This document shows, in pieces, positions 1 through 64,000 of a DNA stretch of 64,000 nucleotides. The position numbers were made by a program, and so were the translations under genes. The DNA comes from Nanobdellota archaeon (lineage in GTDB: Archaea > Nanobdellota > Nanobdellia > Pacearchaeales > GW2011-AR1). Below the pieces are notes generated by a model, which made no database searches, was not told where the DNA came from, and saw only the letters and a list, made by a program, of their open reading frames with translations. Every line of letters begins with the position of its first letter. Within the stretch, counting starts at the first letter, position 1. Location: contig JAUYMA010000003.1 of NCBI GenBank assembly GCA_030698805.1, forward strand, positions 12,167-76,166, read 5' to 3'.

Positions 1-58
1 TTTTATATGGGATAATGAAAGGCAAGACACATTCAACAGACTGGCATTTTTCATTAAT

Positions 59-586
59 GTGTTGTTCTTCCTAATAGTCTTGAGTTTTTTAACCTCTATC
101 TTTGGAATCTGGGATATAATTTCTAGCCAACTTGTAGGAGATTTGTACCAAACATATTTTGTAATTGGATTTGCAGCCCTACATGGCGACATATTATCGA
201 AGGCCTTACGTAAAGAAGATTATCTTGATATGATAGTTTACCTAAACTACTTATTCATGGCCATAGTAGTCTTGATGTTACTTCCTATAATTTATCTAAA
301 TAACGCCACCCAGATTTTAGGAGAATTTTACTTTAGAGTCTTGGCTGCAGCAGGAATAATTGATGGTACCTTAAGTATTTTAACAATTATATTCTATAAA
401 ATTTATGCTCATAAGCATCCTAAAGCAGAGAATCTTCTTCAAGGAGGCTGGACTCCCGGACAACCGGTTCAAAAATCTGAGAAAAAGAAAGGACTCAGCA
501 TATGGGTTTGGATTTTGATAATATATTTAGCTGCTCAGATAGCTTTGCCTATTATTTTCCTTATTTTCAGTAAGGCCTTTTATTAG
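59..586 (+). CDS. hypothetical multi-pass membrane protein
   Basis: 175-codon ORF (GTG start) with several hydrophobic helices (LFFLIVLSFLTSIFGIW, FMAIVVLMLLPIIYL, IWVWILIIYLAAQIALPIIFLIF). No family motif recognised. Confidence 0.45.
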   Translation: MLFFLIVLSFLTSIFGIWDIISSQLVGDLYQTYFVIGFAALHGDILSKALRKEDYLDMIVYLNYLFMAIVVLMLLPIIYLNNATQILGEFYFRVLAAAGIIDGTLSILTIIFYKIYAHKHPKAENLLQGGWTPGQPVQKSEKKKGLSIWVWILIIYLAAQIALPIIFLIFSKAFY

Positions 587-591
587 ACTTG

Positions 592-1221
592 CTAAATTAA
601 TTTTTTCTTAAGAATCATAAAGATTGTTCTCTTTCTGGGATTATCCCTATTCTCTATTATTAATTGAGATTCAAAACCTGCTTTATCAAATATTTTTCTA
701 ATTTCATTTAACTCTTCTTCACTCTTGGGGTAAAATTGTATTGCAGCTTTGCCTTTGGATTTTAGTATATAATAGATTCCTTCTGCAACTGTTTTAATGT
801 CTTCCTTTTCCTTTACCCACTGCAATGCTGAGGCAGATACTACTGCGTCGAACTTCTTTGCTTTAAATAATGTCTTTAAATCTTTCATATCTCCCTGCAC
901 AACTTTGAATCCTTTCTCTTTTGCGCGTTCCAGCATTTTAGGGAGAATATCTATACCCTCTACTTTCAGACCCTCTGCATCGTAAACCTCCAACGTATGG
1001 CCGGGTCCACAGCCTATATCCAAGATTTTATTCCCTTCTTCTAGGGGAAGATAACTAATGATTGAATAAGCGATTCTTTGCTGGGCCTTTTTCATTCCCC
1101 CTGATCTGCAATACATTGCTATCTCCTCATCAGTATAATATTCACTCGGATGCGTATAGATTTCCTCAGGCCTATCTGATTTTATCTCCCATCCTGATTT
1201 TTTATGGTTTTTCCATCTCAT
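592..1221 (-). CDS. class I SAM-dependent methyltransferase (possibly Bud23/WBSCR22-like)
   Basis: Motif I ILDIGCGPGHT, then EGIDI and FDAVVSASALQW. The N-terminal YY-x-EE and QQR region resembles Bud23-type rRNA methyltransferases; that subfamily call is a guess from memory. Confidence 0.7.
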   Translation of the reverse strand: MRWKNHKKSGWEIKSDRPEEIYTHPSEYYTDEEIAMYCRSGGMKKAQQRIAYSIISYLPLEEGNKILDIGCGPGHTLEVYDAEGLKVEGIDILPKMLERAKEKGFKVVQGDMKDLKTLFKAKKFDAVVSASALQWVKEKEDIKTVAEGIYYILKSKGKAAIQFYPKSEEELNEIRKIFDKAGFESQLIIENRDNPRKRTIFMILKKKLI

Positions 1222-1291
1222 CTCAATAATAAGAAAATAGGGATATTAAACCTTTCACAATATTTAATAAGAACAATGCTTTTGCTATATT

Positions 1292-2005
1292 ATGTCTGGA
1301 GATATAAAGCTTCAGAGGTTCAAATATAACTTTGGGCCTTTGGTAGAGGTGATTAAAGGAGGAGGAAGCGGCCTCTCAAATGTTCAATCCAGAGAAGTTA
1401 TTGATACTGTCCTTACTGGATTAAGAAGAAAAGGAATTGTTCCCGCCATCGGTGTTTTCCAACCATTCTATTATTCAAATGATGACGGAGAGTTGAGGGA
1501 AGCGATAGCTACGACATCGCAAAGAATAATCGAAAGAGCATATAGCTCTCAAGAGAGCATCTCTCCTTTTCTTACTGCGCTTATTTATGAGTCGACTGGA
1601 GACATAACTGAAATGAAACAGGCTTTGCCCCATAGTCCTATAGAAAGAATTACTTTTTACCCAGCTAATAGCATTCCTAAATTTGAGGCAAAGGCAAAAT
1701 TTAACTTAAATCAAGAATCCCTATCCAGAGCAATTTATGGATGTTCGATGGGAGAGCATACATCACATTTGCAACAGCAAGCCAATGTTATGCGGGCTTC
1801 TGGAACAATGTACGGGTTAACACTTCCGGAGTTTATTACTTTAGAAGTTATCGGGCCCAAATCTAGATTATTTGACTGTGGTGAAAATAGATTATTGGAA
1901 CAAAAAACTGATTTGGGATTACTTTTCTTGCTCTTATCAGGAGCTCAAACAAATCTTGAAGATTGTCAAGCCTCTCTTTCTAGGGAAACTGAAACCGCTG
2001 TTTAA
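1292..2005 (+). CDS. hypothetical protein
   Basis: 237-codon ORF with no competing ORF; no motif recognised. Confidence 0.4.
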   Translation: MSGDIKLQRFKYNFGPLVEVIKGGGSGLSNVQSREVIDTVLTGLRRKGIVPAIGVFQPFYYSNDDGELREAIATTSQRIIERAYSSQESISPFLTALIYESTGDITEMKQALPHSPIERITFYPANSIPKFEAKAKFNLNQESLSRAIYGCSMGEHTSHLQQQANVMRASGTMYGLTLPEFITLEVIGPKSRLFDCGENRLLEQKTDLGLLFLLLSGAQTNLEDCQASLSRETETAV

Positions 2006-2096
2006 TATACCCAATACTAATATTTCTCAAATCTTTTTGATACTGGGGGCTGGGAATACGTAAATTTAAAAGCTTCTAAAAGTAATTTTTATTAGG

Positions 2097-2957
2097 GTGA
2101 TTCGGCCCTCAGCGAATTCTGAGCAAAATAACATGGTCAAATATCATTTTGTTCAACAAGAATTAAAAGACGATCCTGAAAGACTGTTGCCGGAAGATAG
2201 AATTACTGTTGAATATGGCAAATTTGAATACGATCCTTTTTTTGGCATATTTGCAAAATCAGAACATTTCAGAGGCAATAAAAGAAATATGATTGTAGGA
2301 AATTGCGAGGGAAGCCTTATGGTTATTGATACGGGCAGAGATGTTTCAACTAATCCTATCAATAAGTTACATATCGGAGAGCTTGAGATTAGAAGGCCCC
2401 ATGCAGAATCATATGAAAATAAAGGGGCTGGCGGAGTTAGAATTGACCTAGCTTGGTTTGATACTCATTATGCCAAAAAAATGTTAGAAGAATTAAAATT
2501 ATGGAGAGAGGATAGTTACCGGCAAGGATTATTGGAAGTGTATAATGCGCGAAGAAAACCTGATGGGGAATTTAAGTGGTACTGCATACCTTTCAGAATT
2601 GAACAACTCAAAATATCTCCTGAAGGATTAGAAGAGAAGATAGATGAGTTAAAGTCCAGGATAGACTGGCTAAGACAACCTCAACAAAGAGAAACCCGAA
2701 GGCTGGTCTATGAAAATTGCCATGTTATTGAAGATAAATCTCGCCAAATGGTTATTCTAATGAATAGTACTGTTAAGGGATATACCCATTTAAAGAAAAG
2801 AAAATTGCCTAAAGTAATAGTGAGCCCTGATGTTTTTGGCATTGCAAGCGAAGTCCAAAGTCGTTTAGTGAAGGTATTGGATCATATTTGTCCCAATATT
2901 AATGTCGAAGAAGCCAGAAATTATTGGCAAGAAGTAGCTGCATGGGGAAAAATTTAA
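2097..2957 (+). CDS. hypothetical protein
   Basis: 286-codon ORF with a GTG start in the track; an ATG at 2133 (MVKYHF...) is a plausible alternative start. No motif recognised. Confidence 0.4.
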   Translation: MIRPSANSEQNNMVKYHFVQQELKDDPERLLPEDRITVEYGKFEYDPFFGIFAKSEHFRGNKRNMIVGNCEGSLMVIDTGRDVSTNPINKLHIGELEIRRPHAESYENKGAGGVRIDLAWFDTHYAKKMLEELKLWREDSYRQGLLEVYNARRKPDGEFKWYCIPFRIEQLKISPEGLEEKIDELKSRIDWLRQPQQRETRRLVYENCHVIEDKSRQMVILMNSTVKGYTHLKKRKLPKVIVSPDVFGIASEVQSRLVKVLDHICPNINVEEARNYWQEVAAWGKI

Positions 2958-2958
2958 A

Positions 2959-3450
2959 ATGAAATATAATTTTAATAAATATCATAGAGGTTTTATGGAA
3001 CATGTTAAAATACATCTGCCAGGCAGCCATACATCCGGATCTATCTTCACTCATCCTAAATTTAGGACTGCTAGGAATGTTGCCGACTATGCTTACGATC
3101 AAATAAGTGGCATTTACAAAGGCCAGAGATTAGTTTTAACTGTGGATTTTGGAGAGATGGTGGGATTAGAGGGAGTTATAGCTATAAAAGAGATCCCAAA
3201 ACACATCCCTGTAAAAAGAGTAGGCAGAGAGAGAAAATCTTATGGCAAACGGCCACATAGCTATACTGTTCCTGTTGCGTACGGAATCAAAAGAACCCCC
3301 ACTAATAAGATAACCATTATAGCTGAGCCTGTAGTGGATAATGGTAACCTACACGCCTTTTCCTCTATCTTCCCGGGAAATTATGCCCCTGACTTTAGCG
3401 ATGTAAAGTTTTGGAATCAGCATGCTTTGATATCTGAAAGAAGATCATAA
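2959..3450 (+). CDS. hypothetical protein
   Basis: 163-codon ORF starting 1 nt after the previous stop, so probably co-transcribed. No motif recognised. Confidence 0.4.
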   Translation: MKYNFNKYHRGFMEHVKIHLPGSHTSGSIFTHPKFRTARNVADYAYDQISGIYKGQRLVLTVDFGEMVGLEGVIAIKEIPKHIPVKRVGRERKSYGKRPHSYTVPVAYGIKRTPTNKITIIAEPVVDNGNLHAFSSIFPGNYAPDFSDVKFWNQHALISERRS

Positions 3451-4821
3451 TTTAACAAAAGTGTGTTGATGCAACATATTCCCAAAATCTTTTCCAGTCT
3501 TGTCGCATAATTGCTTAATAAAAGTTTTAGCCAGTTGATTTATGTTAGAAAAGACTTTCTCTCCTGCCAATTGGAGGCCATGGGCGATTATTGACATATC
3601 TCTTGCTCTGATAACGCCAAACATTTTTTTTAAGTCTCCTACTGAATAGCCTTCAATTAAATAATCCTGAAGCAGAAACAGCAAAATGTAGCCATCTTTC
3701 AATCCTATTTCCGCGGGCAATTCTTTTTCAAACCCATAAATTTCCTTGACCAGTGCTTTGTAAGCGAGCTCATATTTTTTTATCTCTGGACTTGAGGTAA
3801 CGATGCCATACGCTGCCAACCTATATTGGGAGATAAGCTCTAAAACCCTATAAAGTCTGCTGATAGAGTCTTCAAAAAGTCCGACTTCCGCTTTCCTTAG
3901 GGCATTCGAATAAAGATCGATGATGACATGCAAATTGAATTGTTCAGAATTCTTACTTTCTGTATCATTCTGAGAGATTAATATTTGCAAAGCTTGAATG
4001 TTTGCTATAAGATGAGGATTTACTTTCATCCGATATTGGCCTAGCTTATCTCTTGCCGATTCCAATTTTATCAGTGCAGCTTTAAAATTAAATGAATTCC
4101 AATGCAAATATGACTCTGCCAATAATTCCTCAATTTCTACATTTCTTGGATCATCAATTTTTTGATGTATTCTTTTGTAGAGAGAAAGCGCAGCCCCGTG
4201 ATTGTTATGATTGAAAAAATCTCTGGCTTCCTTTAGCTCCAAATCCCCAAAAACGTCAAATGGATTTTTTACCATGACTAATCTTTCTGTTCCAGGCATG
4301 CCTCTTTTGATATCATCTAACCATTCCTCATCAATATAAACTAGATCAAAACCGAAGAATGCGCCAACTATTCCTGCACCAACTGACATTATTCTCTTAC
4401 CTCTTGTAAGATCCATCAACACCTTCTTATCAATAAATGAGCTTAGATGGGATCTGATTTTCTGATAAACATCTGCTATTTCTAGCCCTTCATAACTTAC
4501 TGTATCGATGATATACTGGGAAGGTTTAAGTCCTGTTTTCTCGACTATGAAGTTAAGGAAATTCTCCTTAAATTCCTTGGTCCCTATAAAATAGACATTT
4601 TTCGGCTTAATTGCGTTTATTAAAAGAATGTAATAAGAAGATTCTAAACCACATGGCAAAACTAGCCATTCATATTGTTCTTTAGACTTACTAATTTTTA
4701 TAAAATTGTCCTCAACTAATGGAAAAATAGACTTCCAATACATTTCTTCTGCTTTCTCTATACTGGCTTTTTTAACCAAATCTAACCATTCTTCTCTTAA
4801 CTTTTCAAGGGGCTCAGCCAT
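3445..4821 (-). CDS. CARF-HEPN protein (Csx1/Csm6/Cas02710-like), orphan
   Basis: The N-terminal Rossmann-like part has a CARF-type motif DLTRGKRIMSVGAG (compare D-x-T-x-G-x-K/R). The C-terminal helical part has a HEPN R-x(4-6)-H motif in IRARDMSIIAHG (compare RN-x-S-x-x-AHG). Motifs are recalled from memory, not searched. Confidence 0.55.
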   Translation of the reverse strand: MAEPLEKLREEWLDLVKKASIEKAEEMYWKSIFPLVEDNFIKISKSKEQYEWLVLPCGLESSYYILLINAIKPKNVYFIGTKEFKENFLNFIVEKTGLKPSQYIIDTVSYEGLEIADVYQKIRSHLSSFIDKKVLMDLTRGKRIMSVGAGIVGAFFGFDLVYIDEEWLDDIKRGMPGTERLVMVKNPFDVFGDLELKEARDFFNHNNHGAALSLYKRIHQKIDDPRNVEIEELLAESYLHWNSFNFKAALIKLESARDKLGQYRMKVNPHLIANIQALQILISQNDTESKNSEQFNLHVIIDLYSNALRKAEVGLFEDSISRLYRVLELISQYRLAAYGIVTSSPEIKKYELAYKALVKEIYGFEKELPAEIGLKDGYILLFLLQDYLIEGYSVGDLKKMFGVIRARDMSIIAHGLQLAGEKVFSNINQLAKTFIKQLCDKTGKDFGNMLHQHTFVKL

Positions 4822-4927
4822 ACTTTTGTCAAAATTAGCTATCTTAAATAAATTTGCTTTTGGGCAAATCTTTAAAAAGCTATTTTTACATCAAAACTTA
4901 TTCTCACTTCGTGAGAAAAATAGACAA

Positions 4928-7117
4928 ATGGTAGAAAAAGAATCAAGCTTCGAAAAAATTAAGAGACTGATTACTAATCAGCAGAATATCAGAAACGTAG
5001 CTACATCTGCGCACATTCACCACGGAAAAACTGCCTTTACTGATAACTTGTTAGCTGCGGCTGGAATGATGGCTTCAAAGAATGCAGGTAGCCTTGAAGA
5101 AGGAATGACCACCTGGCAACATGCAGATGAACAAGAGAGATTAATGACTGTTGACGCTGCAAACGTGAGCATGGCCCATGAATATTTAGGGAAAGAATAT
5201 TTGATCAACCTTATTGATACTCCTGGACACGTTGACTTTGGAGGAAACGTCACCAGAGCAATGAGGGCCATTGACGGCACTTTCGTTCTTATTTGCGCAG
5301 TTGAAGGCATAATGCCTCAGACAGAAACTGTTCTAAAGCAGGCATTAAGGGAAAGAGTAAAGCCTGTTTTATTCATAAATAAAGTTGATAGGCTCATAAA
5401 GGAATTAAAAGTTACTCCAGAACAAATGCAAGAAAGGTTTATGAAACTTATAGCTGCTTTCAATAACCTTATCATGCAGATTGCTGAGCCTGAATATAAA
5501 GAGAAATGGAAAGTCAATGTTCAAGATGGAAGCGTTGCCTTTGGCTCTGCAAGAGAGAACTGGGCAGTATCTGTACCTTTCATGCAAAAGAGAGGAGTAA
5601 GCTTCAAAGATATTTACAAGATTTATGAGTTAGAAGGAGAGGAAAGAAAGAAATGGGTTTGGGAGAAAGCTCCCTTGCATGAAGTTATTCTAGATATGGC
5701 TGTAAAGCACCTTCCTAATCCGTTAGATGCTCAAAAATATAGAATCCCAAAAATCTGGAAAGGCGACATTGACAGCAAGTTTGGCCAAGATTTAATTAAT
5801 TGCAATAAAGATGGAGAAGTCGCTTTCGTAATCACTAATATTGTCATAGAACCGAGATCTGGGAAGGAGATTGCTGCGGGGAGACTTTATTCTGGAACAA
5901 TTGTTAATGGAATGGAAGCTTATGCCAATAACGCCAAGAAAAAAGCCAGAGTTCAACAAGTTCTTGTATATAATGGAATTAAGCCTGAACAGATGGAGTC
6001 GGTTCCTTCAGGAAATGTTCTGGCAATAACAGGATTAAACGCAGATGTGGGAGACACTATCACCTTTGCGCCTCAAACACCCTTTGAAGAAATAAAACAC
6101 ATATTCCAGCCAGTTATTACAAAGTCCATAGAAGTAACCAAGTCTGCTGACTTGCCTAAATTAATTGAAGTTCTAAGAAAAGTTGGAAAAGAAGATCCTA
6201 GCATTAAGATTGAGATTAATGAAGAGACTGGAGAGAACTTACTTTCTGGTATGGGGGAACTGCACTTAGAAATAATTGAAGGCAGAATCAAGAATGAGAA
6301 AGGCCTAGAAGTTAAGACTGGGGCCCCAATTGTAGTTTATAGAGAGGCATTAACTAAGGATTCTGGAAAGACTGAGGTACGAACTCCTAACGGCCACAAC
6401 ATCTTATGGGTAAGTGTAGAACCGTTAGAAGATGAGGTCTACAATGCAATAGAAAGGGGAGAAATACCTGAGATCAGATTAAAGAAAAAACCTGAAGAAG
6501 TTTGGAAGAGACTATCTGAACTTGGAATCTCAAATGAAGAATCCAGGCAATATCGAGAGATTTACAAAGGCAATGTTTTTGAGGACAGAACAAGAGGAGT
6601 TGTATTAATCGGGGAGATTATAGACTCAATTATGGATGGATGGAAACTTGTTGTGGATGGTGGGCCTTTAGCAAAAGAGCCTTTGATGAAGACTAAATTT
6701 GTATTGCACGATATTAAGATTCACGTAGATAATGTTCACAGAGGGCCTGCACAGATATATCCTGCTGTAAGACTGGGCATACATGAATGTCTAAAGAAAG
6801 GAGGGGCGGCTATATTGGAGCCAGTTCAGACTCATCTAATTGAAGCCCCTATAGATTTCATGGGTGCAGTGACTCAGTTAATTGGAAGCAAGAGGGGTGT
6901 ATTAATTGATGTACAACAAGAAGGCATAGATACTCACATTAAAGCGAAAATTCCGGTGGCTGAAATGATTGGATGGAGCAATGACTTGAGAAGTTCCACT
7001 GAAGGAAGAGGCATTAGCAGCCTTATGGACCAAAACTTCCAGAAACTTCCTGCAGAATTACAAAGTGAAGTAATTAGAAAGATTAGGCAAAGAAAGGGCT
7101 TAGCTGAGAACCAATAA
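4928..7117 (+). CDS. fusA: translation elongation factor 2 (aEF-2)
   Basis: GTPase motifs AHIHHGKT, DTPGH and NKVD, plus the diphthamide-site motif VHRGPAQ. Start moved to ATG 4928 (MVEKESSFEKIK...). The 74 upstream codons of the track ORF overlap the divergent CARF gene and have no EF-2 counterpart. 729 aa. Confidence 0.95.
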   Translation: MVEKESSFEKIKRLITNQQNIRNVATSAHIHHGKTAFTDNLLAAAGMMASKNAGSLEEGMTTWQHADEQERLMTVDAANVSMAHEYLGKEYLINLIDTPGHVDFGGNVTRAMRAIDGTFVLICAVEGIMPQTETVLKQALRERVKPVLFINKVDRLIKELKVTPEQMQERFMKLIAAFNNLIMQIAEPEYKEKWKVNVQDGSVAFGSARENWAVSVPFMQKRGVSFKDIYKIYELEGEERKKWVWEKAPLHEVILDMAVKHLPNPLDAQKYRIPKIWKGDIDSKFGQDLINCNKDGEVAFVITNIVIEPRSGKEIAAGRLYSGTIVNGMEAYANNAKKKARVQQVLVYNGIKPEQMESVPSGNVLAITGLNADVGDTITFAPQTPFEEIKHIFQPVITKSIEVTKSADLPKLIEVLRKVGKEDPSIKIEINEETGENLLSGMGELHLEIIEGRIKNEKGLEVKTGAPIVVYREALTKDSGKTEVRTPNGHNILWVSVEPLEDEVYNAIERGEIPEIRLKKKPEEVWKRLSELGISNEESRQYREIYKGNVFEDRTRGVVLIGEIIDSIMDGWKLVVDGGPLAKEPLMKTKFVLHDIKIHVDNVHRGPAQIYPAVRLGIHECLKKGGAAILEPVQTHLIEAPIDFMGAVTQLIGSKRGVLIDVQQEGIDTHIKAKIPVAEMIGWSNDLRSSTEGRGISSLMDQNFQKLPAELQSEVIRKIRQRKGLAENQ

Positions 7118-7145
7118 ATTCTTATTTTGTGAACATTCAAAGACC

Positions 7146-7760
7146 ATGTCTGATAAACCATTTAACCTTTTAATTGTATGTCGTGGAAACGTCAATCGCA
7201 GTCCTGCTTTGGAAGCTTTATTTGCGAGAGAAGCAAGGAAATATCTTGATTTAAAAGTCTCCTCTGCCGGATTAAATCCTTCGGATTATCCCAGGGGAAT
7301 GTCTGATGAGATGTATGACATTCTAGTGGGAAGAGGCTTCTATTATGAAGCTAGAAAAATATGGGAAAGGCCCGGCCCAACGATATTGCAGCCTGAAATG
7401 ATCGAACAAAACGATTTGATATTGTGCTCTGACCCCGATCATGTTTTGAGAATAAGACAATCATTCGTTGAAGAAGCCTTTAAAGGAAAAATTCATACTC
7501 TGCCTGAATATGCGGGATTTGCCGGAGAAACTATTCCAGATCCTTCAAAGAAGTTAAAGAATATTTCCTATGCTGCGCGCCTGGGCATCTGGGCCGTAAA
7601 TAAATTTGATCCTGAAAAAGCGCACCAGCTTAAGATAAAAAAGACTTCCAATTTCAAAAGGGTTAATAGAATCTATCAAGAAAATGTTGACCAGATGATG
7701 AGATATATTCCTGGCGCCTTGGAAAGACTGGAAAGAGAAGATAAAATACATCGATTTTAA
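7146..7760 (+). CDS. low-molecular-weight protein-tyrosine phosphatase / ArsC-like
   Basis: Active-site loop C-x5-R-S in LLIVCRGNVNRSPA, with a downstream DP (IPDPS) as general-acid candidate. About 50 aa of C-terminal extension. Confidence 0.8.
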   Translation: MSDKPFNLLIVCRGNVNRSPALEALFAREARKYLDLKVSSAGLNPSDYPRGMSDEMYDILVGRGFYYEARKIWERPGPTILQPEMIEQNDLILCSDPDHVLRIRQSFVEEAFKGKIHTLPEYAGFAGETIPDPSKKLKNISYAARLGIWAVNKFDPEKAHQLKIKKTSNFKRVNRIYQENVDQMMRYIPGALERLEREDKIHRF

Positions 7761-7761
7761 T

Positions 7762-8400
7762 TTACTTTTTGCCTTTTCTTTTATGCCTGATATATTCCCA
7801 GATTATTGGAATGAATGATAAGATGACTATAAGATAGATCGCCATTGTAAGATTCTCAGCTACCAACTTAATATTTCCAAAGAAATATCCTGCTAACAGG
7901 AAAAGCGCAATCCAAGATACGCCCCCGATAATATTGTAAGTTAAAAATCTAGGATAATTCATCTTGCCGATTCCGGCGACAAATGGGGCAAATGTCCTTA
8001 TTATGGGAACAAACCTTGCCAAGATAATGGTCTTGCCCCCATGCTTCTTATAAAACTCCTGAGTCCTTTCTAGATGCTCTTTCTTAAAGAATCGTGATTT
8101 TGCAAATACTTTCTCTCCAAAGTAACTGCCTATCCAATAATTTACGCTGTCTCCCAATATTGCTGCGATAGTGAGAAGAAAGAAAAGAAGAATGAGGTTG
8201 AATGTTCCCTGGGCTGAAAAAGCTCCCAGAACAAATAGCAATGAATCTCCTGGTAAGAAGGGAGTTATTACCAATCCAGTCTCTAAGAAGATGATGAAGA
8301 AAAGAACGACGTATGTAAAGGCACCATAATCTTGCGCAATCGATCCAATATACCTATCTATATGCAATACAAAGTCAATGAGAAAAGATATCACGCTCAT
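7762..8400 (-). CDS. DedA-family membrane protein
   Basis: Polytopic membrane protein with the DedA hallmark region LVITPFLPGDSLLF and ...ILARFVPIIRTFAPFVAG. Confidence 0.8.
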   Translation of the reverse strand: MSVISFLIDFVLHIDRYIGSIAQDYGAFTYVVLFFIIFLETGLVITPFLPGDSLLFVLGAFSAQGTFNLILLFFLLTIAAILGDSVNYWIGSYFGEKVFAKSRFFKKEHLERTQEFYKKHGGKTIILARFVPIIRTFAPFVAGIGKMNYPRFLTYNIIGGVSWIALFLLAGYFFGNIKLVAENLTMAIYLIVILSFIPIIWEYIRHKRKGKK

Positions 8401-8475
8401 TTTATTTTATATTCTAAGAGGTTTATAAATTTAGCCTGGGGAAAGGATTTTAACTTCCCAGATCTCATAAATTAC

Positions 8476-8973
8476 ATGAGCAAACCTTATTACATCATCA
8501 TGCGGGGGCCTTTGGGTTCTGGAAAATCCACTATTTCTGGACAGCTAGCTAGAGAAATAAATGCGACCCATATTTCTATAGATAGAATACTTGATGAATT
8601 TGGACTTACTAAAGACAAAGAGGCCGGATATATTTCTCAGAAGAGCTTTCTCAAAGCCAATCAAATTGCAGTTGAAAGAATCTTGCCCATGCTAAAAGAA
8701 GGCAAGATAATTATTTTTGATGGAAACTTTTACTGGAAATCTCAATTAGAGGATTTGTTGAATAAACTTAAGTTTAAACATTTTGTATTTACTTTAAAAA
8801 TTTCCTTAGAAGAATGCATTAAAAGAGATAGTGGGAGAAACCCTCCTCATGGAGAAGGTGCTGCGCGAGCAGTCTATAAAAAGACTACTGAATTTAGCCA
8901 TGGAATTGAGATCGATGCAACAAAACCTTTGAAGGAAATTGTCAAAGAAATTATTACTTATCTGCCGAAATGA
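8476..8973 (+). CDS. P-loop NTPase / small-molecule kinase-like protein
   Basis: Walker A GPLGSGKST right after ATG 8476 (MSKPYYIIMRGPLGSGKST). The upstream part of the track ORF overlaps the DedA gene and was trimmed. Confidence 0.6.
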   Translation: MSKPYYIIMRGPLGSGKSTISGQLAREINATHISIDRILDEFGLTKDKEAGYISQKSFLKANQIAVERILPMLKEGKIIIFDGNFYWKSQLEDLLNKLKFKHFVFTLKISLEECIKRDSGRNPPHGEGAARAVYKKTTEFSHGIEIDATKPLKEIVKEIITYLPK

Positions 8974-9503
8974 TATCCTATGAATCTAGACTAAATAGGC
9001 TCAGAGATAGACCTGAATTAGCGACTAGGTTATTTAGAGGGCAATATTGGGAGGAGAGGGCAAATTGTTTCGGCACAGTAGCTTGGTTATTAGATATAGA
9101 AAAACAGGTAGAAAAGTTTTGGAGACAAGCTTGTCAAGAAAAAAGAGCTATTGAAACTAATGGAGATGGAAATTATATCTCATTTCCTGAAGCATTTAGA
9201 CCAGGTTACATCGGCCATAGGCCTATGGAAATCTTTATTCAAACTAGCCCCATAATTAAGCCAATTGTTTCTCTTGAGGCAGGAAGTATTTTTACTTTAC
9301 AATATTCTCAAGAAAATAATGAACTTTGTGGATTTGTCTTAAGGCATGCAGGCTTAATTCTTCCGAGTGGGAGAGTATTTGAAAAAGAAGGAATAGATAA
9401 AGAAGATATAATTCGTGAGGATAGAACTGCTGAAGAGATAGTAAAAGGTTTATCTGATTCTGTAAAGGATGTAGAGGTAAAATATTACCAAGTCCAGAAA
9501 TAG
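8970..9503 (+). CDS. hypothetical protein (possible papain-like Cys/His hydrolase)
   Basis: ATGA overlap with the upstream P-loop gene. Candidate Cys (ANCFGTVAW) and His (LRHAGLIL) are arranged as in NlpC/P60-like folds; weak. Confidence 0.35.
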   Translation: MISYESRLNRLRDRPELATRLFRGQYWEERANCFGTVAWLLDIEKQVEKFWRQACQEKRAIETNGDGNYISFPEAFRPGYIGHRPMEIFIQTSPIIKPIVSLEAGSIFTLQYSQENNELCGFVLRHAGLILPSGRVFEKEGIDKEDIIREDRTAEEIVKGLSDSVKDVEVKYYQVQK

Positions 9504-9504
9504 A

Positions 9505-9750
9505 TTATTTGTATACCCTTCCCCTTTTATCAAATACCCTAACCCAAATTATCATCTGCTCGGAATCTATGTCTACCAATGCACGAAAATCTCCTATTCT
9601 AATTTTGTAATAATCTCCCTCGAAATGTTCTAGGAATCTGAAAGGGTCCAGGACTATTTCTTCAAATTTATCTTTTATTCTCTCTTTAATATCTCTTTGA
9701 AGCTTCCGAATAAACTTAGTCGCTTGAGGAGAGAAATGAACCTTGTACAT
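9505..9750 (-). CDS. RelE/ParE-family type II toxin
   Basis: 81 aa. The pattern ...FIRKL...IKERI...L...P...KIRIGDFRALVDID...IIWVRVFDKRGRVYK is typical of RelE/ParE mRNA interferases. Confidence 0.8.
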   Translation of the reverse strand: MYKVHFSPQATKFIRKLQRDIKERIKDKFEEIVLDPFRFLEHFEGDYYKIRIGDFRALVDIDSEQMIIWVRVFDKRGRVYK

Positions 9751-9752
9751 CT

Positions 9753-9929
9753 CTATAATTCTTCTAAGGATGTATAAAGGCTAGGATCTTCTTTCCTTGC
9801 TTTTGCTAACTGCTTTTTTGCCCAAGGAGTTAATTTGCCATCATTTAATAGGGCCCTTTTTATTATTTCCAAGTCCCTTTGTATTATCCGTATATCTTCT
9901 CTCAGAGTATTTTGATTAGTTTCTTCCAT
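9753..9929 (-). CDS. putative antitoxin partner of the RelE-like toxin
   Basis: Hand-translated 58-codon ORF, absent from the track (MEETNQNTLREDIRIIQRDLEIIKRALLNDGKLTPWAKKQLAKARKEDPSLYTSLEEL). Its stop lies 2 nt before the toxin ATG. Small helical protein in the classic upstream-antitoxin position. Confidence 0.5.
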   Translation of the reverse strand: MEETNQNTLREDIRIIQRDLEIIKRALLNDGKLTPWAKKQLAKARKEDPSLYTSLEEL

Positions 9930-9986
9930 GATATTATTATTGCTTGATAATTTAAATAATTATCGAAAGATGAATCTTAAGATGAA

Positions 9987-10114
9987 TGGGGCTGCCCGGA
10001 TTTGAACCGGGGACGCGAGTAATTCAGGAAGGCTCTCGAAATTCAAAATTATATTTTGTCTCAAGACTTCCTTCACCCTAAACTCGAAGGATAACCAGGC
10101 TTCCCCACAGCCCC
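9987..10114 (-). tRNA. tRNA-Pro with a 54-nt canonical (37/38) intron; apparent anticodon AGG
   Basis: Hand-folded cloverleaf. Acceptor GGGGCUG/CAGCCCC with A73, D arm GGGA-AGCCUGGUUA-UCCU, anticodon stem CGAGU/ACUCG, loop UUAGGG|intron|U, T arm CCCGG-UUCAAAU-CCGGG. Acceptor and D arm resemble archaeal tRNA-Pro. No encoded CCA. Confidence 0.85.
10022..10075 (-). other. tRNA intron with hBHBh' splicing motif
   Basis: Central 4-bp helix UUAG/CUGA flanked by 3-nt bulges GGU and AUU on opposite strands. The inner helix GAAGG/CCUUC and the anticodon stem act as flanking helices. Cleavage after the second bulge nucleotide gives a 37/38 junction. Confidence 0.75.
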
Positions 10115-10136
10115 TCCTTGATACAAACTAGATTTA

Positions 10137-10146
10137 ATTTTTAAAC
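10137..10146 (-). promoter_or_regulatory. TATA-like box for tRNA-Pro
   Basis: GTTTAAAAAT on the minus strand, 23-32 nt upstream of the tRNA 5' end. This is the usual archaeal TATA-to-start spacing. Confidence 0.5.
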
Positions 10147-10188
10147 TTTTTTACATAAGTTTATTTAATTGAAAATGTAGCTAGGATT

Positions 10189-10716
10189 ATGGCTGATGAT
10201 TATGATTTAATGAAAAAGATCCTGAGATTAAAAAGGAAAGGAAAGGCAATTGACCTTGGCTGTGGATATGGTGATGATGCTATATTTCTTGCAAAACACG
10301 GGCTAGAAGTAACCTGTGTGGACAACTCTGATTCGGCGATTTATGAAACAAAAAATTCAGCCGCCATTCATAACGTTTTTATCAGGATATTCAAGAAAGA
10401 TTTGAGAGATTTTTCTTTAGATGAAAAGTTTGATGTTGCATTATGCTCTGGAGTTATGCATTTTTTATCTAAAGATGAATGTTTTAGATTGATTGAATAT
10501 ATGAAAAAAATAGCAGGTTTAAATGGCCTAAATGTAATTGACGGTTTATTAATTAAAAATTATGTCAAGGAAAAAAATTTAGGTTACTTTAAGAAAAATG
10601 AACTACTAAAATCTTATAAGAACTGGGAAATTGTCGAATACAAAGAAATTTCTGATCCAAATTTAACGTCGAGACATACAAAATTTTTGTTAATTGCGAG
10701 AAAATCCGCTCGGTGA
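10189..10716 (+). CDS. class I SAM-dependent methyltransferase (TehB-like)
   Basis: Motif I AIDLGCGYGDDA, then VTCVDNS and FDVALCSGVMHFL. Confidence 0.7.
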   Translation: MADDYDLMKKILRLKRKGKAIDLGCGYGDDAIFLAKHGLEVTCVDNSDSAIYETKNSAAIHNVFIRIFKKDLRDFSLDEKFDVALCSGVMHFLSKDECFRLIEYMKKIAGLNGLNVIDGLLIKNYVKEKNLGYFKKNELLKSYKNWEIVEYKEISDPNLTSRHTKFLLIARKSAR

Positions 10717-10758
10717 AAAGATGAAAATACCCTCAATAATTAGGCAGGAAAAGAAAGA

Positions 10759-10766
10759 TTTAAATA
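10759..10766 (+). promoter_or_regulatory. TATA-like box upstream of the EF-1alpha gene
   Basis: TTTAAATA about 40 nt upstream of ATG 10802. The same TTTAAA(T/A)A element recurs upstream of many genes in this window. Confidence 0.45.
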
Positions 10767-10801
10767 CCCCTTAGTTTAGAAAATATTACATAATTATTAA
10801 A

Positions 10802-12082
10802 ATGGCTAAACAAAAAACAATATTGAATGCAGTTTTCGTTGGTCACGTTGACCATGGAAAATCGACAACTATCGGAAGATTGATGTTCGATGCTGGAAAA
10901 ATCTCTCCTGAAGAAATGGAGAAGTTAAAGGCAGAAGCCCAGAAGCACGGAAAAGCTGGATTTGAATTCGCATTCGTTATGGATAAATTCAAAGAAGAGA
11001 GAGAAAGAGGAGTTACAATTGACTTATCTTATCAAAAATTAATGACTAATAAATATGAAGTTACTATAATTGACGCCCCTGGTCACAAAGACTTCGTTAA
11101 AAATATGATCACTGGTGCTTCCCAAGCAGATGTAGCTTTCTTGACAATCTCTGCAAAAGACGGAGTTCAACCTCAAACTAAAGAACATGTATGGCTATTA
11201 AGAACAATGGGTGTAACTCAAATAGCAGTCAATATCAATAAAATGGACTCTGTTGATTACAAAGAAGATGTTTTCAATAAAACAAAGGAAGAAGTTTCTG
11301 CAGTTCTAAAGATGGCGGGATACAAGCCTGACACAATTACATTCCTAGCTATCTCTGGATTCAAGGGAGACAATGTTGCAAAGAAATCAACAAATATGCC
11401 TTGGTACAAAGGTCCAACTGTATTGGAGCAACTTGACTTATTCAATCCTCCTGAGAAACCTACTAATTTACCATTGAGAATGCCTTTGCAAGATGTTTAT
11501 GAAATTACTGGTATTGGAACAGTTCCAGTAGGAAAGATTGAAACAGGAGTTATGAAAGTAGCTCAGAAAATAGTAGTTCTTCCTGGAAGATCTGGAAAAG
11601 GAATTCAAGGAGAAGTTAGAAGCATTGAAATGCATCATGAACAATTACCTCAGGCTGAAGCAGGAGACAATGTAGGCATTAACTTGAGAGGTATTGGTAA
11701 AAAAGATGTTGCTCGTGGAGATGTAATCTGTGACGCAGCTAAACCAGCTACTATCGCTGAAGAATTCGTAGCCCAAGTAGCAGTCATTTCACACCCTACT
11801 GTTATTGCTAAAGGATATACTCCAGTATTTCACGTACACACTGCACAAGTTCCATGCCAATTCATTGAATTGATAGAAAAAACAAGTCCTGATGGGCAGA
11901 CTGCCAAGAATCCAGACTTCTTGAAGAATGGAGATGTTGCGAAAGTAAGAATCAAACCTATAGGAAATCTTGTATTAGAAACACAAGCAGCCAATCCTCA
12001 TATGGCTAGATTTGCTATCAGAGATGCTGGAGCAACAGTTGCAGCAGGCGTCTGCATTGAAATTAAGGCCAAGGTACTTTAA
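10802..12082 (+). CDS. tuf: translation elongation factor 1-alpha (aEF-1alpha)
   Basis: [14 protein letters not shown] and NKMD GTPase motifs. 426 aa, collinear with archaeal EF-1alpha. Confidence 0.97.
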
Positions 12083-12093
12083 TTTTATTTTTT
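12083..12093 (+). terminator. T-rich tract after the EF-1alpha gene
   Basis: TTTTATTTTTT immediately after the stop codon, between convergent genes. Archaeal terminators are oligo-T tracts. Confidence 0.4.
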
Positions 12094-12108
12094 AGATTAG
12101 TTTAGAGG

Positions 12109-12729
12109 TTATTTTCTCTTTATATCGTTTTTTATTATTTGTATAAGCTCGGGAAATTCCTGGACTTTAAAATGCCCATTTTTGCTTTCATAGATAATTA
12201 TTTTGGCATTTTTGAGCTTTCGTGCATATTTTTCTGCATGAGAAATAGGTACAACATTGTCATCTTCTGAAAATAATAAATATAGATTCTTAGAGCTTTC
12301 TTCCAGCATGCAAAGATCTGATTTAAGCTTAAATCCGCCTACCAAATCCTCCCCTGGAATAGTGTTATCAAAAGGCGCACAAATAATATAAATTGATAAA
12401 ATCTTCTTTGGGAATTTGTTCTCAGAAAGATATTTAGCGAGGAATATTCCACCTAGTGAAAAGCCTATTAAAATTGAATTGCTTTTAAAATAAGGAAAGT
12501 GCCTCTCAAAATGAATCTTCCACTCTTTGTACTTTGCATTCTCTTTCAAAGGCATAGCAAGTCTAATAATATCAATATCTCTACCTAGTTTATTATCTAA
12601 ATAGTCATCGGTCCATCTTATCTTTTTCTCAATAGAAATTCTTCTCTTTCTTAAAAATTTTAGATAATCTTTATTACTCTTGAAAGTTGTTCCACCGTGG
12701 ATTATAATAATTTGTAGTTTCTTATTCAT
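12109..12729 (-). CDS. alpha/beta-fold serine hydrolase (YdeN/RBBP9-like)
   Basis: IIIIHGG start, nucleophile elbow GFSLGG, late D (SEDDNVV) and H (KNGHF) candidates. Confidence 0.6.
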   Translation of the reverse strand: MNKKLQIIIIHGGTTFKSNKDYLKFLRKRRISIEKKIRWTDDYLDNKLGRDIDIIRLAMPLKENAKYKEWKIHFERHFPYFKSNSILIGFSLGGIFLAKYLSENKFPKKILSIYIICAPFDNTIPGEDLVGGFKLKSDLCMLEESSKNLYLLFSEDDNVVPISHAEKYARKLKNAKIIIYESKNGHFKVQEFPELIQIIKNDIKRK

Positions 12730-12744
12730 CTGAATATAAATTTT

Positions 12745-14550
12745 TTATTGTATCTTTACGTTGTCAACTCCAGGAGGAGTTACTGGTCCTAATTTGGCTG
12801 AAGGAGAGTTTGCAGGATCATATCCTTTTTTATTTGATTTTATTAGGTAAAGGATCAACATTGTTATTGCTACTAAGATTATCAGAATTACCAGTCCGAT
12901 AATAATATGGGGGAGGATGCTCTTACCAGATTTACTTGATTTGGAAGCACATACTTGAAGTTCGGAGGGTTTTCCATCTGGAATGCCGCAACTATTTGAA
13001 TCAGTGCATAACCTTGTTTGATTCCCATTCTTTCCACATGAAGACCAATTACCACAAATCCAATTAGGAGAACATGGGGCGACGCAGGCCTGCAACTCCA
13101 AAGGCTCAACAGTTAAATTGTTGCAATTGTTGGCATCTACGCAAGTTCTTATTTGATTCCCATTCATACACAGACTCCATTCAGTGCAATTCCAGCTTGC
13201 GATGCAAGATAATTCAGAGGCGCTTTGCGATGCCTCTTTGACAGCAGAATGGGCCAAACCTGAGATTGAGAATCTAGAACCTGATATTGCACAATTATAA
13301 GTTGAGTTGCTGCCGGGGCAAGGAACAATTAATTCAGAAGCAGCATCACACAATGGAGATATTTCTGAAATGGAAGAAATTGTGGCATCTTTTATGCAGA
13401 CTGCATTTGAAGCCGCATCAATTTTATCGAGGTAGGCTGTTTTAGAAACGTCTAATCCTGAGATGATGAGATAACTAAAGAGAGAGGTTGAATTCTGTTT
13501 CTCTATCTTTATTTCCGAGAAATTTAAGCCCAGGGAGAAATTATAAGTTAGGCTAATCAAGGTTGTGGAATTCTCCTTAAACTCTAAAGGCAAATTCTCT
13601 CTGTAAATTTGAGTATCATTTAATGGAATATTGTTTACGTAGATAGATAAATTGCCCAGGTTAACTTTGGTAACTGAATCCTGATTTCCATGTAGCAAAT
13701 CTGAAGAGGCAGCACAGGAAAGAGTGAGATTTTCAGGAGCCACATAATTATTTGCAGGGAAGAAAGCCTTGCAGTTGTTACTATCATTAAACCATGCTGT
13801 TAAGTTATTGGTGGTCTCGTTACAAGTCATATTTGTCTGTGTCCAAATCGGACTGCAGCTAGAAATAGTGGAATTCTGATAACCAAACATTACTAGCGAG
13901 TGATTTGCAGCAACACTTACCATGGATCCTTCTTGCAGATCAATAGTAGAAGACTTGTAGACAGTCATATTATCATAGAAGTTGTAATATGTCTGCCCAT
14001 CTTGCTGTTTAGCCTCATAAGAAGGGACGGTTATCTTGAATACTGATCTAAATTCAGTATCAGCTCCAAAGGAAGAAGTTATAGTAGTTATATTTTCATA
14101 AGGCGCTAATGCCACTGACAATAATATCCAAATACCTGGAATACTTTCATTTGACAGCATACTTGAGAAATTCGTAGCAAGGTCGCTAGAGATATTTCCC
14201 TTGAACGCATAAATCTGGGAAGAGTTGAAAGAAATATTTATTCCACTTATTGGCAACGAGTATCCGGCCAAAATAAAGAATTGATTACTTTTGTTCTTAA
14301 AAGCTCTGAATTCTGAACAGTTATTTGATTCATTAACAATTATCCTAAGATTTGTCGACGGCTCTTGGAAAAGCGCATTCCATTTAGCGATAATATTTTG
14401 ATTTGTGCAATTAAGAGAAGATGGATGGGAATAAATCGCATTTCCAGTAAGATTAATACCTCCTAGCTTAGAATCTCTAGTAAAGAAATAAATCAAAGAG
14501 GCACATATTAGAATAAGCAAAATTAATACTAACACCTTCCCTTTTTTCAT
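12745..14550 (-). CDS. membrane-anchored surface glycoprotein with Cys/Trp-rich repeats
   Basis: N-terminal signal or anchor (VLVLILLILICASLIYFF) and very many N-x-S/T sequons. Two tandem roughly 40-aa Cys/Trp repeats, then a C-terminal TM (IIIGLVILIILVAITMLILYLI) and a short cytoplasmic tail. Confidence 0.6.
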   Translation of the reverse strand: MKKGKVLVLILLILICASLIYFFTRDSKLGGINLTGNAIYSHPSSLNCTNQNIIAKWNALFQEPSTNLRIIVNESNNCSEFRAFKNKSNQFFILAGYSLPISGINISFNSSQIYAFKGNISSDLATNFSSMLSNESIPGIWILLSVALAPYENITTITSSFGADTEFRSVFKITVPSYEAKQQDGQTYYNFYDNMTVYKSSTIDLQEGSMVSVAANHSLVMFGYQNSTISSCSPIWTQTNMTCNETTNNLTAWFNDSNNCKAFFPANNYVAPENLTLSCAASSDLLHGNQDSVTKVNLGNLSIYVNNIPLNDTQIYRENLPLEFKENSTTLISLTYNFSLGLNFSEIKIEKQNSTSLFSYLIISGLDVSKTAYLDKIDAASNAVCIKDATISSISEISPLCDAASELIVPCPGSNSTYNCAISGSRFSISGLAHSAVKEASQSASELSCIASWNCTEWSLCMNGNQIRTCVDANNCNNLTVEPLELQACVAPCSPNWICGNWSSCGKNGNQTRLCTDSNSCGIPDGKPSELQVCASKSSKSGKSILPHIIIGLVILIILVAITMLILYLIKSNKKGYDPANSPSAKLGPVTPPGVDNVKIQ

Positions 14551-14651
14551 TTCAAAGTGAACTCGGAGACAAATATAAAGGTTTCTTTTTTATCTCTGAT
14601 ATCTTTTTGATCATAGTAATGCTTATAAATAAAGACAGATGATAAAATTAG

Positions 14652-15329
14652 ATGATAAATAGAGAGAGTGTGACAAGAAGAGAGATGGAAGCCAAATTAG
14701 CCAATTCTGGTGACTATGTCAAGATGGATTATCTTCAGAGATGCTTAAAAATGCAATTGGATTTTGATACAAAAAAATATGCACTTGTTAAACTAGCCGG
14801 AATATATGAAGGGAGGAAGATGTTTTTAGAAGCCGGGAGAATGATGAGAAATGCTGCTGACATAAATGCCACAGTTGATTCTAAATTCAATGATTTTGTT
14901 AGAGCTCTTGAATTTTTTGTTAAGGCTGGAAACTTTGAAGAAGCTGAGATTACCTATAAGAAAGCCTTGGCTATAGCAAATTCAAAGCAAAAGGTAGGGC
15001 TAAAGATCAAAACAAAAGATATGTACAAAACCCAGGCTCAAGGATTCCTTAACCGGGATAAAAGAAAGCATGCTTTGGAGATTTATGAGAAAATGCTGGA
15101 TCTTGACCTCGATTCTATGGAAAGAAAAGAAATTCAAAATGCTATGATGCCTTTGTATCAGAAATTGGGCAAGATAAGAGAATATGCTGATATGGAGAGA
15201 ACCCTGAAGAATCCTGCTCAGACCCTGCCTAAAAAAGAAAACAAAGCAGAGAGGCAAGAAGAAAGACCATTATCAAAGGGCTCTGGAAACGCTCGATTTG
15301 ATGAAGATCTTGGAATAGAATTCTATTAA
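14652..15329 (+). CDS. hypothetical helical (TPR-like?) protein
   Basis: 225-codon ORF with helix-repeat-like composition (ALVKLAGIYEGRKMFLEAGRMM..., ALEFFVKAGNFEEAEITYKKALAI). No firm motif. Confidence 0.4.
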   Translation: MINRESVTRREMEAKLANSGDYVKMDYLQRCLKMQLDFDTKKYALVKLAGIYEGRKMFLEAGRMMRNAADINATVDSKFNDFVRALEFFVKAGNFEEAEITYKKALAIANSKQKVGLKIKTKDMYKTQAQGFLNRDKRKHALEIYEKMLDLDLDSMERKEIQNAMMPLYQKLGKIREYADMERTLKNPAQTLPKKENKAERQEERPLSKGSGNARFDEDLGIEFY

Positions 15330-15382
15330 AATTTCCCAATCTTTCATTAAAGGATACTTCTGTCTGAACTTAAAAAAATAAA

Positions 15383-15397
15383 GCCTTTAGAAAAGGC
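15383..15397. terminator. short hairpin flanked by A/T runs
   Basis: GCCTTT-aga-AAAGGC (6-bp stem) with A-runs on both sides, downstream of the 14652-15329 gene. Confidence 0.3.
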
Positions 15398-15706
15398 AAA
15401 AAAATAAGATTGATTTATTCATTCATCGATTCTAGGCCATCCAGAATCGCATCGTCAAACTCTTCTACTTCTTCTATGACGTCTTCCTCTTTTATGTTTA
15501 CCCCTTTTGGCGCCATCTTTATTTCTGTATCATGAAGCTATATAAATCTTTTTGCAAAAAATCGTGCTGGAAAGGAGAGCCTGCATAAGAGAAATCTTTA
15601 AATAAAAAAGATAACTAGTTTTTTTCCGCCAGAAGTAAAGAATACGGCTAAAATTTATTCTATGGGCTAATGTAAAATTTAAAAAGGATATTTCTTATCA
15701 TTAAAC

Positions 15707-15868
15707 ATGGCAGTTCCAAGCCGAAGGCACAGATCAGGATTGGTAGACATTAAAAACAAAGCTATCGAACAGAAAAAAAATGCTTTCAAAGAAGAGAAGA
15801 GCGAAATAACTTCTGAGGAGCATGAGGCTAGATTGAAGGTTTTGAGGGATCTAGGATTAATTAAATGA
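15707..15868 (+). CDS. small basic hypothetical protein (53 aa)
   Basis: Hand-translated ORF absent from the track (MAVPSRRHRSGLVDIKNKAIEQKKNAFKEEKSEITSEEHEARLKVLRDLGLIK). TTTAAAAA lies about 30 nt upstream. No family recognised. Confidence 0.3.
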   Translation: MAVPSRRHRSGLVDIKNKAIEQKKNAFKEEKSEITSEEHEARLKVLRDLGLIK

Positions 15869-15953
15869 TATGCTTAAGCATCTTCTAAGAAACTTTTTGC
15901 AAGGCTAGAGACTTGCAAAGATTTAAATAGAGAAACCTGCTCTTTAGATAATA

Positions 15954-16020
15954 GAAAGAAGTATTTCGCAATACTATCATATTCACGTCCGTGTTGGACA
16001 TAATTTCGTTACTTTCTTTC
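15954..16020 (+). ncRNA. candidate structured RNA or 5' leader upstream of dnaG
   Basis: 10-bp terminal stem GAAAGAAGTA / TACTT(T)CTTTC with one bulged T, enclosing an inner hairpin GTCC-gtgtt-GGAC. ATTTAAATA at 15921-15929 sits about 25 nt before the stem base. No class assigned. Confidence 0.25.
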
Positions 16021-16107
16021 TAGACTGAGAAAATCTTTGGTTTTCAAGGTGCTCAAGAACTATGTTCTTGACAAGCCGAAAGGCAATTATTAGGAGTATA
16101 AAACAGA

Positions 16108-17280
16108 ATGGCAAAAGTAAGCCCAGTATCAATTAAGTATATGATCTATGCTTCATTCAAAGCAGAAGGTCCATTAGAAAAACCAGATGTAATCGGAGCC
16201 ATATTTGGGCAGACTGAGGGACTTCTTGGTGCTGAATTAGAGATGAGGGAATTGCAAAAAGAAGGTAAAATAGGCAGAATTGAAGTTAATTTAGAAATGA
16301 TTGATGGAAAGAGCATTGGAGAAATTCTAGTGCCTACTGCTTTAGATAAATCTGAGACCACTATAATTGCTGCCGCTCTTGAAACTATTGACCGAATTGG
16401 ACCAACTGAAGCTGGAATCCAAATAACCAAGATAGAAGATGTACGAGGTGGGAAGAGAGATTATATTATAGAAAGAGCAAAAAAGCTTTTAGCCGGCCTC
16501 GATAGCGAAGGTGGAGAGATTGAAGAGATGAGCCGAGTTCTAAAAGAAGAGTCTAGAGCAGCCAGGATACAGGAATATGGAGATGAAAAATTACCTGCTG
16601 GAGAAATCTCTGGAAGTGAAATTATAGTTGTTGAGGGAAGAGCAGATGTTGTCAATCTTTTGAAAAATAGAGTAAACAATGTTATAGGGATGAATGGAAC
16701 CAAACTGCCTTATACTATTGCCAAATTAGGAGAATCTAAGGAAATAACCTTGTTTGTTGATGGCGATAGAGGTGGAAAATTAATCGCCAAGAATGTTATC
16801 GATAATGCTAGAATCGGCTATGTTGCAGTTGCTCCTGATGGAAAAGAAGTGGAAGAATTACAAGGCAAGGAAATATTGATGGCTTTAAGAAAAAGAGTTC
16901 CTGTTGGAGAATTTATCAGAAGATTGAGATATGGGGGAGATTCTTTTGAAGAGCCTTCTGCTCCTTCTGTATCGTCTGCGCCTGTATCAAATGTGAATCC
17001 TGAAAAAGCTAAAGAAATGGTGAAATCTGCTTATGAAAAGATAAGAGGCACCAAGATGGCTGCCATCTTGGATGAAACTGGGGATGTGATAAGAAGAGTC
17101 TCTTCCAGGGAAGTTGTGAGAAGTGTTAAAGACGCGCGAAAGAGAGTATTTGCAATTGTGATTGACGGCACTGCCACTTCTACAATTATTGCTGTTTGTG
17201 ATGAATCTGGAATTCCTTACCTTGGAGCTACAAACTTCTCTGCAGTAGACAATGCTAGAGTAAAACTAATTAGTTTGTAA
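16108..17280 (+). CDS. dnaG: archaeal DnaG (Toprim-domain primase-like, exosome-associated)
   Basis: Archaeal DnaG N-terminus IKYMIYASFKAEGPLEKPDVIGAIFGQTEGLLG and Toprim core IIVVEGRADVVNLL ... TLFVDGDRGGKLIAK. Confidence 0.9.
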   Translation: MAKVSPVSIKYMIYASFKAEGPLEKPDVIGAIFGQTEGLLGAELEMRELQKEGKIGRIEVNLEMIDGKSIGEILVPTALDKSETTIIAAALETIDRIGPTEAGIQITKIEDVRGGKRDYIIERAKKLLAGLDSEGGEIEEMSRVLKEESRAARIQEYGDEKLPAGEISGSEIIVVEGRADVVNLLKNRVNNVIGMNGTKLPYTIAKLGESKEITLFVDGDRGGKLIAKNVIDNARIGYVAVAPDGKEVEELQGKEILMALRKRVPVGEFIRRLRYGGDSFEEPSAPSVSSAPVSNVNPEKAKEMVKSAYEKIRGTKMAAILDETGDVIRRVSSREVVRSVKDARKRVFAIVIDGTATSTIIAVCDESGIPYLGATNFSAVDNARVKLISL

Positions 17281-17341
17281 AGAAAATTCTAATATATTCT
17301 AAAACCAATAATTCTATTAATGCTTTTTTTATGCTAATTTT

Positions 17342-18025
17342 ATGAATTTAGACTTAGGATTGCTGACTAAAAAATCATTTCAGGCATTGAGCGCAAGAGT
17401 AAATTCTATACAACCTAACGCACGTTTAACAATTGATAAGCGTTTTGAATTTACCCCTGATAAAGGTTATTCTGCTAAAGCTTCAACAAATGTTGAAGAA
17501 TCTGGAGGCAGGCCTCTGGGATCTGGAACAGCAACACTAATTATGTTTAGACAAGGAGATGGCACGGGAAATGCCCAAGATTATCAAATTGAAGGCTTAG
17601 AAGCTAAACATACTCCAAGAAATAAAGAAGGTGCAGCAGAACTATACATTTCTATTGGCACTTTTTTTAATGGATCCTGGATTCCAGGAATTACCTGTCT
17701 TTCCTGTTATGGCCTAGACGCAAGAGGCCAGATATTAGGGTATAAAGGACTAGGAAGTTCTGCAACAGGTTTTGAAGCAAATCTTGCGGCGTTTAAAGAA
17801 AGAAAAAGTCCTTTCCCCATTTTTCATTACGACTTTACATTCGATAGAAATCCTACTTATCACGAGCCAAACCCCATTGTTCCTTATGGGAATCCTCATG
17901 CAATTTTATGGCCCCATTCCTTGCAAATAGAACATACTGGAGAATTCTTTCAAATAGGGGCATTTTTGCCTTTTCCCGAAGAGACAGAAAGCCTTGTCAG
18001 GATAAGAGAGCTAGTCAAGAGTTAA
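17342..18025 (+). CDS. hypothetical protein
   Basis: 227-codon ORF; no motif recognised. Confidence 0.4.
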   Translation: MNLDLGLLTKKSFQALSARVNSIQPNARLTIDKRFEFTPDKGYSAKASTNVEESGGRPLGSGTATLIMFRQGDGTGNAQDYQIEGLEAKHTPRNKEGAAELYISIGTFFNGSWIPGITCLSCYGLDARGQILGYKGLGSSATGFEANLAAFKERKSPFPIFHYDFTFDRNPTYHEPNPIVPYGNPHAILWPHSLQIEHTGEFFQIGAFLPFPEETESLVRIRELVKS

Positions 18026-18038
18026 CTGCAATATTAGT

Positions 18039-18079
18039 GTAACTATAAAGTAATTACAAATAGTAAGTTTTATATATGC
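18039..18079 (+). promoter_or_regulatory. conserved 41-nt promoter element (copy A) with TATA box
   Basis: gtaactataaagtaattacaaatagtaagttttatatatgc. It matches 36083-36123 at 38 of 41 positions (my count). TTTATATAT lies 21-29 nt upstream of ATG 18098. Confidence 0.6.
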
Positions 18080-18097
18080 AGAAAGTATGTATAAAAT

Positions 18098-18262
18098 ATG
18101 CAGAATTCAAGCATAAGAAGGCAAATTGTCATTACAAAGAAAATTGCCAAGCATGGCAAGCAATCAGTAGTTGTTATTCCCAGGGCTGTGGAAAGTCAAT
18201 TGAAACCTGGCACCTTAGCTAAATTTACCATTGATGTATTGGAGGAATCAAAAAATGATTAA
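18098..18262 (+). CDS. small AbrB/SpoVT/MazE-like protein (module copy 1)
   Basis: Hand-translated 54-aa ORF absent from the track (MQNSSIRRQIVITKKIAKHGKQSVVVIPRAVESQLKPGTLAKFTIDVLEESKND). It has a swapped-hairpin-like pattern (K..S..V.IP......L.PG). Paralogues lie at 35880-36047 and 36154-36312. Confidence 0.6.
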   Translation: MQNSSIRRQIVITKKIAKHGKQSVVVIPRAVESQLKPGTLAKFTIDVLEESKND

Positions 18263-19859
18263 TTCTTTACAAACTCAAAGAGCTACATTAGAAGGAGTAA
18301 TCAATTCTGAGAGATATACTGTTAAATCTTTGCTTGGCAAGGGCACATGGGGAAGAGTTTATCGAGCTGAGGATTCTCAATTGAGAATAGATGTAGCAGT
18401 CAAGGTATTGGACCCCTCTCCTTTGGCTGAAGATCAGATGAGGCATCGCCAACTTACTGAAGAACGCATCATAAAGAATGAAGCTCTTGAATTAACTGCT
18501 TGTTCTCATGTTGTGCCTAGAATGTTTGCAGTTGATAAAAATGGAAAGCCTTTCATTGTCATGCCATTATACAAAAATTTTCTCTCTGACAAGATTGAGC
18601 AAGATGGATCGCAATTATTCTTTAGGCAAGGTCTGCAGGAAAGCGATATTGTGCATTATATGAGAGATATCTCCTTAGGACTGGGAGAGTTGCACACCAA
18701 ATTAAGCAGGGTGCATGGAGATTTGAAACCAGATAATCTTGCTTTAGATTCTGAAGGCAATGTTCTTGTAAATGATCTCGGAACTTCCACTTGTGCGTCT
18801 TTAGGCTGGAGCTTGTCGCCAAGAGATAATATGGGGTTTATCTATACCCGCGCCCCAGAATGTTTTGCTAAAGATAATCAGAGGCTAAGCCATCCTACTA
18901 AAGAATCAGATGTGTGGGGATTTGGAGCATTAGCATACAGATTGTTTACTGGCAGTTATCCTTTAGAACCTGAATTTGATGGGAATAATCCAAACAAAGT
19001 CATAGAAGAGCTTGGTGTAGATGGAGGAAACAGGCTCATGAAAAATAAAGTCAGAAATGTGCCTGAAAAATTTAGAAAATACTTAAGAGAATGTTTGAAC
19101 TTTACTCCTTACTTAAGATTTCACGATGGAATACACGCTAACCAGTCCCTTCAAACACTTATTGAAAGCCGCACTCCTGCTGCAATTTTAAAGAAGAGCT
19201 TGCAAAGGGCGGCTTATATTACCGTGCCTTCTGCTCTTGTGGGATTGGGATTATATATGGGAATGGTCCATGAGCCTCAAGACTTAACCATGCCGCAAGT
19301 GAAGATGGAGGGTTACCTTTCAGTAGACAATGATATGCTTGCTGAGGGGGAGAGAATTGTTTTTGATAAAGAAAACATACCTCGTCTTCCTGTTCCTAAA
19401 CTATTTCAAGTGGGCCACCAAGCAGAAATGCGAAAAGCAACAAAAAATAGATACGCGGCATATTTGCTAAAGACTTATGTGCAGACATTTCAAGATATCC
19501 GGCAAGCTTTTGAAGTTCCATTCGTGATAACCGCTCAACATGATACCTGGAGCGGCTATACAACTGATGCAGAAAAACAAGTCCGAGGAATGTATAATGG
19601 TATTTTCTTTGTTATAGCTAGAAACATTGAAGTGGCATTAACTCAAAGCAAGACTCCTAAAGGTACAGTCGATTTGGAAGACGTATGCGCTATAAGCCGT
19701 GTTGGCATTGATAAAGTAAATGAAGCGAGAAGGGCAGCCAATAGTTTTGATTTTAATGACTATATTTATGCAAGGAACAAACATGGGGATAGAATTATAG
19801 GGGAAAGAGATGAAGAATTTGTAAAAACCTGGTTAAGTTATATTAATTTAAATCTTTAA
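18255..19859 (+). CDS. membrane-spanning Hanks-type Ser/Thr protein kinase (module copy 1)
   Basis: LLGKGTWGRVY (Gly loop), VAVKVL, HGDLKPDNLAL, VNDLGTS and TRAPE. One TM (ITVPSALVGLGLYMGMV) followed by a roughly 190-aa C-terminal domain. Start set to ATG 18255, in an 8-nt overlap (ATGATTAA) with the small ORF. Confidence 0.85.
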   Translation: MINSLQTQRATLEGVINSERYTVKSLLGKGTWGRVYRAEDSQLRIDVAVKVLDPSPLAEDQMRHRQLTEERIIKNEALELTACSHVVPRMFAVDKNGKPFIVMPLYKNFLSDKIEQDGSQLFFRQGLQESDIVHYMRDISLGLGELHTKLSRVHGDLKPDNLALDSEGNVLVNDLGTSTCASLGWSLSPRDNMGFIYTRAPECFAKDNQRLSHPTKESDVWGFGALAYRLFTGSYPLEPEFDGNNPNKVIEELGVDGGNRLMKNKVRNVPEKFRKYLRECLNFTPYLRFHDGIHANQSLQTLIESRTPAAILKKSLQRAAYITVPSALVGLGLYMGMVHEPQDLTMPQVKMEGYLSVDNDMLAEGERIVFDKENIPRLPVPKLFQVGHQAEMRKATKNRYAAYLLKTYVQTFQDIRQAFEVPFVITAQHDTWSGYTTDAEKQVRGMYNGIFFVIARNIEVALTQSKTPKGTVDLEDVCAISRVGIDKVNEARRAANSFDFNDYIYARNKHGDRIIGERDEEFVKTWLSYINLNL

Positions 19860-20772
19860 CTTCTTTCGCTATAAGCAGTTCGCTGAATAAGGGACTTGTT
19901 CCTATCTGAATTAAACGGTAAATCTCTCTAATGTAAGAAAGTAAAACTGCCTCTTCTCCCCTTGCAGATTTTATAGCTTCTAGACATTTACCAAAATGAT
20001 ATTTCTCTTTTCCTGAATTTATCTTATGAATTGCATTCTCATCTTTTCTTAAATAAGCCTCGTAATAAAGCGAGAAATAATTCTGCAATTCTTTTACGAG
20101 ATTTTTTGTTTCTTTTCCACATTTAACTTTTTTACTGGCAGCGTGAAGATAAGTATAAGATATTGCATGCCCTATATGAGTTAAAAAAGTTAGCAATTCC
20201 CAAGCTAATGCAGGATTTCTTTCCTCCTGCTCTTTCGTTAATATACGCCTACAGAAAAGAACAAATTTATCATGCTGGTCTCTCAACTCAGTTATATCTT
20301 GGAGATGTTTAAACTCTCCTTTTTCAGTGTCTCTATTTAAGATTTCAATAGTCTCCTGGATGATTATGAAAAGTCTTCTTAGGAGCACATCATATTTTTG
20401 GTCTGTTGGCTCAGAGAGATTTTCCAGAGTGCATTTATTCGCGGTTCTATCAGTCAGCTCAAATCCTAGTAAAAGGGGTAAAGTTGCTTTAATTTCTTTA
20501 AATGACTTTTCATCCAGATTTTCTATGGTAATTGCATCAAATCCTCTTCTGTAAAGATGAGTTAAGAGTGCCCTTACATCTGATCTTGCCTCATTATCTA
20601 AGACAACTAAGGTCATCTTCTTTTTTAGCACTGCTGATTGAATAATTAAAGAAGTATCTTTCTCCTGCAACCGAATTTTATCTCCTTCTTTAAGGCCTTT
20701 TTTATCCACCCATGATTTAGGAAGATAAATAGTGTAACCTCCTCCCCCTTGTTTGATGAGTGTTCTTTCCAT
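19843..20772 (-). CDS. AbrB/SpoVT-domain plus PhoU-like regulator (module copy 1)
   Basis: N-terminus MERTLIKQGGGGYTIYLPKSWVDKKGLKEGDKIRL is an AbrB/SpoVT fold pattern. It is followed by a helical, PhoU-like body with the ...FCRRIL... motif shared by all three copies. The 3' end overlaps the kinase 3' end by 17 nt. Confidence 0.75.
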   Translation of the reverse strand: MERTLIKQGGGGYTIYLPKSWVDKKGLKEGDKIRLQEKDTSLIIQSAVLKKKMTLVVLDNEARSDVRALLTHLYRRGFDAITIENLDEKSFKEIKATLPLLLGFELTDRTANKCTLENLSEPTDQKYDVLLRRLFIIIQETIEILNRDTEKGEFKHLQDITELRDQHDKFVLFCRRILTKEQEERNPALAWELLTFLTHIGHAISYTYLHAASKKVKCGKETKNLVKELQNYFSLYYEAYLRKDENAIHKINSGKEKYHFGKCLEAIKSARGEEAVLLSYIREIYRLIQIGTSPLFSELLIAKEVKDLN

Positions 20773-20806
20773 TTTATAGAGAATATTCTAGGCTATATAA
20801 GGCTTT

Positions 20807-20832
20807 TGATATCACTCATATCAATAATATCA
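20807..20832. promoter_or_regulatory. operator-like inverted/direct repeat in the divergent AbrB-PhoU / AAA intergenic region
   Basis: TGATAT-cactc-ATATCA-ata-ATATCA. Read on the minus strand, 20832-20818 is TGATATTATTGATAT, matching 32761-32775 (TGATATTATTAATAT) at 14 of 15 positions. It lies about 45 nt upstream of the AbrB-PhoU ATG. Confidence 0.45.
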
Positions 20833-20986
20833 GTTAAATATTAAAGACATTATTGTTGTTACTTTATTATGATAACAGAAAAAATGTACTGTCCTATCGG
20901 AGTTACAATGACTGTCAGAGCTTTCAGGGTGAAAAAATATCTGGCTATTCTGTTTTATGTAAATAAGAAATTCGGAGAAAGACACA

Positions 20987-22468
20987 ATGGCTAAAAATGA
21001 AGCAATGGAAGCCCTGCAGAGGGAGAATCTGCTCTTAAAATCAGAAGTAGAGAGATTATCATCTCCACCGTTTAGAGCAGGGACAGTGCTAGACACTGGA
21101 AAAAAGACAGTCAGGGTATTTGTTGATGGCTCTGGCACTTATGAAATCGGACATAATGAATCTCTCAATGGAAAAGTTAAGAGGGGTTGCAGAGTGACAT
21201 TGAATAAAGACCTCGCAATAGTGGACTCTTCGGAATTTAGCGACTTAGGAAGTCAGGTAGCGACAGTTGATGAAGTTGAGCCAAACAGAATAAGAGTTGA
21301 ACTAAAAGGCGAACATAAATATGTATTGAGTATATCTCCCGATGTCCGGGCCGGAGATGAGGTTGTTCTTGATTCTTCTGGACTGCTTGCTATAGAAAAA
21401 CTTTCTAGGAAGAAGACGAAATATAATCTTGAGAGAGTTCCTCAAATACCTTGGGACCGAATTGGAGGATTAGAAGAAACTATCAAGAGTATACGTTCTG
21501 AGATTGAGCATCCTTTTGTTCATCGAGAAGTATATGCAAGATATGGCAGTTCTCCTATCAAAGGAGCTTTGCTTTTTGGCCCTCCAGGATGTGGGAAGAC
21601 TCTTGTAGCCAAGGCTATTGCATACAATCTTGCAAAAACTACGGGACACGAAGATGGCCATTTCATTAGCATAAAGGGACCTGAAATCCTTAATATGTGG
21701 CTTGGTAATAGCGAGGCAAATGTGAGGAGAATTTATCAGTCTGCTCGTGAAGTTGCAAATGGGGCTCTAGTGGTTATCTTTATCGATGAAGCGGAATCTA
21801 TCTTTAGAGTAAGAGGAAGCAGCGTGTCTACTGATGCTTATGATTCTATTGTGCCTCAGCTCTTAACTGAAATGGATGGATTAGAGGAGAATCATAATAT
21901 TATCACTTTGCTTGCTACCAATAGAGAAGACTCTATTGATCCTGCAGTCTTAAGACCTGGCAGAATAGACCGAAAAATAAAGATACCTCGCCCTTCAAGG
22001 GAAGGTGCTTACGAGATTTTTGGAATCTATCTTAAGGATAAACCTGTCCAAGGATTGTTTAAAGGCAGCAAAAGAGAGAGCCTGACACATGAAGCTGTTG
22101 AGAGAATCTATTCTCCAGAGCCAGTTTGTACTGTTGTCAATCCTCATGGCGAGGCCTTAGGCTCATTCACATATAGAAATATGATTAGTGGAGCGATGAT
22201 CAAAGGAATCGTAGATCGCGCTTGCAGATATGCTATCGAAAGAGAAACTGTCGGCGGCACAATCGGGATTGGTAAAGAAGATATTTCGAGAGCATTAGAT
22301 ACTGAACTTAGAGAAAACTTAGAATTAGATCAATTTTTTGTCGAGAGCGATTGGAATGATGTTTTCGGAGATAAAGGGAAGCAGATGTATGAGGCTCACA
22401 AACGCGGCTATTTACAATTTAGAAAAGGACCCGGTCAAATTCAAACAGCTGAAAGGGGGCAACAGTAA
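20987..22468 (+). CDS. ARC/Mpa-type AAA+ ATPase (coiled coil, two OB-like segments, AAA module)
   Basis: N-terminal coiled coil (EALQRENLLLKSEVERL) and two beta-rich OB-like stretches. Walker A GPPGCGKT, Walker B VVIFIDEAE, then SIFRVRGSSVSTDAYDSIVPQLLTEMDG and NREDSIDPAVLRPGRIDRKIKIPRP. These closely resemble mycobacterial Mpa / Rhodococcus ARC as I recall them. The C-terminus ...AERGQQ has no HbYX-type tail. Confidence 0.85.
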   Translation: MAKNEAMEALQRENLLLKSEVERLSSPPFRAGTVLDTGKKTVRVFVDGSGTYEIGHNESLNGKVKRGCRVTLNKDLAIVDSSEFSDLGSQVATVDEVEPNRIRVELKGEHKYVLSISPDVRAGDEVVLDSSGLLAIEKLSRKKTKYNLERVPQIPWDRIGGLEETIKSIRSEIEHPFVHREVYARYGSSPIKGALLFGPPGCGKTLVAKAIAYNLAKTTGHEDGHFISIKGPEILNMWLGNSEANVRRIYQSAREVANGALVVIFIDEAESIFRVRGSSVSTDAYDSIVPQLLTEMDGLEENHNIITLLATNREDSIDPAVLRPGRIDRKIKIPRPSREGAYEIFGIYLKDKPVQGLFKGSKRESLTHEAVERIYSPEPVCTVVNPHGEALGSFTYRNMISGAMIKGIVDRACRYAIERETVGGTIGIGKEDISRALDTELRENLELDQFFVESDWNDVFGDKGKQMYEAHKRGYLQFRKGPGQIQTAERGQQ

Positions 22469-22469
22469 G

Positions 22470-22895
22470 ATGAGAACATTAGAACAAACCCCTGAAAATC
22501 AGAAGTCTGGAGATCAGAAAGAATCGGGATTATCATCTATGGATGTAATGCCAATTATAGTTACTGCCAGACCTAGCTTGTCTGAAGCAGAGAATGCATT
22601 AATGAGAAGACTTCCTGCTTCCTATACGGAAAGAACTGTAAGAGATGTCTTAAGTTATATCATGGGATCTGCTGTAGCTGATACAGAAGCTTCAACAATG
22701 AAGAGTTTAAGAAACGAACTTGGAGCGGCTGGTAGCTATATCCTTGTTAATGGGAAAGAAGCAAAGCTGACTGACAGAGTAGAAGGATATCTTGTTGATA
22801 GAACTGAAACTGTCGAAGGCAGACCAATAAAATATCGACAGCTTGAGATAGAAATTTCTGCGGTTCAACAGGGAGGTTATCAGAGAAGATTCTAG
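22470..22895 (+). CDS. ubiquitin-like (beta-grasp, ThiS/MoaD/SAMP-like) protein precursor with GG plus 5-aa tail
   Basis: 141 aa starting 1 nt after the AAA stop. The N-terminal roughly 40 aa are polar and disordered-looking. The C-terminal part reads ...SYILVNGKEAKLTDRVEGYL...QLEIEISAVQQGG-YQRRF. The diglycine is at codons 135-136 (22872-22877). Confidence 0.6.
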   Translation: MRTLEQTPENQKSGDQKESGLSSMDVMPIIVTARPSLSEAENALMRRLPASYTERTVRDVLSYIMGSAVADTEASTMKSLRNELGAAGSYILVNGKEAKLTDRVEGYLVDRTETVEGRPIKYRQLEIEISAVQQGGYQRRF

Positions 22896-22922
22896 GAAAG
22901 AATTCTTCAGTGATGCAAGAAA

Positions 22923-23900
22923 ATGAAAAATTTAAATTTACTTTTAATTGGAGAAGAACCTTCAGAGAGGCCAATAGTAGAAAAAGGCCTTGGCCTCGAT
23001 GAAGTGCATATCTCTAGCTATGCACATGATAAAGCATTCAAATATGCTGAATTAATAATACAAAGAAAGGGAAGAAGTCTTGAAGTTGGAGGCTTTTTAA
23101 CCACGCCTAAAGAAGCAAGAGACCGAGTTGCCAGAGATGCATTTCTTGCCCGAGATCAAGAAGTTACTTCTGTTTCTTATATATTGAGTCCTCAAGATGT
23201 TAAAAAAGCTAAACAAGAGCTTGACAAAATGGGACAGAGAATTGTGGGGTGGTGGCATAGTCACGGACGTATGAGAACTTTCCACTCTGATATTGATGAT
23301 AAAAATCAGATGGTCTTGCTTAATCAAATAGCGCCTTCTAATTATTCTGTAATAAGACAAGAAGAAACAAGAGGTTTACAAAGCAGGTTAGAAGGGAACT
23401 CTCTTATTTTCTGGGATCCTGCTAATCCAAGAAAAGTATACTCTCTAGATATCAAGAATGATAATCCTGAGCTTATAGCTAAGCGATTACGCATAACTAA
23501 AGAGGAGCAGATTGGATTCGCTTATAGCTTTGTTGTTAATCATCATAGATGGTTAAATTTTAGAGTACCTTATTGTGAAATAGCCACTAGGGAAGTGTGT
23601 TCTGGATGCTTAAATGATAATGCTAAAAGTAAGACAACTGGATACAAAATATTTGATGAAGGAGATTTTGAAATTGATGAAGAACAACTTATCGTAGAAA
23701 TAGATGAACGAGTACATTTAGCTGGGACAAGGAGGAAGTATTTCTTGCCTGAAGATTTTGAAAGGGAAAGGGCTGCAGGCACGCTGACGAAACCTGAATT
23801 TGCCTTAGGCACCTCTCCAATTTACCCTGCTCATGCAAGCAATCTTGATTTGACTCAGTCTCCACCTATAAATTATGCTAAGAGGTATTGGAAAAAATGA
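22923..23900 (+). CDS. JAMM/MPN+ metalloprotease (JAB domain)
   Basis: Complete JAMM signature: E in LEVGGFL, then H-x-H-x7-S-x2-D in WWHSHGRMRTFHSDID (23256-23297). The C-terminal extension has a Cys cluster, CEIATREVCSGC. Confidence 0.85.
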   Translation: MKNLNLLLIGEEPSERPIVEKGLGLDEVHISSYAHDKAFKYAELIIQRKGRSLEVGGFLTTPKEARDRVARDAFLARDQEVTSVSYILSPQDVKKAKQELDKMGQRIVGWWHSHGRMRTFHSDIDDKNQMVLLNQIAPSNYSVIRQEETRGLQSRLEGNSLIFWDPANPRKVYSLDIKNDNPELIAKRLRITKEEQIGFAYSFVVNHHRWLNFRVPYCEIATREVCSGCLNDNAKSKTTGYKIFDEGDFEIDEEQLIVEIDERVHLAGTRRKYFLPEDFERERAAGTLTKPEFALGTSPIYPAHASNLDLTQSPPINYAKRYWKK

Positions 23901-25306
23901 TAGAAAAAAATATTAGATATGATCGACAAGAAAGAATCCAAAATTGGGACCAAAGTAAATTAACCAAAGCGAGAGCAATACTTATTGGCGGAGCACAATT
24001 AACTCATTTTACTGCGGCATCGCTAGCGGCTCTTGGAATAGGAAATATAGAAGTGTATATTCCTCAAGGAGAAAAAACACAGGGATTCCTGACACCTTTA
24101 GGGGGAGAACCTAGAGATCTTGAAAGCAAATTAAGGCAAATGAATCCCTCCTCCTCTATAAAAGTAGGAACATTTGATACAGAGCTTAACTTGACTCAGA
24201 ACCGCCCAGATATATTGCTTGATCTTACTAACTCGCCAGAGATGAAAGATAAATCAATTGGAATTTCTTCTTTGTATGGTATTCCAATAATCTCTGCTTC
24301 GAATGGTAAAACTGGAGGAGCATTCTACTTAGGGACACTGGGAGAGATACCTGCTAGTGCACGACTAGAAGATTATGCAGGTTCTACCCAAGGGGGATTT
24401 TCAAGTGAGATTATGGCTGGAATGATAACTGAAGAAGTAAGAAAAAGTTTAATGCCTTTAAGAGAAGGAGAAAAACCAGTTAAAAGCTTGGCATATCAGG
24501 GCACTGCTGAAAGAAGATTTGCTAGAGAAGGAGATTTTGAAGCAGACCCTTATGAAAACATTTCAGAAAAAAGAATATTAATCGTTGGTGCAGGAGCATT
24601 AGGCAACTTTACAGCACTGGGGGCTGCTCTTGAAGGAATAGGAAATATAGATATATTAGACTTTGATGAGGTTGAGGCCCACAACCTTAATAGACAAATA
24701 CTATTTTACGATGCAGTTGGAAGAAAGAAAGCAGAGGCTTTGGCCGCAAAGGTAAGAGAAATTAATCCTCATGCAGAGGTAAGAAGTCTTGTAGGAAAGC
24801 TTGATGAGAATACTATTTATTTTGAGAAAAATAGACCTGACGTGATATTAGATTGTGTGGATAATTTTGCGACAAGAGCCCTAATTAATTACTTTGCCGT
24901 GAGATATGGCATACCTCTCGTTTCAGGAGGCACAAATTCTCAATCTGGACAAGTTGTAGTATACGAACCTGGAATGAGTTCGTGCCTTCAATGTAAATTA
25001 GATGTGGAGAAAACTCTTGCCCTCTCATTACAAGGAAGCAAATGTACAAACTCTCCTGATCCTAGCGTAATTATGACAAACGAAATCGTTGGGGGTATGA
25101 TGATTGGAGAGACACTCAAAGTCATGGACAAAGGATATGGCACGCCTGTCTCCAAGATTCTTAAATATGATTCGAATGTCCCTATCCGGGGCGGATTAAT
25201 TGGAGCAGGAGACCCCTGCGATTGTACGCGCGGAGATATGAAGAAGTGGTTGACAGGAGTCAAAGAGAGACTTGAAGATATTTCGGAGGCATCTCATGGC
25301 GTTTAG
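23897..25306 (+). CDS. E1-like activating enzyme with two fused ThiF/MoeB-type domains
   Basis: First half has RYDRQ plus a degenerate nucleotide loop (ILIGGAQLT). Second half is a canonical adenylation domain: ILIVGAGALGN, DFDEVEAHNLNRQILF and DCVDNFATR, with paired Cys motifs CLQC and CDC. ATG 23897 forms an ATGA overlap with the JAB stop; the track start at 23888 is TTG. Confidence 0.85.
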   Translation: MIEKNIRYDRQERIQNWDQSKLTKARAILIGGAQLTHFTAASLAALGIGNIEVYIPQGEKTQGFLTPLGGEPRDLESKLRQMNPSSSIKVGTFDTELNLTQNRPDILLDLTNSPEMKDKSIGISSLYGIPIISASNGKTGGAFYLGTLGEIPASARLEDYAGSTQGGFSSEIMAGMITEEVRKSLMPLREGEKPVKSLAYQGTAERRFAREGDFEADPYENISEKRILIVGAGALGNFTALGAALEGIGNIDILDFDEVEAHNLNRQILFYDAVGRKKAEALAAKVREINPHAEVRSLVGKLDENTIYFEKNRPDVILDCVDNFATRALINYFAVRYGIPLVSGGTNSQSGQVVVYEPGMSSCLQCKLDVEKTLALSLQGSKCTNSPDPSVIMTNEIVGGMMIGETLKVMDKGYGTPVSKILKYDSNVPIRGGLIGAGDPCDCTRGDMKKWLTGVKERLEDISEASHGV

Positions 25307-26114
25307 ATTAGGAGAAGAAGTTATTATCAGAAAAGCATCGGCAGGTCAAGGTAATTATTATCATGGTGGGACAGTAAAACAAGTTCCTCTCGGATCTCGC
25401 GGAAGAATAGTTGAGATGGATGCTCCTGAATCCATTAGGCTTTTTTTGGAAGCCAACCCTAAAGCCGAAGTAAATCCTAGAAAGAGAAATTTTTGGGATA
25501 AAGTAATAGAATATCTTGGCATAAAGGAAAAGTTCCTTGAAAAGTCTTCGTACTGGCTTGTTCATCCTGCGGAGATTTCTCCAAGATCCGATCCTTCTCC
25601 AAAACCCCAGATTTCAACATCAAATCTACAGCTACTCTTGAGCAATAATACTATTGAGGCAGTTAACGATGCAGACAAATCTGCTTTTCAACCTGGATTT
25701 AACGTTAGAGAAGAATTTGCAGTGTGGGTAAGAAAACAATTCCCTCAATTAGAAGATTATGTGAAAAGAAAGGAGAAATATAAAGAATTAGAAGAAAGAA
25801 GAGATGAAGTTATGTCCGGAGCTAGAAAAGCATATGATCATGCTATGCAAACTGCTGGAGGTTGTGCAAGAACTGGATTTCAAGTTTCTTTTGCAAGACT
25901 GATAGGCGATAAAAACACTCTCACAGGTCTTGAAGGATCTGCTTTAGATGCCCCTGATCGTTCAGTAAAATATTTTACTATGAAAGAGGAAGATACCGAA
26001 GGAAGCGAATCAGAGCTATTTCCCTCTAATTTGAATAAATTTGTAATAACTATAGAACGCTCTTCTCTCAGTCTCGGTAGTAAAGATAAACACTATGGGA
26101 CAAGGAGGAAATAA
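25296..26114 (+). CDS. unknown-family protein P1 (Ubl-operon paralogue family)
   Basis: 272 aa, with a GGAGG SD-like site 7 nt upstream and an 11-nt overlap with the E1 stop. Shares GNYYHGGTVKQVPLGS, FQPGFNVREEF-x-VWVR-x-QFP and EERRDEV-x9-H-x7-C with P2 (and P3). Confidence 0.6.
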   Translation: MAFRLGEEVIIRKASAGQGNYYHGGTVKQVPLGSRGRIVEMDAPESIRLFLEANPKAEVNPRKRNFWDKVIEYLGIKEKFLEKSSYWLVHPAEISPRSDPSPKPQISTSNLQLLLSNNTIEAVNDADKSAFQPGFNVREEFAVWVRKQFPQLEDYVKRKEKYKELEERRDEVMSGARKAYDHAMQTAGGCARTGFQVSFARLIGDKNTLTGLEGSALDAPDRSVKYFTMKEEDTEGSESELFPSNLNKFVITIERSSLSLGSKDKHYGTRRK

Positions 26115-26115
26115 A

Positions 26116-26910
26116 ATGAATGGAAATACTTTGGGTGAGATGTTATTGGCTGCAGAACCTTTTGATATAGGTCAAGAAGTCGCTATAAGGAGAGCCTTGA
26201 ATGGGAAAGGCAATTATTATCATGGTGGGACAGTAAAACAAGTTCCCTTAGGTTCAAAGGGCACTATCATTGAATTAGGAGGACAGAGCATAAAACTTCT
26301 TTTAGCGAGAAAGCCTAATATTGAAGCTATTCCTGAAAAGAAAACATTATGGAATACGATAAGAAGCTACTTCGGCCTGAAAGAGATAAGAGCTGAGCGT
26401 CCTGATAATGAAAATTATTGGACAGTACATCCTGACGAAATTGCTTCAAAAAATCCTTCTATTCCAAGACCCAAAGTTGAAGAAGCAAATCTTGAAAATC
26501 TCCTAAAAGGAAATGTTGTTGAAACAGTGAATGAATCTGGCAGCACTGCTTTTCAACCTGGATTTAACGTTAGAGAAGAATTCGTAGTGTGGGTAAGGGA
26601 ACAGTTTCCTGATTTAGAAAAATATGCAGGGGGAAGAAAGTCTTATTCAGAGCTCGATGAACGTAGAGAGGAAGTAAGACTCGCTGCGATAAAAGCCTGC
26701 CAACACGGAGTTAAGACCACTAATAGTTGTGTTAAAGGATATTTTGAAGATCATCTCTCTTATTTCAGAGGCTCTGACGGTGGGAGATTCTATAATAATT
26801 TGTGCGCATTAACCCAGCTTATTGAACAAGTTGCAGTCAATATAGGCCGGTCGTCTAATTGGCATTACGGAACTAATTTGAAAAGAGGGAGGAGAAAAAA
26901 CAATGAATAA
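26116..26910 (+). CDS. unknown-family protein P2 (paralogue of P1)
   Basis: 264 aa from ATG 26116, with AGGAGG upstream and 1 nt after the P1 stop. An alternative ATG is at 26095. Same motif set as P1. Confidence 0.6.
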   Translation: MNGNTLGEMLLAAEPFDIGQEVAIRRALNGKGNYYHGGTVKQVPLGSKGTIIELGGQSIKLLLARKPNIEAIPEKKTLWNTIRSYFGLKEIRAERPDNENYWTVHPDEIASKNPSIPRPKVEEANLENLLKGNVVETVNESGSTAFQPGFNVREEFVVWVREQFPDLEKYAGGRKSYSELDERREEVRLAAIKACQHGVKTTNSCVKGYFEDHLSYFRGSDGGRFYNNLCALTQLIEQVAVNIGRSSNWHYGTNLKRGRRKNNE

Positions 26911-27676
26911 AAAGATTTTAGATAAAATGCTGTTGGCTCCTGAGCCTGAAGTCGGACACTCTTCTGAAAAGGGATTTAATCCTATTTTTAATGTGAGGGA
27001 GGAGTTCCCCCTATGGGTGCAAGAACAATTTAAGCATTTAACCAAACATGCAAAGAGAAAAATGGCTTATGAGGAACTTGAAAAGCGTAGAGATGAGGTC
27101 TATCAGGCTGCGCTTGGGGTGGTTAAACATGGTTTGATGTCTACTGATGCCTGTGCAACAGCAAGGTTGCGAGAAGGATGGGAAGATTTTGAAAGAGGAT
27201 TTGGCGAACAAAGTAATCCCGCGGGAAGAGCTGGAAGTCTAGAGAAATTTGTAGAAGCAATAAAAGACTTGTCAGTAAGTCTTGGTGGGAATTCCCACTA
27301 TACTGAAGCAGGCATTTTCTTAGGAGGCAATAATTATAAAACTGGGAACCTTAAAGCATTTGTTTATAGAATAGGCGATAAAAACGGAGAGAACTCTGAA
27401 TATTTTATTCTTGAGGAACCTCAGACATTTGAGGGAGATATTCAGCCCGCCCTCATCGGAGAACTTACTCATTTAACAAATAAAGATGTAACTATTCTTA
27501 GAAGGCTTGCTGACTACTTCAAAGGTCCCGAAATTGATTTTATTGAGCGTGCTGATCGCATTGTACCTGAAGAAGGAAGCAGACCTTGGGCAAGCTCATT
27601 TTACGGAGTTGCTGAAAGATTAAAGGGCTATGGAAGGGGTTTATCTTCATGGCTGGGAGGGGAAGATGAACTTTGA
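26903..27676 (+). CDS. unknown-family protein P3 (paralogue lacking the N-terminal GNYYHGG domain)
   Basis: 257 aa with an 8-nt overlap (ATGAATAA) with P2. Keeps MLLAPEP, GFNPIFNVREEFPLWVQEQF and EKRRDEV-x9-H-x7-C. The RIGDKN motif sits in a different order than in P1. Confidence 0.6.
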   Translation: MNKKILDKMLLAPEPEVGHSSEKGFNPIFNVREEFPLWVQEQFKHLTKHAKRKMAYEELEKRRDEVYQAALGVVKHGLMSTDACATARLREGWEDFERGFGEQSNPAGRAGSLEKFVEAIKDLSVSLGGNSHYTEAGIFLGGNNYKTGNLKAFVYRIGDKNGENSEYFILEEPQTFEGDIQPALIGELTHLTNKDVTILRRLADYFKGPEIDFIERADRIVPEEGSRPWASSFYGVAERLKGYGRGLSSWLGGEDEL

Positions 27677-27998
27677 ATATCAATTTTTTCTGGGCAATGA
27701 TGAATATGGCCTGGATATTGCCCTAAAATATAATGCTTTTAGAGAAGAAAATTCTGCTAGAGAAGACATGAAATTATCAGATAGAATGAATTATATGGGA
27801 AGATTTTGTGCTGAAGCGGGATTAAGACACCCTGATGTTTTTTTGGAAATTGAGGATGCAAGAGAAAAGCAAAGATTGAAGGAAATGAGGAAGAGTGCTA
27901 TTGCTGGAATAATGGTAAGGGGAGGAAGCGTTGCTGCTGGAGATTCTCTTAGGAGGAGAGTTGAGCAGAAAATTAAAGAAAATGGCAAATTTGATTGA
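27666..27998 (+). CDS. hypothetical protein (110 aa), Ubl operon
   Basis: ATG 27666 overlaps the P3 stop by 11 nt. No family recognised. Confidence 0.45.
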   Translation: MNFEYQFFLGNDEYGLDIALKYNAFREENSAREDMKLSDRMNYMGRFCAEAGLRHPDVFLEIEDAREKQRLKEMRKSAIAGIMVRGGSVAAGDSLRRRVEQKIKENGKFD

Positions 27999-29103
27999 TA
28001 GAACCGTAGAAGGAAGAATGGCTTATATTCAGAGGTTAGAAGCTAAAGTTAAGAAAGCTGTTAGCGGGGATGTTGATGAGGATTATAGAAAGCTTATTGC
28101 TGAACCGTTAGAAAAAGCTAGAGGCATACCATATTTTGATGATAAACATGCAGCCGTATCTGGAAAACCATTCACATGGGGAAATTTATCAGTAATTCCT
28201 GAAATTGCTGGAATTAGGAATATACACCACCATACTCTTGCAGGGCAGATAGAGCAAGTTAAGGCTTGTGTTGATAATTATTTTAGAATGCTGTTAGAAC
28301 CAATCGCATCCATGCCTTTCTTTTATGCTGATCCTGCATACGATGTTGAGCCAAATTGTGTTGGAGCCAGCCAAATTGTTAGTCGTATTTATGGTTATGA
28401 GCACCCCATTGATGATTTAGAGATGCTTGTAGTTAATTCATCTAAAAGGCGAGATATCTTGCTTGATAAGTTGAGGAACTTTGATAAGCTACCTGGAGCA
28501 ATTGTAGCTGGAGAGAGATGGGTTAGCAGCAATTTTGATGCTTTTAGCAAGGATTTCAGAGAGGAAGAATTAAGAGATAAATTACTTGACCAGGTCTTAT
28601 TGATAGAAGAGAGCAATCATGTTGTTGTGAAAAAAAGAGGGGGAGAAGTATTTGACTTTCCTATTGAAAGGGATAATATAAAGAGGCATGAGGTATGCGG
28701 AATTAGGGAGGGCCTTTGGGTTGCCGGAGTATCTAGCCTTATTGCTCTATACCAATACTTGAATCAGGATGTGGAGAGCCAGTGGAAAGAAATTAGGAAT
28801 AGAGTTGGAGAGGTCAGCAAATCTGCACGAGTTACCGTAGATTATTCTTTAGGGAGAGAGTGCTTTGATGAATTAAGGGAAATTTTTGGAGAGGACTTGC
28901 CTGCAAGATATGTTATGGTTGAATTAAGCTCGAGAAGAAATGAAATGGATTTTGTCAGATATGCATTGGATAGAGTGAGAAGAGAATATCCTTATCCTAA
29001 GGCCCTGGAAGTTATTGGAAAAAGGTATCTTGGGGAAGAAGGATATGGTGAACTTGCTGCAGAAATTTTGAAAGCTGAAAAAGGAGGGGAAGATGAAAAA
29101 TAA
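27982..29103 (+). CDS. hypothetical protein (373 aa), Ubl operon
   Basis: ATG 27982 overlaps the previous stop by 17 nt. No family recognised; it contains a possible nucleophile context, EPNCVGASQ. Confidence 0.5.
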   Translation: MANLIDRTVEGRMAYIQRLEAKVKKAVSGDVDEDYRKLIAEPLEKARGIPYFDDKHAAVSGKPFTWGNLSVIPEIAGIRNIHHHTLAGQIEQVKACVDNYFRMLLEPIASMPFFYADPAYDVEPNCVGASQIVSRIYGYEHPIDDLEMLVVNSSKRRDILLDKLRNFDKLPGAIVAGERWVSSNFDAFSKDFREEELRDKLLDQVLLIEESNHVVVKKRGGEVFDFPIERDNIKRHEVCGIREGLWVAGVSSLIALYQYLNQDVESQWKEIRNRVGEVSKSARVTVDYSLGRECFDELREIFGEDLPARYVMVELSSRRNEMDFVRYALDRVRREYPYPKALEVIGKRYLGEEGYGELAAEILKAEKGGEDEK

Positions 29104-29419
29104 AATAGAAAGAAAACCTTTTGTAATCACTAACTGCCATAAACGCAACTTTAGGGATTGGGTGCAAGATCAGTTTCCTGAAATAAAAAAACATTCTTTT
29201 AGTGATAGTCCTCCTTATACTGCCTTAGAAGAACGCTTTGATGAAGTCCATGCCGCAGCACGACAAGTCTTCAATATTATTTTCTCACGTTCTGATCATG
29301 ATTTACAACGCTATTATTCCCAAGATCGAACTGCTTTAGGTCAAGCTCATCAAAGAAGAGACATCCGAGCGTATGCTTGTGCACTTGATGCTTTTCTTGG
29401 GGCGATTAAGGAGGAATAA
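29093..29419 (+). CDS. unknown-family protein P4 (short paralogue, no H/C pair)
   Basis: 108 aa with an 11-nt overlap. NFRDWVQDQFPEI ... ALEERFDEV aligns without gaps to the P1-P3 core, but the conserved His and Cys are absent. Confidence 0.5.
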   Translation: MKNKIERKPFVITNCHKRNFRDWVQDQFPEIKKHSFSDSPPYTALEERFDEVHAAARQVFNIIFSRSDHDLQRYYSQDRTALGQAHQRRDIRAYACALDAFLGAIKEE

Positions 29420-29420
29420 A

Positions 29421-30467
29421 ATGGACTTATATCAATTAATTACTCAGGCAGTTGGAGGATTCTCGGTTGGTTTAGGGGCCTCTTTGAATTACAAAAGATA
29501 TAATGAAGCAGTGAATAGCATGGAATATGCAAAATTAATTGATGAATCTAGATTGGGAAAAGAATTAGAAAGCAAGGGTTTGACTGAGGAAAAATTAAAA
29601 AATTGGCATGAAGCAAATCGCAGACTTAATATCTTATCTCCTTATCTTTATGGCTTTGGATTTTCAGTAGCCACTAGCATAGCCTCGTTTGCCCAATGGA
29701 ATTTTGGTGAAAATGTTTTGATTTCAGTACCATCTGCTTACCTCGGCTTTGCTGCTGGAGTCTTGACTCATAGAATTAAAAATATGAAATTTAGGGAGGA
29801 GATGCAAATAGCCCAAGAGATGAAGAGAAATCCAGATTCTATTGAAGCTCTTCTTACTGAAAATGAAAGATCAACTATCAGGACTTCCTTGGAACAAATT
29901 GAGCAAGGAATGTTTGAAGGAAGCTTTAACCCTCTTACTTCAAAGCCGCTTTTCCTAATCTACTCTACTGTAATCGAGAGAAATAAAGTTTACACGCCTT
30001 TAGTTACCCAATGGAGCTTAAAGGAAATTGAAAAAGCAATATCTTCCGGCAAATTACAAAAAGATCTTAAAGATTTCTATGAAACTCCTCTTCCCATTGG
30101 GGGGAGCATTGCTACTGCCTCCCTTAACTCTCTTGTAATAGAAAGGCCGACTCGTGTCTTTGTAAGGGAAGGGGATAAGTTTTATTCTCTAGATGTTTCC
30201 TGGAAGAATATTCGAATTATAGAACAAGATGAGACTAAAGAAGTAAGCATATGTGGCACTGCTCCGGATCTAAGAAAGATCCAAGAAGAATCTTGGAATC
30301 CTGATTACAAAACCCTGGCGCATATTGTTGAAGAGCATGGCAAAGATGCAAATAGAGTTATAATGCTCGCTCCTGAGAATACTTCTCTGGGACTTCAGGG
30401 AGCGATATTAACACAAAATTATGTGGAAGAACTAGTAAGAAGACTGAAGAATGAGAAAAAGAACTAA
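29421..30467 (+). CDS. membrane protein with C-terminal soluble domain, last gene of the Ubl operon
   Basis: ATG 29421 is 1 nt after the P4 stop, with AAGGAGG upstream. Hydrophobic segments are LITQAVGGFSVGLGASL, YLYGFGFSVATSIASFAQW and LISVPSAYLGFAAGVLT, followed by about 220 soluble residues. No family recognised. Confidence 0.5.
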   Translation: MDLYQLITQAVGGFSVGLGASLNYKRYNEAVNSMEYAKLIDESRLGKELESKGLTEEKLKNWHEANRRLNILSPYLYGFGFSVATSIASFAQWNFGENVLISVPSAYLGFAAGVLTHRIKNMKFREEMQIAQEMKRNPDSIEALLTENERSTIRTSLEQIEQGMFEGSFNPLTSKPLFLIYSTVIERNKVYTPLVTQWSLKEIEKAISSGKLQKDLKDFYETPLPIGGSIATASLNSLVIERPTRVFVREGDKFYSLDVSWKNIRIIEQDETKEVSICGTAPDLRKIQEESWNPDYKTLAHIVEEHGKDANRVIMLAPENTSLGLQGAILTQNYVEELVRRLKNEKKN

Positions 30468-31174
30468 TTATTCTTAGGGCCTAGCAAAACAAAAATATAA
30501 TCTCCATAAGTACCTTCTTCGCTATGCTCGGGCCAGGTTTTTGTAATTCCATGATGATCAAAGTGTCTTTTTACTTTAGGCAAGCGTTTTCCCAGAGAAG
30601 TCTTAAATTCATCCTTAAGAACATCATTAGCAATAATGTCTGTGCATGCTTCTATTACCTCATCTGGAGCGCCGTTTCTTATTGTGGCTGCTAAGTATTC
30701 ATATCCTAATTTGGCAGCACCCAGTTTTCTTTCAAGCTCATTAGAATAATCGTCAATATAACAATCAGAAAGAATAGCGGTTCCGGAAGGATTTAACCAG
30801 GAAGCCATGTTATGGATTAATTCTCCTTGTCTTTCATAAGGAAGATGATGTAAAGCTCCTGTACATGTTATAACATCAAATTTTCTTTGTGGTTTCCAAG
30901 TTAGAACATCTCCAACTTCAAAATGGGCTTGAGGATATTTTTTCATCCCGTGCTCGACATAACTTTGTTCAATATCCACACCATGCAAAGATAAGTCTGG
31001 TCTTTGCTGTAATAATTGGCCTTGCAAGTATCCTGGGCCGCACATTAAATCAAGAACCTTCGCACTTTTCTGGGCTACTGCACAAAGTATTTGAACAACT
31101 GTCTTGATTGATTCTCTATAAGGCCAATAAACTAATTCTTGTTCGTATGTTTCTGGAGGAGGTAAAGGTTTCAT
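30464..31174 (-). CDS. class I SAM-dependent methyltransferase (left arm, M2)
   Basis: Motif I VLDLMCGPGYL, then HGVDIE and FDVITCTGALHHLP. Confidence 0.7.
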   Translation of the reverse strand: MKPLPPPETYEQELVYWPYRESIKTVVQILCAVAQKSAKVLDLMCGPGYLQGQLLQQRPDLSLHGVDIEQSYVEHGMKKYPQAHFEVGDVLTWKPQRKFDVITCTGALHHLPYERQGELIHNMASWLNPSGTAILSDCYIDDYSNELERKLGAAKLGYEYLAATIRNGAPDEVIEACTDIIANDVLKDEFKTSLGKRLPKVKRHFDHHGITKTWPEHSEEGTYGDYIFVLLGPKNN

Positions 31175-31175
31175 T

Positions 31176-31904
31176 TTATTTTTTATAAGCTATAACCAGT
31201 GCATCTCTTTCGATGCGCTTGACAATTCTAGGCTTGGAAAATCCTGCATCTCTCAAATCTTGCAGAGCTTCGTTTTCTCTCATGACAAAGGGTTCCTGAT
31301 GATCTTGGACTTCATGCTCAATGATTGCTTCGGCCAATCCTGCAGGCCATTTATTTTTCTGACTTATTGATCTATATCTGTCAACTGCAACTTGCAATGA
31401 ACGTCTCTCTTTTCTTGGATCATCTGATACGAATTTGTCCATGCATAAATAAAGTGCCCCAGGAAACATGGCTTCATATCCTGTCTTTAGAATCTTCCTG
31501 CGCTCTTCTCTTGGAAAATTATGCAAAGCCCAGGCTGAAGCGAGCACATCCATTTGTCCAGCACATAGTTCTAGACAGTCCAGGACTTTAGTTCTTATAG
31601 GAAATAAACGGCCTTGAGAAATATAAGATTTAAAATTAGTAGCTAACTCCTCTTGCATTCTGTCGCTAGGATCTATGGCTATCACTTTGGATCTCTGCTC
31701 GTATTCTAAGATATACTTTGTGGCCTCTCCTCTACCGCTTCCTATTTCAACAACGTTTATTGCCTTACCCTTATGTTTTCTGAAGTGAGTAGCAATTGTC
31801 TTGCCCAATCTTCTATGCATCTCTCCACTATGCGGCCAAGCCTGAAGAAGAGTATCGTAATTATCTACTAAAATTCCCGAATATCGTGGTTCTCGAGTTG
31901 CCAT
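31176..31904 (-). CDS. class I SAM-dependent methyltransferase (left arm, M1)
   Basis: Motif I VVEIGSGRGEAT, then VIAIDPS and DVLASAWALHNF. Confidence 0.7.
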   Translation of the reverse strand: MATREPRYSGILVDNYDTLLQAWPHSGEMHRRLGKTIATHFRKHKGKAINVVEIGSGRGEATKYILEYEQRSKVIAIDPSDRMQEELATNFKSYISQGRLFPIRTKVLDCLELCAGQMDVLASAWALHNFPREERRKILKTGYEAMFPGALYLCMDKFVSDDPRKERRSLQVAVDRYRSISQKNKWPAGLAEAIIEHEVQDHQEPFVMRENEALQDLRDAGFSKPRIVKRIERDALVIAYKK

Positions 31905-31906
31905 AT

Positions 31907-32689
31907 TTACCAGCTCTTTCTAAGAGAAAGATCAAAGGTGGCAGCATGATCTTTGAAAACTCCATGCATATCATCAATTGCTTTTTGGGCTCTGACTCCT
32001 GCATTTAATGAATATCCCCTTCCTAGATCTGCCCCCACATTTAGTCCAATAGCGGCAACTGAAAATCCAGAATCAGGTACGAAGTATCTATTATTGTAGG
32101 AGAGTCTGCTTTCCACTCCAAGAGTTAATCTATCTGTTAATGGAAAATTCTTGCTTAGCTTTAATTGGAATAATTGACCTTCGTGGCTTATTTCTCCATA
32201 AGACTGAACAGCTGTAAAAGTGACATCTACTGGCAACTTCTTTGTTTGCACACTTACTCCCAGAGTATATGCATCTTCCAATTCAGTATTTGGAAATGTG
32301 AACCAGTAAAATTCAGGCCTTATCCTGAAGTTCTCTGTTTCAAGATTGAGAGTTAGAGAGTTGTCTAATTCGTTCAATCCATTCTTCATATCATAATTAC
32401 CCCAGAGATTGTAAGATAGTTTTCCTATATTAAATCCCATATCACTTTGAATGACTGGTCCTTCTGATAAGGTAAAACCATATGTTCCCATATATCTTGA
32501 ATGCCAACTTGTGCCTACAGAGAAATTGCTAGGTTTTAGAGAGAAGGTTTCTTTTTCTACTGACACATCTGCAGCTCCTGCTGAAGGACTTTCTCCATCA
32601 TCTGCCTTTGTGCTTACTGTAGTAGTTGCAAGAATACCTGCAAGTCCTAACGATGCTATCTTTCCTATTGTTCTTGTTGTGTTTTTCAT
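31907..32689 (-). CDS. secreted beta-rich protein, outer-membrane beta-barrel-like (left arm)
   Basis: Start trimmed to ATG 32689 (MKNTTRTIGKIASLGLAGILATTTVSTKADD is a signal peptide). Amphipathic alternating beta-strand patterns throughout. The C-terminus ...ATFDLSLRKSW ends in an aromatic residue. Confidence 0.5.
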   Translation of the reverse strand: MKNTTRTIGKIASLGLAGILATTTVSTKADDGESPSAGAADVSVEKETFSLKPSNFSVGTSWHSRYMGTYGFTLSEGPVIQSDMGFNIGKLSYNLWGNYDMKNGLNELDNSLTLNLETENFRIRPEFYWFTFPNTELEDAYTLGVSVQTKKLPVDVTFTAVQSYGEISHEGQLFQLKLSKNFPLTDRLTLGVESRLSYNNRYFVPDSGFSVAAIGLNVGADLGRGYSLNAGVRAQKAIDDMHGVFKDHAATFDLSLRKSW

Positions 32690-32760
32690 TTCGTGTTTTC
32701 CTTTTGTAACCACTTTATGATTACAATAATATAATGAAAAATTAGCTATTAATATTTTAT

Positions 32761-32777
32761 TGATATTATTAATATTA
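32761..32777. promoter_or_regulatory. operator-like TGATAT-N5-ATATTA upstream of AbrB-PhoU copy 2
   Basis: TGATATTATTAATATTA, followed by GTAAGATTTAAAAT (a TATA region resembling the 41-nt element), about 43 nt upstream of ATG 32819. Confidence 0.4.
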
Positions 32778-32818
32778 ATAATAGTAAGATTTAAAATGGG
32801 GGGAAACTTAGAAAAGAG

Positions 32819-33730
32819 ATGCAAAGAAAGCTTATTGGCCAGGGTTTAGGAGGAATTACTGTTCACTTACCTAAAAGATGGATCGATGCTCATCACTTGA
32901 AGAAAGGAAATGAGATAGACATAGAAGATTCTGAAGGAAAATTGATAATATCCCCTAAAAAGATAAATAAAGATAAAAAAGAAACTTCTATCAGGCTCTC
33001 AGGATTAGAAGAATCTCTTATTAGAACACTTATTGCAAATACTTACAGGTTAGGATACGACTCTATCAAGGTAGATTTTGAAAATGAAAAACAATTTCAA
33101 ATATTAAATGAGATAATTCAAAAAAGATTAATTGGTTTTGAGATAATCAAAAAAGATTCCGGAAGCTGCATTGTAGAAAATGTGACTGAACCCGAAGAAG
33201 ATCAGTTTGGTAATATTATGCAGAAGCTCTTTCTTAATATAGATACATTGCTGGAAAATATTAATCAACTATGCTCCTCGGATAAAGCTCAGATTAGCGA
33301 GAGTATTGATGAACTAGATGATAGGATACTGAAATATGACAATTTCTGCAGGAGGATATTATTAAGAAGGAGATTTGATGAAAAATCTGCTTTGCATTTA
33401 GCTTTCTTGACTATGATTATACATGGAGAAAGAGAATTATATTATCTTTCTAAGTCTATTGGCAAAGGTATGAAGTGCTCTTCAGAAACTCTTAAGATTA
33501 TAGGTGGTATTGCTCAAATTAACAAACTTATTCAAGAAGCCTATAATAAGAAAAAATTTGATAATCTAGCAGATATTAATGCTATTGGAAGGAGAATTAT
33601 CTATAAAGAAGGCTATAAATTAATGGAAAATAAAAAAGGAAAGGAGCTTATTGTGATACATCATCTCTTAGCATGCACCAGGGATTTTTACCAAGCAGTC
33701 AGCCCATTGAGCGGATTATTGTTCACGTGA
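32819..33730 (+). CDS. AbrB/SpoVT-domain plus PhoU-like regulator (module copy 2)
   Basis: MQRKLIGQGLGGITVHLPKRWIDAHHLKKGNEIDI N-terminus and a helical body with YDNFCRRILLR. The 3' end overlaps the kinase 3' end by 15 nt. Confidence 0.75.
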   Translation: MQRKLIGQGLGGITVHLPKRWIDAHHLKKGNEIDIEDSEGKLIISPKKINKDKKETSIRLSGLEESLIRTLIANTYRLGYDSIKVDFENEKQFQILNEIIQKRLIGFEIIKKDSGSCIVENVTEPEEDQFGNIMQKLFLNIDTLLENINQLCSSDKAQISESIDELDDRILKYDNFCRRILLRRRFDEKSALHLAFLTMIIHGERELYYLSKSIGKGMKCSSETLKIIGGIAQINKLIQEAYNKKKFDNLADINAIGRRIIYKEGYKLMENKKGKELIVIHHLLACTRDFYQAVSPLSGLLFT

Positions 33731-35887
33731 CCTATATTCTATGACCTTCTCTGCGAAATCCTGAGAAGGCACTGAAATATTCCAATCAAGCAGTTTATAT
33801 CCATTATTGTTTGTTCCGTGATATATTGGATAGGCGGTAGAGAAGTTAGTCTCCCCCGTCTTATTGTTTATCAAGTCGATAAGCAGAGTATATTCTCCAT
33901 GGGGTGTTTCATTGCCTGGAAGGGGAATGTAATGAATATACTTATTAGTTTCAGAGAATCCTAATTCAGGTATTGAATAAGTTGCAGATAAATCTCCTTT
34001 TTCATTTAAATGATATGTTCTTTCTTCTTCGAAAATTCCATTAGTATGAATATATGTACTTACCCCAACATCATTGTCCCCATATGAAAACCTAAGCCCT
34101 GTGATTCGTGCATGTCTGTTAGGTATATCTCCTACTACTATGGGAATTCTTTGTTGCGCTAAGATATTGTTTGTATTGCAATTTATTATAAATTCTCCCT
34201 CATCTTTAGGGTTTGCAGCTCTTGGTGGGAGAGAATCGACAAGGAGAGTATAATTTCCAGAAGGGAAATTAGTGGGGATTTTTATTGTGGTTGAAGAAGG
34301 ATACCCTGATCCAAAAGGCAAGTTTTTAGGAGGAACTAACTTAGGATCTCTAGAAGATGTATTGAATATCTCTGGAGAGATATTGGTATTGCCTTCTACT
34401 GCAACTTCGATAGGATAAATTAAATAAGGAACCCTAAATTGTTTTGATTGAAGAGGTTTCTGAATAATATTTGCGAATACTCTCACCTCATCTCCTTGTT
34501 GTAGATGCAATATTGATGTTTTTTCTGGATATCTTTGACCTGGAGCAACTGCCCAAGTACTCAATTCATAAAGAGCTGAGGGCTGGAGATTATTATTACC
34601 GTCCCAATCCGAATTAATCTCAATTGTTCTTTCTTTATCGTTCAATTGCTTTTCTGCATCTTTAAGTTTGGCATTATCTAAATGAGCATAGTAGCCAAGC
34701 GCAGAGATTGCTAAAGCACTTGCGGCTGCTGCAACAGTATTTCTTGGGGAAGAAGGTTTTTCCCAAAATGATGGACTAGAGGCTTCCTCAAATTTTTCTA
34801 GAAGTTTACCTAAATTATTTATGCGACTCGAACCTAAAGTCAATCCATGATAAAGGAGGTCTCTAAATTTTCTTGCATTTTTTGGTAGCTTACTCAATGC
34901 CTTATTTAGTTGTGATTCATATTGATTGACATCGAGGTGCTCTGGACTATAAGGGTCAACTATGAGGAAATCTTTTCCTAAAAGCATCATACCAAACATT
35001 TTCGTTAGAGAGTAAACTTCAGAAGCCTCATCATAATGTGAGGGCTTACCTGTTCTTGAACTCATTAGTCTAGGATCGCAAGTGGTTCTTCCTGGGCAGG
35101 AATGAGTATAGCTATCCACTACTTCTCCGTCGACTCCTGCTGCAGAAGTATCAGTTATCACTATCTCTCCTAATCTGTCTTCCAAAGAAACTAAAACATT
35201 AGAAGGTTTTAAGTCTCTGTGAAGATGGCCTGTCTTCTGCCTGAATCTCTGAGCCGAACTAAACATTTGCTCTGCAAATGAAGAAGCAATTGGCAAAGGA
35301 ACCTTCTCCTTTTGGTCTAATATGTCTTGAAGAGAAACTGATGGAATAAAAGTTTCAGCATAAGCATAGCTTCCTGCATATCCGACATCGGATAGTTCCT
35401 TGCAGGCTATCGGGGCTGAAAATCCTGGCATTCGCTGAAGATTTAGCGCCATATTTGCTTCTCTCCTAGCATTATAGCCCTTCCTAAAATGTTTAAGCAT
35501 AGCTGGAGAAGGATTATTCAGCATAATCTCTCCCTCGGGTTTATCCATCTTAACTGCAAGGCGAAGATTATTGCCTGAACCATCAAATACCGATTCTGCT
35601 ACAAATACTGTTTTAATGTTCCCCTCCGCACAATAGGCCCAATTAGTGTAATCTGGGAATTTTTTCTTTAGAGCATCTACCTTTGTCTTTAATTCTAAGG
35701 AAAGATCATTATAAGGAGTAATTCTAGGCCCTTGTATTTCTTGGAGAAATTCCTTGAGAGTCATGGTCCTTTGAGGCTTCTCAAATAAAGATTTTATGCC
35801 TCTCCATACATACCCAATATAATCTGGTCCTGGAAATTGACTTTGGCCCTTTCTTACCTTAACAAGTGCTACCTCTAATTCAGGCAT
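33716..35887 (-). CDS. membrane-spanning Hanks-type Ser/Thr protein kinase (module copy 2)
   Basis: LAVKM, HLHRDLKPSNVLV and ITDTSAAG. One TM (VAAAASALAISALGYYAHL) and a roughly 330-aa C-terminal ectodomain homologous to that of copy 3. Start set at ATG 35887 (8-nt overlap ATGCCTGA); the track start is 35911. Confidence 0.8.
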   Translation of the reverse strand: MPELEVALVKVRKGQSQFPGPDYIGYVWRGIKSLFEKPQRTMTLKEFLQEIQGPRITPYNDLSLELKTKVDALKKKFPDYTNWAYCAEGNIKTVFVAESVFDGSGNNLRLAVKMDKPEGEIMLNNPSPAMLKHFRKGYNARREANMALNLQRMPGFSAPIACKELSDVGYAGSYAYAETFIPSVSLQDILDQKEKVPLPIASSFAEQMFSSAQRFRQKTGHLHRDLKPSNVLVSLEDRLGEIVITDTSAAGVDGEVVDSYTHSCPGRTTCDPRLMSSRTGKPSHYDEASEVYSLTKMFGMMLLGKDFLIVDPYSPEHLDVNQYESQLNKALSKLPKNARKFRDLLYHGLTLGSSRINNLGKLLEKFEEASSPSFWEKPSSPRNTVAAAASALAISALGYYAHLDNAKLKDAEKQLNDKERTIEINSDWDGNNNLQPSALYELSTWAVAPGQRYPEKTSILHLQQGDEVRVFANIIQKPLQSKQFRVPYLIYPIEVAVEGNTNISPEIFNTSSRDPKLVPPKNLPFGSGYPSSTTIKIPTNFPSGNYTLLVDSLPPRAANPKDEGEFIINCNTNNILAQQRIPIVVGDIPNRHARITGLRFSYGDNDVGVSTYIHTNGIFEEERTYHLNEKGDLSATYSIPELGFSETNKYIHYIPLPGNETPHGEYTLLIDLINNKTGETNFSTAYPIYHGTNNNGYKLLDWNISVPSQDFAEKVIEYRSREQ

Positions 35888-36047
35888 TTTCTTTCTCCTC
35901 CAGATTTTCATGAATGAGATCTATCTTCAATTGAGTAAGCATGCCTGGCTTAATTATTCCTTCAAGATCTTTTGGAATTACAATTACTGATTGCCTGCCG
36001 TGTTTTGCAATTCTTTTAGTTATAATAATTGATTTTGGGCCTTTCAT
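35880..36047 (-). CDS. small AbrB/SpoVT/MazE-like protein (module copy 2)
   Basis: Hand-translated 55-aa ORF absent from the track (MKGPKSIIITKRIAKHGRQSVIVIPKDLEGIIKPGMLTQLKIDLIHENLEEKENA). Confidence 0.6.
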   Translation of the reverse strand: MKGPKSIIITKRIAKHGRQSVIVIPKDLEGIIKPGMLTQLKIDLIHENLEEKENA

Positions 36048-36049
36048 TT

Positions 36050-36068
36050 GATACATCAGAGATGTATC
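36050..36068. promoter_or_regulatory. perfect palindrome gATACATc-aga-gATGTATc (ATACAT-N5-ATGTAT), left operator
   Basis: 8-bp arms with a 3-nt spacer, 3 nt upstream of the minus-strand small-ORF ATG (36047). Confidence 0.55.
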
Positions 36069-36082
36069 AGGTATATTTAAAT

Positions 36083-36123
36083 GTAACTATAAAGTAATAA
36101 CAAATCGTAAGATTTATATATGC
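36083..36123 (+). promoter_or_regulatory. conserved 41-nt promoter element (copy B) with TATA box
   Basis: gtaactataaagtaataacaaatcgtaagatttatatatgc, matching 18039-18079 at 38 of 41 positions. TTTATATAT is at 36113-36121. Confidence 0.6.
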
Positions 36124-36125
36124 CT

Positions 36126-36144
36126 TATACATACTTTATGTATA
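36126..36144. promoter_or_regulatory. perfect palindrome tATACATa-ctt-tATGTATa (ATACAT-N5-ATGTAT), right operator
   Basis: 8-bp arms with a 3-nt spacer, between the TATA box and ATG 36154. Confidence 0.55.
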
Positions 36145-36153
36145 ATTAGAACT

Positions 36154-36312
36154 ATGGAAAGCAAAAAATTCGTTATAACGAAAAAAGTCGCCAAGCATGG
36201 AAGCCAGGCCATCATAGTTATCCCTAGAATTCTTGAATCTGAGCTTAAACCTGGCACTATTGCTCAAGTGACTATTGAAATTATAGAAAGCCAAGGAGGA
36301 CAAAATGAGTGA
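36154..36312 (+). CDS. small AbrB/SpoVT/MazE-like protein (module copy 3)
   Basis: Hand-translated 52-aa ORF absent from the track (MESKKFVITKKVAKHGSQAIIVIPRILESELKPGTIAQVTIEIIESQGGQNE). Confidence 0.6.
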   Translation: MESKKFVITKKVAKHGSQAIIVIPRILESELKPGTIAQVTIEIIESQGGQNE

Positions 36313-38434
36313 GACTGGGGTTTCTACAAGAGAGGAAATAATAAAAATAGCCAGAGGCGTTTTGCCCCGAGGTAAATATCATGATTTGAAGTCTTTTGAC
36401 GAAGAAGAAGGCGCCCAACGAATTTGTTTGACTGCAAATAGAGGTATACCTCCTCATACTCAAGAGGTTTTTATTAAAATTGATAAGGAGCCTGTCGGAG
36501 AAGCAGCCTCTAGATTAAAAGAAGGGGGATATACCACACATCAAGAAGTAAAAACTCTTCTAGAAATTCCAGTGGATGAGGCTATTCATAATCATTTGAG
36601 CCCGGTAGTAGATTTCTATATGAGTGCATCTACTGGCTCTACAATATCTGTAGAACCCAGATTTAAAGGTGCCAAGTCTTTGAAGAGAAGGGTGGCAGAG
36701 CAAGGCCCGTTAGACACTAAAGAATTTGAAGATTTTATGCGCCAATATGTTCAGGCCAATGTATATTTAATTAAAAATAGAAGAATGGTGCATCGAGACC
36801 AGCACCCTAAGAATATTTTGATAGGGCCTTCTATAAATGGAAAGGGATTGGAAGCAAGACTTACTGATATGACTACTGCGACAACTTTGGATTCTATTGA
36901 CCAAAGCAGTTCTACAACTTGGGGGGCCAGATCGATAAGGCACTTTGCATATGGCAATTCTTCATTTGAGAAGAGAATCGGAGCAGAACAAGCTGAGATA
37001 TATTCTATTGGTATGAATGCTATCTTCTCTTTGACCGGCATGTTCCCGGTTTATTATGATAATCTTAATGGAACTGGGATTAGCGCATTTACTGGTGAAA
37101 ATCTTCTAAATAAAGATGGAACAGTCAACATAGAGAAACATAATGAGGCTATAGAACAAGCCCTCTCTAAATTCCCGAAGAAAGCTAGAAAGCACACTGG
37201 ATGGATAAAGAAATGTGTAAATGGAGATGTGGATAAGCAGTACAGGTCTATTGATAGTCTTGTTAGAGATTTTGAAAGAACAGTTACCCCTACCCTAATT
37301 GATAGAATGAGAAGTATTCCTAAGAAAGTTAAAGCAGGATTAGCTGCAGGTCTTGCCGCTTTGACAATAGGGGGCGGTGCGCTTACCTATGAGATTATTG
37401 AAAAAAATAAGGAACATTCTGTCCAACTTGCAGAAGCAAGTAGATACAAAATTACTGCAGAATGGAATGGACTTAACCCTCAGATAAGAAATAATTTATT
37501 TGAAATGAAGGCAAGCTTATACGGCAAAGATTATAGTAAGGGATATCCTAGAAATAAATTCTTAAGAGTTGAAAGAGGACAAGAGCTTAGCGGACATATA
37601 GAATGCAAAGAATATCCTCGTCAGCAAAATTCTAGATTAGGAGATTTCTATTCCTATTCGGGCCAGGCTTATATAGAGGGTTATCCCCTTGAAGAAGGAA
37701 TCTCTGATACTTTTGGAGTGACCCCCATACCTTCAAATGAAGCTGGCGCTTACGCAGAAGGGGCTTACTTTGGAGGAGACTTTAGGATAAAGATACCTAA
37801 AGATCTAAGAGATGGTGTATATAGCTTGGCTATTGCCACTTATGCTCCCACTGAAGAAGTAATAGCTAAAAAAGAATCTGAAAATAGAAGGACTGCAACT
37901 TCTGTTAATATAAAATTTACCGCCCCTGGAAAGGCCTTAACATTAAAAACTATTCCACTCATAGTTGGAGATCCTAAACCTGCTTTAGCACAGCACGAAT
38001 TTAATATTAACAGCTTTGATGATAATATCTCCCTTGATGAAGTACAAGGAAGAGATGAATTCGGAGGAGGGCTCTCACCTCGAAGCAGTTATTTCGCTTC
38101 CACCTCTTTAGTTAATGATGAAAAGATTTCCATTTTAGGGAGAGGGATAAATAGAAGTACCTTAGGGATAAAATTACCTGAAGGAACAAATTATTTGGAG
38201 GGAGTTGCTGAAGTGGGAGTTTATTCCCTAGAGTCTAAGCAAATAATTTTCTACACCGCATTTCCAATTAGGAGAACTGAATATCCCTCACAATTGCAAT
38301 CCCCTCTTTATTTCTGGGGATTAGGCCTGCCTGGGAAAGATTTTCCTGAAAAGTTGATAGAACATAGACAGAATTTAGAGATAAAAGCTGCAGAAGCCTT
38401 TGCTAGAACTAATTATTCATTACCTAAAGAATAA
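36305..38434 (+). CDS. membrane-spanning kinase-like protein with divergent catalytic motifs (module copy 3)
   Basis: VFIKI, MVHRDQHPKNILI (HRD-x4-N kept, Lys replaced by His) and RLTDMTTA; no clear Gly-rich loop. One TM (AGLAAGLAALTIGGGALTY) and an ectodomain homologous to copy 2. 8-nt overlap ATGAGTGA with the small ORF. Confidence 0.75.
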   Translation: MSETGVSTREEIIKIARGVLPRGKYHDLKSFDEEEGAQRICLTANRGIPPHTQEVFIKIDKEPVGEAASRLKEGGYTTHQEVKTLLEIPVDEAIHNHLSPVVDFYMSASTGSTISVEPRFKGAKSLKRRVAEQGPLDTKEFEDFMRQYVQANVYLIKNRRMVHRDQHPKNILIGPSINGKGLEARLTDMTTATTLDSIDQSSSTTWGARSIRHFAYGNSSFEKRIGAEQAEIYSIGMNAIFSLTGMFPVYYDNLNGTGISAFTGENLLNKDGTVNIEKHNEAIEQALSKFPKKARKHTGWIKKCVNGDVDKQYRSIDSLVRDFERTVTPTLIDRMRSIPKKVKAGLAAGLAALTIGGGALTYEIIEKNKEHSVQLAEASRYKITAEWNGLNPQIRNNLFEMKASLYGKDYSKGYPRNKFLRVERGQELSGHIECKEYPRQQNSRLGDFYSYSGQAYIEGYPLEEGISDTFGVTPIPSNEAGAYAEGAYFGGDFRIKIPKDLRDGVYSLAIATYAPTEEVIAKKESENRRTATSVNIKFTAPGKALTLKTIPLIVGDPKPALAQHEFNINSFDDNISLDEVQGRDEFGGGLSPRSSYFASTSLVNDEKISILGRGINRSTLGIKLPEGTNYLEGVAEVGVYSLESKQIIFYTAFPIRRTEYPSQLQSPLYFWGLGLPGKDFPEKLIEHRQNLEIKAAEAFARTNYSLPKE

Positions 38435-39297
38435 ACTAGCAAATAATTATTGAGTATTATTATTTTGTTTAACAATTGCATTAAAAGAGCATCTGAAACG
38501 CTTTTTCCTTTTATTTCTTTCTTGAGTGTTTCATAAAGTCTTGCATTTTTTACTAATTTCTCCTTATCAAAAGAAAAAATAATCTCTCGGAAATTTGCCA
38601 GAAGCTCTCTACTTCCTCTTATTGTTTCTATTTGAGACTTTGAAGACTTTTCTTTTTCTGCTTCTCCTGCAATTGCCTTGTATGTGTCCCCTATCTGTTC
38701 AAGAGAATTAATAATTGCATATATCTGATTTGTTCTCGAGTAGATAGGATAACCTTTTTTATTTAGAACTCTTAGGCAGAAATGACTTAATCTATTTACA
38801 CTGGTATCTGCCTCTATTACCTGATCCATTTTTTGTTTTTTTTCACAGGCTTGCACAAGTTCCTCTGCAATGGAATCTAGAATAAGAAAGATTCTCTTGA
38901 TGAGCTCATCAATCTCTTGTTTTTCACATCCCGTGACATCTTTTAAGATAAAGCTTGAACTTGTTTGTTTTACAATCTCAAAGCCAAGAAGCTCTGGCAG
39001 AACGCGCTTATGGAAATCCTTAACTTCACTGTAATCTTTAAACTTTACCTCTATTTCGTCCAATCCTTTTTCATATAATGCCAATAATGATCTGTTAATT
39101 AATGGAGAAAGGTCAATTACATCTATAGAGGTCCTGCTTGCTTTTTCTTTGACAGATAATGGAGAAATTTTCAGCAAATCTTCCTCCTCGATCATATTTA
39201 CTTCGTCTCCTTTATCGAGCTTATATTTTTGCACCCATTTTGCAGGCAGACTTATCATTAAAGTTGCTGCGCCTTGCTTTACTAACTTCCTCTGCAT
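38413..39297 (-). CDS. AbrB/SpoVT-domain plus PhoU-like regulator (module copy 3)
   Basis: MQRKLVKQGAATLMISLPAKWVQKYKLDKGDEVNM N-terminus and a helical body with LSHFCLRVLNK. The 3' end overlaps the kinase 3' end by 22 nt. Confidence 0.75.
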   Translation of the reverse strand: MQRKLVKQGAATLMISLPAKWVQKYKLDKGDEVNMIEEEDLLKISPLSVKEKASRTSIDVIDLSPLINRSLLALYEKGLDEIEVKFKDYSEVKDFHKRVLPELLGFEIVKQTSSSFILKDVTGCEKQEIDELIKRIFLILDSIAEELVQACEKKQKMDQVIEADTSVNRLSHFCLRVLNKKGYPIYSRTNQIYAIINSLEQIGDTYKAIAGEAEKEKSSKSQIETIRGSRELLANFREIIFSFDKEKLVKNARLYETLKKEIKGKSVSDALLMQLLNKIIILNNYLLVYSLGNE

Positions 39298-39430
39298 CTC
39301 TTTTTCAGCCTTTCATAATATATAAGCTTTTTCTTTTTTATATATACTTTATACTAATATATATAGTTTAATAACAAGGTTTAAACCTATCTTTTCTTCA
39401 TATTATTAACTAAATAGTAGTTACAATAAA

Positions 39431-40693
39431 ATGAAAGAAAAAATAATAAAGGGTCTGACAGGATTGATCGCAGCTGCAGCTCTTACAAATAGTGTTGAAG
39501 CTCAGAATGGTTCAGTATGGAATAATATTCAAGAAGCGGGCCTGGATGGAAGAGCAAAAGTTGAATATAATGGTAATTTTGATACTTCTCACACTTTGAG
39601 AGAAACTATTGCTTTTGGAAGAGAAGGAGTTTACGATGGCAGAACCTCAGTAAAGGGGCAGTTTTTTGATATTGGACGTTTGACACTTGCCCAATATCCG
39701 GATCAGGCCAGATCTCAGGAAATGTTTGGCCTCAGACTAGAACCTCAGAAGACTTTTGGACTGACTAATAATTTAATTCCTGCAAGCACGATTGTGTTTG
39801 GAAGCGTTACTCATAATGAAAATGATAGTGTAGAGGCCATAGCTTCTGAAGCTAAATGGTCATTAGACAAAAAGACTTTTTATTTAAGGGGAGAATTGCA
39901 GAATGGAAATCAATCTCTTTCCCACTTAGGGGGAACTTTTAGATACGATGCTGGGAACTGGGCTTTCCAGTTAGGAGAAGAGTATGTTTCTCAAAATTCT
40001 GGAGATTTCAATCAGATATTAGTAAATGCCTCCATAATGCCGACTCAAAATGACTTTTATGCGCTGACCTTTGCACATCAGAATTTACCAGATAATACTG
40101 ATAACAACAGAGTGAGATTCACAACTGCCCATTTCGGGAAAGATGCTTCCTGGGGACATAGAAGTTTTTTTGAATATTCATTTAATCCAGAGAAAGATCA
40201 AGAAATTATTTCTGGTCAGCTTGCCATAGTTCCTTTTGGACCCTCAACTTATGGAAAAATAGCTGCAAGACTTTTTACTGAAGATGTTTGGGAAAATGAT
40301 AGCATATTCAAGGTTATGAGAACTCCTTTCGGACTTTTTACTGAAGGAGTACCTCACTTTGATAGAATTGTTGGCGGGCAAGGCATAGAAGGATTAGGTT
40401 TTGTTGTAAATGCCTCTTCTGCAAGAACGGGGGATCAAAATTCTAAGAATATCTCCGGGCAGGTTCACTATATTGGGCGACTGCCTGGAAGCCTTTTGGG
40501 TCAGAATGAATATGGAGTTTACGCCGGTTCCAGCTACATAGATAATAATGGAAACTCTGCAACTTACCTCGATACTGGAACTACTTTGAGATTCGGAAAA
40601 CATTTCTCATTAAGGGCCGGATTTGGCATACCTATTCAGACTGAAACTAAACAGAATCTTCAGGGAGTTTTAGAAGCTGAATTTAAATTTTAA
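39431..40693 (+). CDS. secreted beta-rich protein, outer-membrane beta-barrel-like (right arm)
   Basis: Signal peptide MKEKIIKGLTGLIAAAALTNSVEAQ. Long run of alternating-polarity strands rich in G, Y, F, N and T. C-terminus ...LQGVLEAEFKF, with terminal Phe and alternating hydrophobics. Confidence 0.5.
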   Translation: MKEKIIKGLTGLIAAAALTNSVEAQNGSVWNNIQEAGLDGRAKVEYNGNFDTSHTLRETIAFGREGVYDGRTSVKGQFFDIGRLTLAQYPDQARSQEMFGLRLEPQKTFGLTNNLIPASTIVFGSVTHNENDSVEAIASEAKWSLDKKTFYLRGELQNGNQSLSHLGGTFRYDAGNWAFQLGEEYVSQNSGDFNQILVNASIMPTQNDFYALTFAHQNLPDNTDNNRVRFTTAHFGKDASWGHRSFFEYSFNPEKDQEIISGQLAIVPFGPSTYGKIAARLFTEDVWENDSIFKVMRTPFGLFTEGVPHFDRIVGGQGIEGLGFVVNASSARTGDQNSKNISGQVHYIGRLPGSLLGQNEYGVYAGSSYIDNNGNSATYLDTGTTLRFGKHFSLRAGFGIPIQTETKQNLQGVLEAEFKF

Positions 40694-40694
40694 C

Positions 40695-41435
40695 ATGGAA
40701 GGATACGAGACACAAGCCGGATTCTGGGATAAAACTGCACCAAGGGTAATGGGGGATTTAATCGGAAGGCCAAGTGCTGTTGAGTTAATGGGGAAAGGAA
40801 GGGTTAGGAGAGAAAAAATACTTGAAGCTGGATGCGGTACTGGATATACTGCTAGAATGCTTGTAGGAGAAGAGGCGATAGTTAGTGGATGTGATTCCTC
40901 TCGTGAAATGCTTGAGAAAGCAATTAAAGAAGAAAAAGATGCTCCTGGAATAGAATACAAGCTTGCAAATATAATAAGCACTGGATATGAAGGCGATAGA
41001 TTTTATGGAGTAATGTCTATAGGCGTTTTGATACATAATAATCCAAGTTTTGTCAATTTAGCATATCGTGAAGCATTCAGAGTATTAAAGCCTCAAGGAA
41101 CAATGGTTGTTTCAGTTACACACCCTTACTTATTCACTTCAGGAAGTCCTTCTATGAAGAAAGGAAAGAATTGGGTTAAGCATAGATTCCTTGGTAAAGA
41201 GAATGCAGGAAGTCGCGTGTTTGAAGAAGAATACTATGATTTAAATGGAAATAAATTTGTTTCTGAAGTGTGGGATCATTCAATTGGATTTTATTTAAAC
41301 GGGGCTGTTCAAGCAGGATTTAAACTTGAGGAAATTAGAGAACCTAAAGTAGAAGAAAAACATCTACTTCATCCTTCTTGGGGAAAAGAATACGGGTATC
41401 CTGCTTTCTTACAATTTAGGATGGTGAAAAAATGA
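40695..41435 (+). CDS. class I SAM-dependent methyltransferase (right arm, M3)
   Basis: Motif I ILEAGCGTGYTA, then VSGCDSS and FYGVMSIGVLIH. Starts 1 nt after the beta-rich gene. Confidence 0.7.
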   Translation: MEGYETQAGFWDKTAPRVMGDLIGRPSAVELMGKGRVRREKILEAGCGTGYTARMLVGEEAIVSGCDSSREMLEKAIKEEKDAPGIEYKLANIISTGYEGDRFYGVMSIGVLIHNNPSFVNLAYREAFRVLKPQGTMVVSVTHPYLFTSGSPSMKKGKNWVKHRFLGKENAGSRVFEEEYYDLNGNKFVSEVWDHSIGFYLNGAVQAGFKLEEIREPKVEEKHLLHPSWGKEYGYPAFLQFRMVKK

Positions 41436-42193
41436 ACTCTCGTGAAGGACTAAACCTTGCAGTGAGAATACTCGAAGATGAAGAAATAATAACAGGCGAC
41501 GAAGCAAACAAATATGCGGACAGACGAGATAATAGGGCATTGACTACTCGCTTAGTTGCCTTAGACATTTTAGAAAAGATTCCTATTAAAAAAGTTACTG
41601 GCAGAGTTTTGGAGGTTTGCTGTGGAGCAGGAGATTTAGCGAATAAATTATACCGTTTAACTGATAACCCAAATATTCGTGCTACTGATGGGAGTCCTGG
41701 TCTTATTGAAACTGCAAAAGTAAAATATCCTCATATTAATTTCTCAGTTGCGAATGTGCACAACCATCTCGGAAGAGGAAAGAATGATCTTGTTATCTGC
41801 AAAGATGCTTTTCACCATTTTAGTGATCCTCAAAAGAGTCTTGGAGAATTGCTAGATTTAGTTTCTCCCGGCGGATATTTGTATATCTTTGACCTTAATA
41901 GAGACTGTTCTCCAAATCATTTCCAAAGAAGAGAACAAGTCATTGTAGATCCTAATGAGAAAAGAAGATTTATACGATCTTTAAACGCCTCTTTGACTGC
42001 TGTAGAGTTCGCTGAACTTCTAAGGAAGCCTGAGATTTATGAAATAATTTCTTCAGCATTTATACATTACCCTTTTAGTTTCTCTGATGAAGCTCTGGCA
42101 AAGAGTCAAGATTTAATTGCAAAAGATGAAACTAGTGAATACAAATTGAATACCCTATCTGCAGTTTATGTCTTGCAAAGGAGGAAAAGATGA
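41432..42193 (+). CDS. class I SAM-dependent methyltransferase (right arm, M4)
   Basis: Motif I VLEVCCGAGDLA, then IRATDGS and DLVICKDAFHHFS (compare GALHHLP in M2). ATGA overlap with M3. Confidence 0.7.
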   Translation: MNSREGLNLAVRILEDEEIITGDEANKYADRRDNRALTTRLVALDILEKIPIKKVTGRVLEVCCGAGDLANKLYRLTDNPNIRATDGSPGLIETAKVKYPHINFSVANVHNHLGRGKNDLVICKDAFHHFSDPQKSLGELLDLVSPGGYLYIFDLNRDCSPNHFQRREQVIVDPNEKRRFIRSLNASLTAVEFAELLRKPEIYEIISSAFIHYPFSFSDEALAKSQDLIAKDETSEYKLNTLSAVYVLQRRKR

Positions 42194-42275
42194 AACCTGA
42201 ATTAAAATGCTTAAATTTGATTATAATGATTCCATCAATCAAATGCTTAAATATGGAATTTAGGATATATTAGAT

Positions 42276-43232
42276 ATGGATTCTCACATTGATTTACAAA
42301 TGAAACCGAGAGAAAGTATAGGTTGGGATAAATTCCTGGCTGAAACTCCCAAGGCATCTATAGCCTTGGATGGTTATGTTCTTGGAGGCCCGAACTGGGA
42401 CGAGAGAACTCTGCACGTTAACTTTGACCATCATGATAACGTGATAAGGGAAGCTACAATGTCGACTTGCATGCAAGTTTATTATGCCATTAAGGGAGGA
42501 TTTATGAAAAGATTTCTTGCAGGAAGCGAAGATGGAAAAGTCCATGTCTTCATGAACGATACTGATCAAGATAGTACTCTAGCTTACCTTCTTCTAAATA
42601 ATCACAAATTATTTGAGGGTACTGCAAGCAATCCTGCCGTGAATAGAATGCTTGAATTAATTAACAGGGCAGATATTACTGGCGGAGGATTCCCTATGAA
42701 TATCCGGGCGAAAGTTGTAAGACAGAGAAATTGGTTATTTCAACCCTACACTTCCTTGAGAAAATCGGGAAAATTGGCAGTTGCCGATGCTGGAATGCTT
42801 AGAGATAATATTGGGTCTATGGAAGAAAGATTTGCAAAGTTCTTAATGGGAGAAGCAGGAGAAGTCGAACCTGATTTAAGACATGAAATACTTTACCAAT
42901 CTCCCCATGGATGGTGGCTTGTTAATGAAATAGGGGGTACTGACGCCCGAGAATATTTATTTAGCACAGGTATGGATGCCTTTATTGCTATAGTTGCTAC
43001 TCGTCCAGATGGAAGAAGAGTTTCAACTGTGGGAAGAAGAACACGATATGTTGATTATCCTGTTCCTGAATTATATCCAGTTTATAATAAATTAGAAGGG
43101 TTGACTTTAGAGACTGGTTGGAATGGGAGCGATATTGTTGGAGGGTCTTCACGTTCATTGGGAACTGCACTTACGAACGAGCAGCTAATTTCTTCAACCG
43201 ATAGTCATTTAGCACAAAGAAAGTCTGCATGA
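42276..43232 (+). CDS. hypothetical protein
   Basis: 318-codon ORF. His/Asp-rich patches (HVNFDHHDNV, NDTDQDST) hint at a metal-dependent hydrolase, but no family is assigned. Confidence 0.4.
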   Translation: MDSHIDLQMKPRESIGWDKFLAETPKASIALDGYVLGGPNWDERTLHVNFDHHDNVIREATMSTCMQVYYAIKGGFMKRFLAGSEDGKVHVFMNDTDQDSTLAYLLLNNHKLFEGTASNPAVNRMLELINRADITGGGFPMNIRAKVVRQRNWLFQPYTSLRKSGKLAVADAGMLRDNIGSMEERFAKFLMGEAGEVEPDLRHEILYQSPHGWWLVNEIGGTDAREYLFSTGMDAFIAIVATRPDGRRVSTVGRRTRYVDYPVPELYPVYNKLEGLTLETGWNGSDIVGGSSRSLGTALTNEQLISSTDSHLAQRKSA

Positions 43233-43285
43233 AGATTGCTTTCTCATAAATAAATCTTTAAAAAAGAAGATATCTTGCTTGCAAG

Positions 43286-44017
43286 GTGGAAATACAAAGA
43301 GAGTTAGAGGAGATGGCGTATCAAACTGTTACCTGCTATCCTGGAAGCTCACTTCCAAGAAGAGTTATTCTAAATGTGACCTATGATGGATTTGAAAAGG
43401 ACATTGAAGCTACAAGGCGAGAATTTCAACATTCAAGAAAAGGAAAAAAGGTGCAACCCTTGCCAACGAACAGGTTTTTACCTGTTACAAAAGAAACCAC
43501 CATCTACTCTATAAGAAGAAATCGGCCCAATATAGACGTCCCCCATCCTTTGCAAGAACTGGATTTTACATTATTAATGGAAAATGGAGAATTATCTGGA
43601 TTTACCACCTTTAATGTTCACCCCTTAGGAGATGTGCGGGAAGAACTTTCTGCAAATTTAGAGAGAGAAGCGCAAAAAAGAAATTTTATTTGGGCCTCTG
43701 GAGGATCAGAAGAGGGAAAAGGTTACCTAGTATCTCAATTTCAGCTTGAACAGGGCCTTGCCTCGGAGAGCCTTGCAGTTCTAGGAACTTATACGACAGC
43801 TGATAACCTCCTAGGATATTCTGTTGCGGTTGGCCTAGAAAATGCTTGTAGAAAACTCTCTCCTTTGAGAAATATGGGCGATGTGATAACTCATGTTTCT
43901 CCATTAGAATGGATTACTGAAGTTGTCATTAATACTTATATGAAAATTGCGGAAAGGCAAGGCGTCCCAACTTTAGATGCCAGAGTACCATCAATAAAGT
44001 TAAATATCTCCCTTTAG
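43286..44017 (+). CDS. hypothetical protein
   Basis: 243-codon ORF (GTG start); no motif recognised. Confidence 0.4.
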   Translation: MEIQRELEEMAYQTVTCYPGSSLPRRVILNVTYDGFEKDIEATRREFQHSRKGKKVQPLPTNRFLPVTKETTIYSIRRNRPNIDVPHPLQELDFTLLMENGELSGFTTFNVHPLGDVREELSANLEREAQKRNFIWASGGSEEGKGYLVSQFQLEQGLASESLAVLGTYTTADNLLGYSVAVGLENACRKLSPLRNMGDVITHVSPLEWITEVVINTYMKIAERQGVPTLDARVPSIKLNISL

Positions 44018-44037
44018 TCCTCATTTCATTATTAAAA

Positions 44038-44805
44038 ATGGAAGTGTGCGCTTTAACATCTGGATCATCGGGAAATTGCTTTTACATTGAAAATCAAGGC
44101 CAGGCAATTTTGGTAGATGTAGGCATCAGCACAAAGAAAGTTTGTGAAAGGCTGGAAATGATTGGAAAAAAACCTGAAAATATCAAAGGAATATTTGTAA
44201 GCCATGAACACTCGGACCATATTAGGGGTGTAGATGTGCTTGCCAGAAAGTTTAATATTCCTATTTTTGCTACAGAAAAAACTGTAAAGAGTCGTTTCCT
44301 CTGCTCAAATGAAAAATTAATTAACTACATCAATAAAAAGGATGACATAAAAATTGCTGGGATGGAAATTGAAGTCTTTTCTAAATTTCATAGCGCAATT
44401 GATCCTGTCTCCTTCACCATAGTAAATGGAAAAAGAGTCTCAGTCATCACTGATGTAGGACATGCGTGCAAAAATGTATGCTCAAATGTAAGCGATGCGG
44501 ACTTCTTATTCTTGGAATCTAATCATGATATTGAAATGCTTGAAAAAGGGCCTTACCCTTATCATCTAAAGAGATGGATCAAGAGTGATGAGGGCCACCT
44601 CTCAAATGTACAAGCGGCTTTATGCGTCTTAGAATATGCGAATCCCAGACTGCAACATGTTATTTTGTCTCACTTGAGCGATGTCAATAATGAACCTGCC
44701 CAAGCTTTGAGAACTTTCAATTCTTTAGTAAAAGAAAGAAAGGATCTAAAATTGAAAAGTCAAGTATCTGGAAGACATAAACCAACAGAAGTGTTTAGGG
44801 TTTGA
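44038..44805 (+). CDS. MBL-fold metallo-hydrolase
   Basis: H-x-H-x-D-H motif in FVSHEHSDHIRG, with later His and Asp ligand candidates (FSKFH, ITDVGH, SHLS). Confidence 0.8.
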   Translation: MEVCALTSGSSGNCFYIENQGQAILVDVGISTKKVCERLEMIGKKPENIKGIFVSHEHSDHIRGVDVLARKFNIPIFATEKTVKSRFLCSNEKLINYINKKDDIKIAGMEIEVFSKFHSAIDPVSFTIVNGKRVSVITDVGHACKNVCSNVSDADFLFLESNHDIEMLEKGPYPYHLKRWIKSDEGHLSNVQAALCVLEYANPRLQHVILSHLSDVNNEPAQALRTFNSLVKERKDLKLKSQVSGRHKPTEVFRV

Positions 44806-44832
44806 TTTCAATCATAATAAATAAGAAATTAA

Positions 44833-45732
44833 TTAATATCGTTTAAACTGACCATGAAGTCTTTCTGCTTCTCTATCAAAAGGACTTTTGGCTGCTTCTG
44901 CGGCTTGTCTTTGCCTTAATATATCCTGTTTTTGCCTTTCTTGTTCTTGGCCATATGCATTTACTCTTTCACCATACATTCTTAAGCCCTGTGCAGCCAG
45001 GTGCTCTGGTGCCGGATGAGATGAAGGATTGCCAACAACATATGCGTTGACTCCTGGGACTAAAGATTTAGCTCTAAATGCCTCTAGCCAATCCGAACTC
45101 CTAAAAGACGATGCCTTCAGATAAGGAACTTCAGCAACATTTCTCATTATTTCTCCAGTCCTAGCAACATATCCATTTCCTGAAGATCCTAATTGCAAGT
45201 GAGCACTGAAAACTTTTTCTCCTCGCGTAATATAAAGTTGTAGTTGCTGATTATTATAATCTGCAGGGGATAATTCGTCTAAAGTGGTCAATCTCATAAC
45301 TGCTGAGAAAAAGTCTTGTTCAGCTCGAGTTAGTTCTCTCGCCTTGTCTTGATAAATTCTTACCTCATCCCCCATTTTTCTTGCAAAATCCGTTTGGGCA
45401 TCTTCATATGCTCTTTCAGTTGTAACATCTCCTCTTCTTATTAATACTGCTAAGCCTGATACCTTGGATCTTCCTACTGTAACACCTTCAAGTTCAATAG
45501 GGCGTGTGAAATCAGGTAAGCGTTCAAAGCTTGTTATGCCTCTTGTCTTTAGGGCTTCTTCCATTTTGGATCCTGCAGTAGAGGCCCATGTTTGAAATTC
45601 ATTGCCTAGTGTCGTAAATAATCCATGAATATCTGCCAACCCTCCTTCAAGCTTTGCAACATAATCAGCAGAACCGGGGGTAAGATTATTTATTTGAGGA
45701 ATAGACGAGCTTAAACTTGATTTTTTACTCAT
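44833..45732 (-). CDS. hypothetical protein
   Basis: 299-codon ORF; no motif recognised. Confidence 0.4.
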   Translation of the reverse strand: MSKKSSLSSSIPQINNLTPGSADYVAKLEGGLADIHGLFTTLGNEFQTWASTAGSKMEEALKTRGITSFERLPDFTRPIELEGVTVGRSKVSGLAVLIRRGDVTTERAYEDAQTDFARKMGDEVRIYQDKARELTRAEQDFFSAVMRLTTLDELSPADYNNQQLQLYITRGEKVFSAHLQLGSSGNGYVARTGEIMRNVAEVPYLKASSFRSSDWLEAFRAKSLVPGVNAYVVGNPSSHPAPEHLAAQGLRMYGERVNAYGQEQERQKQDILRQRQAAEAAKSPFDREAERLHGQFKRY

Positions 45733-45809
45733 GCTATTTAGTGCCGGTCCAGATTTAAAAGGTTTGTGGCCATTTTTTATTTCTATCTAAGTGGTGAAAA
45801 ATAGAAAGA

Positions 45810-46265
45810 TTAGATCTTAAGAATCATATTGGCAGTTCTTTCTTTAAAACCGAATTGATGGTAATATTCTATAAGCTCAAGAAGATTTTTACTTACTGCC
45901 CTAAGGCGGATTATCTTTACTTTTTCTTTTTTCATATCATCAAGACATTTTTTTATTAATAAGGAACCGATGCCTTTATTCCTGTATTTTTTTATTACAT
46001 AAACTGATTTTAGATCTCCGAAACACTGGCCTTTTTTAACATCTAAGGAAGTCATGTATCGCGTTGAAAGAATTATCTCCGCGTTTGCATAAGCAATAAT
46101 TTTTGTATCCTGTTCTGCAACATACCAAATTTCTTTGCTTAGAGATTTCTCCAAATCTTTTTCTGGAGTTAGCTTCAATCCCCAGCTTATCTTCTCTTTT
46201 ATCCAGAGTTTCTCTAATTTTACTATTGATCTCAGATCGTTGAGATTCGCCTTTCTTATTTTCAT
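45810..46265 (-). CDS. GNAT-family N-acetyltransferase
   Basis: Acetyl-CoA motif A in VYVIKKYRNKGIGSLLIKKCL; about 150 aa. Confidence 0.8.
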   Translation of the reverse strand: MKIRKANLNDLRSIVKLEKLWIKEKISWGLKLTPEKDLEKSLSKEIWYVAEQDTKIIAYANAEIILSTRYMTSLDVKKGQCFGDLKSVYVIKKYRNKGIGSLLIKKCLDDMKKEKVKIIRLRAVSKNLLELIEYYHQFGFKERTANMILKI

Positions 46266-46296
46266 GTTTGTAATAGTGGATTATAGCTTATAAACC

Positions 46297-46770
46297 TTAG
46301 ATAGAAAGAAAATTAAGCACTGCTGCGAAGCACACCCAAATCAGGTAAGGGAGAATTAGCCAGAAGGAAACTCTAGACATATTCCAGTTTACTTTCATTA
46401 TTGCAACTATAGAAATTATTAAGGCTAATATATCAATAAATGCTAGGAGGGGATTGTGCAGGCCGAAATAGAAAAAACTCCAAAGTAAATTTAACAATAA
46501 ATTTATCCCATATACCCAAATAACTTTCTGCTTCTGATTTTTAGTATGGGCAAATATCCAGGAGAAAGTCATGGACAAAGCGAGAAGGAAAAAAAGAATA
46601 TTCCAAACTGCTGGGAAGACAAAGTCTGGAGGCGTGATGCCTGGTTTTATCGATTTATACCAATCGCTTTCTACTTGCTCCTGAGTGATAAGACTTCCTA
46701 TAAAAGCGACTCCAAATGAAATGGCTAAAGCAATAATAAAGACAAAGAACCTGTCTCCTCTAGATTTCAT
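46297..46770 (-). CDS. TspO/MBR-family tryptophan-rich membrane protein
   Basis: WYKSIKPGITPPDFVFPAVWNILFFLLALS plus 5 TM helices and many Trp. Start trimmed to ATG 46770 (MKSRGDRFFVF...) to avoid overlapping the upstream gene. Confidence 0.75.
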   Translation of the reverse strand: MKSRGDRFFVFIIALAISFGVAFIGSLITQEQVESDWYKSIKPGITPPDFVFPAVWNILFFLLALSMTFSWIFAHTKNQKQKVIWVYGINLLLNLLWSFFYFGLHNPLLAFIDILALIISIVAIMKVNWNMSRVSFWLILPYLIWVCFAAVLNFLSI

Positions 46771-46792
46771 GTTTATATGATGTCTAGAGTAT

Positions 46793-48142
46793 TTAAAATT
46801 CTTTCTTAGTTTCTGCAGGATCAATGCCTATTGGCGGGAAACCTTTTTTAGCCAACTCTCCGAAAAGAATTCCGACAGGCTGAATTTTTCCACGATAAAA
46901 GAGCCCCACATGATTTTCTTCTCTGCTCCTTGGGCCTACAAGAGCGTGATGCCAACCAACTTGGTATTCGTCACCATACCAACCCATGCCTAATATTTGG
47001 TATCCCTCTGTTCTAAGCTGTGCAATAACATCGTACGTCTTTTGACATATAGATAGCGCATGGTCTGGCCATCCATTTGTTTCTGTGTGGAGCAAGGGCA
47101 ATTTATACCTTTGAGAGTATTCGACCACCAAAGTATAAAGCTGGTAAGGGTGTAAAGGATCACAATTAATAGTATTTTTTTCTTCGAGAATATGAACACA
47201 CGTGGGATAATGATCTATTCCTAGGATAGTATTTCCTTTATACCCATTCACCATAAACCATGAATATTCTTCTTCAGTCATTCCTTGAGATATAAGATAA
47301 TTTCTCATCCTTTCATCTTCTTTGCCCAATATTAAATCCAATGCTGCAAAACGCCTTAAATTAAATCTTAATGCTTCTTCCTGCCGGGAAGGGTGCTCTG
47401 CCAATGAAACTTCGAAGCTTTCATTTTGTACAAACACTGGCATTCCGGGCCTTTGCTCTTCCTTCCAAATTCGTTCTATTTCTTTTCTTCCCAATATCGC
47501 TGCTTTTGCAATATTTTTAACTGCTTTAATAAAATCTCGGTCATCTGCCCACAAACTTCTCTTATGCTCGTTCCATATCCCTATTTTTGCTGAGAAAAAA
47601 GCCGCGATATAAGGCTCATTAATCAGAGTAAAAAAAATTATTTTAGGATAACGGAGGCTGAATTCTCTAACATACCTTGCAAACTCTTCTGGAAATTTAG
47701 GATTCTGGAAAAATGGTGCTGATTCATTATCTCCATGCAACCACCTAGGCAATCCGAAATGCAACATGTCTGCTAGGATATTTATCTCCAACTCATTACA
47801 TTTTGCAATCACTTTGTCACAAAAGCTGAAATCATAATTATCTGGGCCCTTATGAGTTTGAGAATAGGCTGGTCCAAACCTAAGCCATTTTATTCCTAAA
47901 AAAGATATATTTTTCAGACGCAACTCATAATGAGTATAAAAATCAAAAGCTTCTTTTAACTGATCCCTTCTTTCGCCGTCAACCCAGGGATCTGAGTTTT
48001 CTATTCCTGTGAGAAATATACCTTTAGCTGGTACCCTGAGGGACTTTAAATCTAGAGGATCATAAACAAGGTCTCCGACATTCGATTCCATTTGAAGAGG
48101 AATATTTACTTCGGTAGGTGTTAGATCAGAATCATCTTCCAT
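46793..48142 (-). CDS. glycoside hydrolase, GH1-like TIM barrel
   Basis: Acid/base motif TLINEP and nucleophile-like HTETNG (compare NEP and ITENG in GH1). 449 aa. Confidence 0.55.
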   Translation of the reverse strand: MEDDSDLTPTEVNIPLQMESNVGDLVYDPLDLKSLRVPAKGIFLTGIENSDPWVDGERRDQLKEAFDFYTHYELRLKNISFLGIKWLRFGPAYSQTHKGPDNYDFSFCDKVIAKCNELEINILADMLHFGLPRWLHGDNESAPFFQNPKFPEEFARYVREFSLRYPKIIFFTLINEPYIAAFFSAKIGIWNEHKRSLWADDRDFIKAVKNIAKAAILGRKEIERIWKEEQRPGMPVFVQNESFEVSLAEHPSRQEEALRFNLRRFAALDLILGKEDERMRNYLISQGMTEEEYSWFMVNGYKGNTILGIDHYPTCVHILEEKNTINCDPLHPYQLYTLVVEYSQRYKLPLLHTETNGWPDHALSICQKTYDVIAQLRTEGYQILGMGWYGDEYQVGWHHALVGPRSREENHVGLFYRGKIQPVGILFGELAKKGFPPIGIDPAETKKEF

Positions 48143-48203
48143 AAGAATTTAGAATAGGTTTAAACTTATATTGATTGTGAACTTCAACTAGTATTTATTA
48201 GGT

Positions 48204-48485
48204 TTAGGATAAAAAAGATCTCTCTTCCGCATGTATCTCTGCTAAAGTAGGAGTTATTAACTGCAAGAAGCCTCTGACTAAAGGAGAATAGACTCCATCT
48301 TCTAAGAATGATGTACAACTTTCTCTGCCATACCTATAAGCCGACTTCAATTCTTCATGAAATAAAGCTATATCTCCTAAGGGAATAAGTCTTGAACTCC
48401 CCTCAAGAATTGAGGCTGCCCTTTGAGCCTCAGCTAGATAATTTGACACTTGCATATGCCTGTGATCTGAATTGTAATCTGCCAT
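48204..48485 (-). CDS. hypothetical protein
   Basis: 93-codon ORF; no motif. Confidence 0.35.
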   Translation of the reverse strand: MADYNSDHRHMQVSNYLAEAQRAASILEGSSRLIPLGDIALFHEELKSAYRYGRESCTSFLEDGVYSPLVRGFLQLITPTLAEIHAEERSFLS

Positions 48486-48560
48486 TGTAGGAAAATAAGT
48501 GCACTAAGAAGCGCTGAATTGAACCGCGCTGACCCTATTTAAAGCTACCTAATTTTATTT

Positions 48561-48995
48561 TCAGCGAATAATTTCTTTCCTTGAACTCAAAATTGAAAGA
48601 GCAAAAGCACCCATTGCCATTACTATATCTCTTACTGCGATATCATTATATGTTGGTAGATTGGGATAGAAATTAAGACTTAGCAGATTTATAGCTATAA
48701 ACAAAAGCCATACTCCTACAGCTGCCCCGCCGATTCTAGGATTAGTAAACACTAAAATTCCGGCGAGAATTTCTATTGCTCCCACAATCATCATAAATCC
48801 CTCTGGACTTATCGGGACTATCGCTGTTGCTAAAGGACTTAGATATTTTTCCCAATAAGTAAGAATGCCTAAGAATTTATCTGCACCTGCTAGAATACCA
48901 AGCAATCCAAAAGTTATGAGTAATATGAGCCAAGTCCTATGAACCTCCGGCCTAATTATTATACTCTCTTCAGTAACGATCCTAGACCTTACCAT
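48561..48995 (-). CDS. DoxX-like 4-TM membrane protein
   Basis: Four hydrophobic helices, with LLGILAGADKFLG resembling the DoxX G-x-x-K-F region. Confidence 0.5.
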   Translation of the reverse strand: MVRSRIVTEESIIIRPEVHRTWLILLITFGLLGILAGADKFLGILTYWEKYLSPLATAIVPISPEGFMMIVGAIEILAGILVFTNPRIGGAAVGVWLLFIAINLLSLNFYPNLPTYNDIAVRDIVMAMGAFALSILSSRKEIIR

Positions 48996-49066
48996 ATGAA
49001 TGTTAATAAAAAATAATATTTATACAAATGGTGTACCTTTTTATACTACTTTTTCTAATTAATAAT

Positions 49067-49843
49067 ATGGGGGATGTAAGATTCGGCCCTGCTGGATTGG
49101 GGCCTGTTAAAACTGCTTTAGAAACTCTTAAAGAATATCATAAGTTGGGATTGCGAGCATGTGAAATTGCATTTACTTACAGTTGCTATATTAAACCAGG
49201 AGAATGCCCTGCAATTCGAGAAAAAGCGAGAGAACTTGGAATTGACTTAAGCATTCATGCCCAGTATTGGGTAAACCTTAACTCTAAAGAAAAAGAAAAA
49301 AGAGAGTCTACGAAAAAGAGAATATTAGATTGCTGTGAAATTGGAGAATTACTGGGGGCCAAATTAGTAGTTTTTCATCCTGGCTATTATACAAATGATA
49401 AGGAAGAAAGCTATCAGACAATAAAAAAGGGAGTTATAGAGATTATGGCTGAGATAAAGAAGAAAGGGTGGAAGATCAGGATTTCTCCTGAAACTATGGG
49501 GAAAGTAAACGTCTTTGGGAGTATTGAAGAGATTTCAAGGCTAGCAAAAGAAACTGGCTCTGCATTCTGCATTGATTTTGCCCATATTCTTGCGAGAGAT
49601 AAGGAAGTGGATTATCAAAAAGTAGAGAAGTTATTTCCTCAAAAAGAATGGCATGTTCACTTTTCAGGCATCGTATATGGGGATAAAGGAGAGAAACATC
49701 ATATCAGTACAGAAAAAAATGAATGGAAAAAGCTGCTAAAAAATTTGCCTAAAGATAAAGACATCCGAATAATCAATGAAAGCCCCACTTTAGTTAAAGA
49801 TAGTGTTGAAGGACTGCAGATCTGGCAGAAATTAATAAGTTAA
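49067..49843 (+). CDS. AP-endonuclease-2 / xylose-isomerase-like TIM-barrel protein (endonuclease IV-like)
   Basis: From ATG 49067: MGDVRFGPAG..., LSIHAQYWVNL, LVVFHPGYY, ISPETMG, IDFAHILA and VHFSG. This metal-ligand pattern is typical of the family. Confidence 0.65.
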   Translation: MGDVRFGPAGLGPVKTALETLKEYHKLGLRACEIAFTYSCYIKPGECPAIREKARELGIDLSIHAQYWVNLNSKEKEKRESTKKRILDCCEIGELLGAKLVVFHPGYYTNDKEESYQTIKKGVIEIMAEIKKKGWKIRISPETMGKVNVFGSIEEISRLAKETGSAFCIDFAHILARDKEVDYQKVEKLFPQKEWHVHFSGIVYGDKGEKHHISTEKNEWKKLLKNLPKDKDIRIINESPTLVKDSVEGLQIWQKLIS

Positions 49844-50275
49844 TCCTTCCAGTATCCTTACACTAAGTTTTCTATTTTTAAGGTTACGGATCGTGAAACC
49901 CAAGCACCCTAAATCTTTATTCACCCCATCAAGATAGCCTCCGGCCACATTTACTTCTTGGGAATTGAAAGGCTGCAAGGCATTGTATAGCTCTTGCCAT
50001 CCTTTCAGAGGTAGAGGCCCCCAACGATGTGTAGGGATAAAAGTAGTATTTTTGTGAGATCTGCCATATACTTGAAATACTGCTTGAGTTCTTTCAAGAA
50101 TTAAAGAGCTTTCTAAAGTAATAATGGGGCCCTCAAAAGTTGATAGAAAAACTTTCATATTTTCCGCATATGTTCTCAAGTGTTCTCCAATGTTGGGCCA
50201 CATTCCCAACATATAGGGGATAACTCTTTTTGGAAAAAAAGGATGCATTATAACTGTAGGAGTTCTTTCGATCAT
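49832..50275 (-). CDS. hypothetical protein
   Basis: 147-codon ORF; no motif. Confidence 0.4.
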   Translation of the reverse strand: MIERTPTVIMHPFFPKRVIPYMLGMWPNIGEHLRTYAENMKVFLSTFEGPIITLESSLILERTQAVFQVYGRSHKNTTFIPTHRWGPLPLKGWQELYNALQPFNSQEVNVAGGYLDGVNKDLGCLGFTIRNLKNRKLSVRILEGLTY

Positions 50276-50277
50276 CT

Positions 50278-50646
50278 TTACTTTTTCTGGATTAAGTATC
50301 TTAATTCCGCTTGCTTTAAATTCTCATTATCTTCTACAAAAAAGTAGAATGAATTTCTTTCCTGAGAGACCATCACTTGAGAGGACCCTCCCGCAACGTG
50401 CCTATAAGTTCTAAGGATAAATCTTGGAAGCCTGGCCGAAGATAGAGGCGCCACATTAAAACCATTTTCTGAATAAAATTTATCGAGTAATTCGGATAAA
50501 GAACTTAGGGAAGCATTTCCCAAGGTAACCTTAAGAGCGGAATAGTTGAGCCTTCTGTCTTCTTTCTCCACAATTACTTTTGCCCCTGCAGATTGTGATA
50601 AAAATTTCACTAAGCCATTAGAAGGCTGACCTATTTCTTCTTTCAT
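50278..50646 (-). CDS. hypothetical protein
   Basis: 122-codon ORF, 2 nt from the next gene. Confidence 0.4.
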   Translation of the reverse strand: MKEEIGQPSNGLVKFLSQSAGAKVIVEKEDRRLNYSALKVTLGNASLSSLSELLDKFYSENGFNVAPLSSARLPRFILRTYRHVAGGSSQVMVSQERNSFYFFVEDNENLKQAELRYLIQKK

Positions 50647-50843
50647 TTTATTTCTTCCTTTCTTAGATTATCTATTTTGATTAATTGCATCTTTGCACGA
50701 AGTGGATTGATGATGCATAAATTAAGTATCTCCAACATCCTTTGCAACACCTCTTCATAGGTTTCTCTGGGATGAATCTTCAGATTGTCCAATCTATTTT
50801 TTGTTCCTTTTGACAATTTTATAGTCGTTATTTTCTTTTCCAT
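50643..50843 (-). CDS. small ribbon-helix-helix-like protein
   Basis: 66 aa. TIKLSKGTKNRLDNLKIHPRETYEEVLQRMLEIL follows a beta-strand-helix-helix pattern seen in CopG/antitoxin-like proteins. ATGA overlap with the downstream gene. Confidence 0.45.
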   Translation of the reverse strand: MEKKITTIKLSKGTKNRLDNLKIHPRETYEEVLQRMLEILNLCIINPLRAKMQLIKIDNLRKEEIK

Positions 50844-50967
50844 TAGAGTATATCCTGGTATACCAGTTTAAATATTTTATTACTTTAGAATGGTGTCTTA
50901 TAAGTTGTCACCATAAAGTTTATAAACTACTGAAAATTAAGATGTTTAACTAAATTTATTTAACACC

Positions 50968-52212
50968 ATGAAAACCGAAAAATTTGTGGTTTTGCTTGTT
51001 GCAATTTTTGCATTGGCAATAGCCTCTTTGGGTAATGTAAGCGCTTATGCAGACATTCGCAGCGTTGAAATCAACGATGTTAGCGTCTCGCAGAATTCTG
51101 TCAATAATTTTGTTGGTATGGCTGGAGATACTCTTAATGTAAGAGTAACTTTTGCTGCTACTGACAATGTTGCTGATGTCAGAATCAGAGCTGAAATTTC
51201 TGGTGCTAGGGATTATTCTGCTGTAACCGAAAGATTTGATGTGGTTTCTGGCGGCATATATACAAAACATATGACTGTTAGAGTTCCTTCAAATATAGAT
51301 CCAGATGAAGCTTTGGATCTAGACATATCTGTTACTAGTAGAAATAATGGCGAAGGAGATAGCGAAACTATCTCCCTATTGGCACAAAGAGAATCCTACC
51401 TTGTAGAAATTCTCGATGTTGATGCCGATAGTAGAGTCGTCAGTGGAGAAACCCTCTCTTTAGACGTTGTTCTAAAGAACAGAGGAAGACACTTTGCTGA
51501 AGATACTTTTGTCAGAGCAAGAATACCTGCCCTTGGCATTGAAGAAAGAGCTTACTTCGGAGATTTATCTGCTGTTGACCAACCTATCATTGATGGACAT
51601 GAAGATAGATTGGATAAAGAAGACTCTGCTGCAAGAAGAATTCTCTTGAGAATTCCTTCTAACGCAAAGCCTGGCGTCTACACTATTGAAGTAGAAGCTT
51701 ACAACGCAGACTCAACTACAACTGTAACCAAAAAAGTTGCAGTAGTTGGATCCGGAGATGAAAGTATGGTTGTTTCACCAGCTAAGAGCAAGACGTTCAG
51801 AGCAGGTGGATCAGCTGAATACAGTCTTACATTGGTTAACTCAGGGAATAAGGTAAAGGTATACACTGTTACTATAGACGCTCCTAGCGGATTAGTAGCT
51901 AATACCAACTCACCTATCCTTGCAATTCCTGCCGGTTCAACTGACACTGTTAAAGTCGATGTTTCTGCTGCTAAAGCAGGCGTCTATGATTTTACAGTTA
52001 CAGTTCAATCTGACGGAGAACTAGTTAGCAAAGAGAGCTTTATTGCGAATGTAGAGAAGAGCGGCGTAGGCGGTACAACAATTGGAGGGAATACAACTGT
52101 TTTATTGACAGTTATCCTTGCAATTATATTTATTGTATTGCTCGTAGTTCTTATCGTTTTGTTAACAAGAAAACCTGAAAGACAGAGAGAAGTAGGCGAA
52201 AGTTACTACTAA
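50968..52212 (+). CDS. surface (S-layer-like / CARDB-like repeat) protein with C-terminal membrane anchor
   Basis: Signal peptide VVLLVAIFALAIASLGNVSAYA and repeated beta-sandwich-like units (LSLDVVLKNRG..., PGVYTIEVEAYN..., AGVYDFTVTVQS...). C-terminal TM TVLLTVILAIIFIVLLVVLIVLL plus a basic tail. Confidence 0.65.
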   Translation: MKTEKFVVLLVAIFALAIASLGNVSAYADIRSVEINDVSVSQNSVNNFVGMAGDTLNVRVTFAATDNVADVRIRAEISGARDYSAVTERFDVVSGGIYTKHMTVRVPSNIDPDEALDLDISVTSRNNGEGDSETISLLAQRESYLVEILDVDADSRVVSGETLSLDVVLKNRGRHFAEDTFVRARIPALGIEERAYFGDLSAVDQPIIDGHEDRLDKEDSAARRILLRIPSNAKPGVYTIEVEAYNADSTTTVTKKVAVVGSGDESMVVSPAKSKTFRAGGSAEYSLTLVNSGNKVKVYTVTIDAPSGLVANTNSPILAIPAGSTDTVKVDVSAAKAGVYDFTVTVQSDGELVSKESFIANVEKSGVGGTTIGGNTTVLLTVILAIIFIVLLVVLIVLLTRKPERQREVGESYY

Positions 52213-52217
52213 AAATA

Positions 52218-52231
52218 TTTTTTTATTTTTT
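52218..52231 (+). terminator. T-rich tract after the surface-protein gene
   Basis: TTTTTTTATTTTTT starting 6 nt after the stop codon. Confidence 0.4.
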
Positions 52232-52358
52232 AATTAAGTAGTAAAAATTGAAGGGTTGATGAAAAAAACGGCCTTAAATGGCCAAGAGGGGGATAGATAG
52301 AAAAAGGCAATGTGGCCAATAATGATTTAAAGGAATTAAAAGTCATATTTGCAACAAA

Positions 52359-52760
52359 ATGAAAAGAGAAAATTTGTTTTACCTCCTGATACTTCTAACC
52401 ATCCTTATATCCAGATTTGCTATAATGATCTGGCCAGAAATCGATATAAAAGTCTTTGGCATGATAATTCATCATTTTTGGTTCGGAATTGTTCTTGTAA
52501 TAGGGGGATTTATAATCCCAAAATCTGCACATTATCCAAAACTTTTACTATATGGAATTGGAGCAGGACTCATAATTGACCAATTAATATTCATAATGTT
52601 AGGGGCAGGAAAAGATAAAGAATATTGGTCAATTTATTCTTTATTAGGCACTCTTATCATTGTATCCATAATTTATCCATTTAGAATGAAACTAATAAAT
52701 TTCCTCGCACTTAATCGAAAAGATAGAACTAAATTTTCCTTTCAACATAACTTCACTTAG
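52359..52760 (+). CDS. hypothetical 4-TM membrane protein
   Basis: 133 aa with four hydrophobic helices. Preferred over the overlapping frame at 52349-52579. Confidence 0.45.
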   Translation: MKRENLFYLLILLTILISRFAIMIWPEIDIKVFGMIIHHFWFGIVLVIGGFIIPKSAHYPKLLLYGIGAGLIIDQLIFIMLGAGKDKEYWSIYSLLGTLIIVSIIYPFRMKLINFLALNRKDRTKFSFQHNFT

Positions 52761-52804
52761 TGCGAGAGGGCCCTCGAGTTTTAGTCTTATAACTCTCCGA
52801 CAAC

Positions 52805-52814
52805 TTTTAAATAT
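52805..52814 (+). promoter_or_regulatory. TATA-like box upstream of the SMC-like gene
   Basis: TTTTAAATAT about 25 nt upstream of ATG 52835, consistent with a leaderless or very short-leader mRNA. Confidence 0.45.
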
Positions 52815-52834
52815 CTGAAAAATCTCGATATTAT

Positions 52835-55834
52835 ATGGTTTTTATAAAAAAACTGGTGATGCACGGTTTCAAATCTTTTGCCAGAAAGACAGAAATTATC
52901 TTTGACAGGGGCATAAATGTAATTATAGGCCCTAATGGATCGGGTAAAAGTAATGTTTCTGATGCACTTTGCTTTGTTTTAGGAAGGCTATCTATCAAAT
53001 CTATCAGGGCTGCTAAATCCAAGAATCTTCTCTTTATGGGCTCTAAATATATTAAACCTGCCCGAGAGGCTTCAGTAGAGCTCGTATTTGATAATACTGA
53101 CCGGGCTTTCTCTATAGACCAAGATGAAGTTACAATAAAAAGGGCTGTAAAATATAACGGCCAGAGTGTATACAAGATCAATGATGAATTAAAGACAAGG
53201 ATTGAGATCATTGAGATGCTCGCCCAGGCAGGCATTGATCCTCATGGCTTCAACCTTATTCTACAAGGCCAGATTCAAGCAGTAGTTAAAATGCACCCTG
53301 AGGAAAGGAGAAAGATTATAGAAGAAGTGGCTGGAATCTCCATATACGAGTTAAGAAAAGAGAAATCTCTGCACGAACTCGAAAAAACAGAAGAAAAACT
53401 TAAGGAAGTTTCTGCAATACTAAGAGAAAGGACAGTTTATATGAGAAATCTTGACAAGGAAAGATCCCAAGCTTTAAGATTTAAGGAGCTTGAATCTAGT
53501 GTTAAGAGAATTAAGGGTTCAATTGTACATAAAAAACTTGAAGATAAGCAAAGAGAGCTTGAATCTATAGAGAAGTCTATTGCCACTAAAACAGAGCAAA
53601 AAGATAAAATTAAGGCTGGATGGGAAAAAGCAAAGCAGATGATTGAAGAAATATCTGAGAAAATAAATCAGATTAACAAAGACATTCAACAATCAACTGG
53701 GATAGAACAAGAAACGCTGCACAATCAGATTGCCAACTTAAAGGCTGAGATAGAAGGGCTCAAGGTAAGAAAGGAGAACTATGAGCATAGAAAAGCGGAG
53801 ATAGAAAGAAGAATAGAAGAGATGAGCAGATCTATTCCAGATATAGAGTCTGAAGTAAAAGGATTGAAAGAGAAGTCTCCTTTAATGGCCAAGAAAGCCC
53901 AAGAATTAAAGAAGAAGAAAGATGAGCTCGCCCAAATAGAAGAAGAGAGAAAAAGAGTTCTGACCTTCAAGTCGGAATTGTCCTCTTTACATGAAAGGAT
54001 TAAGGATAGAGAAAGACAGATAACCCACAATTCGGTTGAATCTGAATCTGTTCTAAAACAATTAGAAGAATATTCAAGAAATTTGGTTTACCACAATGAG
54101 GAAGAATGTAACAATAAGCTCAAAGAACTAAAGGACCATCTTGCTCGAAAAAGGGATGAAATAGATTCTTTACATCAGAGTGAATTAGAAAATGAAAGGG
54201 CCATCTCAGTTTCTGAATCTGAAATAGACCGTCACGGGAAAACTGTTAGTGATGTACAAAAGATTGATATTTGCCCCCTCTGCCAGAGCAAAATAACCCA
54301 AGAACACATTAGCCATGTATTAAAAGATGCAAGTGAGAAAACGAAAATTTCTAGGACAAAGCTATTTGAAGCCCAGCAGCAACTAGAAGAAATAAAGTCC
54401 AATAGGGAAAAAATCTGGAAAGAGATACAGGAAATTGGTGATAAAATATCTAAGGGAGATATTGAGCTTATCAAGCACAGAAATATAAAAGAGAAGAAAG
54501 AGCATTTGAAAAGGATTGTGGAAAGAGAGCAAGCCCTTAAAGATGAAATTAAAAACCTGCAGGAAAAAACTAAGAACCTTGAAAATAAGACTTTTGATTT
54601 CTCAAAGATCGATGAGAATTATAATTCTAAGATACTTGAAATAGAGGAGATATCTTCCAGAACAGAAGAAGATGTTGATACCACACTTCTCTATAAAGAG
54701 CGGGAGCTTGAGAAGATAAGGAACATTATTACAAGAAGCAGCCTAGATATAAAGGATCTTGAATCTTATATTAAAGATCTTTCTGGAAACCTTCACAGAA
54801 AAATAGGAGAGCTTGAGAATAAGGAAGATCTTGAGAGAAAGCTTAATGAGAAATTCAAGAAGATGTTTGAAAGAAGAGATGGATTACAAAAAGAAATACA
54901 AGAAAAAAGCGTCGAGTCCTCAGACATACAGAATAATGTTAGGCAGATTGAGGATCAAATAAATTACCTTAAGATAGGCAAGGCTAAAATTGATGCGGAG
55001 AGAGAATCATTAGACATGGAAATGAGCGATTATTCTGGAGTAGAATATATCCAAGCGAGTATTAACGCCTTAGAAGAGAGATTGGTAAAAACTCAGGAGG
55101 CGCTGAGAGAGATAGGTTCAATTAATATGCGGGCTCTGGAAATTTACGATGAAATAAAGAAAGAATATGATGAAGTACAAGAAAAAGTCAACACTATTGA
55201 AAAAGAAAGGCAAGAGATCCTAAAGATTATTGATGAAATTGACGCAAAAAAGAGGAGATCGTTCATGAAAGCCTTCAAGGGAATAAATGAACTCTTTACC
55301 CGTAACTTTGCCCAACTCTATAATAAAGGAATTGCTTTCCTGGAGCTTGAGAATAAGGAAGACATTTTTGCAGGAGGGGTGAATATTGTCGTGAGACTTG
55401 CTAAGGGCAAATACTTTGATGTTACCTCTTTATCTGGAGGCGAGCAAACTCTTGTTGCCTTGTCCCTGCTTTTTGCAATACAGGAATACAAACCTTATCA
55501 CTTCTACATTTTTGATGAAATTGACGCGGCATTAGACAAAAGAAATTCTGAAAGGCTTGCGGCTCTGCTGGGGCAATATATGAAATCAGGCCAATATATA
55601 GTTATCACCCACAATGATGCGATCATTATGAATTCTAATATCCTTTATGGGGTAAGCATGCATGAAGGAGTATCTAAAGTGTTGAGTCTCAAGATGGATG
55701 AGCCTCTTCCTCCTGAAATTATTGCAAGAGAAGAGAATTCCTCTCCGCTTGAAGAAAATAACGCTAAAGAAGAAATCTTAGATGAAGCTCCTTTGGCTGC
55801 TGAGACTTTGGAGGAACCGAAAGAGAATGAGTAA
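52835..55834 (+). CDS. smc: SMC-family chromosome ATPase with central CxxC (hook-like) instead of an obvious hinge
   Basis: SMC head motifs: HGFKSFA, Walker A GPNGSGKSN, signature LSGGEQTLVALSLLFAIQ, Walker B FYIFDEIDAALD. Long charged coiled-coil arms. CPLC at codons 480-483 of 999. Confidence 0.8.
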   Translation: MVFIKKLVMHGFKSFARKTEIIFDRGINVIIGPNGSGKSNVSDALCFVLGRLSIKSIRAAKSKNLLFMGSKYIKPAREASVELVFDNTDRAFSIDQDEVTIKRAVKYNGQSVYKINDELKTRIEIIEMLAQAGIDPHGFNLILQGQIQAVVKMHPEERRKIIEEVAGISIYELRKEKSLHELEKTEEKLKEVSAILRERTVYMRNLDKERSQALRFKELESSVKRIKGSIVHKKLEDKQRELESIEKSIATKTEQKDKIKAGWEKAKQMIEEISEKINQINKDIQQSTGIEQETLHNQIANLKAEIEGLKVRKENYEHRKAEIERRIEEMSRSIPDIESEVKGLKEKSPLMAKKAQELKKKKDELAQIEEERKRVLTFKSELSSLHERIKDRERQITHNSVESESVLKQLEEYSRNLVYHNEEECNNKLKELKDHLARKRDEIDSLHQSELENERAISVSESEIDRHGKTVSDVQKIDICPLCQSKITQEHISHVLKDASEKTKISRTKLFEAQQQLEEIKSNREKIWKEIQEIGDKISKGDIELIKHRNIKEKKEHLKRIVEREQALKDEIKNLQEKTKNLENKTFDFSKIDENYNSKILEIEEISSRTEEDVDTTLLYKERELEKIRNIITRSSLDIKDLESYIKDLSGNLHRKIGELENKEDLERKLNEKFKKMFERRDGLQKEIQEKSVESSDIQNNVRQIEDQINYLKIGKAKIDAERESLDMEMSDYSGVEYIQASINALEERLVKTQEALREIGSINMRALEIYDEIKKEYDEVQEKVNTIEKERQEILKIIDEIDAKKRRSFMKAFKGINELFTRNFAQLYNKGIAFLELENKEDIFAGGVNIVVRLAKGKYFDVTSLSGGEQTLVALSLLFAIQEYKPYHFYIFDEIDAALDKRNSERLAALLGQYMKSGQYIVITHNDAIIMNSNILYGVSMHEGVSKVLSLKMDEPLPPEIIAREENSSPLEENNAKEEILDEAPLAAETLEEPKENE

Positions 55835-56321
55835 TTATCCTTCTCAGAAATTTAGTTTAAAAAACGAAACTTACATGATAAGCGTTGCTGACTTATTTAA
55901 TAGCCGTCTATTGGATGCGTTCGCAAAGGGAGATTTCCCCATAAATCCTTTAGAAAGCACTATGAAGATTAGATATTTCCCTCGGGAGAGCACTAAAGAC
56001 CGCATTAGAGAAACTATTGTCCCTGTATCCACTGTTTTCCCAGAGGGCATCGAGACTCTCGCTATGAGCTATGAAATTAGGGTTCCTTTGATACAAATGT
56101 CTATGAAGAATAATTTTCTACCGGATGAAAGATTTAAAACAGGTAGAGATGGACCTCTTTTTTTGCTCCATCCTGATTATAGCATATCCTGCGAAATCAT
56201 TGGGAGCCATGAGGAAGAAAGAGAAAGAGTAAATTCTGTAGATTCTATTAAACGAATTATAACAAGATTATATGATGAAGTTGCCCTTTTAGGTTCAGCA
56301 GTCAGAATTCCCCAAGCGTAG
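55827..56321 (+). CDS. hypothetical protein translationally coupled to the SMC-like gene
   Basis: ATG 55827 lies in an 8-nt overlap (ATGAGTAA) with the SMC stop. 164 aa; no motif recognised. Confidence 0.4.
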   Translation: MSNYPSQKFSLKNETYMISVADLFNSRLLDAFAKGDFPINPLESTMKIRYFPRESTKDRIRETIVPVSTVFPEGIETLAMSYEIRVPLIQMSMKNNFLPDERFKTGRDGPLFLLHPDYSISCEIIGSHEEERERVNSVDSIKRIITRLYDEVALLGSAVRIPQA

Positions 56322-56991
56322 ATTGTTTTTTAATTTTCTCCTCAAATAATTCTTTCCAAGTCATCCAACTTTTTCTAAATATTCCTGAATTTTCAAGTGC
56401 CTGACCATTCTTTTTAAGAAATAGCTTTGTGGCAGGATCTGAAGGATAACCTGAGCCAATATTACCATATTTTTCATATTCATCTCTTATTTTTTCTACA
56501 CTTTCTTCTCGAGCTACTTTTGCCAAGATCGAGGCTGCTGAAACAGAAGGGTGATTTACATCAGCTTTATGCTCACATATTATCTCTAAATTGTCTTTGT
56601 TCTTGATATAATTAAGAAGTGTCAGTCTCCAGGCTTTAGTGTTTACAGAGGGACAATCAACAATCACCTGAATCTTGTCCTTTATTCCCAGGCAAATTTC
56701 ATTTATTATCTCTGCTGTTTTAATGGCTTCTAGAGTGTTAAGATTGATCCCTGAAGCAATGGACTTGTCTATTTGGGAAGGTGTTGATTGGACTACTTTA
56801 TACTTTATCGCAGTATCTTTGATTAGTCCTGCTAATTTTATTCTTGCTGGATGAAGTAATTTTTTTGAGTCTTTAACACCCTCACTTTTCAACATAATTT
56901 CATTTTCTTTTTTTAATAAAACTCCTCCAAGAAACATACTCCCTATGATCGGGCCCCTGCCTGCATCGTCTATGCCTAATATGAGTGCCAT
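56302..56991 (-). CDS. rnhB: ribonuclease HII
   Basis: N-terminal ILGIDDAGRGPIIGSM (the DEDD-type first Asp motif of RNase HII), DSKKL and later SAASILAKV. Confidence 0.9.
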   Translation of the reverse strand: MALILGIDDAGRGPIIGSMFLGGVLLKKENEIMLKSEGVKDSKKLLHPARIKLAGLIKDTAIKYKVVQSTPSQIDKSIASGINLNTLEAIKTAEIINEICLGIKDKIQVIVDCPSVNTKAWRLTLLNYIKNKDNLEIICEHKADVNHPSVSAASILAKVAREESVEKIRDEYEKYGNIGSGYPSDPATKLFLKKNGQALENSGIFRKSWMTWKELFEEKIKKQSTLGEF

Positions 56992-57031
56992 CTATTCATA
57001 AAAAAAGAGGATTATAAAAATGTGATGATTG

Positions 57032-58267
57032 CTAAGCAGGAAAATCTCCTGGGCTAATTGTTACAATAGTGGGTTCCCGTATATTGGCTACATATCTGAT
57101 CTGATCTAAACTAATTCTTTCATAATCTTCATTTATCCTGAAAAAAGATTCTGCTCCGCGCCCGTCATCCTCCCTTCTAAGCAGATGAGTCATTAGATCT
57201 TCTTTATCAAACTCAGTGTTATCTTCCCGGCCCCTTGCCATTATCTTTAATCTGTCTAGTTCTCGTTCTTCCATGTGTATAGCAGAGTTAAATCCCTCCC
57301 TTATGAGATCGTATATTTCTTTTACTTTATGAGGAGAGATTCCCGCCTTAACAACGTACAACCCATATCCTCTTCCACAATCCAACTCTCCTTCGACCCC
57401 GTATGCTTCTCCCCTTCTTTCCCTTATTGTGTAATTTAACTCTGAAAAAGTTCCCTCTGTTAGATAAGTATCTAATAAGATAAATGCATTGAATAAGTGG
57501 TCTGAAGGGAAAGGTGTATGCGTAGCAAATCCAAAATGGCATTGTTCTAAACCTTCTTTTATCACTGTCCTACAACCTTTTTCCTGCGGCTGAATGATTA
57601 TTCCTTCTGAATCTCCTTGACCGTTTCCATTCAGAGAGCTTTTTTCTAACCTTGATTCAAACTCTCCAGCCAGGTCATTAAAATTTACTTTCCCTACCGC
57701 AACAATAGTGAAGTGGGAAGGCGAATAACCTTTCTGCCACAGATGTAGCATATCAGTGGTAGTCATTCTTTCTACCGATTCTTTTGTTCCTAAGATTGGG
57801 CCTGCGAATGGTGGCAGGTATAATTCGTTATGGGCCAAAGAGGATACTAGCTCTGCAGGATCATCATTGGCCCTTTCTATCTCTCTGTAGATTACCTTCC
57901 TTTCTATACCTAGATTTTGGGGCGAGAACTCTGGAGACCTATTGGCAAGTTCAGTTAAAAAAGAAACTCCTATGTCTGCCTGGTCTTGAGCAAGAGTGCA
58001 ATGCACAACAGTATGCAGATAATCTGTCCAGGCATTCCAGTTTCCACCGTGGTCTTCTATCATTCTTGCAAGCTCATTCCTTAGGCTGTTTTGTTTGCTC
58101 TTGAATAATAAGTGCTCTAAGAAATGATGTGATCCTTCTAGCTCTGCAGGATCATGCGCTGAACCTCGAGGCACTAAAAGGCCCAAGGCTAGATTTGGTT
58201 TTGTTCCTGCAAAATCACACCCTATAAATTTTGCCCCGCAAGATAAAGTCTTCCGATACAGTTCCAT
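57032..58267 (-). CDS. M16-family (pitrilysin/insulinase-like) zinc peptidase
   Basis: Inverted zincin motif H-x-x-E-H in GSHHFLEHLLF, with downstream E candidates. 411 aa. Confidence 0.8.
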   Translation of the reverse strand: MELYRKTLSCGAKFIGCDFAGTKPNLALGLLVPRGSAHDPAELEGSHHFLEHLLFKSKQNSLRNELARMIEDHGGNWNAWTDYLHTVVHCTLAQDQADIGVSFLTELANRSPEFSPQNLGIERKVIYREIERANDDPAELVSSLAHNELYLPPFAGPILGTKESVERMTTTDMLHLWQKGYSPSHFTIVAVGKVNFNDLAGEFESRLEKSSLNGNGQGDSEGIIIQPQEKGCRTVIKEGLEQCHFGFATHTPFPSDHLFNAFILLDTYLTEGTFSELNYTIRERRGEAYGVEGELDCGRGYGLYVVKAGISPHKVKEIYDLIREGFNSAIHMEERELDRLKIMARGREDNTEFDKEDLMTHLLRREDDGRGAESFFRINEDYERISLDQIRYVANIREPTIVTISPGDFPA

Positions 58268-58320
58268 GGGAAAAAGTCATCTATTGAACTTTAATAAACT
58301 TTATGTATATTTATTTTTAC

Positions 58321-58629
58321 TCAAAGTTTAGAGATAATTTGGGAAAAATCTTCTATTTTTCCCTCTTTAACCTTTATTCCTTCTCTTTTCAACATTTTAA
58401 TTTTCCTTTTCACTCCAAAAGCGAATCCTCCTATTCTTCCATCGGAACAAACCACTCTATGGCAGGGCACTATCGGTGCATAGGGATTGCAGTGCATTGC
58501 CTGCCCAACTGCTCGATATGCTTTTGTGCCCAAGGCTTCAGCTAAGGCCTTATAGGTAGTTACCTTTCCTTTTGGGACTTGCCTGAGAAAAGAATAACAT
58601 CTTTCTGCAAAAGAATCTTTTTTTGTCAT
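58321..58629 (-). CDS. ogt: methylated-DNA-protein-cysteine methyltransferase (MGMT/Ogt C-terminal domain only)
   Basis: Active-site PCHRV in IVPCHRVVCSDGRIGGF, preceded by the helix-turn-helix TTYKALAEALG. Confidence 0.85.
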   Translation of the reverse strand: MTKKDSFAERCYSFLRQVPKGKVTTYKALAEALGTKAYRAVGQAMHCNPYAPIVPCHRVVCSDGRIGGFAFGVKRKIKMLKREGIKVKEGKIEDFSQIISKL

Positions 58630-58724
58630 GCTATATCTAATTTGGAGAGATTTTAATATTTAATGCATGCTCCCTTCTTTCATAAAGTTTTTATACCCCT
58701 AATCTAAATAAATAGGGTGGCAAA

Positions 58725-59150
58725 ATGAAAGAAGGAAAATTAGATTGGGGTTTTTTTGCAGTTAGAATTATTCTAGGAGCAATGTTCTTTTTAGCTGGCT
58801 TGGGTAAATTCTTAATGGTTCAAAAAGTTGGAAATGCCGGAATTGCCACTATGATTGGGAACATAGGTTTTCCTGTTCCTGGAATTTTCGCTTGGATTCT
58901 TATATTCTCTGAACTTATCTTTGGCCTATTATTAATAATTGGTTGGAAGACTAAGTATATAGTCTGGCCTTTGATAATCATTTTAGCAGTTGCAACATTA
59001 GGAGTGCTTATTCCGGGGGCAGTGAAATCTGGAGGAGACATATTTAGAATATTAAGCTCTAACTTATTCTTCCATATATTGGGGATTGCAGTATTAGTCT
59101 TGCTTTTCCTACGAGGCCCTGGAAAGATTGCCCTGGATAAAAAAGAATAA
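58725..59150 (+). CDS. DoxX-family membrane protein
   Basis: FAVRIILGAMFFLAGLGKFL is typical of DoxX; four TM helices. Confidence 0.7.
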   Translation: MKEGKLDWGFFAVRIILGAMFFLAGLGKFLMVQKVGNAGIATMIGNIGFPVPGIFAWILIFSELIFGLLLIIGWKTKYIVWPLIIILAVATLGVLIPGAVKSGGDIFRILSSNLFFHILGIAVLVLLFLRGPGKIALDKKE

Positions 59151-59154
59151 TTCT

Positions 59155-60204
59155 ATGATTAGAATCGTTATTATTGGAGGAGGTTTTGCTGGAGCTATCG
59201 CGGCCAAGTATCTTGAGAAAGATAAAAGATTACAGATAACTTTAATTGATACCAAATCTTATTTTGAATTTACTCCCGGAATATTAAGAACTATTGTCCA
59301 TCCTGAACATTTTGAAAAAATGAGGGTTTTGCATTCACATTATCTTAAAAGGTCAAAAATTATTTGCGGAGAAGTGATTGAATTAAAAAATAACTCTCTC
59401 TTTGTTAAATCAAAGAACAAGAAAGAAATGATTGATTTTGACTATTGCTTGATCGCTTCTGGATCAAAATATGAAACTCCTATTAAAGACTACAAATTGG
59501 TTATTGCGTCTAGATCTGAAGAACTGATATCTTATCACAAAAAATTAGAATCTGCGCAAGAAGTGTTAATTATTGGAGGAGGGCTAGTAGGGGTAGAGCT
59601 TGCTGCAGAGATATTGGATGAATATAAGGATAAGAAAATAACTATGATTGACCCGAATAATTGTTTGATGGCAAGACAAGGCCATAAAGCTCAGAGGCAT
59701 GTTAAAGAATTTTTGGAGAGATATGTAAAAATAGTTCTCGAAGATAAAGTAACCCATGTTAAAGATGGAACATATTTCACCCAAAAAGGATCTCGCTTGA
59801 GGCCGGATATTGCTTTCTTCTGCACTGGGATTAAACCTAATTTTTCATTCCTCAGCAAGAATTTTAACAATCAATTGGATAAAAACGGCCGGATTAAAGT
59901 TAATTCTTCCTTGCAGGTAGAGAATTGTAAAAGAATTTTTGCAGCAGGAGATATATGCAATATAAACCAAGAGGCCCTAGCTCAAAATGCTGAGATAATG
60001 GGAAGACTTGCTGCAAAAAATATTATAAGGCAAATAGATAAAATTCCCCTTTTAGAGTATAAGCCTAAACCCCGAGTGATGGTTATAAGTCTGGGAAAAT
60101 TTAATGGATTAATTACTTATAAAAAAATAGTTATTACTGGAATCCCGGCTGCTTTTATGAAATGGGCTGTTGAAAAATGGGCAATGTTCGGAATTAGAAA
60201 CTAA
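59155..60204 (+). CDS. FAD-dependent pyridine nucleotide-disulfide oxidoreductase (NDH-2 / AIF-like)
   Basis: From ATG 59155: IVIIGGGFAGAIAA (FAD), VLIIGGGLVGVELAAE (NAD(P)H) and IFAAGDIC. Confidence 0.8.
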   Translation: MIRIVIIGGGFAGAIAAKYLEKDKRLQITLIDTKSYFEFTPGILRTIVHPEHFEKMRVLHSHYLKRSKIICGEVIELKNNSLFVKSKNKKEMIDFDYCLIASGSKYETPIKDYKLVIASRSEELISYHKKLESAQEVLIIGGGLVGVELAAEILDEYKDKKITMIDPNNCLMARQGHKAQRHVKEFLERYVKIVLEDKVTHVKDGTYFTQKGSRLRPDIAFFCTGIKPNFSFLSKNFNNQLDKNGRIKVNSSLQVENCKRIFAAGDICNINQEALAQNAEIMGRLAAKNIIRQIDKIPLLEYKPKPRVMVISLGKFNGLITYKKIVITGIPAAFMKWAVEKWAMFGIRN

Positions 60205-61077
60205 TTAAGTTAGAAATGTAGAGAGCAGGATGGCTGAGATTATAGCCAAAACTATTCCAATCTTCTGATGGTACTTGAGCCTTTCTTTATTTACATATAT
60301 CCCCAATAGGACTGCGATTATTATATAGCTCTCAGATATGGCTACTGCTATTGCGATAGGGGTCAGAACCATTGCAAAACCAAAAGCCAGCCAAGCTGAA
60401 TTATCGAGCAGGGACATTATTAAAGCAAACTTTTTATTTGTCATTACATCTTTTCTTAATTTTCTAAATTTACCTTGACAAAATAATACAATAGAAGCAA
60501 CTATGACAAATACTAAATCAAAGAAGAATTTTGCCAGTAATGGATTAGTCTCCCTGGATCCTATGCCTATAAAGAAATTGGCAAATCCCATAGTGACTGC
60601 CGCTAGTATTGCTATGAAGACAGATCTTTCCAACCAGATGTGTTTCTTAAATTTTATAGACTTTAAAGAAACTAAGACTAAGCCTATAATAAGGCCAGAT
60701 ATGAGGCCTATTTCATAAGAGCTTATTGTCTCCGATATTATAAAGAAAGCTGCGAGGGCTGAGACTGGAATCTCTAAAGACCATAAAGGCTCAACAACTG
60801 CGAGCTTGCCTCTTTTGAGAGCCTCTAAATCTAAAATTCCCGCCGCGAGATAGATTAGGGATGCTGCCAATAACAGAACTGTGTGGTCAAAAGAGGAAAA
60901 TAAGTCAATAAAGTCTTTGTAAACAAACGGCAATAATACCAAGGCCCCAAAAAGAGTAATGATAAATAAAGTTTCCCAATTTCCAAACTTCCTAGTAGAC
61001 TTCTGTATCAGAAAATCACCAAAACCCCAACATAACATTGCAATAAAAGCAAAAATTATTCCTAATTCCAAACCCAT
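60205..61077 (-). CDS. EamA/DMT-superfamily transporter
   Basis: About 10 TM helices in a duplicated 5+5 arrangement; 290 aa. Assignment by architecture only. Confidence 0.55.
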   Translation of the reverse strand: MGLELGIIFAFIAMLCWGFGDFLIQKSTRKFGNWETLFIITLFGALVLLPFVYKDFIDLFSSFDHTVLLLAASLIYLAAGILDLEALKRGKLAVVEPLWSLEIPVSALAAFFIISETISSYEIGLISGLIIGLVLVSLKSIKFKKHIWLERSVFIAILAAVTMGFANFFIGIGSRETNPLLAKFFFDLVFVIVASIVLFCQGKFRKLRKDVMTNKKFALIMSLLDNSAWLAFGFAMVLTPIAIAVAISESYIIIAVLLGIYVNKERLKYHQKIGIVLAIISAILLSTFLT

Positions 61078-61124
61078 TTAACTTTTAAGAAAATTAATCA
61101 TTTAAAGCTTACTTAAAATAAAAA

Positions 61125-61200
61125 TAGCGCGGGTGGGATTTGAACCGCACGACCTCGAGGTTATGGGCCTCGCGAGCACTCCAGGCTGCTCTACCGCGCT
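61125..61200 (-). tRNA. tRNA-Met (CAU), initiator-like (A1:U72), with C33 and a bulged T stem
   Basis: Hand-folded. AGCGCGG-UA-GAGC-AGCCUGGAGU-GCUC-G-CGAGG-CCCAUAA-CCUCG-AGGUC-GUG(C)GG-UUCAAAU-CCCAC-CCGCGCU-A. No encoded CCA. Confidence 0.75.
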
Positions 61201-61224
61201 ATACTTATAGGGGTATGGGAGGAC

Positions 61225-61232
61225 TTTTAAAG
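61225..61232 (-). promoter_or_regulatory. TATA-like box for tRNA-Met
   Basis: TTTAAAAG on the minus strand, 25-32 nt upstream of the tRNA 5' end. Confidence 0.5.
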
Positions 61233-61252
61233 TTTGCCATCGTATAATTGAC

Positions 61253-61873
61253 ATGGTAAAAACGCAAACTCATCAGAATACGAGACTGCTTATTCTTTCA
61301 AACATCCCAAATTTCTTGAGTATTAGCAGGATTATACTTACATTTATTATAATTTATATGATATTCACTAATTTTAAGATTAGCACGATTATTGTTGTTT
61401 TTGTAGTTGCGGCACTAACTGACTGGTTTGATGGGCAACTAGCAAGAAAATTCAAGTGGGTTAGCGAATTCGGGAGAAAAGCAGATATGATCGCCGATAG
61501 ATTCTTATGGATGGGGACGGCAACTGCTTTTGTTGTAGTCTTTGGAATCAAGGGTTATTTGACAGGTTTCCATGGAATTATGCTGCTCTTAACAATGACT
61601 CGAGAAGTTATTACCGCACCTTTTGCTTTGATTGCTTTTGTTTCAGGAAAGGAGATCCCTCAGGCAAGATATGTTGCTAAAGTTACTACCTTCGTCCAAG
61701 GCTTTGCTTTGCCTGCTATTATGATAGCTGTACTTTACCCAATATGGAATTACTTAGCTTTGCCTTTGTCTATTGCCTGCTGTGGCCTGGGATTTCTGTC
61801 TGCAATGCATTATATTAATGATATAAGAATTCAGGAGCAGAAAAATGTCCGGACCAAGCGAAGGAAAAATTAA
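61253..61873 (+). CDS. CDP-alcohol phosphatidyltransferase (archaeal polar-lipid head-group synthase)
   Basis: Signature D-x2-D-G-x2-A-R-x8-G-x3-D-x3-D in LTDWFDGQLARKFKWVSEFGRKADMIADR; multiple TM helices. Confidence 0.85.
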   Translation: MVKTQTHQNTRLLILSNIPNFLSISRIILTFIIIYMIFTNFKISTIIVVFVVAALTDWFDGQLARKFKWVSEFGRKADMIADRFLWMGTATAFVVVFGIKGYLTGFHGIMLLLTMTREVITAPFALIAFVSGKEIPQARYVAKVTTFVQGFALPAIMIAVLYPIWNYLALPLSIACCGLGFLSAMHYINDIRIQEQKNVRTKRRKN

Positions 61874-62081
61874 TCTGGGAAAGGCAGATGTCTACATTCA
61901 TTTGAAAGGCAAGTCCGGAGCGAGTGTCACTCATATTGATATAGAATTAGAAAGTTTAAATAAGATAATAAAGCCTGGTGAAAGCAGTTATGTCGGTGGC
62001 AAAGAAGGGGGAGTTTTTCTTGGGTTGAAGAAAGAGATGATTGAAAAAGCTGAGAAGATTGCTAAAAATTCTAATAAGTAG
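61845..62081 (+). CDS. hypothetical small protein
   Basis: 78-codon ORF overlapping the upstream gene end by 29 nt; no motif. Confidence 0.3.
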   Translation: MSGPSEGKINLGKADVYIHLKGKSGASVTHIDIELESLNKIIKPGESSYVGGKEGGVFLGLKKEMIEKAEKIAKNSNK

Positions 62082-62249
62082 ACTCGAGTGTAGAAAGGAA
62101 TAAATACTATTAACACCTCTATAAATTATCTGACGGATTTAGTGATATTAATAGGTTCTTCCTATGTAATTGTCACCTTATCCAGTAACAAAAAAATCAC
62201 GGCAAAGTTTATATAGGATTTTGCTTTGTATTAACTATACAATTACAAA

Positions 62250-63236
62250 ATGATGAGCGGTTATAAAAATTCTACTATTGATCTGGCGTCCGATGGTTCA
62301 AGGGTAGTTAGCAAACAGAATAGAAGCTTTGGAGCGAGGGCCGCTGCTTTGGCTACTGGCGCATTTCTAGCTTTTGGAGCATATAATTCATATGGTCAAG
62401 ATGCAAGTTCTAATAATTCTCAAGCCAATAGCACAACTAATACTCAAATAACCACTACAATTACTATTCAAAACGCGGATACAAATACCGTCTCTCTACA
62501 AAAATATAACCTTCTAAAAAGCGAAAGAGATTCTTTAGAAGACCAACTAGAATGTATGAATATTAGTTACTCAAGTTTGGAAGACAGATTTACTGCTACT
62601 CAGACTTCTAATAATGTCTTAAGTTCTGATGTAAAACGAAGTGCGCAAGAGATCTCAATTCTTCAAAAACAAATTAAAGATCTAGATAATGAGATCAATA
62701 GTTATCGGGCTGAATTAAGTGAATTAAATGCGAGAGATCTTGCCGGAAGAGTTGCTGAAGAAAGAGCCATGAAGGAAGGAGCATTAGTCTATCAATTAAT
62801 AACGAGTTCTGCATTTACCGCACCGGCATATCCCTGGGCAACAACTGAATTTGACGATTCTACAAGAACATTTGGAAATATCGGAGAAGTGCCATTTTTA
62901 TCAAGTCCGGAAGGCAGATTCATCGATAATATTGCTGAACTTAAAGCCCTAGGCAAGGGTATTGCCGCAGTTTACCAGCCTACTTTTCCAAATAGCAAGG
63001 CTTTTGAACAGTTATGCGCAAGCGCAGGATTAGAAGCTTCATTTGCTTATAGTGTTGAAGGCTATATGCCTGGCTTCACTTATATGGATGCGCTTGCTCA
63101 ATTTGTAGGTGATTTTGGCAAGGCGCAGAAATCTAATCCAAAAAATCCAGTGGTTTTATCTATAAATACTGCAGATAAGGCACTTTTACTCGGCAATTAC
63201 GAGACTCTTAAAAGAATCAAAGGAGGATCATTATGA
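62250..63236 (+). CDS. hypothetical membrane-anchored coiled-coil protein
   Basis: N-terminal hydrophobic anchor (AAALATGAFLAFGAY), a Ser/Thr/Asn-rich linker, then a coiled coil (LEDQLECMN...ISILQKQIKDLDNEINSYRAELSELN). Confidence 0.45.
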   Translation: MMSGYKNSTIDLASDGSRVVSKQNRSFGARAAALATGAFLAFGAYNSYGQDASSNNSQANSTTNTQITTTITIQNADTNTVSLQKYNLLKSERDSLEDQLECMNISYSSLEDRFTATQTSNNVLSSDVKRSAQEISILQKQIKDLDNEINSYRAELSELNARDLAGRVAEERAMKEGALVYQLITSSAFTAPAYPWATTEFDDSTRTFGNIGEVPFLSSPEGRFIDNIAELKALGKGIAAVYQPTFPNSKAFEQLCASAGLEASFAYSVEGYMPGFTYMDALAQFVGDFGKAQKSNPKNPVVLSINTADKALLLGNYETLKRIKGGSL

Positions 63237-64000
63237 AATTTGGTAAAATAGCCGCACTTGGAGGACTTGCAGCAATACTCTCAGGTTGCATGACTACACA
63301 AAATCATGATCTTAAAGATATTTCCAGAGTTAATAGAAGCAGTGCAAGAGTCTTAACAGAAGGAATAAATGCAGTTAAAGCGACTAACGAGGTGATCCGA
63401 GCAAGCGGGATGACTAATAATTATAATATTACTTATCCTACAGGCACTCAAAATCCTTTAAGTTATTCCGAGAGCAAGCGGCTCTCTGAGACATATAGTG
63501 GAATTTTGCCAAAACTAAATGCGAATTTCTATTTCCCGACCAACGATACTGTAATAACTGAGAATAGTACTAATCGAGTCTATGGATTTGATATGCAAGA
63601 AGTTAACACAACTGGCCCCCTAAATTCTTACCTCGATGAAATTAAGCGCGTCGAGGATAAAGTAAGGCAAGATCGCCCCGGATATGTTTTCCTAGATGTT
63701 GGTAATGCCGATCGCAACTTTGCAAGCGACAGATCTGCAGATAATCAATTTTCAAGACAGAAAGGAATATTGGGAGTAGAATTTCATTCGCAGGATTTAA
63801 CAAACAAATTCGCAAGTTATGTGGCTCATGAATCTGCCAACGGCGATCTAAGCATAACTCTTGATTTTGCTTCTCCAGAATTTAACGGCAAATTTAGAAG
63901 AAATGTTGTTCCAGCCATTGGAGTAATGGCAGGGCAAGCAGGTACTGCCTATGTAATATTAAGAGAGACTATTAATAGCAATGCAGGGCTTGCTGGAGCA
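63233..64000 (+). CDS. putative lipoprotein (partial, runs off the window end)
   Basis: Hand-translated open frame of 256 codons with no stop. ATGA overlap with the previous gene. N-terminus MKFGKIAALGGLAAILSGCMTTQ, i.e. a signal peptide plus lipobox-like LSGC. Confidence 0.5.
   Translation, partial: MKFGKIAALGGLAAILSGCMTTQNHDLKDISRVNRSSARVLTEGINAVKATNEVIRASGMTNNYNITYPTGTQNPLSYSESKRLSETYSGILPKLNANFYFPTNDTVITENSTNRVYGFDMQEVNTTGPLNSYLDEIKRVEDKVRQDRPGYVFLDVGNADRNFASDRSADNQFSRQKGILGVEFHSQDLTNKFASYVAHESANGDLSITLDFASPEFNGKFRRNVVPAIGVMAGQAGTAYVILRETINSNAGLAGA

What the first reader, a model, noticed from the sequence alone, without database searches (positions are those of the whole stretch)
18098..20772. 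Thrice-repeated three-gene module: small AbrB-like protein, 8-nt-overlapped membrane Hanks kinase, and a convergent overlapping AbrB-PhoU regulator
Seen: the same layout occurs at 18098-20772 (+,+,-), 32819-36047 (mirrored) and 36154-39297. Each has a 52-55-aa AbrB/SpoVT-like ORF, too short for the supplied track, with the consensus (I/V)ITK(K/R)(I/V)AKHG.Q(S/A).(I/V)VIP...E..(L/I)KPG. Each small ORF's stop overlaps the kinase ATG by exactly 8 nt (ATGATTAA, ATGCCTGA, ATGAGTGA). Each kinase has one TM and a C-terminal ectodomain. Each roughly 300-aa AbrB-PhoU gene converges on the kinase, with 15-22-nt 3' overlaps. Established: AbrB-type regulators and Hanks kinases both exist in archaea. Inference: I know of no described system with this fixed tripartite architecture. 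It looks like a one-TM sensor kinase feeding two AbrB-type DNA binders, amplified three-fold within 21 kb.
Basis: partly seen in the sequence, partly recalled or inferred. Interest (0 to 1): 0.75.

Follow-up and report, generated by a model that had tools for sequence, protein, structure and literature searches.

The report
Conserved archaeal kinase–regulator gene cassette
Three old copies of a gene cassette, made of a tiny very conserved protein, a membrane protein kinase and an opposing AbrB-PhoU-type regulator, sit in this Nanoarchaeota genome and recur in dozens of related species; it looks like an undescribed signalling unit of these tiny symbiotic archaea.

Summary
Three modules (18098-20772, 32819-36056, 36154-39297) each hold a 52-58-aa ORF, an 8-nt-overlapped one-TM Hanks-type kinase, and a convergent ~300-aa gene overlapping its 3' end by 15-22 nt. 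They are old paralogues (small 44-54 %, long 25-29 %, kinases about 20 % identity), not a recent amplification.

The small ORF is a genuine protein family. It has more than 1100 clusters, all Nanoarchaeota-type, and codon-position differences of 0.25/0.10/0.60. I could not show that it is AbrB-like. The long protein has a Pfam-significant AbrB N-terminus and a predicted six-helix bundle whose best PDB matches are PhoU proteins.

Among 80 loci from other species, 34 of 37 long genes converge on a large gene (26 recognisable kinases), and 29 also have the small gene upstream.

Three details need correcting:
- The 8-nt overlap is not fixed; 4, 8 and 11 nt are all common.
- The small gene also leads operons for unrelated proteins.
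- The small gene carries its own conserved promoter with two operator-like elements.

Two long-protein subfamilies co-vary perfectly with two upstream operators, which argues for autoregulation. A divergent secreted, beta-rich protein gene is a frequent fourth part.

Best reading: a lineage-specific transmembrane Ser/Thr-kinase signalling cassette. I found no description of it in the searchable literature.

The parts
18039..18057 (+). Op1 element GTAACTATAAAGTAATTAC, just upstream of the BRE/TATA of the M1 small gene
   Evidence: The same element lies upstream of the M3 small gene and of many small genes in other species.
18068..18076 (+). TATA box (TTTTATATA) of the M1 small-kinase operon
   Evidence: Its position matches the GAAAGGTTTATAAA consensus seen in other loci.
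18086..18093 (+). Op2 half-site TATGTATA, between the TATA box and the ATG of the M1 small gene
   Evidence: ATGTATA/TATACAT heptamers are about 50-fold enriched upstream of small genes.
18098..18262 (+). M1 small conserved protein (54 aa)
   Evidence: NCBI tag Q8Q31_00410, annotated as hypothetical.
18255..19859 (+). M1 membrane Ser/Thr kinase (534 aa), with TM at residues 320-338 and a 196-aa C-terminal outer domain
   Evidence: Pfam Pkinase 7.5e-25. Motifs VAVKV, HGDLKPDN and DLG. Overlaps the small gene by 8 nt.
19843..20772 (-). M1 long regulator (309 aa, type A): AbrB domain, alpha/beta domain, PhoU-like bundle
   Evidence: PF04014 4.3e-6, above the cut-off. Family fold. Converges on the kinase with a 17-nt overlap.
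20794..20844 (-). Promoter of the M1 long gene: TATA box (20794-20802) and type-A operator with TGATAT/ATATCA/TTAATATT repeats (20807-20844)
   Evidence: This operator type co-varies with the type-A protein.
20858..20876 (+). Op1-like 19-mer GTTACTTTATTATGATAAC, between the M1 long gene and the AAA/JAB/ThiF operon
30464..31904 (-). Two SAM-dependent methyltransferase genes (30464-31174, 31176-31904) downstream of the M2 secreted-protein gene
   Evidence: Mirrored at 40695-42193, and the same layout is seen in L087.
31907..32692 (-). Secreted beta-rich protein (about 260 aa from MKNTT...), divergent from the M2 long gene
   Evidence: Signal-peptide-like N-terminus and an aromatic C-terminus. 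Weak MipA match, E 0.0055. Homologues lie next to long genes in L011, L005, L070, L080 and L062.
32706..32724 (+). Op1-like 19-mer GTAACCACTTTATGATTAC, 14 nt from the ATG of the secreted-protein gene
32749..32796 (+). Type-A operator (TTAATATT/TGATATT repeats, 32749-32782) and TATA box (32788-32796) of the M2 long gene
32819..33730 (+). M2 long regulator (303 aa, type A)
   Evidence: PF04014 1.1e-7. 15-nt 3' overlap with the kinase.
33716..35887 (-). M2 membrane kinase (723 aa), with TM at residues 385-403 and a 320-aa outer domain
   Evidence: Pkinase 1.2e-6, below the cut-off. HRDLKPSN, LAVKM and a DTS motif.
35880..36056 (-). M2 small conserved protein (58 aa, divergent subtype IIITKRIAKHGRQ...)
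   Evidence: NCBI tag Q8Q31_00505.
36049..36069 (.). Palindrome TGATACATC-aga-GATGTATCA across the M2 small-gene start; a variant of Op2 with the same geometry
36074..36120 (.). Shared control region of M2 and M3: M2 TATA box (36074-82, minus strand), Op1 GTAACTATAAAGTAATAAC (36083-36101), M3 TATA box (36112-36120)
36126..36144 (.). Op2 palindrome TATACATA-ctt-TATGTATA, just upstream of the M3 small gene
36154..36312 (+). M3 small conserved protein (52 aa)
   Evidence: NCBI tag Q8Q31_00510.
36305..38434 (+). M3 membrane kinase (709 aa), with TM at residues 342-360 and a 349-aa outer domain
   Evidence: Pkinase 3.8e-7, below the cut-off. Matches PDB StkP at 1e-4. HRDQHPKN and a DMT motif.
38413..39297 (-). 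M3 long regulator (294 aa, type B)
   Evidence: PF04014 6.7e-7 and PhoU 0.0024. AF2 pLDDT 86.8; best PDB fold matches are PhoU 2i0m, 1t72, 1sum and 4q25.
39319..39374 (-). TATA box (39319-27) and type-B operator TTATTAAACTATATATATTAGTATAAAGTATATATA (39339-74) of the M3 long gene
39406..39424 (-). Op1-like 19-mer (GTAACTACTATTTAGTTAA), 7 nt upstream of the secreted-protein gene
39431..40693 (+). Secreted beta-rich protein (420 aa, ends ...EAEFKF), divergent from the M3 long gene
   Evidence: No Pfam or PDB relative.
40695..42193 (+). Two SAM-dependent methyltransferase genes (40695-41435, 41432-42193)

Best explanation
This is a lineage-specific signalling cassette of Nanoarchaeota (Woesearchaeota/Pacearchaeota-type DPANN archaea). 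It is present here as three ancient paralogues.

Proposed working, with shown and inferred steps marked:
1. A portable promoter drives the small gene. The promoter consists of the Op1 palindrome, a BRE/TATA box and the Op2 TATACATA/TATGTATA palindrome (shown).
2. The small gene's acidic 3' codons contain a GGAGG ribosome-binding site, and its stop codon overlaps the start of the next gene. The small protein and the kinase are therefore made together (layout shown; coupling inferred).
3. The small protein works as a dimer. It most likely binds the conserved operator in its own promoter as an autoregulator (inferred).
4. The kinase has a cytoplasmic catalytic domain, one membrane helix and a variable outer domain. 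It senses something outside the cell (topology predicted; sensing inferred).
5. The convergent long gene encodes an AbrB DNA-binding domain, a small alpha/beta domain and a PhoU-like helical bundle. It binds a subfamily-specific operator in front of its own gene. From there it probably also controls the divergently transcribed secreted, beta-rich protein operon (co-variation shown; binding inferred).
6. The kinase changes the activity of the long regulator, and perhaps of the small protein. It could do so by phosphorylation, or through contact with the PhoU-like domain, as PhoU contacts the sensor kinase PhoR in bacteria (inferred).
For: Triad conservation:
- 265 copies of the small gene were confirmed in GTDB species representatives, all Nanoarchaeota-type.
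- In the best 80 loci, 31 of 77 downstream partners fall in one kinase cluster and 3 in an APH/EcKL-like kinase-fold cluster.
- 34 of 37 long genes have a convergent partner of at least 200 aa whose 3' end lies within -139 to +63 nt. Of these, 26 are recognisable kinases and 29 also have the small gene upstream.
- Starting from the long protein instead, P0150, P0218, P0189 and P0124 all converge on a Pkinase gene.

Small gene:
- It is under purifying selection, with codon-position differences of 0.25/0.10/0.60.
- Tandem double versions exist, which points to a dimeric unit.
- The 3' end carries a GGAGG, and stop/start overlaps are the rule.

Promoter:
- The Op1-TATA-Op2 order is visible across species.
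- At least two ATGTATA/TATACAT heptamers lie within 120 nt upstream of 25 of 91 small genes, against 0.5 % of random windows.
- Op1-type 19-mers occur at all five intergenic borders of the three modules (6 hits against 0.93 expected).

Long protein:
- PF04014 is above threshold in all three copies.
- The structure model has pLDDT 86.8, and the top fold hits are PhoU proteins at probability 1.0 and target-normalised TM-score up to 0.64.
- The two subfamilies differ in the AbrB beta1-loop-beta2 segment and co-vary with two different upstream operators: 12 of 13 type A and 14 of 20 type B match their own operator, with no cross-matches.

Kinases and neighbours:
- The catalytic Lys, Asp, Asn and Mg-binding Asp are kept in all three kinases. 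Each has a single TM, and positive-inside charge is seen for K1 and K3.
- The gene divergent from the long gene has a signal-peptide-like N-terminus in about 25 of 32 loci.
- The whole mirror pair, with secreted-protein and methyltransferase genes, is kept in another genome.

Precedent: B. subtilis AbrB is phosphorylated by Hanks kinases and then binds DNA less well (PMC4837961).
Against: - There is no direct evidence for phosphorylation of either partner, and the long family has no invariant Ser/Thr.
- The DNA-binding role of the small protein rests on a weak resemblance only.
- The small gene also precedes solute-binding proteins, an alpha/beta hydrolase, an AlaE-like protein, a methyltransferase and many unknowns. 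Its link to kinase signalling may therefore be generic.
- The operator patterns were defined after inspection. The subfamily/operator co-variation could partly reflect common descent of gene and promoter.
- Kinases 2 and 3 have degenerate glycine loops and DFG motifs, so their activity is not assured.
- Overlapping gene ends are common in compact genomes.
- The kinase outer domains and the secreted proteins have no recognisable family.
Confidence: 0.55

Rival explanations
1. The small protein is a modulator of the long regulator, not a DNA binder. As a half-size AbrB-like unit, it would pair with the AbrB domain of the long protein. This would form a mixed dimer that changes or blocks DNA binding, in the way small anti-repressors act on SinR-type or AbrB-type regulators.
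For: - The only register-correct similarity of the small family is to the AbrB segment of the long family (hhalign).
- AbrB-type domains fold only as intertwined dimers (established knowledge).
- The monomer model shows almost no secondary structure on its own.
- The small protein seems to lack the last strand of a full AbrB domain (alignment reading).
Against: - The similarity is not significant (E = 0.11).
- Most small genes lie in loci without a long gene.
- Tandem double small proteins argue for homodimers.
- The highly conserved operator next to a highly conserved small protein fits self-regulation better.
Confidence: 0.15
2. The cassette is a phosphate-starvation (Pho-type) regulon unit. 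The AbrB-PhoU protein would be a phosphate-uptake regulator, the kinase would stand in for PhoR, and the divergent secreted beta-rich proteins would be phosphate-related surface proteins.
For: - JGI names the long family 'phosphate uptake regulator'.
- The fold matches PhoU from phosphate-transport systems.
- In bacteria PhoU works with a sensor kinase (established knowledge).
Against: - No pst or pho transport genes lie next to any of the three modules or in the loci inspected.
- Pfam PhoU is below threshold (18.6 bits against 23.5, one copy only).
- The helical bundle has no invariant acidic residues of the kind that mark the metal-binding motifs of PhoU.
- There are several paralogous cassettes per genome, with different outer domains.
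Confidence: 0.1
3. The cassette is a toxin-antitoxin-like or anti-virus module. The small AbrB/MazE-like protein would be an antitoxin and the kinase a toxic or abortive-infection effector.
For: - JGI calls some small proteins 'antitoxin component of MazEF'.
- A small upstream gene with overlapping stop and start is the typical layout of type II systems.
- The kinases match defence kinase models mad6 and PD-T4-6.
Against: - Those matches cover only the generic kinase domain. NCBIfam MADS6 scores 63 bits against a 460-bit cut-off.
- The small and long proteins match nothing in PADLOC.
- The kinases are membrane proteins with large outer domains.
- The partners of the small gene include solute-binding proteins and enzymes, not toxins.
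- No PIN, MazF or Doc genes were seen.
- The cassette keeps a stable chromosomal position with conserved neighbours.
Confidence: 0.05
4. The genes are merely neighbours in a compact genome and are not functionally coupled.
For: Gene overlaps and tight packing are common in small archaeal genomes (established knowledge). No experiment links the genes.
Against: The order, orientation and tail-to-tail contact are kept across dozens of species, although the proteins have diverged to 20-30 % identity. The flanking genes vary.
Confidence: 0.03

Closest known systems
Bacterial Hanks-type kinase signalling to AbrB (B. subtilis PrkC/PrkD/YabT acting on AbrB Ser86)
   Same: A membrane-anchored eukaryote-like Ser/Thr kinase is paired with an AbrB-type DNA-binding regulator. 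In B. subtilis, phosphorylation lowers DNA binding (PMC4837961).
   Different: In Bacillus the kinase and AbrB genes are not linked, and AbrB has no PhoU-like domain. Here the pair is a fixed convergent gene couple with a third small gene, in archaea, and phosphorylation is untested.
Archaeal AbrB-PhoU proteins annotated as 'phosphate uptake regulator' (COG0704-type)
   Same: An N-terminal SpoVT/AbrB domain is followed by a PhoU-like helical bundle.
   Different: The sequences are so diverged that Pfam PhoU is not reached. An extra alpha/beta domain lies between the two parts. There is no link to pst genes, and the gene is constantly paired with a kinase. I know of no functional study of this subfamily; that statement rests on my own knowledge and the searches.
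PhoR-PhoU-PstSCAB signalling in bacteria
   Same: A PhoU-fold protein works together with a membrane sensor kinase (established knowledge).
   Different: The kinase here is a Ser/Thr-type enzyme, not a histidine kinase. The PhoU-like domain is fused to a DNA-binding domain, and no transporter is present.
Type II toxin-antitoxin operons with AbrB/MazE-type antitoxins (VapB, MazE)
   Same: A small gene of 50-60 codons sits first in the operon, its stop overlaps the next start, and a palindromic operator lies in its own promoter.
   Different: The downstream genes are kinases, binding proteins and enzymes rather than toxins. The small protein is not recognised by the MazE/AbrB model.
Two-component systems (sensor histidine kinase plus response regulator)
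   Same: The logic is the same: a membrane sensor kinase encoded next to its DNA-binding partner, with autoregulation.
   Different: There is no HisKA/HATPase or receiver domain. The chemistry and the protein folds differ.

Membership tests
SpoVT/AbrB (Pfam PF04014), long proteins | N-terminal swapped-hairpin domain that matches the family model above the curated cut-off | tested here: met
   27.0, 32.1 and 29.6 bits against a cut-off of 24.7 for the three copies. The AF2 model shows the strand-helix-strand pattern at residues 1-45.
SpoVT/AbrB (Pfam PF04014), small proteins | Match to the family model, or to a solved AbrB/MazE structure | tested here: inconclusive
   - No Pfam or NCBIfam hit for the three window copies, and 0 of 41 relatives match PF04014 even at E <= 10.
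- The PDB profile search finds no AbrB or MazE.
- The best Foldseek hits are MazE 1mvf/2mru and the RIFT protein 8jvq, but at E 2.5-3.3.
- hhalign against the long family is in register, at E = 0.11.
- The exhaustive profile search pulls in no canonical AbrB.
PhoU (Pfam PF01895), long proteins | Sequence match to the PhoU repeat above the curated cut-off | tested here: not met
   Only M3 matches, at 18.6 bits against 23.5, E 0.0024. The PDB profile search gives no PhoU.
PhoU (fold level), long proteins | Six-helix bundle made of two three-helix repeats, superposable on solved PhoU | tested here: met
   The model has pLDDT 86.8 and six long helices at 126-291. The top PDB hits are 2i0m, 1t72 (target-normalised TM-score 0.64, rmsd 3.3 A over 206 columns), 1sum and 4q25, at probability 1.0 and E 3e-3 to 9e-2.
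PhoU, long proteins | Conserved acidic metal-binding motifs in each repeat | tested here: not met
   The invariant and near-invariant columns of the 40-sequence alignment include no acidic residue in the bundle. The conserved motif there is F-C-x-R.
Hanks-type (eukaryote-like) protein kinases, Pfam PF00069 | Kinase domain match plus the catalytic Lys, HRD Asp, Asn and DFG Asp | tested here: met
   K1 scores 88.2 bits (cut-off 31.7). K2 scores 28.6 and K3 30.2 bits, just below. All three keep the Lys, Asp, Asn and Mg-binding Asp, and K3 matches StkP in the PDB at 1e-4. Catalytic activity was not testable.
Type II toxin-antitoxin system | The downstream partner belongs to a toxin family (PIN, MazF, Doc, HipA and similar) | tested here: not met
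   The partners are Pkinase, APH/EcKL-like, Peripla_BP_6, NMT1, alpha/beta hydrolase, AlaE-like, methyltransferase or unknown proteins.
Known anti-virus defence systems (PADLOC, NCBIfam MADS/BREX) | All components match the system's models at family level | tested here: not met
   Only the generic kinase domain matches. NCBIfam MADS6 scores 63 bits against 460, and PglW 16 against 990. The small and long proteins match nothing.
Two-component system | Histidine kinase (HisKA/HATPase) and receiver domain | tested here: not met
   No such domains appear in any of the nine proteins.

The most novel reading that the evidence does not exclude
Nanoarchaeota-type DPANN archaea use a signalling system of their own in place of classical two-component systems. 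It has four parts:
- a transmembrane Ser/Thr kinase;
- a cognate AbrB-PhoU-like transcription factor with its own operator;
- a new family of about 55-aa dimeric co-regulators, carried on a portable promoter-plus-leader cassette;
- a target operon for secreted, porin-like surface proteins.

The system would let these episymbionts remodel their surface in response to outside cues, possibly from the host.
Probability: 0.3. Interest if true: 0.78.

Novelty: new variant of a known kind. Interest (0 to 1): 0.62.

Why it matters
Almost nothing is known about how DPANN archaea sense their surroundings. They are tiny, mostly uncultured cells that depend on hosts.

This cassette gives a concrete and widely conserved candidate pathway. 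It supplies defined proteins, predicted operators of 17-36 bp, and a likely target operon for surface proteins. Each of these can be tested in vitro without growing the organism.

The small protein family has more than 1100 clusters, no Pfam model and 'hypothetical' annotation. Together with its promoter it behaves as a portable regulatory unit placed in front of many different genes. That would be a new way of wiring gene control in archaea.

If the secreted partners are true membrane beta-barrels, that would also bear on the cell-envelope structure of these archaea.

Tried and rejected
- **AbrB identity of the small protein.** I tried Pfam, NCBIfam, a PDB profile search, AF2 plus Foldseek, and a profile-profile comparison. 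None gave a significant result. The monomer model has almost no secondary structure.
- **Fusions of the small domain to known domains.** The exhaustive search of 1.84 billion representatives found none.
- **A strict Op2 palindrome as the universal operator.** ATACAT-N5-ATGTAT occurs exactly upstream of only 13 of 91 small genes, because the half-sites occur in several arrangements. Heptamer counting worked better.
- **A regular expression for Op1 plus BRE/TATA.** It was too crude and even missed the window's own sites, so I did not use it.
- **Co-variation between small-protein subtypes and operator variants.** Only two divergent examples exist (window M2 and L011). A third apparent palindrome turned out to be coding sequence of an N-terminal extension.
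- **Membrane or secreted bias among non-kinase partners of the small gene.** There is none: 18 of 49 against a 41 % background.
- **Identity of the kinase outer domains and the secreted proteins.** No Pfam or PDB relatives were found.
- **Conservation of the methyltransferase and secreted-protein neighbours.** phmmer shows it only sporadically. It became clear only after looking at signal peptides and C-termini.
- **RNA genes in the window.** Rfam finds none, and there is only one tRNA, at 61123-61202.
- **Literature.** Searches for DPANN/AbrB/kinase and AbrB/PhoU/archaea found no description.

Full report
**1. The observation**

ORF listing reproduces the three modules exactly.
- M1: small ORF 18098-18262(+), kinase from ATG 18255 to 19859(+), long gene 19843-20772(-).
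- M2, mirrored: long 32819-33730(+), kinase 33716-35887(-), small 35880-36056(-).
- M3: small 36154-36312(+), kinase 36305-38434(+), long 38413-39297(-).

The stop/start junctions read ATGATTAA, ATGCCTGA and ATGAGTGA. The convergent 3' overlaps are 17, 15 and 22 nt. The three small proteins share 17 invariant residues.

Identity between copies is low: 44-54 % for the small proteins, 25-29 % for the long ones and 19-22 % for the kinases. These are old paralogues, not a recent amplification.

**2. Domains**

Kinases:
- Kinase 1 is a clear Pkinase (7.5e-25).
- Kinases 2 and 3 fall just under Pfam's cut-off. They keep the catalytic Lys, the HRD Asp, the Asn and the Mg-binding Asp.
- Kinase 3 matches StkP in the PDB.
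- Each kinase has one hydrophobic helix after the catalytic domain, followed by 196-349 further residues. The flanking charge fits a cytoplasmic kinase domain for K1 and K3.

Long proteins:
- All three have a SpoVT/AbrB (PF04014) N-terminus above threshold. PhoU is only a weak hit in M3.
- A model of the M3 long protein, built on 40 relatives, is confident (pLDDT 86.8). It shows the AbrB part, an alpha/beta domain at 55-120 and six long helices at 126-291.
- Its best PDB matches are PhoU proteins: 2i0m, 1t72 (target-normalised TM-score 0.64), 1sum and 4q25, all at probability 1.0.
- The 'AbrB-PhoU' label therefore holds at fold level. The sequence is too diverged for the Pfam model, and the usual conserved acidic motifs are not evident.

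Small proteins:
- They match no Pfam, NCBIfam, PADLOC or PDB entry.
- The monomer model (pLDDT 76.8) has MazE and a RIFT-barrel protein as its best hits, but these are non-significant.
- Profile-profile alignment to the AbrB part of the long family is in register, at E = 0.11.
- 'AbrB-like' is therefore a reasonable lead, not a result.

**3. The organism and the small family**

The three small ORFs are annotated as hypothetical proteins of a Nanoarchaeota MAG (Q8Q31_00410, _00505, _00510) on a 91-kb contig.
- The family has 1115 clusters in the 5.8-billion-protein set. Almost all are 50-60 aa, and the core is very conserved: ITKKIAKHGSQAIIVIPRILExQLKPGT.
- An exhaustive profile search finds only 156 clusters at 50 % identity. 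All are short, with no fusions.
- Six clusters are tandem doubles of about 100 aa, which suggests a dimeric working unit.
- Across 71 genes the differences per codon position are 0.25/0.10/0.60. This is the signature of a translated gene under purifying selection.

**4. Synteny elsewhere**

A scan of one genome per GTDB species found 265 copies. All lie in Woesearchaeota-, Pacearchaeota- or Nanoarchaeia-labelled MAGs, apart from a few titled Methanosarcinales. I called ORFs in the best 80 loci and searched them with profiles.
- Of 77 genes immediately downstream of a small gene, 31 form one kinase cluster. Three form an APH/EcKL-like kinase-fold cluster. The rest are mostly singletons: two Peripla_BP_6 binding proteins, an NMT1-type binding protein, an alpha/beta hydrolase, an AlaE-like protein, a methyltransferase and many unknowns.
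- Of 37 long genes (34 in the other-species loci plus the 3 in the window), 34 have a convergent partner of at least 200 aa ending within -139 to +63 nt. Of these, 26 are recognisable kinases and 29 also have the small gene upstream.
- Starting from the long protein instead, four further genomes show the same convergent Pkinase.
- One of them, JAIYLI010000009.1, keeps the whole M2/M3 mirror, including the flanking secreted-protein and methyltransferase genes.

The triad is therefore a conserved unit. However, the small gene is a more general operon leader whose commonest cargo is this kinase.

**5. Junctions**

The small gene's acidic tail codons contain GGAGG about 8 nt before the next ATG. 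The overlap is 4 nt in 24 cases, 8 nt in 14, 11 nt in 11 and 17 nt in 4, with a 1-nt gap in 9. The 8-nt overlap seen three times in the window is one common variant, not a rule.

**6. Control regions**

This part is new. Upstream of the small genes, many species share the same order of elements:
- an imperfect palindrome of the TGTAAC-N-GTTACA type, which I call Op1;
- a BRE/TATA box (GAAAGGTTTATAAA);
- TATACATA/TATGTATA half-sites close to the ATG, which I call Op2.

Positions in the window:
- M1: Op1 18039-18057, TATA 18068-18076, one Op2 half-site 18086-18093.
- M3: Op1 36083-36101, TATA 36112-36120, full Op2 36126-36144.
- M2 shares that Op1 from the other side. It has its own TATA (36074-36082) and a variant palindrome across its start (36049-36069).

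At least two heptamers ATGTATA/TATACAT lie within 120 nt upstream of 25 of 91 small genes, against 0.5 % of random windows.

The pattern GTWAC-N9-RTWAM occurs 6 times in the window against 0.93 expected. Five of the six lie in the five intergenic regions that bound the three modules. This pattern was derived after inspection, so the count is only indicative.

**7. The long gene's own operator**

The long proteins split into two types, and each type has its own conserved upstream element.
- Type A (…QGGGG/QGKGG/QGLGG…; M1 and M2) has TGATAT/ATATCA/TTAATATT repeats.
- Type B (…QGAATMMISLP…; M3) has TTATTAAACTATATATATTAGTATAAA….

Twelve of 13 type-A genes carry the A words and none carry the B words. 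Fourteen of 20 type-B genes carry the B words and none carry the A words. The proteins differ exactly in the AbrB strand-loop-strand segment that contacts DNA in this fold. This is good comparative support for autoregulation, with the caveat that a gene and its promoter are inherited together.

**8. A fourth part**

The gene divergent from the long gene has a signal-peptide-like N-terminus in about 25 of 32 loci. In 13 loci its product ends in Phe or Trp after a beta-rich sequence, as bacterial outer-membrane barrels do. Another group has lipobox-like cysteines.

In the window these genes are 39431-40693 and 31907-32692, each followed by two SAM methyltransferase genes. No family or solved relative was found. 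M1 instead faces an AAA-JAB-ThiF operon.

**9. Mechanism**

The best-supported reading is a transmembrane Ser/Thr-kinase signalling cassette.
- Layout, conservation, fold and operator co-variation are shown.
- Translational coupling, autoregulation by the small protein, control of the divergent operon by the long protein, and kinase action on the regulator(s) are inferred.

The Bacillus precedent is that AbrB Ser86 is phosphorylated by PrkC, PrkD and YabT and then binds DNA less well (PMC4837961). The PhoU-PhoR partnership in bacteria is established knowledge. Both make the inferred steps plausible.

Rivals considered:
- The small protein as a partner or poison of the long AbrB domain.
- A phosphate regulon unit.
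- A toxin-antitoxin or defence module.
- Mere adjacency.

The last two are poorly compatible with the data.

**10. Novelty**

Searches of the held literature found nothing that combines these parts in archaea. The main review of archaeal protein phosphorylation mentions neither AbrB nor PhoU.

The domains are known kinds. The fixed architecture, the small protein family with its portable promoter, and the operator sets appear undescribed. I rate this a new variant of a known kind (kinase-to-transcription-factor signalling), with interest 0.62.

Noticed in passing
window 39431-40693 (+) and 31907-32692 (-); also L003, L005, L026, L033, L044, L050, L075, L079, L081: These proteins are divergent from the long regulator. 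They have signal peptides, beta-rich Gly/Asn/Tyr-rich sequences and a C-terminal Phe or Trp (…EAEFKF, …LRKSW), like bacterial outer-membrane barrels, which is odd for an archaeon. No Pfam or PDB relative was found beyond a weak MipA hit.
   Followed up: partly
window 30464-31904 (-) and 40695-42193 (+): Pairs of SAM-dependent methyltransferase genes follow each secreted-protein gene, mirrored around 36100. The same layout, with three methyltransferases on one side, is seen in L087.
   Followed up: partly
window 20987-25306 (+): This operon faces the M1 long gene. It encodes an AAA ATPase with a proteasomal-ATPase OB domain (20987-22468), an unknown protein (22338-22895), a JAB deubiquitinase-like protein (22923-23900) and a ThiF/E1-like protein (23888-25306). 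It looks like a ubiquitin-like modifier system. An Op1-like 19-mer lies at 20858-20876.
   Followed up: partly
P0001-P0006; L076 3653-3979: These are tandem-duplicated versions of the small protein (about 100 aa, two full repeats in one chain). They would be the best target for a structure prediction of the complete fold.
   Followed up: partly
L087 (JAIYLI010000009.1 73097-93981): A related genome keeps the whole head-to-head twin arrangement. One twin has an extra 161-aa gene between the small gene and the kinase. Similar inserts of 147-216 aa occur in L004, L009, L011, L015 and L026.
   Followed up: partly
window 36305-38434, kinase 3 residues 163-170: The catalytic loop reads HRDQHPKN instead of HRDLKPxN. 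The usual Lys is replaced by His, and a Lys sits two positions later. This recalls the shifted basic residue of tyrosine kinases. Kinases 2 and 3 also have DTS and DMT in place of DFG.
   Followed up: no
L031 2801-7047: This locus has an atypical order. Two tandem kinase genes are followed by the small gene, which itself converges on the long gene and overlaps it.
   Followed up: no
L039, L047, L064, L067, L072, L077, L080 (record titles): Several genome records that carry the family are titled 'uncultured Methanosarcinales archaeon', yet their loci look like the Woesearchaeota ones. This is probably a labelling problem in those assemblies.
   Followed up: no
L038 3985-4236 and L070 12660-12857: A subtype of the small protein has a conserved N-terminal extension (…FTIQKQDVSVSQNSL…). 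Its coding DNA contains a perfect 9-bp inverted repeat, ACAGAAACA-aga-TGTTTCTGT, identical in two distant genomes.
   Followed up: no
L084 4704-4871 and 8277-8453: In one 1.36-Mb contig, the operon divergent from the long gene also starts with a 55-aa gene and runs through about ten short genes to a methyltransferase. The small-leader arrangement may therefore occur on both sides of the regulator.
   Followed up: no

Follow-up and report, generated by a model that had tools for sequence, protein, structure and literature searches.

A candidate ubiquitin-like modifier precursor encoded with a JAMM protease, an E1-like enzyme and an AAA+ ATPase in a DPANN archaeon

What is the function of a small archaeal gene whose product ends in Gly-Gly and a five-residue tail, and which lies between the genes for an AAA+ ATPase and a metalloprotease? 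In the window (the whole 64,000-nt stretch of Nanobdellota DNA that we analysed) the gene order is Mpa/ARC-like AAA, Ubl, JAB and then a two-domain E1 (Table 1). We think it probable that the product of the small gene is a ubiquitin-like modifier (Ubl) precursor from an unannotated DPANN beta-grasp family, which would be matured by the JAB protease, activated by the E1, transferred to targets and handled by the unfoldase. The observations behind this reading are the sequence features of the genes, the invariance of the Gly-Gly and variability of the tail that follows it, the predicted fold, the complete catalytic motifs of the enzymes and the conserved gene order; the steps that would connect them are set out below, together with the alternatives.

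Table 1. Features of the cassette, in window coordinates
Feature	Position	Strand	Remarks
Mpa/ARC-like AAA+ ATPase, 493 aa	20987..22468	+	TIGR03689, Pfam AAA, Prot_ATP_ID_OB
Ubl precursor gene (candidate)	22470..22895	+	141 aa + stop; ATG 22470, TAG 22893-22895
Polar leader, residues 1-28, predicted disordered	22470..22553	+	pLDDT <50 for residues 1-24
Predicted beta-grasp core, residues 29-134	22554..22871	+	AF2 + Foldseek; helical insert 50-85, Asn94 strand
Diglycine G135-G136	22872..22877	+	predicted mature C-terminus; sole invariant columns among 51 members
C-terminal pro-peptide YQRRF	22878..22892	+	removal predicted; family tails 0-13 aa, variable
JAB/JAMM metalloprotease, 325 aa	22923..23900	+	Pfam Prok-JAB E=7.2e-8
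Single-chain pseudo-dimeric E1, 472 aa	23888..25306	+	Pfam ThiF E=2.1e-52, residues 216-429
Cassette-associated paralogue 1, 280 aa	25272..26114	+	SH3-like barrel + helical domain with near-invariant His, Cys
Cassette-associated paralogue 2, 271 aa	26095..26910	+	AF2-modelled copy
Cassette-associated paralogue 3, 257 aa	26903..27676	+	helical domain + distinct C-terminal domain
Truncated degenerate helical-domain copy, 108 aa	29093..29419	+	without conserved Cys

The Gly-Gly protein, its family and its predicted fold

Direct reading of the ORF agrees with the initial annotation: codons 135 and 136 read GGA (22872-22874) and GGT (22875-22877), and these are followed by TAT CAG AGA AGA TTC (YQRRF) and then TAG. 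The stop codon of the ATPase gene (22466-22468) is separated from the Ubl start by a single nucleotide. A mechanical ORF list also offers an in-frame TTG at 22338 as an alternative upstream start; we prefer the ATG at 22470 as the likely start because homologues begin at the equivalent Met.

The protein has seven close homologues, and contigs were scanned for further relatives with the seven-sequence alignment. The family comprises 62 cluster representatives at 50% identity, nearly all ~115-150 aa long and every one without annotation (the NCBI name for one member is 'hypothetical protein [archaeon]'). A 51-sequence alignment has a mean column identity of 28% and just two invariant columns, G135 and G136, for which reason we regard the Gly-Gly as more than chance. 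Family members that lack it are mostly truncated fragments, with a few marginal matches. Past the Gly-Gly come 0-13 variable residues, the first mostly Y, L or F; one member terminates exactly at the Gly-Gly. Alignment of orthologues had been put forward as a check on Gly-Gly conservation and tail variability, and it bears out both. We also considered whether the tail might be an HbYX-type motif that acts on the proteasome gate, and reject this because, by inspection, the placement of Tyr relative to the C-terminus is inconsistent between tails (YRF, YQRRF, LYRLLR, SA).

An AF2 model built on the seven-sequence alignment has pLDDT of ~81-94 over residues 31-130 (10-residue block means), and orders its elements as beta29-35, beta44-48, helices 50-85, beta90-93, beta96-98, a short helix 104-107, beta109-115 and beta118-130. 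Both ends of the protein are predicted to be disordered, the C-terminal one over residues 134-141. The best Foldseek matches in PDB and BFVD are mostly ubiquitin-like folds (probability up to 0.99), namely SUMO, Atg8/GABARAP, the TBCE Ubl domain, ubiquitin, ubiquitin variants and viral ubiquitins, although their scores are modest, with E from ~3e-3 to 1e-1 (best ~1e-2 in PDB and 3e-3 in BFVD) and TM-score 0.3-0.65. A beta-grasp-type ubiquitin-like fold is thus supported as a prediction; the modelling proposed as a check by the initial annotation comes out in its favour at the strength that these scores allow.

Relationship by sequence is another matter. Pfam (E<=0.1) and NCBIfam (E<=0.01) scans of the Ubl gave zero matches. 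In hhalign comparisons with the 51-sequence profile, SAMP2 and E. coli ThiS (both query sequences entered by hand) reached probabilities of 1.9% and 0.4%, and ubiquitin, for which the Pfam model PF00240 was likewise unmatched, reached 0.6%; hmmsearch of the profile against PDB sequences returned noise only. With PADLOC negative as well, we reject assignment of the protein by sequence to the ThiS (PF02597)/MoaD/SAMP or ubiquitin families. The ThiS/MoaD/SAMP pattern originally read from the sequence therefore survives in part: the predicted fold, the Gly-Gly and Asn94, which is near-invariant in the VNG strand, are held in common, but membership in those families is not (no profile match, hhalign below 2%). 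The Ubl family is a previously unannotated one of DPANN (Nanoarchaeota-type) archaea that current profile libraries miss.

The N-terminal leader had been described as a disordered polar stretch of some 40 residues. Disorder and polarity stand, but the leader is shorter, at ~24-28 residues; residues 29-48 belong to the fold, whose first strand begins at 29. Among family members its length varies from 6 to 53 aa, with a median of 27 aa; E, A, K, S, T and Q are abundant in it, its sequence is not conserved, and it is predicted as coil, not helix. These properties do not sustain the further suggestion that it is a Pup-like handle for an Mpa-type coiled coil, which in this ATPase is ~25 residues long. 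Nor is the leader specific to one type of ATPase: leader length and AAA family are uncorrelated, since the 30-aa leader of P0024 and the 10-aa leader of P0048 both adjoin a ClpX-like AAA, and we reject the handle interpretation.

Proposed maturation, activation and transfer

The gene directly downstream, 27 nt from the Ubl stop, encodes a JAMM protease, as first annotated. Its N-terminal catalytic domain is followed by an uncharacterised extension of ~200 aa, and it weakly matches the NCBIfam desampylase model (E=4e-6). The JAMM motif E54...H112-S-H-x7-H-S-x2-D is complete in this protein, in all eight orthologues examined and in every clade examined.

The E1 gene overlaps the JAB gene by 13 nt. 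The N-terminal domain of its product is a degenerate ThiF-like domain of the inactive-adenylation type (weak ThiF match, E=0.0023) that keeps RYxRQ; this trans-acting motif is retained only there, which fits the division of labour expected in a pseudo-dimer. The C-terminal domain is an active-type MoeB/ThiF-like adenylation domain, spanning only ~257 aa, the size of MoeB. Invariant residues include R10, Y11, R13, Q14, GAGALG, NLNRQ, DCVD, C366, C386, C444 and C446; the zinc cysteines C366, C444 and C446 are invariant across orthologues, and the E1 of locus L014 has lost the second Cys of the CxxC. Cys386 lies 20 residues past the CxxC with no insertion between, and the inserted CYS domain (an ~80-aa helical insertion at the crossover loop) is absent. 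PDB matches are MoeB, ThiF, SAE2 and Uba1, the best being MoeB and ThiF. At locus L012 the E1 equivalent is split into two ThiF genes, with the N-terminal half represented by a separate ThiF gene (E=1.7e-14).

We propose that the JAMM protease would cut off the YQRRF pro-peptide to expose Gly136, and that the single-chain E1 would adenylate Gly136 and, judging by its motifs, probably form a thioester on Cys386. In the bacterial Bil system, the JAB protease BilC was shown experimentally to trim the Ubl BilA just past its glycine (PMC10557695). By analogy with HvJAMM1 and BilC, the JAMM protease may also undo conjugation. JAB maturation of the Ubl followed by E1 activation is the portion of the mechanism that we infer with good support.

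The same parts could belong to a sulfur-carrier protein of the ThiS/MoaD/CysO/QbsE kind, whose Gly-Gly would be adenylated and turned into a thiocarboxylate via a sulfurtransferase, the sulfur going to a cofactor, thionucleoside or metabolite. In that case the JAMM protease would only clip off the pro-peptide, in the manner of QbsD acting on QbsE, or free an adduct, as Mec+ does for CysO. Sulfur-carrier Ubls may indeed carry a Gly-Gly with a tail and have a JAMM partner; in the QbsE/QbsD/QbsC and CysO/Mec+ systems the residues past the Gly-Gly of a beta-grasp carrier are trimmed by JAMM before adenylation by a MoeB-like enzyme. A Gly-Gly end, a short tail, a JAMM protease (trimming being predicted here) and a MoeB/ThiF-like adenylation domain are common to those systems and ours, and a carrier would also suit the top PDB matches of the E1, the resemblance of Asn94 to ThiS/MoaD and the want of an E2 in Pfam, NCBIfam and PADLOC scans of the cassette. 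Against it, the cassette ORFs scanned contain no ThiG, ThiH, MoaE, NcsA, rhodanese or other sulfur-transfer or biosynthetic domain, the Ubl lacks profile similarity to ThiS or MoaD, and a conserved partnership with an AAA+ unfoldase has no rationale in sulfur transfer. The E1 differs as well: pseudo-dimeric E1s otherwise come from conjugating systems (eukaryotes, Bil) and have so far been tied to conjugation, whereas the E1s of sulfur carriers are homodimers (PMC10557695). We consider a sulfur carrier rather unlikely and return to the modifier.

Transfer of the Ubl to amines of target proteins is the weakest step of the modifier pathway that we propose. No canonical E2 was matched by Pfam, NCBIfam or PADLOC models in the 10 cassette ORFs, although a very divergent one may lie among the uncharacterised ORFs, and two candidates were considered and rejected. 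The first was the SH3-plus-helical paralogues. In the AF2 model of paralogue 2 a small beta-barrel at the N-terminus precedes a C-terminal helical bundle (pLDDT ~79-93, mostly at least 82); its Foldseek matches are eL21 and SH3 barrels only, and it was rejected as an E2 for want of a UBC fold. The second, found in sister clades, was a ~450-aa family whose invariant motif, HPF-x(6-14)-[LI]C[ML]G, resembles that of an E2 on visual inspection. With hhalign against UbcH5B (sequence entered by hand) this family scored a probability of 0.3%, its best local match falling on the E2 'FP.DYPF.PP' strand. It has no PDB or PADLOC match and no profile relation to the SH3-helical paralogues or to window ORFs 27931-29103 and 29373-30467, and its HPF...C motif was not found in the window. 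The E1 might pass the Ubl on directly, which is how archaeal SAMP systems work, or a non-canonical partner might be involved; the SH3-plus-helical His/Cys paralogues here, and the ~450-aa HPF...C protein in other clades, would be the candidates for such a role.

Proposed coupling to an AAA+ unfoldase

The ATPase consists of an N-terminal coiled coil, two OB domains, an AAA module and a C-terminal domain. It matches NCBIfam TIGR03689 pup_AAA at E=5.9e-113, residues 7-470 aligning with model positions 24-508 of 512, although its score of 378 bits is under the 504.75-bit cutoff despite this near-full-length match; scores against PAN models are only about 200 bits. The PDB structure of Mpa, 5kwa, aligns over residues 26-467. 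No HbYX or GQYL C-terminus is conserved among the ATPase orthologues, which end in ...ERGQQ, ...GRQSK, ...QRNVN or ...NTEST, and the window ORFs scanned include no proteasome genes. On these two grounds, degradation is not implied.

Of 21 distinct loci, 16 have an AAA+ unfoldase gene, Mpa-like or ClpX-like, next to the Ubl gene; in the other five no AAA+ gene is nearby, and these loci keep Ubl-JAB-E1. This synteny supports functional coupling of the Ubl to the AAA+ ATPase, and since two AAA+ families fill the unfoldase slot in different lineages, we argue that selection acts on the pairing of tag and unfoldase itself. Based on synteny, the co-transcribed unfoldase (Mpa/ARC-like here, ClpX-like in sister clades) may act on the Ubl or its conjugates; once the Ubl C-terminus is joined to a target, the free disordered leader would be a plausible segment for entry into the pore.

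Would the Ubl need to be conjugated at all? It could instead interact with the AAA ATPase non-covalently, as a cofactor, adaptor or substrate, with the Gly-Gly and tail only a processing or regulatory site. The AAA-Ubl linkage is the tightest in the cassette (the 1-nt gap), and neither E2 nor E3 was found. On the other hand, an invariant Gly-Gly and a co-conserved E1 with all its adenylation residues are hard to explain without activation of the C-terminus, and the five AAA-free loci retain the Ubl with its JAB and E1. We hold a purely non-covalent role to be very improbable.

Taken with conjugation, the cassette suggests a previously undescribed tag-and-unfold pathway. We offer tentatively, as a possibility that we ourselves find doubtful, that this is a self-contained archaeal pathway and a third solution beside ubiquitin-26S proteasome and Pup-Mpa. 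The beta-grasp Ubl would bring its own disordered N-terminal segment for initiation, the eukaryote-like single-chain E1 would attach it in the absence of a canonical E2, and a dedicated unfoldase would read the conjugate. Since the unfoldase has no proteasome-docking tail, in this reading it would remodel or extract tagged proteins, or pass them to a separate protease. The cassette bears on the question of how ubiquitin-like tags were originally linked to ATP-dependent unfoldases; the archaeal path that leads from tagging by SAMP or Urm1 to PAN, Cdc48 or the proteasome remains indirect. Here the genes for a putative modifier, a predicted maturase/deconjugase, a pseudo-dimeric E1 of eukaryotic style and an unfoldase lie together in tiny DPANN genomes. 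With four core genes the system is small and should be reconstitutable in E. coli, making the coupling directly testable.

Relation to known systems and genomic context

One archaeal comparison is with SAMP/UbaA/HvJAMM1 of Haloferax volcanii, which likewise combines a beta-grasp Gly-Gly modifier (predicted here) with a MoeB/ThiF-type E1 and a JAMM protease and for which neither an E2 nor an E3 is known. The Gly-Gly end of SAMPs is free from the outset, whereas the family here carries a pro-peptide past it and has no detectable sequence relation to SAMP2, ThiS or MoaD. UbaA is a homodimeric single-domain E1, in contrast to the fused pseudo-dimer here, and SAMP genes are not known to share an operon with an AAA+ unfoldase, as the Ubl gene appears to do.

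Pup is an intrinsically disordered protein of ~64 aa with GGQ or GGE at its end, and its ligation involves PafA and Dop. As in the Pup-Mpa system, a small modifier gene here adjoins a gene for an Mpa/ARC-type ATPase that matches pup_AAA nearly full-length, and the disordered N-terminal segment of the modifier could enter the pore. However, our modifier has a predicted folded beta-grasp core of ~105 residues, a Gly-Gly with tail, an E1 and a JAMM protease; the ATPase is under the family cutoff, has a short coiled coil and lacks GQYL; the Mpa-binding region of Pup is conserved and the Ubl leader is not; and Pfam and NCBIfam scans of the cassette ORFs found no PafA ligase or Dop depupylase.

Operons of Caldiarchaeum subterraneum and Asgard archaea combine a Ubl and an E1 with an Rpn11-like JAMM protease (PMC3082918), and so resemble ours in being archaeal and in these three parts. 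They differ in having recognisable ubiquitin as well as a UBC E2 and a RING E3, and we detect none of the three here.

BilABCD is also similar in architecture. Its Ubl has one or more residues past the reactive Gly, which the operon JAB removes (as predicted here); a JAB with a complete JAMM site adjoins the Ubl; and the E1 has inactive and active adenylation domains. Unlike Bil, the window holds no UBC-type E2 (BilB) that we could find, and the E1 lacks the ~80-aa helical CYS domain that carries the catalytic Cys in Bil. Bil is bacterial and is without an AAA+ unfoldase or SH3-helical paralogues, whereas the system here is archaeal and has both. The minimal E1 (inactive plus active adenylation domains and no CYS domain) stands structurally between the MoeB/UbaA homodimers and the E1s of eukaryotes and Bil.

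The likeness to Bil raises the question of biological role, namely whether the cassette is an archaeal antiviral or conflict system in which the Ubl is put on viral or host-symbiont proteins and the SH3-helical paralogues are diversifying target adaptors. Such a role would be compatible with the chemistry of JAB/E1 conjugation. It would agree with the sharing of all Bil parts but the E2 (PMC10557695), with the paralogues occurring in 2 to 5 copies and diverging fast between related genomes, and with the patchy distribution of the Ubl family; a Csm6 gene also lies elsewhere in the window. Yet PADLOC matched only generic JAB, E1 and AAA models in the cassette, the flanks are housekeeping genes (DnaG, EF-2, EF-1alpha, primase, an RNA polymerase subunit) rather than a defence island, and no Ubl relatives were found in IMG/VR viral contigs, for which reason we also reject a viral or mobile origin of the Ubl. 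Syntenic conservation of the cassette over several Nanoarchaeota lineages likewise weighs against defence, and we regard an antiviral role as unlikely.

A full-text literature search found no description of the AAA-Ubl-JAB-E1 cassette. The AAA-Ubl-JAB order, usually with E1 next, recurs in Nanoarchaeota MAGs and metagenomes, and in L007 and L008 one-to-one orthologues of paralogue 3 close the cassette.

Diglycine, tail and predicted fold of the Ubl family

Direct reading of the sequence bears out the C-terminus described in the initial annotation: codons 135-136 of the gene for the ubiquitin-like protein (Ubl) are GGA GGT (22872-22877), followed by TAT CAG AGA AGA TTC (YQRRF) and a stop. The mechanical ORF list starts this frame at an upstream TTG (22338) within the preceding gene; we consider ATG 22470 the likely start, because homologues begin at the equivalent Met and it lies one base past the upstream stop codon. 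Minus-strand ORFs overlapping the gene are without support.

Among 5.8 billion proteins, a word-indexed search picked out six close relatives (58-67% identity); extending the comparison with an exhaustive HMM search to 1.84 billion cluster representatives yielded 62 proteins, 42 of them with E<=1e-10 and almost all 115-150 aa long. When 51 full-length members were aligned (mean column identity 28%), the sole invariant columns were G135 and G136, a conservation on which the Ubl reading had been made to depend beforehand; conservation reaches 90% or more at Asn94, in the 'VNG' strand, and at Tyr122. The tail after GG has 0-13 residues of variable sequence, mostly with Y, L or F first, and one member stops exactly at GG. 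The family sequences that have no GG are for the most part truncated fragments; a few others are marginal full-length matches. In sequence terms, an invariant diglycine with a disposable tail is the pattern expected of a Ubl precursor.

Neither Pfam, NCBIfam nor PADLOC gave a match for Ubl, a search of PDB sequences with the family found nothing, and hhalign against SAMP2, ThiS and ubiquitin gave probabilities <2%. One member is named 'hypothetical protein [archaeon]' by NCBI. Judged by sequence comparison, Ubl is a new family, one that current profiles miss and that belongs to no described family.

The AlphaFold2 model (7-sequence alignment, mean pLDDT 75.8) has pLDDT of about 81-94 over residues 31-130 and <50 at the termini (1-24 and 134-141). 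Its elements follow the beta-grasp order, with a helical insert that is enlarged and a C-terminal hairpin feeding the GG tail. The leading Foldseek PDB matches included SUMO-like domains, Atg8/GABARAP, the TBCE ubiquitin-like domain and a ubiquitin variant, with the Ras-binding domain of PI3K also present; probabilities reached 0.99, but E was only 1e-2 to 1e-1 and TM-scores were 0.3-0.65. Matches in a viral structure library included v-ubiquitin and giant-virus ubiquitins. The beta-grasp fold posited earlier is what the element order and these Ubl-fold matches predict, with moderate support. The disordered leader is shorter than the 40 or so residues first described, at about 24-28, since the predicted fold's first two strands already take up residues 29-48.

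Proposed processing and activation by JAB and E1

The JAMM signature of the adjacent JAB protein is complete also in its orthologues from every clade examined. The C-terminal half of E1 is a MoeB/ThiF-type adenylation domain (GAGALG, NLNRQ, DCVD, and a CxxC...CxC zinc site), with an invariant Cys386, 20 residues past CxxC, where ThiF and UbaA have their catalytic cysteine. This domain is MoeB-sized, so that there is no inserted CYS domain. In the N-terminal half the ThiF-like domain is degenerate: the nucleotide loop is missing, but an invariant RYxRQ motif is kept. Conjugating E1s are distinguished by a pseudo-dimer that pairs an inactive with an active adenylation domain, ThiF, MoeB and Cap2 being homodimers (Bil structural paper, PMC10557695). 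The two-gene E1 of one related locus (L012) resembles the heterodimeric eukaryotic pairs SAE1/SAE2 and NAE1/UBA3.

Features of the window and of related loci in other genomes and metagenomes (L numbers; coordinates are each locus's own)
Locus	Feature	Coordinates	Strand	Detail
Window	Mpa/ARC-like AAA ATPase	20987-22468	+	TIGR03689 (Mpa/ARC model) E=5.9e-113, 378 bits, nearly full length
Window	Ubl	22470-22895	+	ATG 22470 to TAG 22893-22895; 141 residues
Window	JAB	22923-23900	+	Complete JAMM signature E54...H112-S-H-x7-H-S-x2-D
Window	E1	23888-25306	+	Overlaps JAB gene end
Window	Three SH3-helical paralogues	25272-27676	+	
Window	Fourth SH3-helical paralogue	29093-29419	+	Truncated
L007	SH3-helical paralogues	11456-12139, 13551-14919		
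L008	SH3-helical paralogues	11410-13127, 14538-16290		
L002	SH3-helical paralogues	5158-7882		
L009, L014, L022, L023, L035	ClpX/HslU-like AAA+ ATPase	6872-8020; 5662-6960; 10-609; 2-409; 1814-2923 (respectively)		In unfoldase slot
L009	HPF-motif family	8365-9615, 11904-12983		About 360-530 aa across family
L012, L014, L015, L021	HPF-motif family	5145-6458; 447-2048; 8454-9890; 6359-7726 (respectively)		
L036	HPF-motif family	about 10385-11614		
L012	Split E1	7730-9168		Two adjacent ThiF-domain genes, 220 and 259 aa
L015, L016	Large JAB	9891-12674; 5077-7857 (respectively)		About 927 aa, about 3x usual size; JAMM domain N-terminal
L009	Cassette order			ClpX-like AAA, Ubl, ~416-aa protein, JAB, E1
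L014	Cassette order			Ubl, 533-aa protein, divergent JAB, E1, 228-aa protein, ClpX-like AAA
L012	Cassette order			Ubl, 437-aa protein, JAB, split E1
L015	Cassette order			Ubl, 478-aa protein, 927-aa JAB, E1
L021	Cassette order			Ubl, 455-aa protein, JAB, E1
L036	Cassette order			Intermediate form: Mpa-like AAA, Ubl, ~410-aa protein, JAB, E1
Window	Csm6-type HEPN protein	3445-4821	-	Pfam Csm6 HEPN E=5.7e-24; Csm6 6H domain
Window	601-aa protein	12745-14550	-	
Window	Ser/Thr protein kinases	18231-19859; 33716-35911; 36305-38434	+; -; +	Eukaryote-type
Window	AbrB/MazE-domain regulator	19843-20772	-	Divergently oriented
Window	tRNA-Met	61123-61202	-	ARAGORN

We propose that JAB would cut off YQRRF to expose Gly136, which E1 would adenylate, probably with a thioester at Cys386; Ubl would then pass to target amines, directly as in SAMP systems or via non-canonical partners, and JAB would also deconjugate it. 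The invariant GG and the intact E1 make a purely non-covalent role for Ubl unlikely. A possible objection is that Ubl is a sulfur carrier like QbsE/QbsD or CysO/Mec+, which have in common with the cassette a GG plus tail, a JAMM protein and MoeB-like elements. We find this improbable: the E1 here is pseudo-dimeric, no sulfur-transfer or biosynthetic gene was detected among the cassette ORFs scanned, and Ubl is linked to an unfoldase.

The proposed unfoldase partner

An AAA+ gene adjoins Ubl in 16 of the 21 distinct loci, Mpa-like in 11 and ClpX-like in five. This occupation of one slot by two unrelated unfoldase families is the strongest argument that Ubl and unfoldase work together, and in the proposed scheme the unfoldase would engage Ubl or its conjugates. 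The window's ATPase scores under the 504.75-bit cutoff of TIGR03689 but well over PAN-model scores (about 200 bits), and aligns to M. tuberculosis Mpa structures over the OB, AAA and C-terminal regions. The ClpX/HslU-like ATPases have AAA_2 and ClpB_D2-small domains and a GYVG pore loop, with no zinc-binding N-domain evident; at least one lineage with a related cassette is labelled archaeal.

The initial annotation had suggested that the leader could serve, as in Pup binding, as a handle engaged by the ATPase's coiled coil. Our results do not bear this out: across the family the leader is 6-53 aa long (median 27), is unconserved in sequence, is predicted as coil rather than helix and has a length independent of AAA type, and the N-terminal helix with which the ATPase begins, ahead of the conserved Pro-Pro junction, spans only some 25 residues. 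It is by its N-terminus that Pup enters the Mpa pore. A Ubl attached by its C-terminus would likewise leave the disordered leader as the only free end, making it a reasonable pore-entry segment.

The ATPase C-terminus has no HbYX or GQYL motif, orthologue C-termini are not conserved, and a scan of window ORFs showed no proteasome gene. Without a docking tail or such a gene there, we do not infer degradation; the outcome may be remodelling, extraction or hand-off to another protease.

Accessory families and genomic setting

At the genome level the nearest relatives are MAGs that carry the labels 'Candidatus Nanoarchaeia archaeon' and 'Nanoarchaeota archaeon'. The order in the window's clade, kept at all loci having enough sequence, is AAA, Ubl, JAB, 0-4 SH3-helical paralogues, E1, and 1-2 more paralogues, with 2-5 copies per cassette. 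Their N-terminal SH3-like barrel (motif G..V.I....G.YYHGG....VPLGSKG) recalls ribosomal protein eL21 in motif and fold; in the helical domain (FNVREEF.VWVR.QFP...) a near-invariant His and a near-invariant Cys stand 8 residues apart, and an HYGT motif follows at the C-terminus. Database searches gave no match for the family. The one copy modelled has an eL21/SH3-like barrel with a confident helical bundle, which differs from a UBC fold. These paralogues are candidate adaptors, E2/E3 surrogates or targets.

Sister clades, whose more distant Ubl relatives lie in variant forms of the cassette, have, directly after Ubl, the HPF-motif family, absent from the window's clade. The ~416-533 aa proteins of their cassettes make up a single family, in which an invariant HPF-x(6-14)-[LI]C[ML]G.Y motif comes after a 'VPE.VLK.P...YY.F' strand region. 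By eye the motif is reminiscent of the HPN...C signature of E2 enzymes, but the likeness was not significant in hhalign, PDB or PADLOC searches.

Expansion and fast divergence of paralogues hint at a Bil-like antiviral or conflict role, which would be compatible with the chemistry proposed here. We nevertheless think it improbable, since the cassette flanks are housekeeping genes, no Ubl relative turned up in IMG/VR viral contigs and no specific defence-model matches were obtained.

The components are all of known kinds (Ubl, JAMM, E1, AAA+), and a full-text literature search found no description of an AAA-Ubl-JAB-E1 cassette. Besides the Ubl family, what is new is a minimal E1 of inactive and active adenylation domains without a CYS domain, and, in DPANN archaea, a cassette in which no canonical E2 was detected, with a conserved AAA+ unfoldase partnership swappable by family.

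The window is chromosomal and archaeal in character, with EF-2, EF-1alpha, DnaG, SMC and Csm6 genes. One of its three kinase genes is just upstream of the cassette, separated from it only by the AbrB/MazE-domain regulator, and a weakly related kinase (BLASTP E=4e-7) lies upstream of the L008 cassette too. Both ends of the 601-aa protein bear a predicted segment of signal or anchor type; it is very rich in N-x-S/T sequons, contains repeats of a Cys-rich module ('W.C..WS.C...G.Q.R.C.D.N.C') and is probably a glycosylated surface protein. The 64 kb have a GC content of 37% and a single tRNA gene.

Follow-up and report, generated by a model that had tools for sequence, protein, structure and literature searches.

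A minimal single-chain E1 with an inactive and an active ThiF-type domain, probably serving a Gly-Gly modifier encoded in the same archaeal operon

We describe a family of E1-like proteins, shared by DPANN-type archaea with a small number of bacterial lineages, in which two ThiF-type domains are carried on one polypeptide chain. The member studied here is encoded in 64,000 nucleotides of contig JAUYMA010000003.1 from a Nanobdellota archaeon, a stretch referred to below as the window. Its N-terminal half is an inactive adenylation-type domain (IAD) and its C-terminal half an active one (AAD), so that a pseudo-dimer of the Uba1 or BilD kind is present in a single chain. The original prediction of a fused pseudo-dimeric E1 is supported by the homology of the two halves in hhalign and by an AF2 model that packs them together. 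We judge it probable that this protein is a minimal E1 that activates the neighbouring Gly-Gly protein for conjugation.

Results

Architecture of the E1 gene

The gene and its parts lie in the window as follows.

23897..25306, plus strand: E1 gene, an open reading frame of 469 amino acids plus stop, identical to the database gene call of 469 amino acids (P0001)
23897..24505, plus strand: N-terminal IAD, residues 1-203, assigned by hhalign and a profile match to MoeB
23915..23929, plus strand: RYDRQ, residues 7-11, candidate arginine finger from the IAD to the AAD site; 60/60, aligned with RYNRQ of MoeB
24506..25303, plus strand: C-terminal ThiF-type domain, assigned by Pfam ThiF (E 2.1e-52), conserved residues and alignment with MoeB
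24983..24994, plus strand: CLQC (Cys363, Cys366), first of the two zinc-site pairs; both cysteines 60/60, at the position of the MoeB/ThiF zinc motif
25043..25045, plus strand: Cys383, in the short crossover loop, candidate for the catalytic cysteine; 60/60, aligned with the cysteine of TCVEAG in MoeB
25217..25225, plus strand: CDC (Cys441, Cys443), second of the two zinc-site pairs; both cysteines 60/60

Residues are numbered from the ATG at 23897, which runs together, as ATGA, with the TGA that ends the JAB gene upstream; a TTG at 23888 is an alternative start giving a 472-residue form. Conservation counts for the E1 refer to an alignment of 60 sequences. Every motif that had been named for either half is present in the translation. 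The AF2 model is confident overall (pLDDT 93.6, pTM 0.94) and least sure at residues 381-390, around Cys383 (pLDDT 64). Among 577 hits, 120 homologues are listed, and 107 of these align over at least 90% of the query and are of similar length. The related loci, 80 in number and drawn from independent assemblies, all give a tblastn match to the E1. Two overlapping reading frames take the place of the single one in three of these loci (L039, L071, L076), and one database entry (P0066, 263 amino acids) is a half-length homologue.

The N-terminal half is a ThiF-type domain without adenylation residues

The N half begins with the RYDRQ motif and carries a glycine loop, ILIGGAQLT, at residues 28-36. 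Arg7, Tyr8, Arg10, Gln11 and Gly31 are invariant (60/60); inspection of the N half finds no NLNRQ motif, and the position of Asp322 in the C half is occupied by Asn112 (58/60). The window protein has Ala33 where 42 of the 60 sequences have glycine, and Ile55 where 47 have aspartate. Tested as a ThiF-type domain, this half is positive by profile, though the window sequence alone falls below the Pfam cut-off (E 0.0025, 17.5 bits against 28.1, residues 12-56); the N half of a relative (G005) scores 57 bits, above it. Comparison of the N-half and C-half profiles by hhalign gives a probability of 99.8% (E 2.1e-28, 192 columns, 23% identity), and 99.9% (E 3.3e-31, 208 columns) when the alignments of the halves are built independently, so that at the level of sequence profiles their likeness is far beyond chance. 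Searched against solved structures, the N-half profile hits MoeB with E 8.2e-23 and ThiF with E 1.4e-20. These results bear out the expectation of an inactive-looking N-terminal ThiF domain and answer the question, posed alongside it, of whether the N half might have a different fold.

Across the 80 loci, full-length matches to an HMM of the N half come mainly from archaeal members of the long form, and most short-form members match over the first 55 or so residues only. In our tree, from which eukaryotic E1s and BilD were left out, the short form is nested inside archaeal diversity, and the N-half clan attaches somewhere among the single-domain ThiF proteins, at a node that lacks resolution. 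The RYDRQ arginine may act as a finger toward the AAD site, a role suggested by comparative analysis; the available part of the BilD literature describes Arg9 of the BilD IAD as completing the active site.

The C-terminal half carries the full catalytic set

Pfam ThiF (PF00899) matches the E1 at residues 216-429 only, as numbered in the 472-residue form (E 2.1e-52, 178 bits against 28.1). The C half contains ILIVGAGALGN (227-237), NLNRQILF (263-270), DCVDNFATR (319-327), CLQC (363-366) and CDC (441-443), and the alignment with MoeB covers residues 228-439 of the E1 profile. Gly231, Gly233, Asp255, Asp257, Asn263, Arg266, Gln267, Lys278, Asp319, Asp322 and Arg327 are invariant (60/60), and Gly236 is kept in 59 of 60. 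An active C-terminal domain with a full motif set and zinc-type pairs, as proposed, is thus what the Pfam match and the invariant catalytic residues indicate.

A search for a catalytic cysteine in the crossover loop, suggested with the original prediction, leads to Cys383 as the candidate. The combination of a short crossover-loop cysteine and a Cys4 zinc site, of MoeB/UbaA type, is present, with Cys383, Cys363, Cys366, Cys441 and Cys443 each at 60/60. A helical catalytic-cysteine domain of SCCH/CYS type is absent from the loop: about 30 residues separate Cys366 from Asn395, with small gaps relative to MoeB, and the AF2 model forms a pair of short helices and a loop over this stretch. A ubiquitin-fold domain (UFD) at the C-terminus is likewise absent, the 26 residues after Cys443 containing one modelled helix (448-467).

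Gene neighbourhood

The E1 gene stands in a run of genes on the same strand.

20987..22468, plus strand: AAA+ ATPase of Mpa/ARC/PAN type, 493 amino acids (NCBIfam TIGR03689; Mpa in the PDB, 5kwa, E 1.7e-77)
22470..22895, plus strand: putative ubiquitin-like modifier (Ubl) precursor, 141 amino acids, with GG near the C-terminus; family present in 60/80 loci
22923..23900, plus strand: JAB/JAMM metallopeptidase, 325 amino acids (Pfam Prok-JAB, E 7.2e-08, 32.7 bits, above cut-off)
25272..27676, plus strand: three paralogous genes (280, 271 and 257 amino acids) directly 3' of the E1 gene, with the motif F.P.FN.REE..W

The JAB motif HSHGRMRTFHSDID is found in the translation of 22923..23900, and a JAB gene is present in 67 of the 80 related loci. 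In the putative Ubl the Gly-Gly pair occupies residues 135-136 (22872-22877) and is followed by the tail YQRRF; the pair is present in the window and in all 60 loci that have the family, and in 58 of these 60 relatives it is followed by a tail, between 1 and about 30 residues long. The putative Ubl has no Pfam match, and its best profile match in the PDB is at E 0.19. An ESM Atlas model of it is of low quality (pLDDT 0.37) and has meaningless structural neighbours, and a complex prediction of the E1 with ATP and the tail-less Ubl scored 0.02 against a mark of 0.32, speaking neither for nor against binding.

The AAA+ ATPase matches the proteasome ATPase family TIGR03689 at residues 7-470 with E 5.9e-113 and 378 bits, the cut-off being 505. 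The genome, which is 85.5% complete, so that absences from it are not proof, encodes a 20S proteasome and no other single-module AAA protein of the Mpa/ARC/PAN kind. A ClpX-like ATPase takes the place of the Mpa/ARC-like one in about 30 of the 80 loci. AAA+ ATPases and a protein with an invariant cysteine (the Cys-protein) recur in the operons of related loci; a clean HMM of the Cys-protein has no match in the window, even at E up to 10, and none in loci L002 and L003 or in this genome. For a UBC-type, BilB-like E2, no UQ_con match in the genome exceeds the cut-off (best E 0.08), and the operon proteins have no E2 match in Pfam or PADLOC.

Whether the three paralogues 3' of the E1 gene belong to the tagging system is uncertain. 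They share the motif F.P.FN.REE..W, and an invariant His190, Cys198 and His274, with paralogues in L002 and L003, and match nothing in Pfam or PADLOC. Their assignment to the Cys-protein family was dropped, the cores being unrelated (hhalign probability 1.4%). An iterated HMM started from the gene at 25272-26114 drifted to that family through a common N-terminal domain of about 90 residues.

Discussion

We propose a model for the activity of this E1 in which the N-terminal domain, lacking adenylation residues, would serve as a structural partner, in the role of the second subunit of MoeB/ThiF homodimers, and the arginine of its RYxRQ motif is probably lent to the sole active site. The short tail of the Ubl would first be removed by the JAB peptidase, exposing Gly-Gly; the C-terminal domain would then bind ATP-Mg and adenylate this end of the Ubl, which is encoded two genes upstream. 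The invariant Cys383, in its short flexible loop, probably attacks the acyl-adenylate next, to give a thioester. From there the modifier would be handed to proteins, in most relatives through the operon-encoded Cys-protein, perhaps E2-like, and in the window genome either directly or through an unnamed partner. The adjoining ATPase, Mpa/ARC-like here and ClpX-like elsewhere, would unfold the tagged proteins. Of this model, the homology of the two domains, their fold, the pattern of residues and the conservation of the neighbourhood are shown; Ubl adenylation, thioester formation, conjugation and the tie to unfolding are inferred.

The eukaryotic E1s (Uba1, UBA6 and UBA7; SAE1-SAE2 and NAE1-UBA3) differ in having the FCCH, the SCCH/Cys domain and the UFD, all absent from the window E1, which at 469 residues compares with about 1000 in a canonical eukaryotic E1. 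The E2-binding C-terminal UFD is confined to the eukaryotic E1s, BilD also being without one. The N-half profile lies nearer to MoeB (8.2e-23) than to the eukaryotic IADs (UBA6 about 3e-14, SAE1 about 1e-12, NAE1 about 1e-8), which fits, without proving, a separate duplication.

In architecture the window E1 fits BilD, the E1 of the bacterial Bil antiphage system (PDB 8tyz, 8tz0), which joins IAD and AAD in one chain, as well as it fits the eukaryotic E1s. The same E1 mechanism might thus serve an antiviral module that tags viral proteins rather than cellular protein turnover, a reading we consider rather unlikely. Patchy spread would suit it: of 151 genomes sampled from the phylum, 10 have matches that span both E1 halves, and a small number of others have split or partial ones. 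So would the occurrence of four loci (L002, L010, L025, L027) in one assembly, and a family common to DPANN-type archaea and a few bacteria with its short form nested in archaeal diversity. However, PADLOC (2023) finds no system-level match: its Cap2 models give only generic ThiF-domain matches to the E1 (residues about 218-345; 8.8e-25 on residues 218-342), and neither the Ubl nor the paralogues nor the Cys-protein is matched. Several loci adjoin housekeeping genes (Rpb7, S24e, L10e, MetRS), the Bil-type E2 was not found, and BilD is outside the best 60 of 80 PDB matches of the E1 and the best 60 of 102 of the N-half profile. As far as the available text on BilD describes it, its crossover loop holds an inserted Cys domain, helical and mobile, of about 80 residues, where the window E1 has a short loop with Cys383. 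Bil employs a BilB-type E2, whereas loci of the window type have AAA+ partners and the window operon is without an E2 match; the hosts are mostly DPANN-type archaea, unlike those of bacterial Bil. Cap2, the CBASS E2-E1 fusion, has an E2 at its N-terminus where the window E1 has a ThiF-type domain. The available part of the report on Bub (PMC11601596) describes a JAB fused to the E1, oxyesters and no catalytic cysteine in the crossover loop; here the JAB is a separate gene and Cys383 is invariant.

Among the matches listed, MoeB and ThiF are the closest relatives of both halves, and MoeB, ThiF and Uba4 those of the active half; the zinc motif and crossover-loop cysteine stand at the same positions, and the loop is short in both. 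The E1 could on this ground be a sulfur-carrier activator of MoeB/ThiF/UbaA type, the Gly-Gly protein being converted to a thiocarboxylate for cofactor synthesis or tRNA thiolation and the N half replacing the second subunit, and its being the sole ThiF-family gene in this small genome would agree. We regard this as very unlikely. MoeB and ThiF are homodimers of one domain of 250 residues with two active sites, whereas the window E1 has its second domain fused and inactive, and its operon has a JAB, a tailed Gly-Gly protein and an AAA+ ATPase. The NCBIfam equivalog cut-offs are all unreached (bits against cut-off: UbaA 87.8/450, MoeB 111.9/376.6, ThiF 152.6/275.3). Further points against it are that no ThiS/MoaD Pfam match occurs in the 85.5% complete genome, that a PP-loop match is sub-threshold (22.8 bits against 27), that the modifier has a tail beyond its Gly-Gly and adjoins the JAB peptidase, that AAA+ ATPases and the Cys-protein recur in the operon, and that bacterial carriers of the E1 family also have ordinary MoeB/ThiF genes. 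The proposal that the E1 is nearer in logic to conjugating E1s than to sulfur-carrier activators is supported.

Misjoining of two separate genes by sequencing or assembly error, a concern raised with the original prediction, or an N half of unrelated fold, is refuted, in spite of the three loci with overlapping frames and the half-length entry P0066, by the single frame, kept at similar length by 107 homologues out of the 120 listed and by the majority of the 80 loci, by the model and by the profiles.

Two further known systems are among the closest. UbaA, the SAMPs and the desampylase HvJAMM1 form an archaeal, E2-independent system with a MoeB-like E1, a crossover-loop cysteine and a JAMM peptidase. 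The window system shares with it an archaeal Ubl, a MoeB-like E1 and a JAMM peptidase; UbaA is single-domain where the window E1 has two domains, and the SAMPs match ThiS/MoaD families whereas the window Ubl does not. The Pup pathway of actinobacteria employs a PafA-type ligase and the Dop deamidase; the window tag has instead a Gly-Gly end with E1 and JAB partners, and the window ATPase matches Mpa/ARC over its full length, below the equivalog cut-off.

In our literature searches and the available part of Iyer et al. (2006), neither a tandem E1 from DPANN archaea nor the present operon is described; most subscription papers lay outside this coverage, so absence from print does not follow. The steady company of a tailed Gly-Gly modifier, a JAB peptidase, an unfoldase and a Cys-protein suggests a complete tagging pathway, of which none is described in the literature found. 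A wider reading, possible and offered tentatively, is of a prokaryotic tag-and-unfold pathway comprising a JAB-trimmed Gly-Gly Ubl, a minimal IAD-AAD E1, in most lineages the Cys-protein as a new protein of divergent E2-like fold, and a dedicated AAA+ unfoldase, Mpa/ARC-like or ClpX-like, that recognises the tagged protein. A ubiquitin-proteasome-like logic would then have been put together separately in DPANN-type archaea and in a few bacteria, with the E1 as a surviving example of the passage from homodimeric MoeB to a pseudo-dimer of eukaryote type, prior to any gain of a Cys domain.

Single-chain IAD-AAD E1s were held to be a eukaryotic hallmark until bacterial BilD was solved. The present family, found in very small archaeal genomes and a few bacteria, reaches this arrangement in its barest version, with two ThiF domains and a MoeB-like crossover-loop cysteine but neither Cys domain nor UFD. 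It therefore offers a testable model for the change from homodimeric activators of sulfur carriers to asymmetric E1s of the conjugating kind. Should the tag send proteins to an unfoldase or the proteasome, the system would also bear on the origin of ubiquitin-dependent degradation.

A single-chain E1 encoded in one intact gene

The gene at 23897..25306 encodes, with high probability, a minimal activating enzyme (E1) in which an inactive (IAD) and an active (AAD) adenylation domain are joined in one chain. We consider it probable that this enzyme activates the neighboring GG protein (Ubl) for attachment to proteins. The surrounding genes of the window are listed below.

Genes around the E1 in the window
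18231-19859, + strand, Ser/Thr kinase
19843-20772, - strand, AbrB/MazE-fold protein
20987-22468, + strand, AAA+ ATPase
22470-22895, + strand, 141-residue Ubl, C-terminal end ...AVQQGG-YQRRF
22923-23900, + strand, JAB peptidase, motif HSHGRMRTFHSDID
23888/23897-25306, + strand, E1
25272-27676, + strand, three paralogous genes, function not assigned
29093-29419, + strand, further paralogue

The E1 reading frame is complete and uninterrupted; its ATG at 23897 shares the bases ATGA with the TGA stop of the upstream JAB gene, and AGAGG is found 12 bases upstream of it. All motifs listed in the original prediction are present in the 469-residue product. The concern that two separate genes had been wrongly fused is settled in favor of one gene: a database search returned 577 homologues, 107 of the 120 listed are 440-550 residues long and span at least 90% of the query, and a relative is encoded (tblastn) in all 80 tandem-E1 loci, drawn from species-representative genomes. 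The E1 lies in two overlapping ORFs in three of these loci (L039, 6149-7541; L071, 6490-7741; L076, 6950-8441), with the break close to the half boundary or inside the N half; these may be frameshifts, decaying genes or a genuine form of two subunits. In the window's own genome (1.02 Mb, 11 contigs, 85.5% complete) the E1 is the sole ThiF-family gene.

Two copies of one domain

Pfam recognizes a ThiF domain in the C half only (residues 216-429 of the TTG-initiated form, E 2.1e-52), the N half alone giving a sub-threshold ThiF match over its first 45 residues (E 0.0025). The halves were compared as profiles: an alignment of 60 full-length homologues, split at window residue 201/202, gave an hhalign match of 99.8% probability (E 2.1e-28, 192 columns, 23% identity), and two further alignments made independently from the genomic loci, one holding 41 N halves and the other 41 C halves, gave 99.9% (E 3.3e-31, 208 columns). 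The N-half profile also finds the solved structures of MoeB (E 8.2e-23), ThiF (1.4e-20) and Uba4 (3e-19). These comparisons show that the two halves are copies of one domain and bear out the predicted ThiF domain at the N-terminus.

An AlphaFold2 model built from the 60-sequence alignment has a mean pLDDT of 93.6 and a pTM of 0.94, and Foldseek pairs it best with whole single-chain E1s of the PDB (UBA7, 8oif, E 1e-23, TM by query 0.70). On the basis of these matches and of superpositions re-examined with VIA-align, the modeled N half occupies the place that the IAD has in Uba1 and BilD, with the C half in that of the AAD, in agreement with the predicted fused pseudo-dimer.

Residue conservation, counted among the 60 sequences, differs between the halves. 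In the C half, G231, G233, D255, D257, N263, R266, Q267, K278, D319, D322, R327 and the zinc cysteines C363, C366, C441 and C443 are each kept in 60/60, and G236 in 59/60. A lone cysteine, C383 (60/60), aligns with the cysteine of the MoeB stretch TCVEAG and is our candidate for the catalytic residue of the crossover loop; it falls within the lowest-confidence block of the model (pLDDT 64), as expected for a mobile loop. The N half has no NLNRQ, and N112 (58/60) and K117 (42/60) stand at the positions of D322 and R327. Its GxGxxA motif and the Asp after strand 2 persist in most relatives (G33 in 42/60, A36 in 45/60, D55 in 47/60), whereas the window has A33, T36 and I55, which makes its N half more decayed than the family average.

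R7, Y8, R10, Q11 and G31 of the N half are invariant (60/60 each), and this RYxRQ aligns with RYNRQ of MoeB. In BilD, as described by Chambers et al. (bioRxiv 2023), an IAD arginine (Arg9) completes the AAD site; by analogy, R10 would play the same role. Its C-half equivalent, R210, is not conserved (K in 12/60 and S in 11/60, among others), a pattern to be expected of a dead N-half pocket.

Relationship to BilD

Single-chain pseudo-dimeric E1s of prokaryotes are already known from BilD. The helical Cys domain of BilD, of about 80 residues (Chambers et al., bioRxiv 2023), is missing here, since only about 30 residues separate C366 from N395; nor is there the ubiquitin-fold domain of eukaryotic E1s, as only 26 residues follow C443. 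Three further differences from BilD are the MoeB-like AAD, the hosts, and the partners, which here are an AAA+ ATPase and a new Cys-protein. BilD was not found among the best 60 matches listed in either PDB sequence search (whole E1; N-half profile), and the NCBIfam ThiF, MoeB and UbaA models gave no match at cut-off. In the openly available main texts searched, and in passages from Iyer et al. (2006) and from Ye et al. (2024), we found no description of the family.

Distribution and origin of the fusion

By record names, the hosts are DPANN-type archaea (Nano-, Woese-, Pace- and Aenigmatarchaeota), and a shorter form of about 415 residues is present in Syntrophobacteraceae, Desulfobacterales, Desulfobacca and Methylomirabilota. 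Full-length matches of the N-half HMM come mainly from the archaeal long form; in most short-form members it reaches no further than the first ~55 residues. A domain tree (131 sequences, 236 columns, IQ-TREE quick mode) was built from 41 archaeal halves of each kind (N and C), 20 short-form halves of each kind, and nine ThiF proteins of a single domain taken from five carrier genomes, with no eukaryotic or BilD sequences. The tree puts all 61 N halves to one side of a branch (SH-aLRT 99) and groups all 61 C halves together (SH-aLRT 95); among the N as among the C halves, the short form (16 bacterial and 4 archaeal rows) is nested next to one and the same trio of archaeal rows. This concordance shows that the fusion arose once in the family and that the halves descended together. 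As a proxy for origin, the N-half profile finds MoeB and ThiF to be nearer than every eukaryotic IAD among the best 60 PDB matches listed, which fits, and does not prove, a duplication separate from the eukaryotic one.

Of 151 genomes sampled in the phylum, 91 have some ThiF-type match; only 10, the window's included, have one that runs across both halves (11 rows), and about 6 more have split or partial ones. In-frame TGA, TAA or TAG codons are present in several ThiF-family matches from genomes of the phylum (G144:C36, G146:C9 and a number of single-domain ones), which may reflect recoding, broken genes or errors of assembly. Ordinary MoeB/ThiF-type genes accompany the tandem E1 in four bacterial carriers. 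By record title, four separate tandem-E1 loci (L002, L010, L025, L027) come from one assembly, and such a genome can therefore hold more than one paralogous system, some with the Cys-protein and some without. An antiviral role like that of Bil would fit this distribution, which is patchy, multi-copy and cross-domain; it competes with our reading on biological purpose only and leaves the mechanism unchanged.

The operon and a model for its activity

Iterated HMM searches place a Ubl in 60/80 loci and a JAB peptidase in 67/80. Every one of the 60 Ubl proteins has GG near its C-terminal end, followed in 58 by a tail of 1 to ~30 residues and forming the very end in two; this is the pattern of a modifier produced as a precursor and then trimmed by a peptidase. 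A sulfur-carrier role for the E1 is unlikely: within the window's genome (85.5% complete) there is no match to ThiS/MoaD and none over cut-off to PP-loop proteins, and no UBC-type E2 is found there either.

In most loci the gene of the Cys-protein (370-630 residues, no Pfam family) lies between those of Ubl and JAB; a clean HMM finds it in 68/80. Two residues are invariant across its alignment of 49 sequences: a Gly, and a Cys that lies within the motif YxHPF...QxICxG, which we take to resemble HPN...C of E2 enzymes. All four genes (Ubl, Cys-protein, JAB and E1) are present in 53/80 loci, of which 33 have an AAA gene as well and 20 have none within the fetched stretch. Many of the latter have a JAB ORF of the long kind (570-980 residues, 2-3 times the window's), which marks a subgroup including L022, L030, L035 and L037. 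Kinase and AbrB/MazE-fold relatives recur near the E1 in 10/80 and 8/80 loci, respectively. Short-form loci have a further protein of 110-450 residues, with no assigned function, between the Cys-protein and the ClpX-like ATPase, and the Ubl gene of two bacterial loci is directly preceded by that of a TPR-repeat protein with a metallo-beta-lactamase fold (L051, 259-1479; L068, 1097-2290).

The same clean HMM finds no Cys-protein in the window's own clade (window, L002 and L003; E1 identity 61-64%). Short paralogues (~110-310 residues) flank the E1 in this clade only, lying after it and, in L003, also before it (L003, 5282-6999 and 8410-10162; L002, 9038-9775), and they take the place that the Cys-protein has in other lineages. 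They have in common the motif F.P.FN.REE..W and an invariant His, Cys and His, and no Pfam or PADLOC match. An N-terminal domain of ~90 residues is held in common with some Cys-proteins and nothing further; the cores are unrelated, and membership of the Cys-protein family was ruled out.

The window's AAA+ ATPase matches the actinobacterial proteasome ATPase Mpa/ARC over its full length (TIGR03689, E 5.9e-113, under the equivalog cut-off) and 5kwa in the PDB (E 1.7e-77). The genome has one other AAA gene of this class, a two-module Cdc48-like gene, and 20S proteasome alpha and beta genes. The ATPase ends in ...TAERGQQ, without the hydrophobic-Tyr-X ending that serves proteasome docking, and the Ubl gene starts one base past its stop codon. 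Among relatives, a Mpa/PAN-like AAA+ gene precedes the Ubl gene in 9 of the 80 loci, and a ClpX-like one (AAA_2 plus ClpB_D2-small) occurs in 30, mostly between Cys-protein and JAB. We hypothesize that, downstream of Ubl attachment, the ATPase would hand the tagged proteins to unfolding or to the proteasome.
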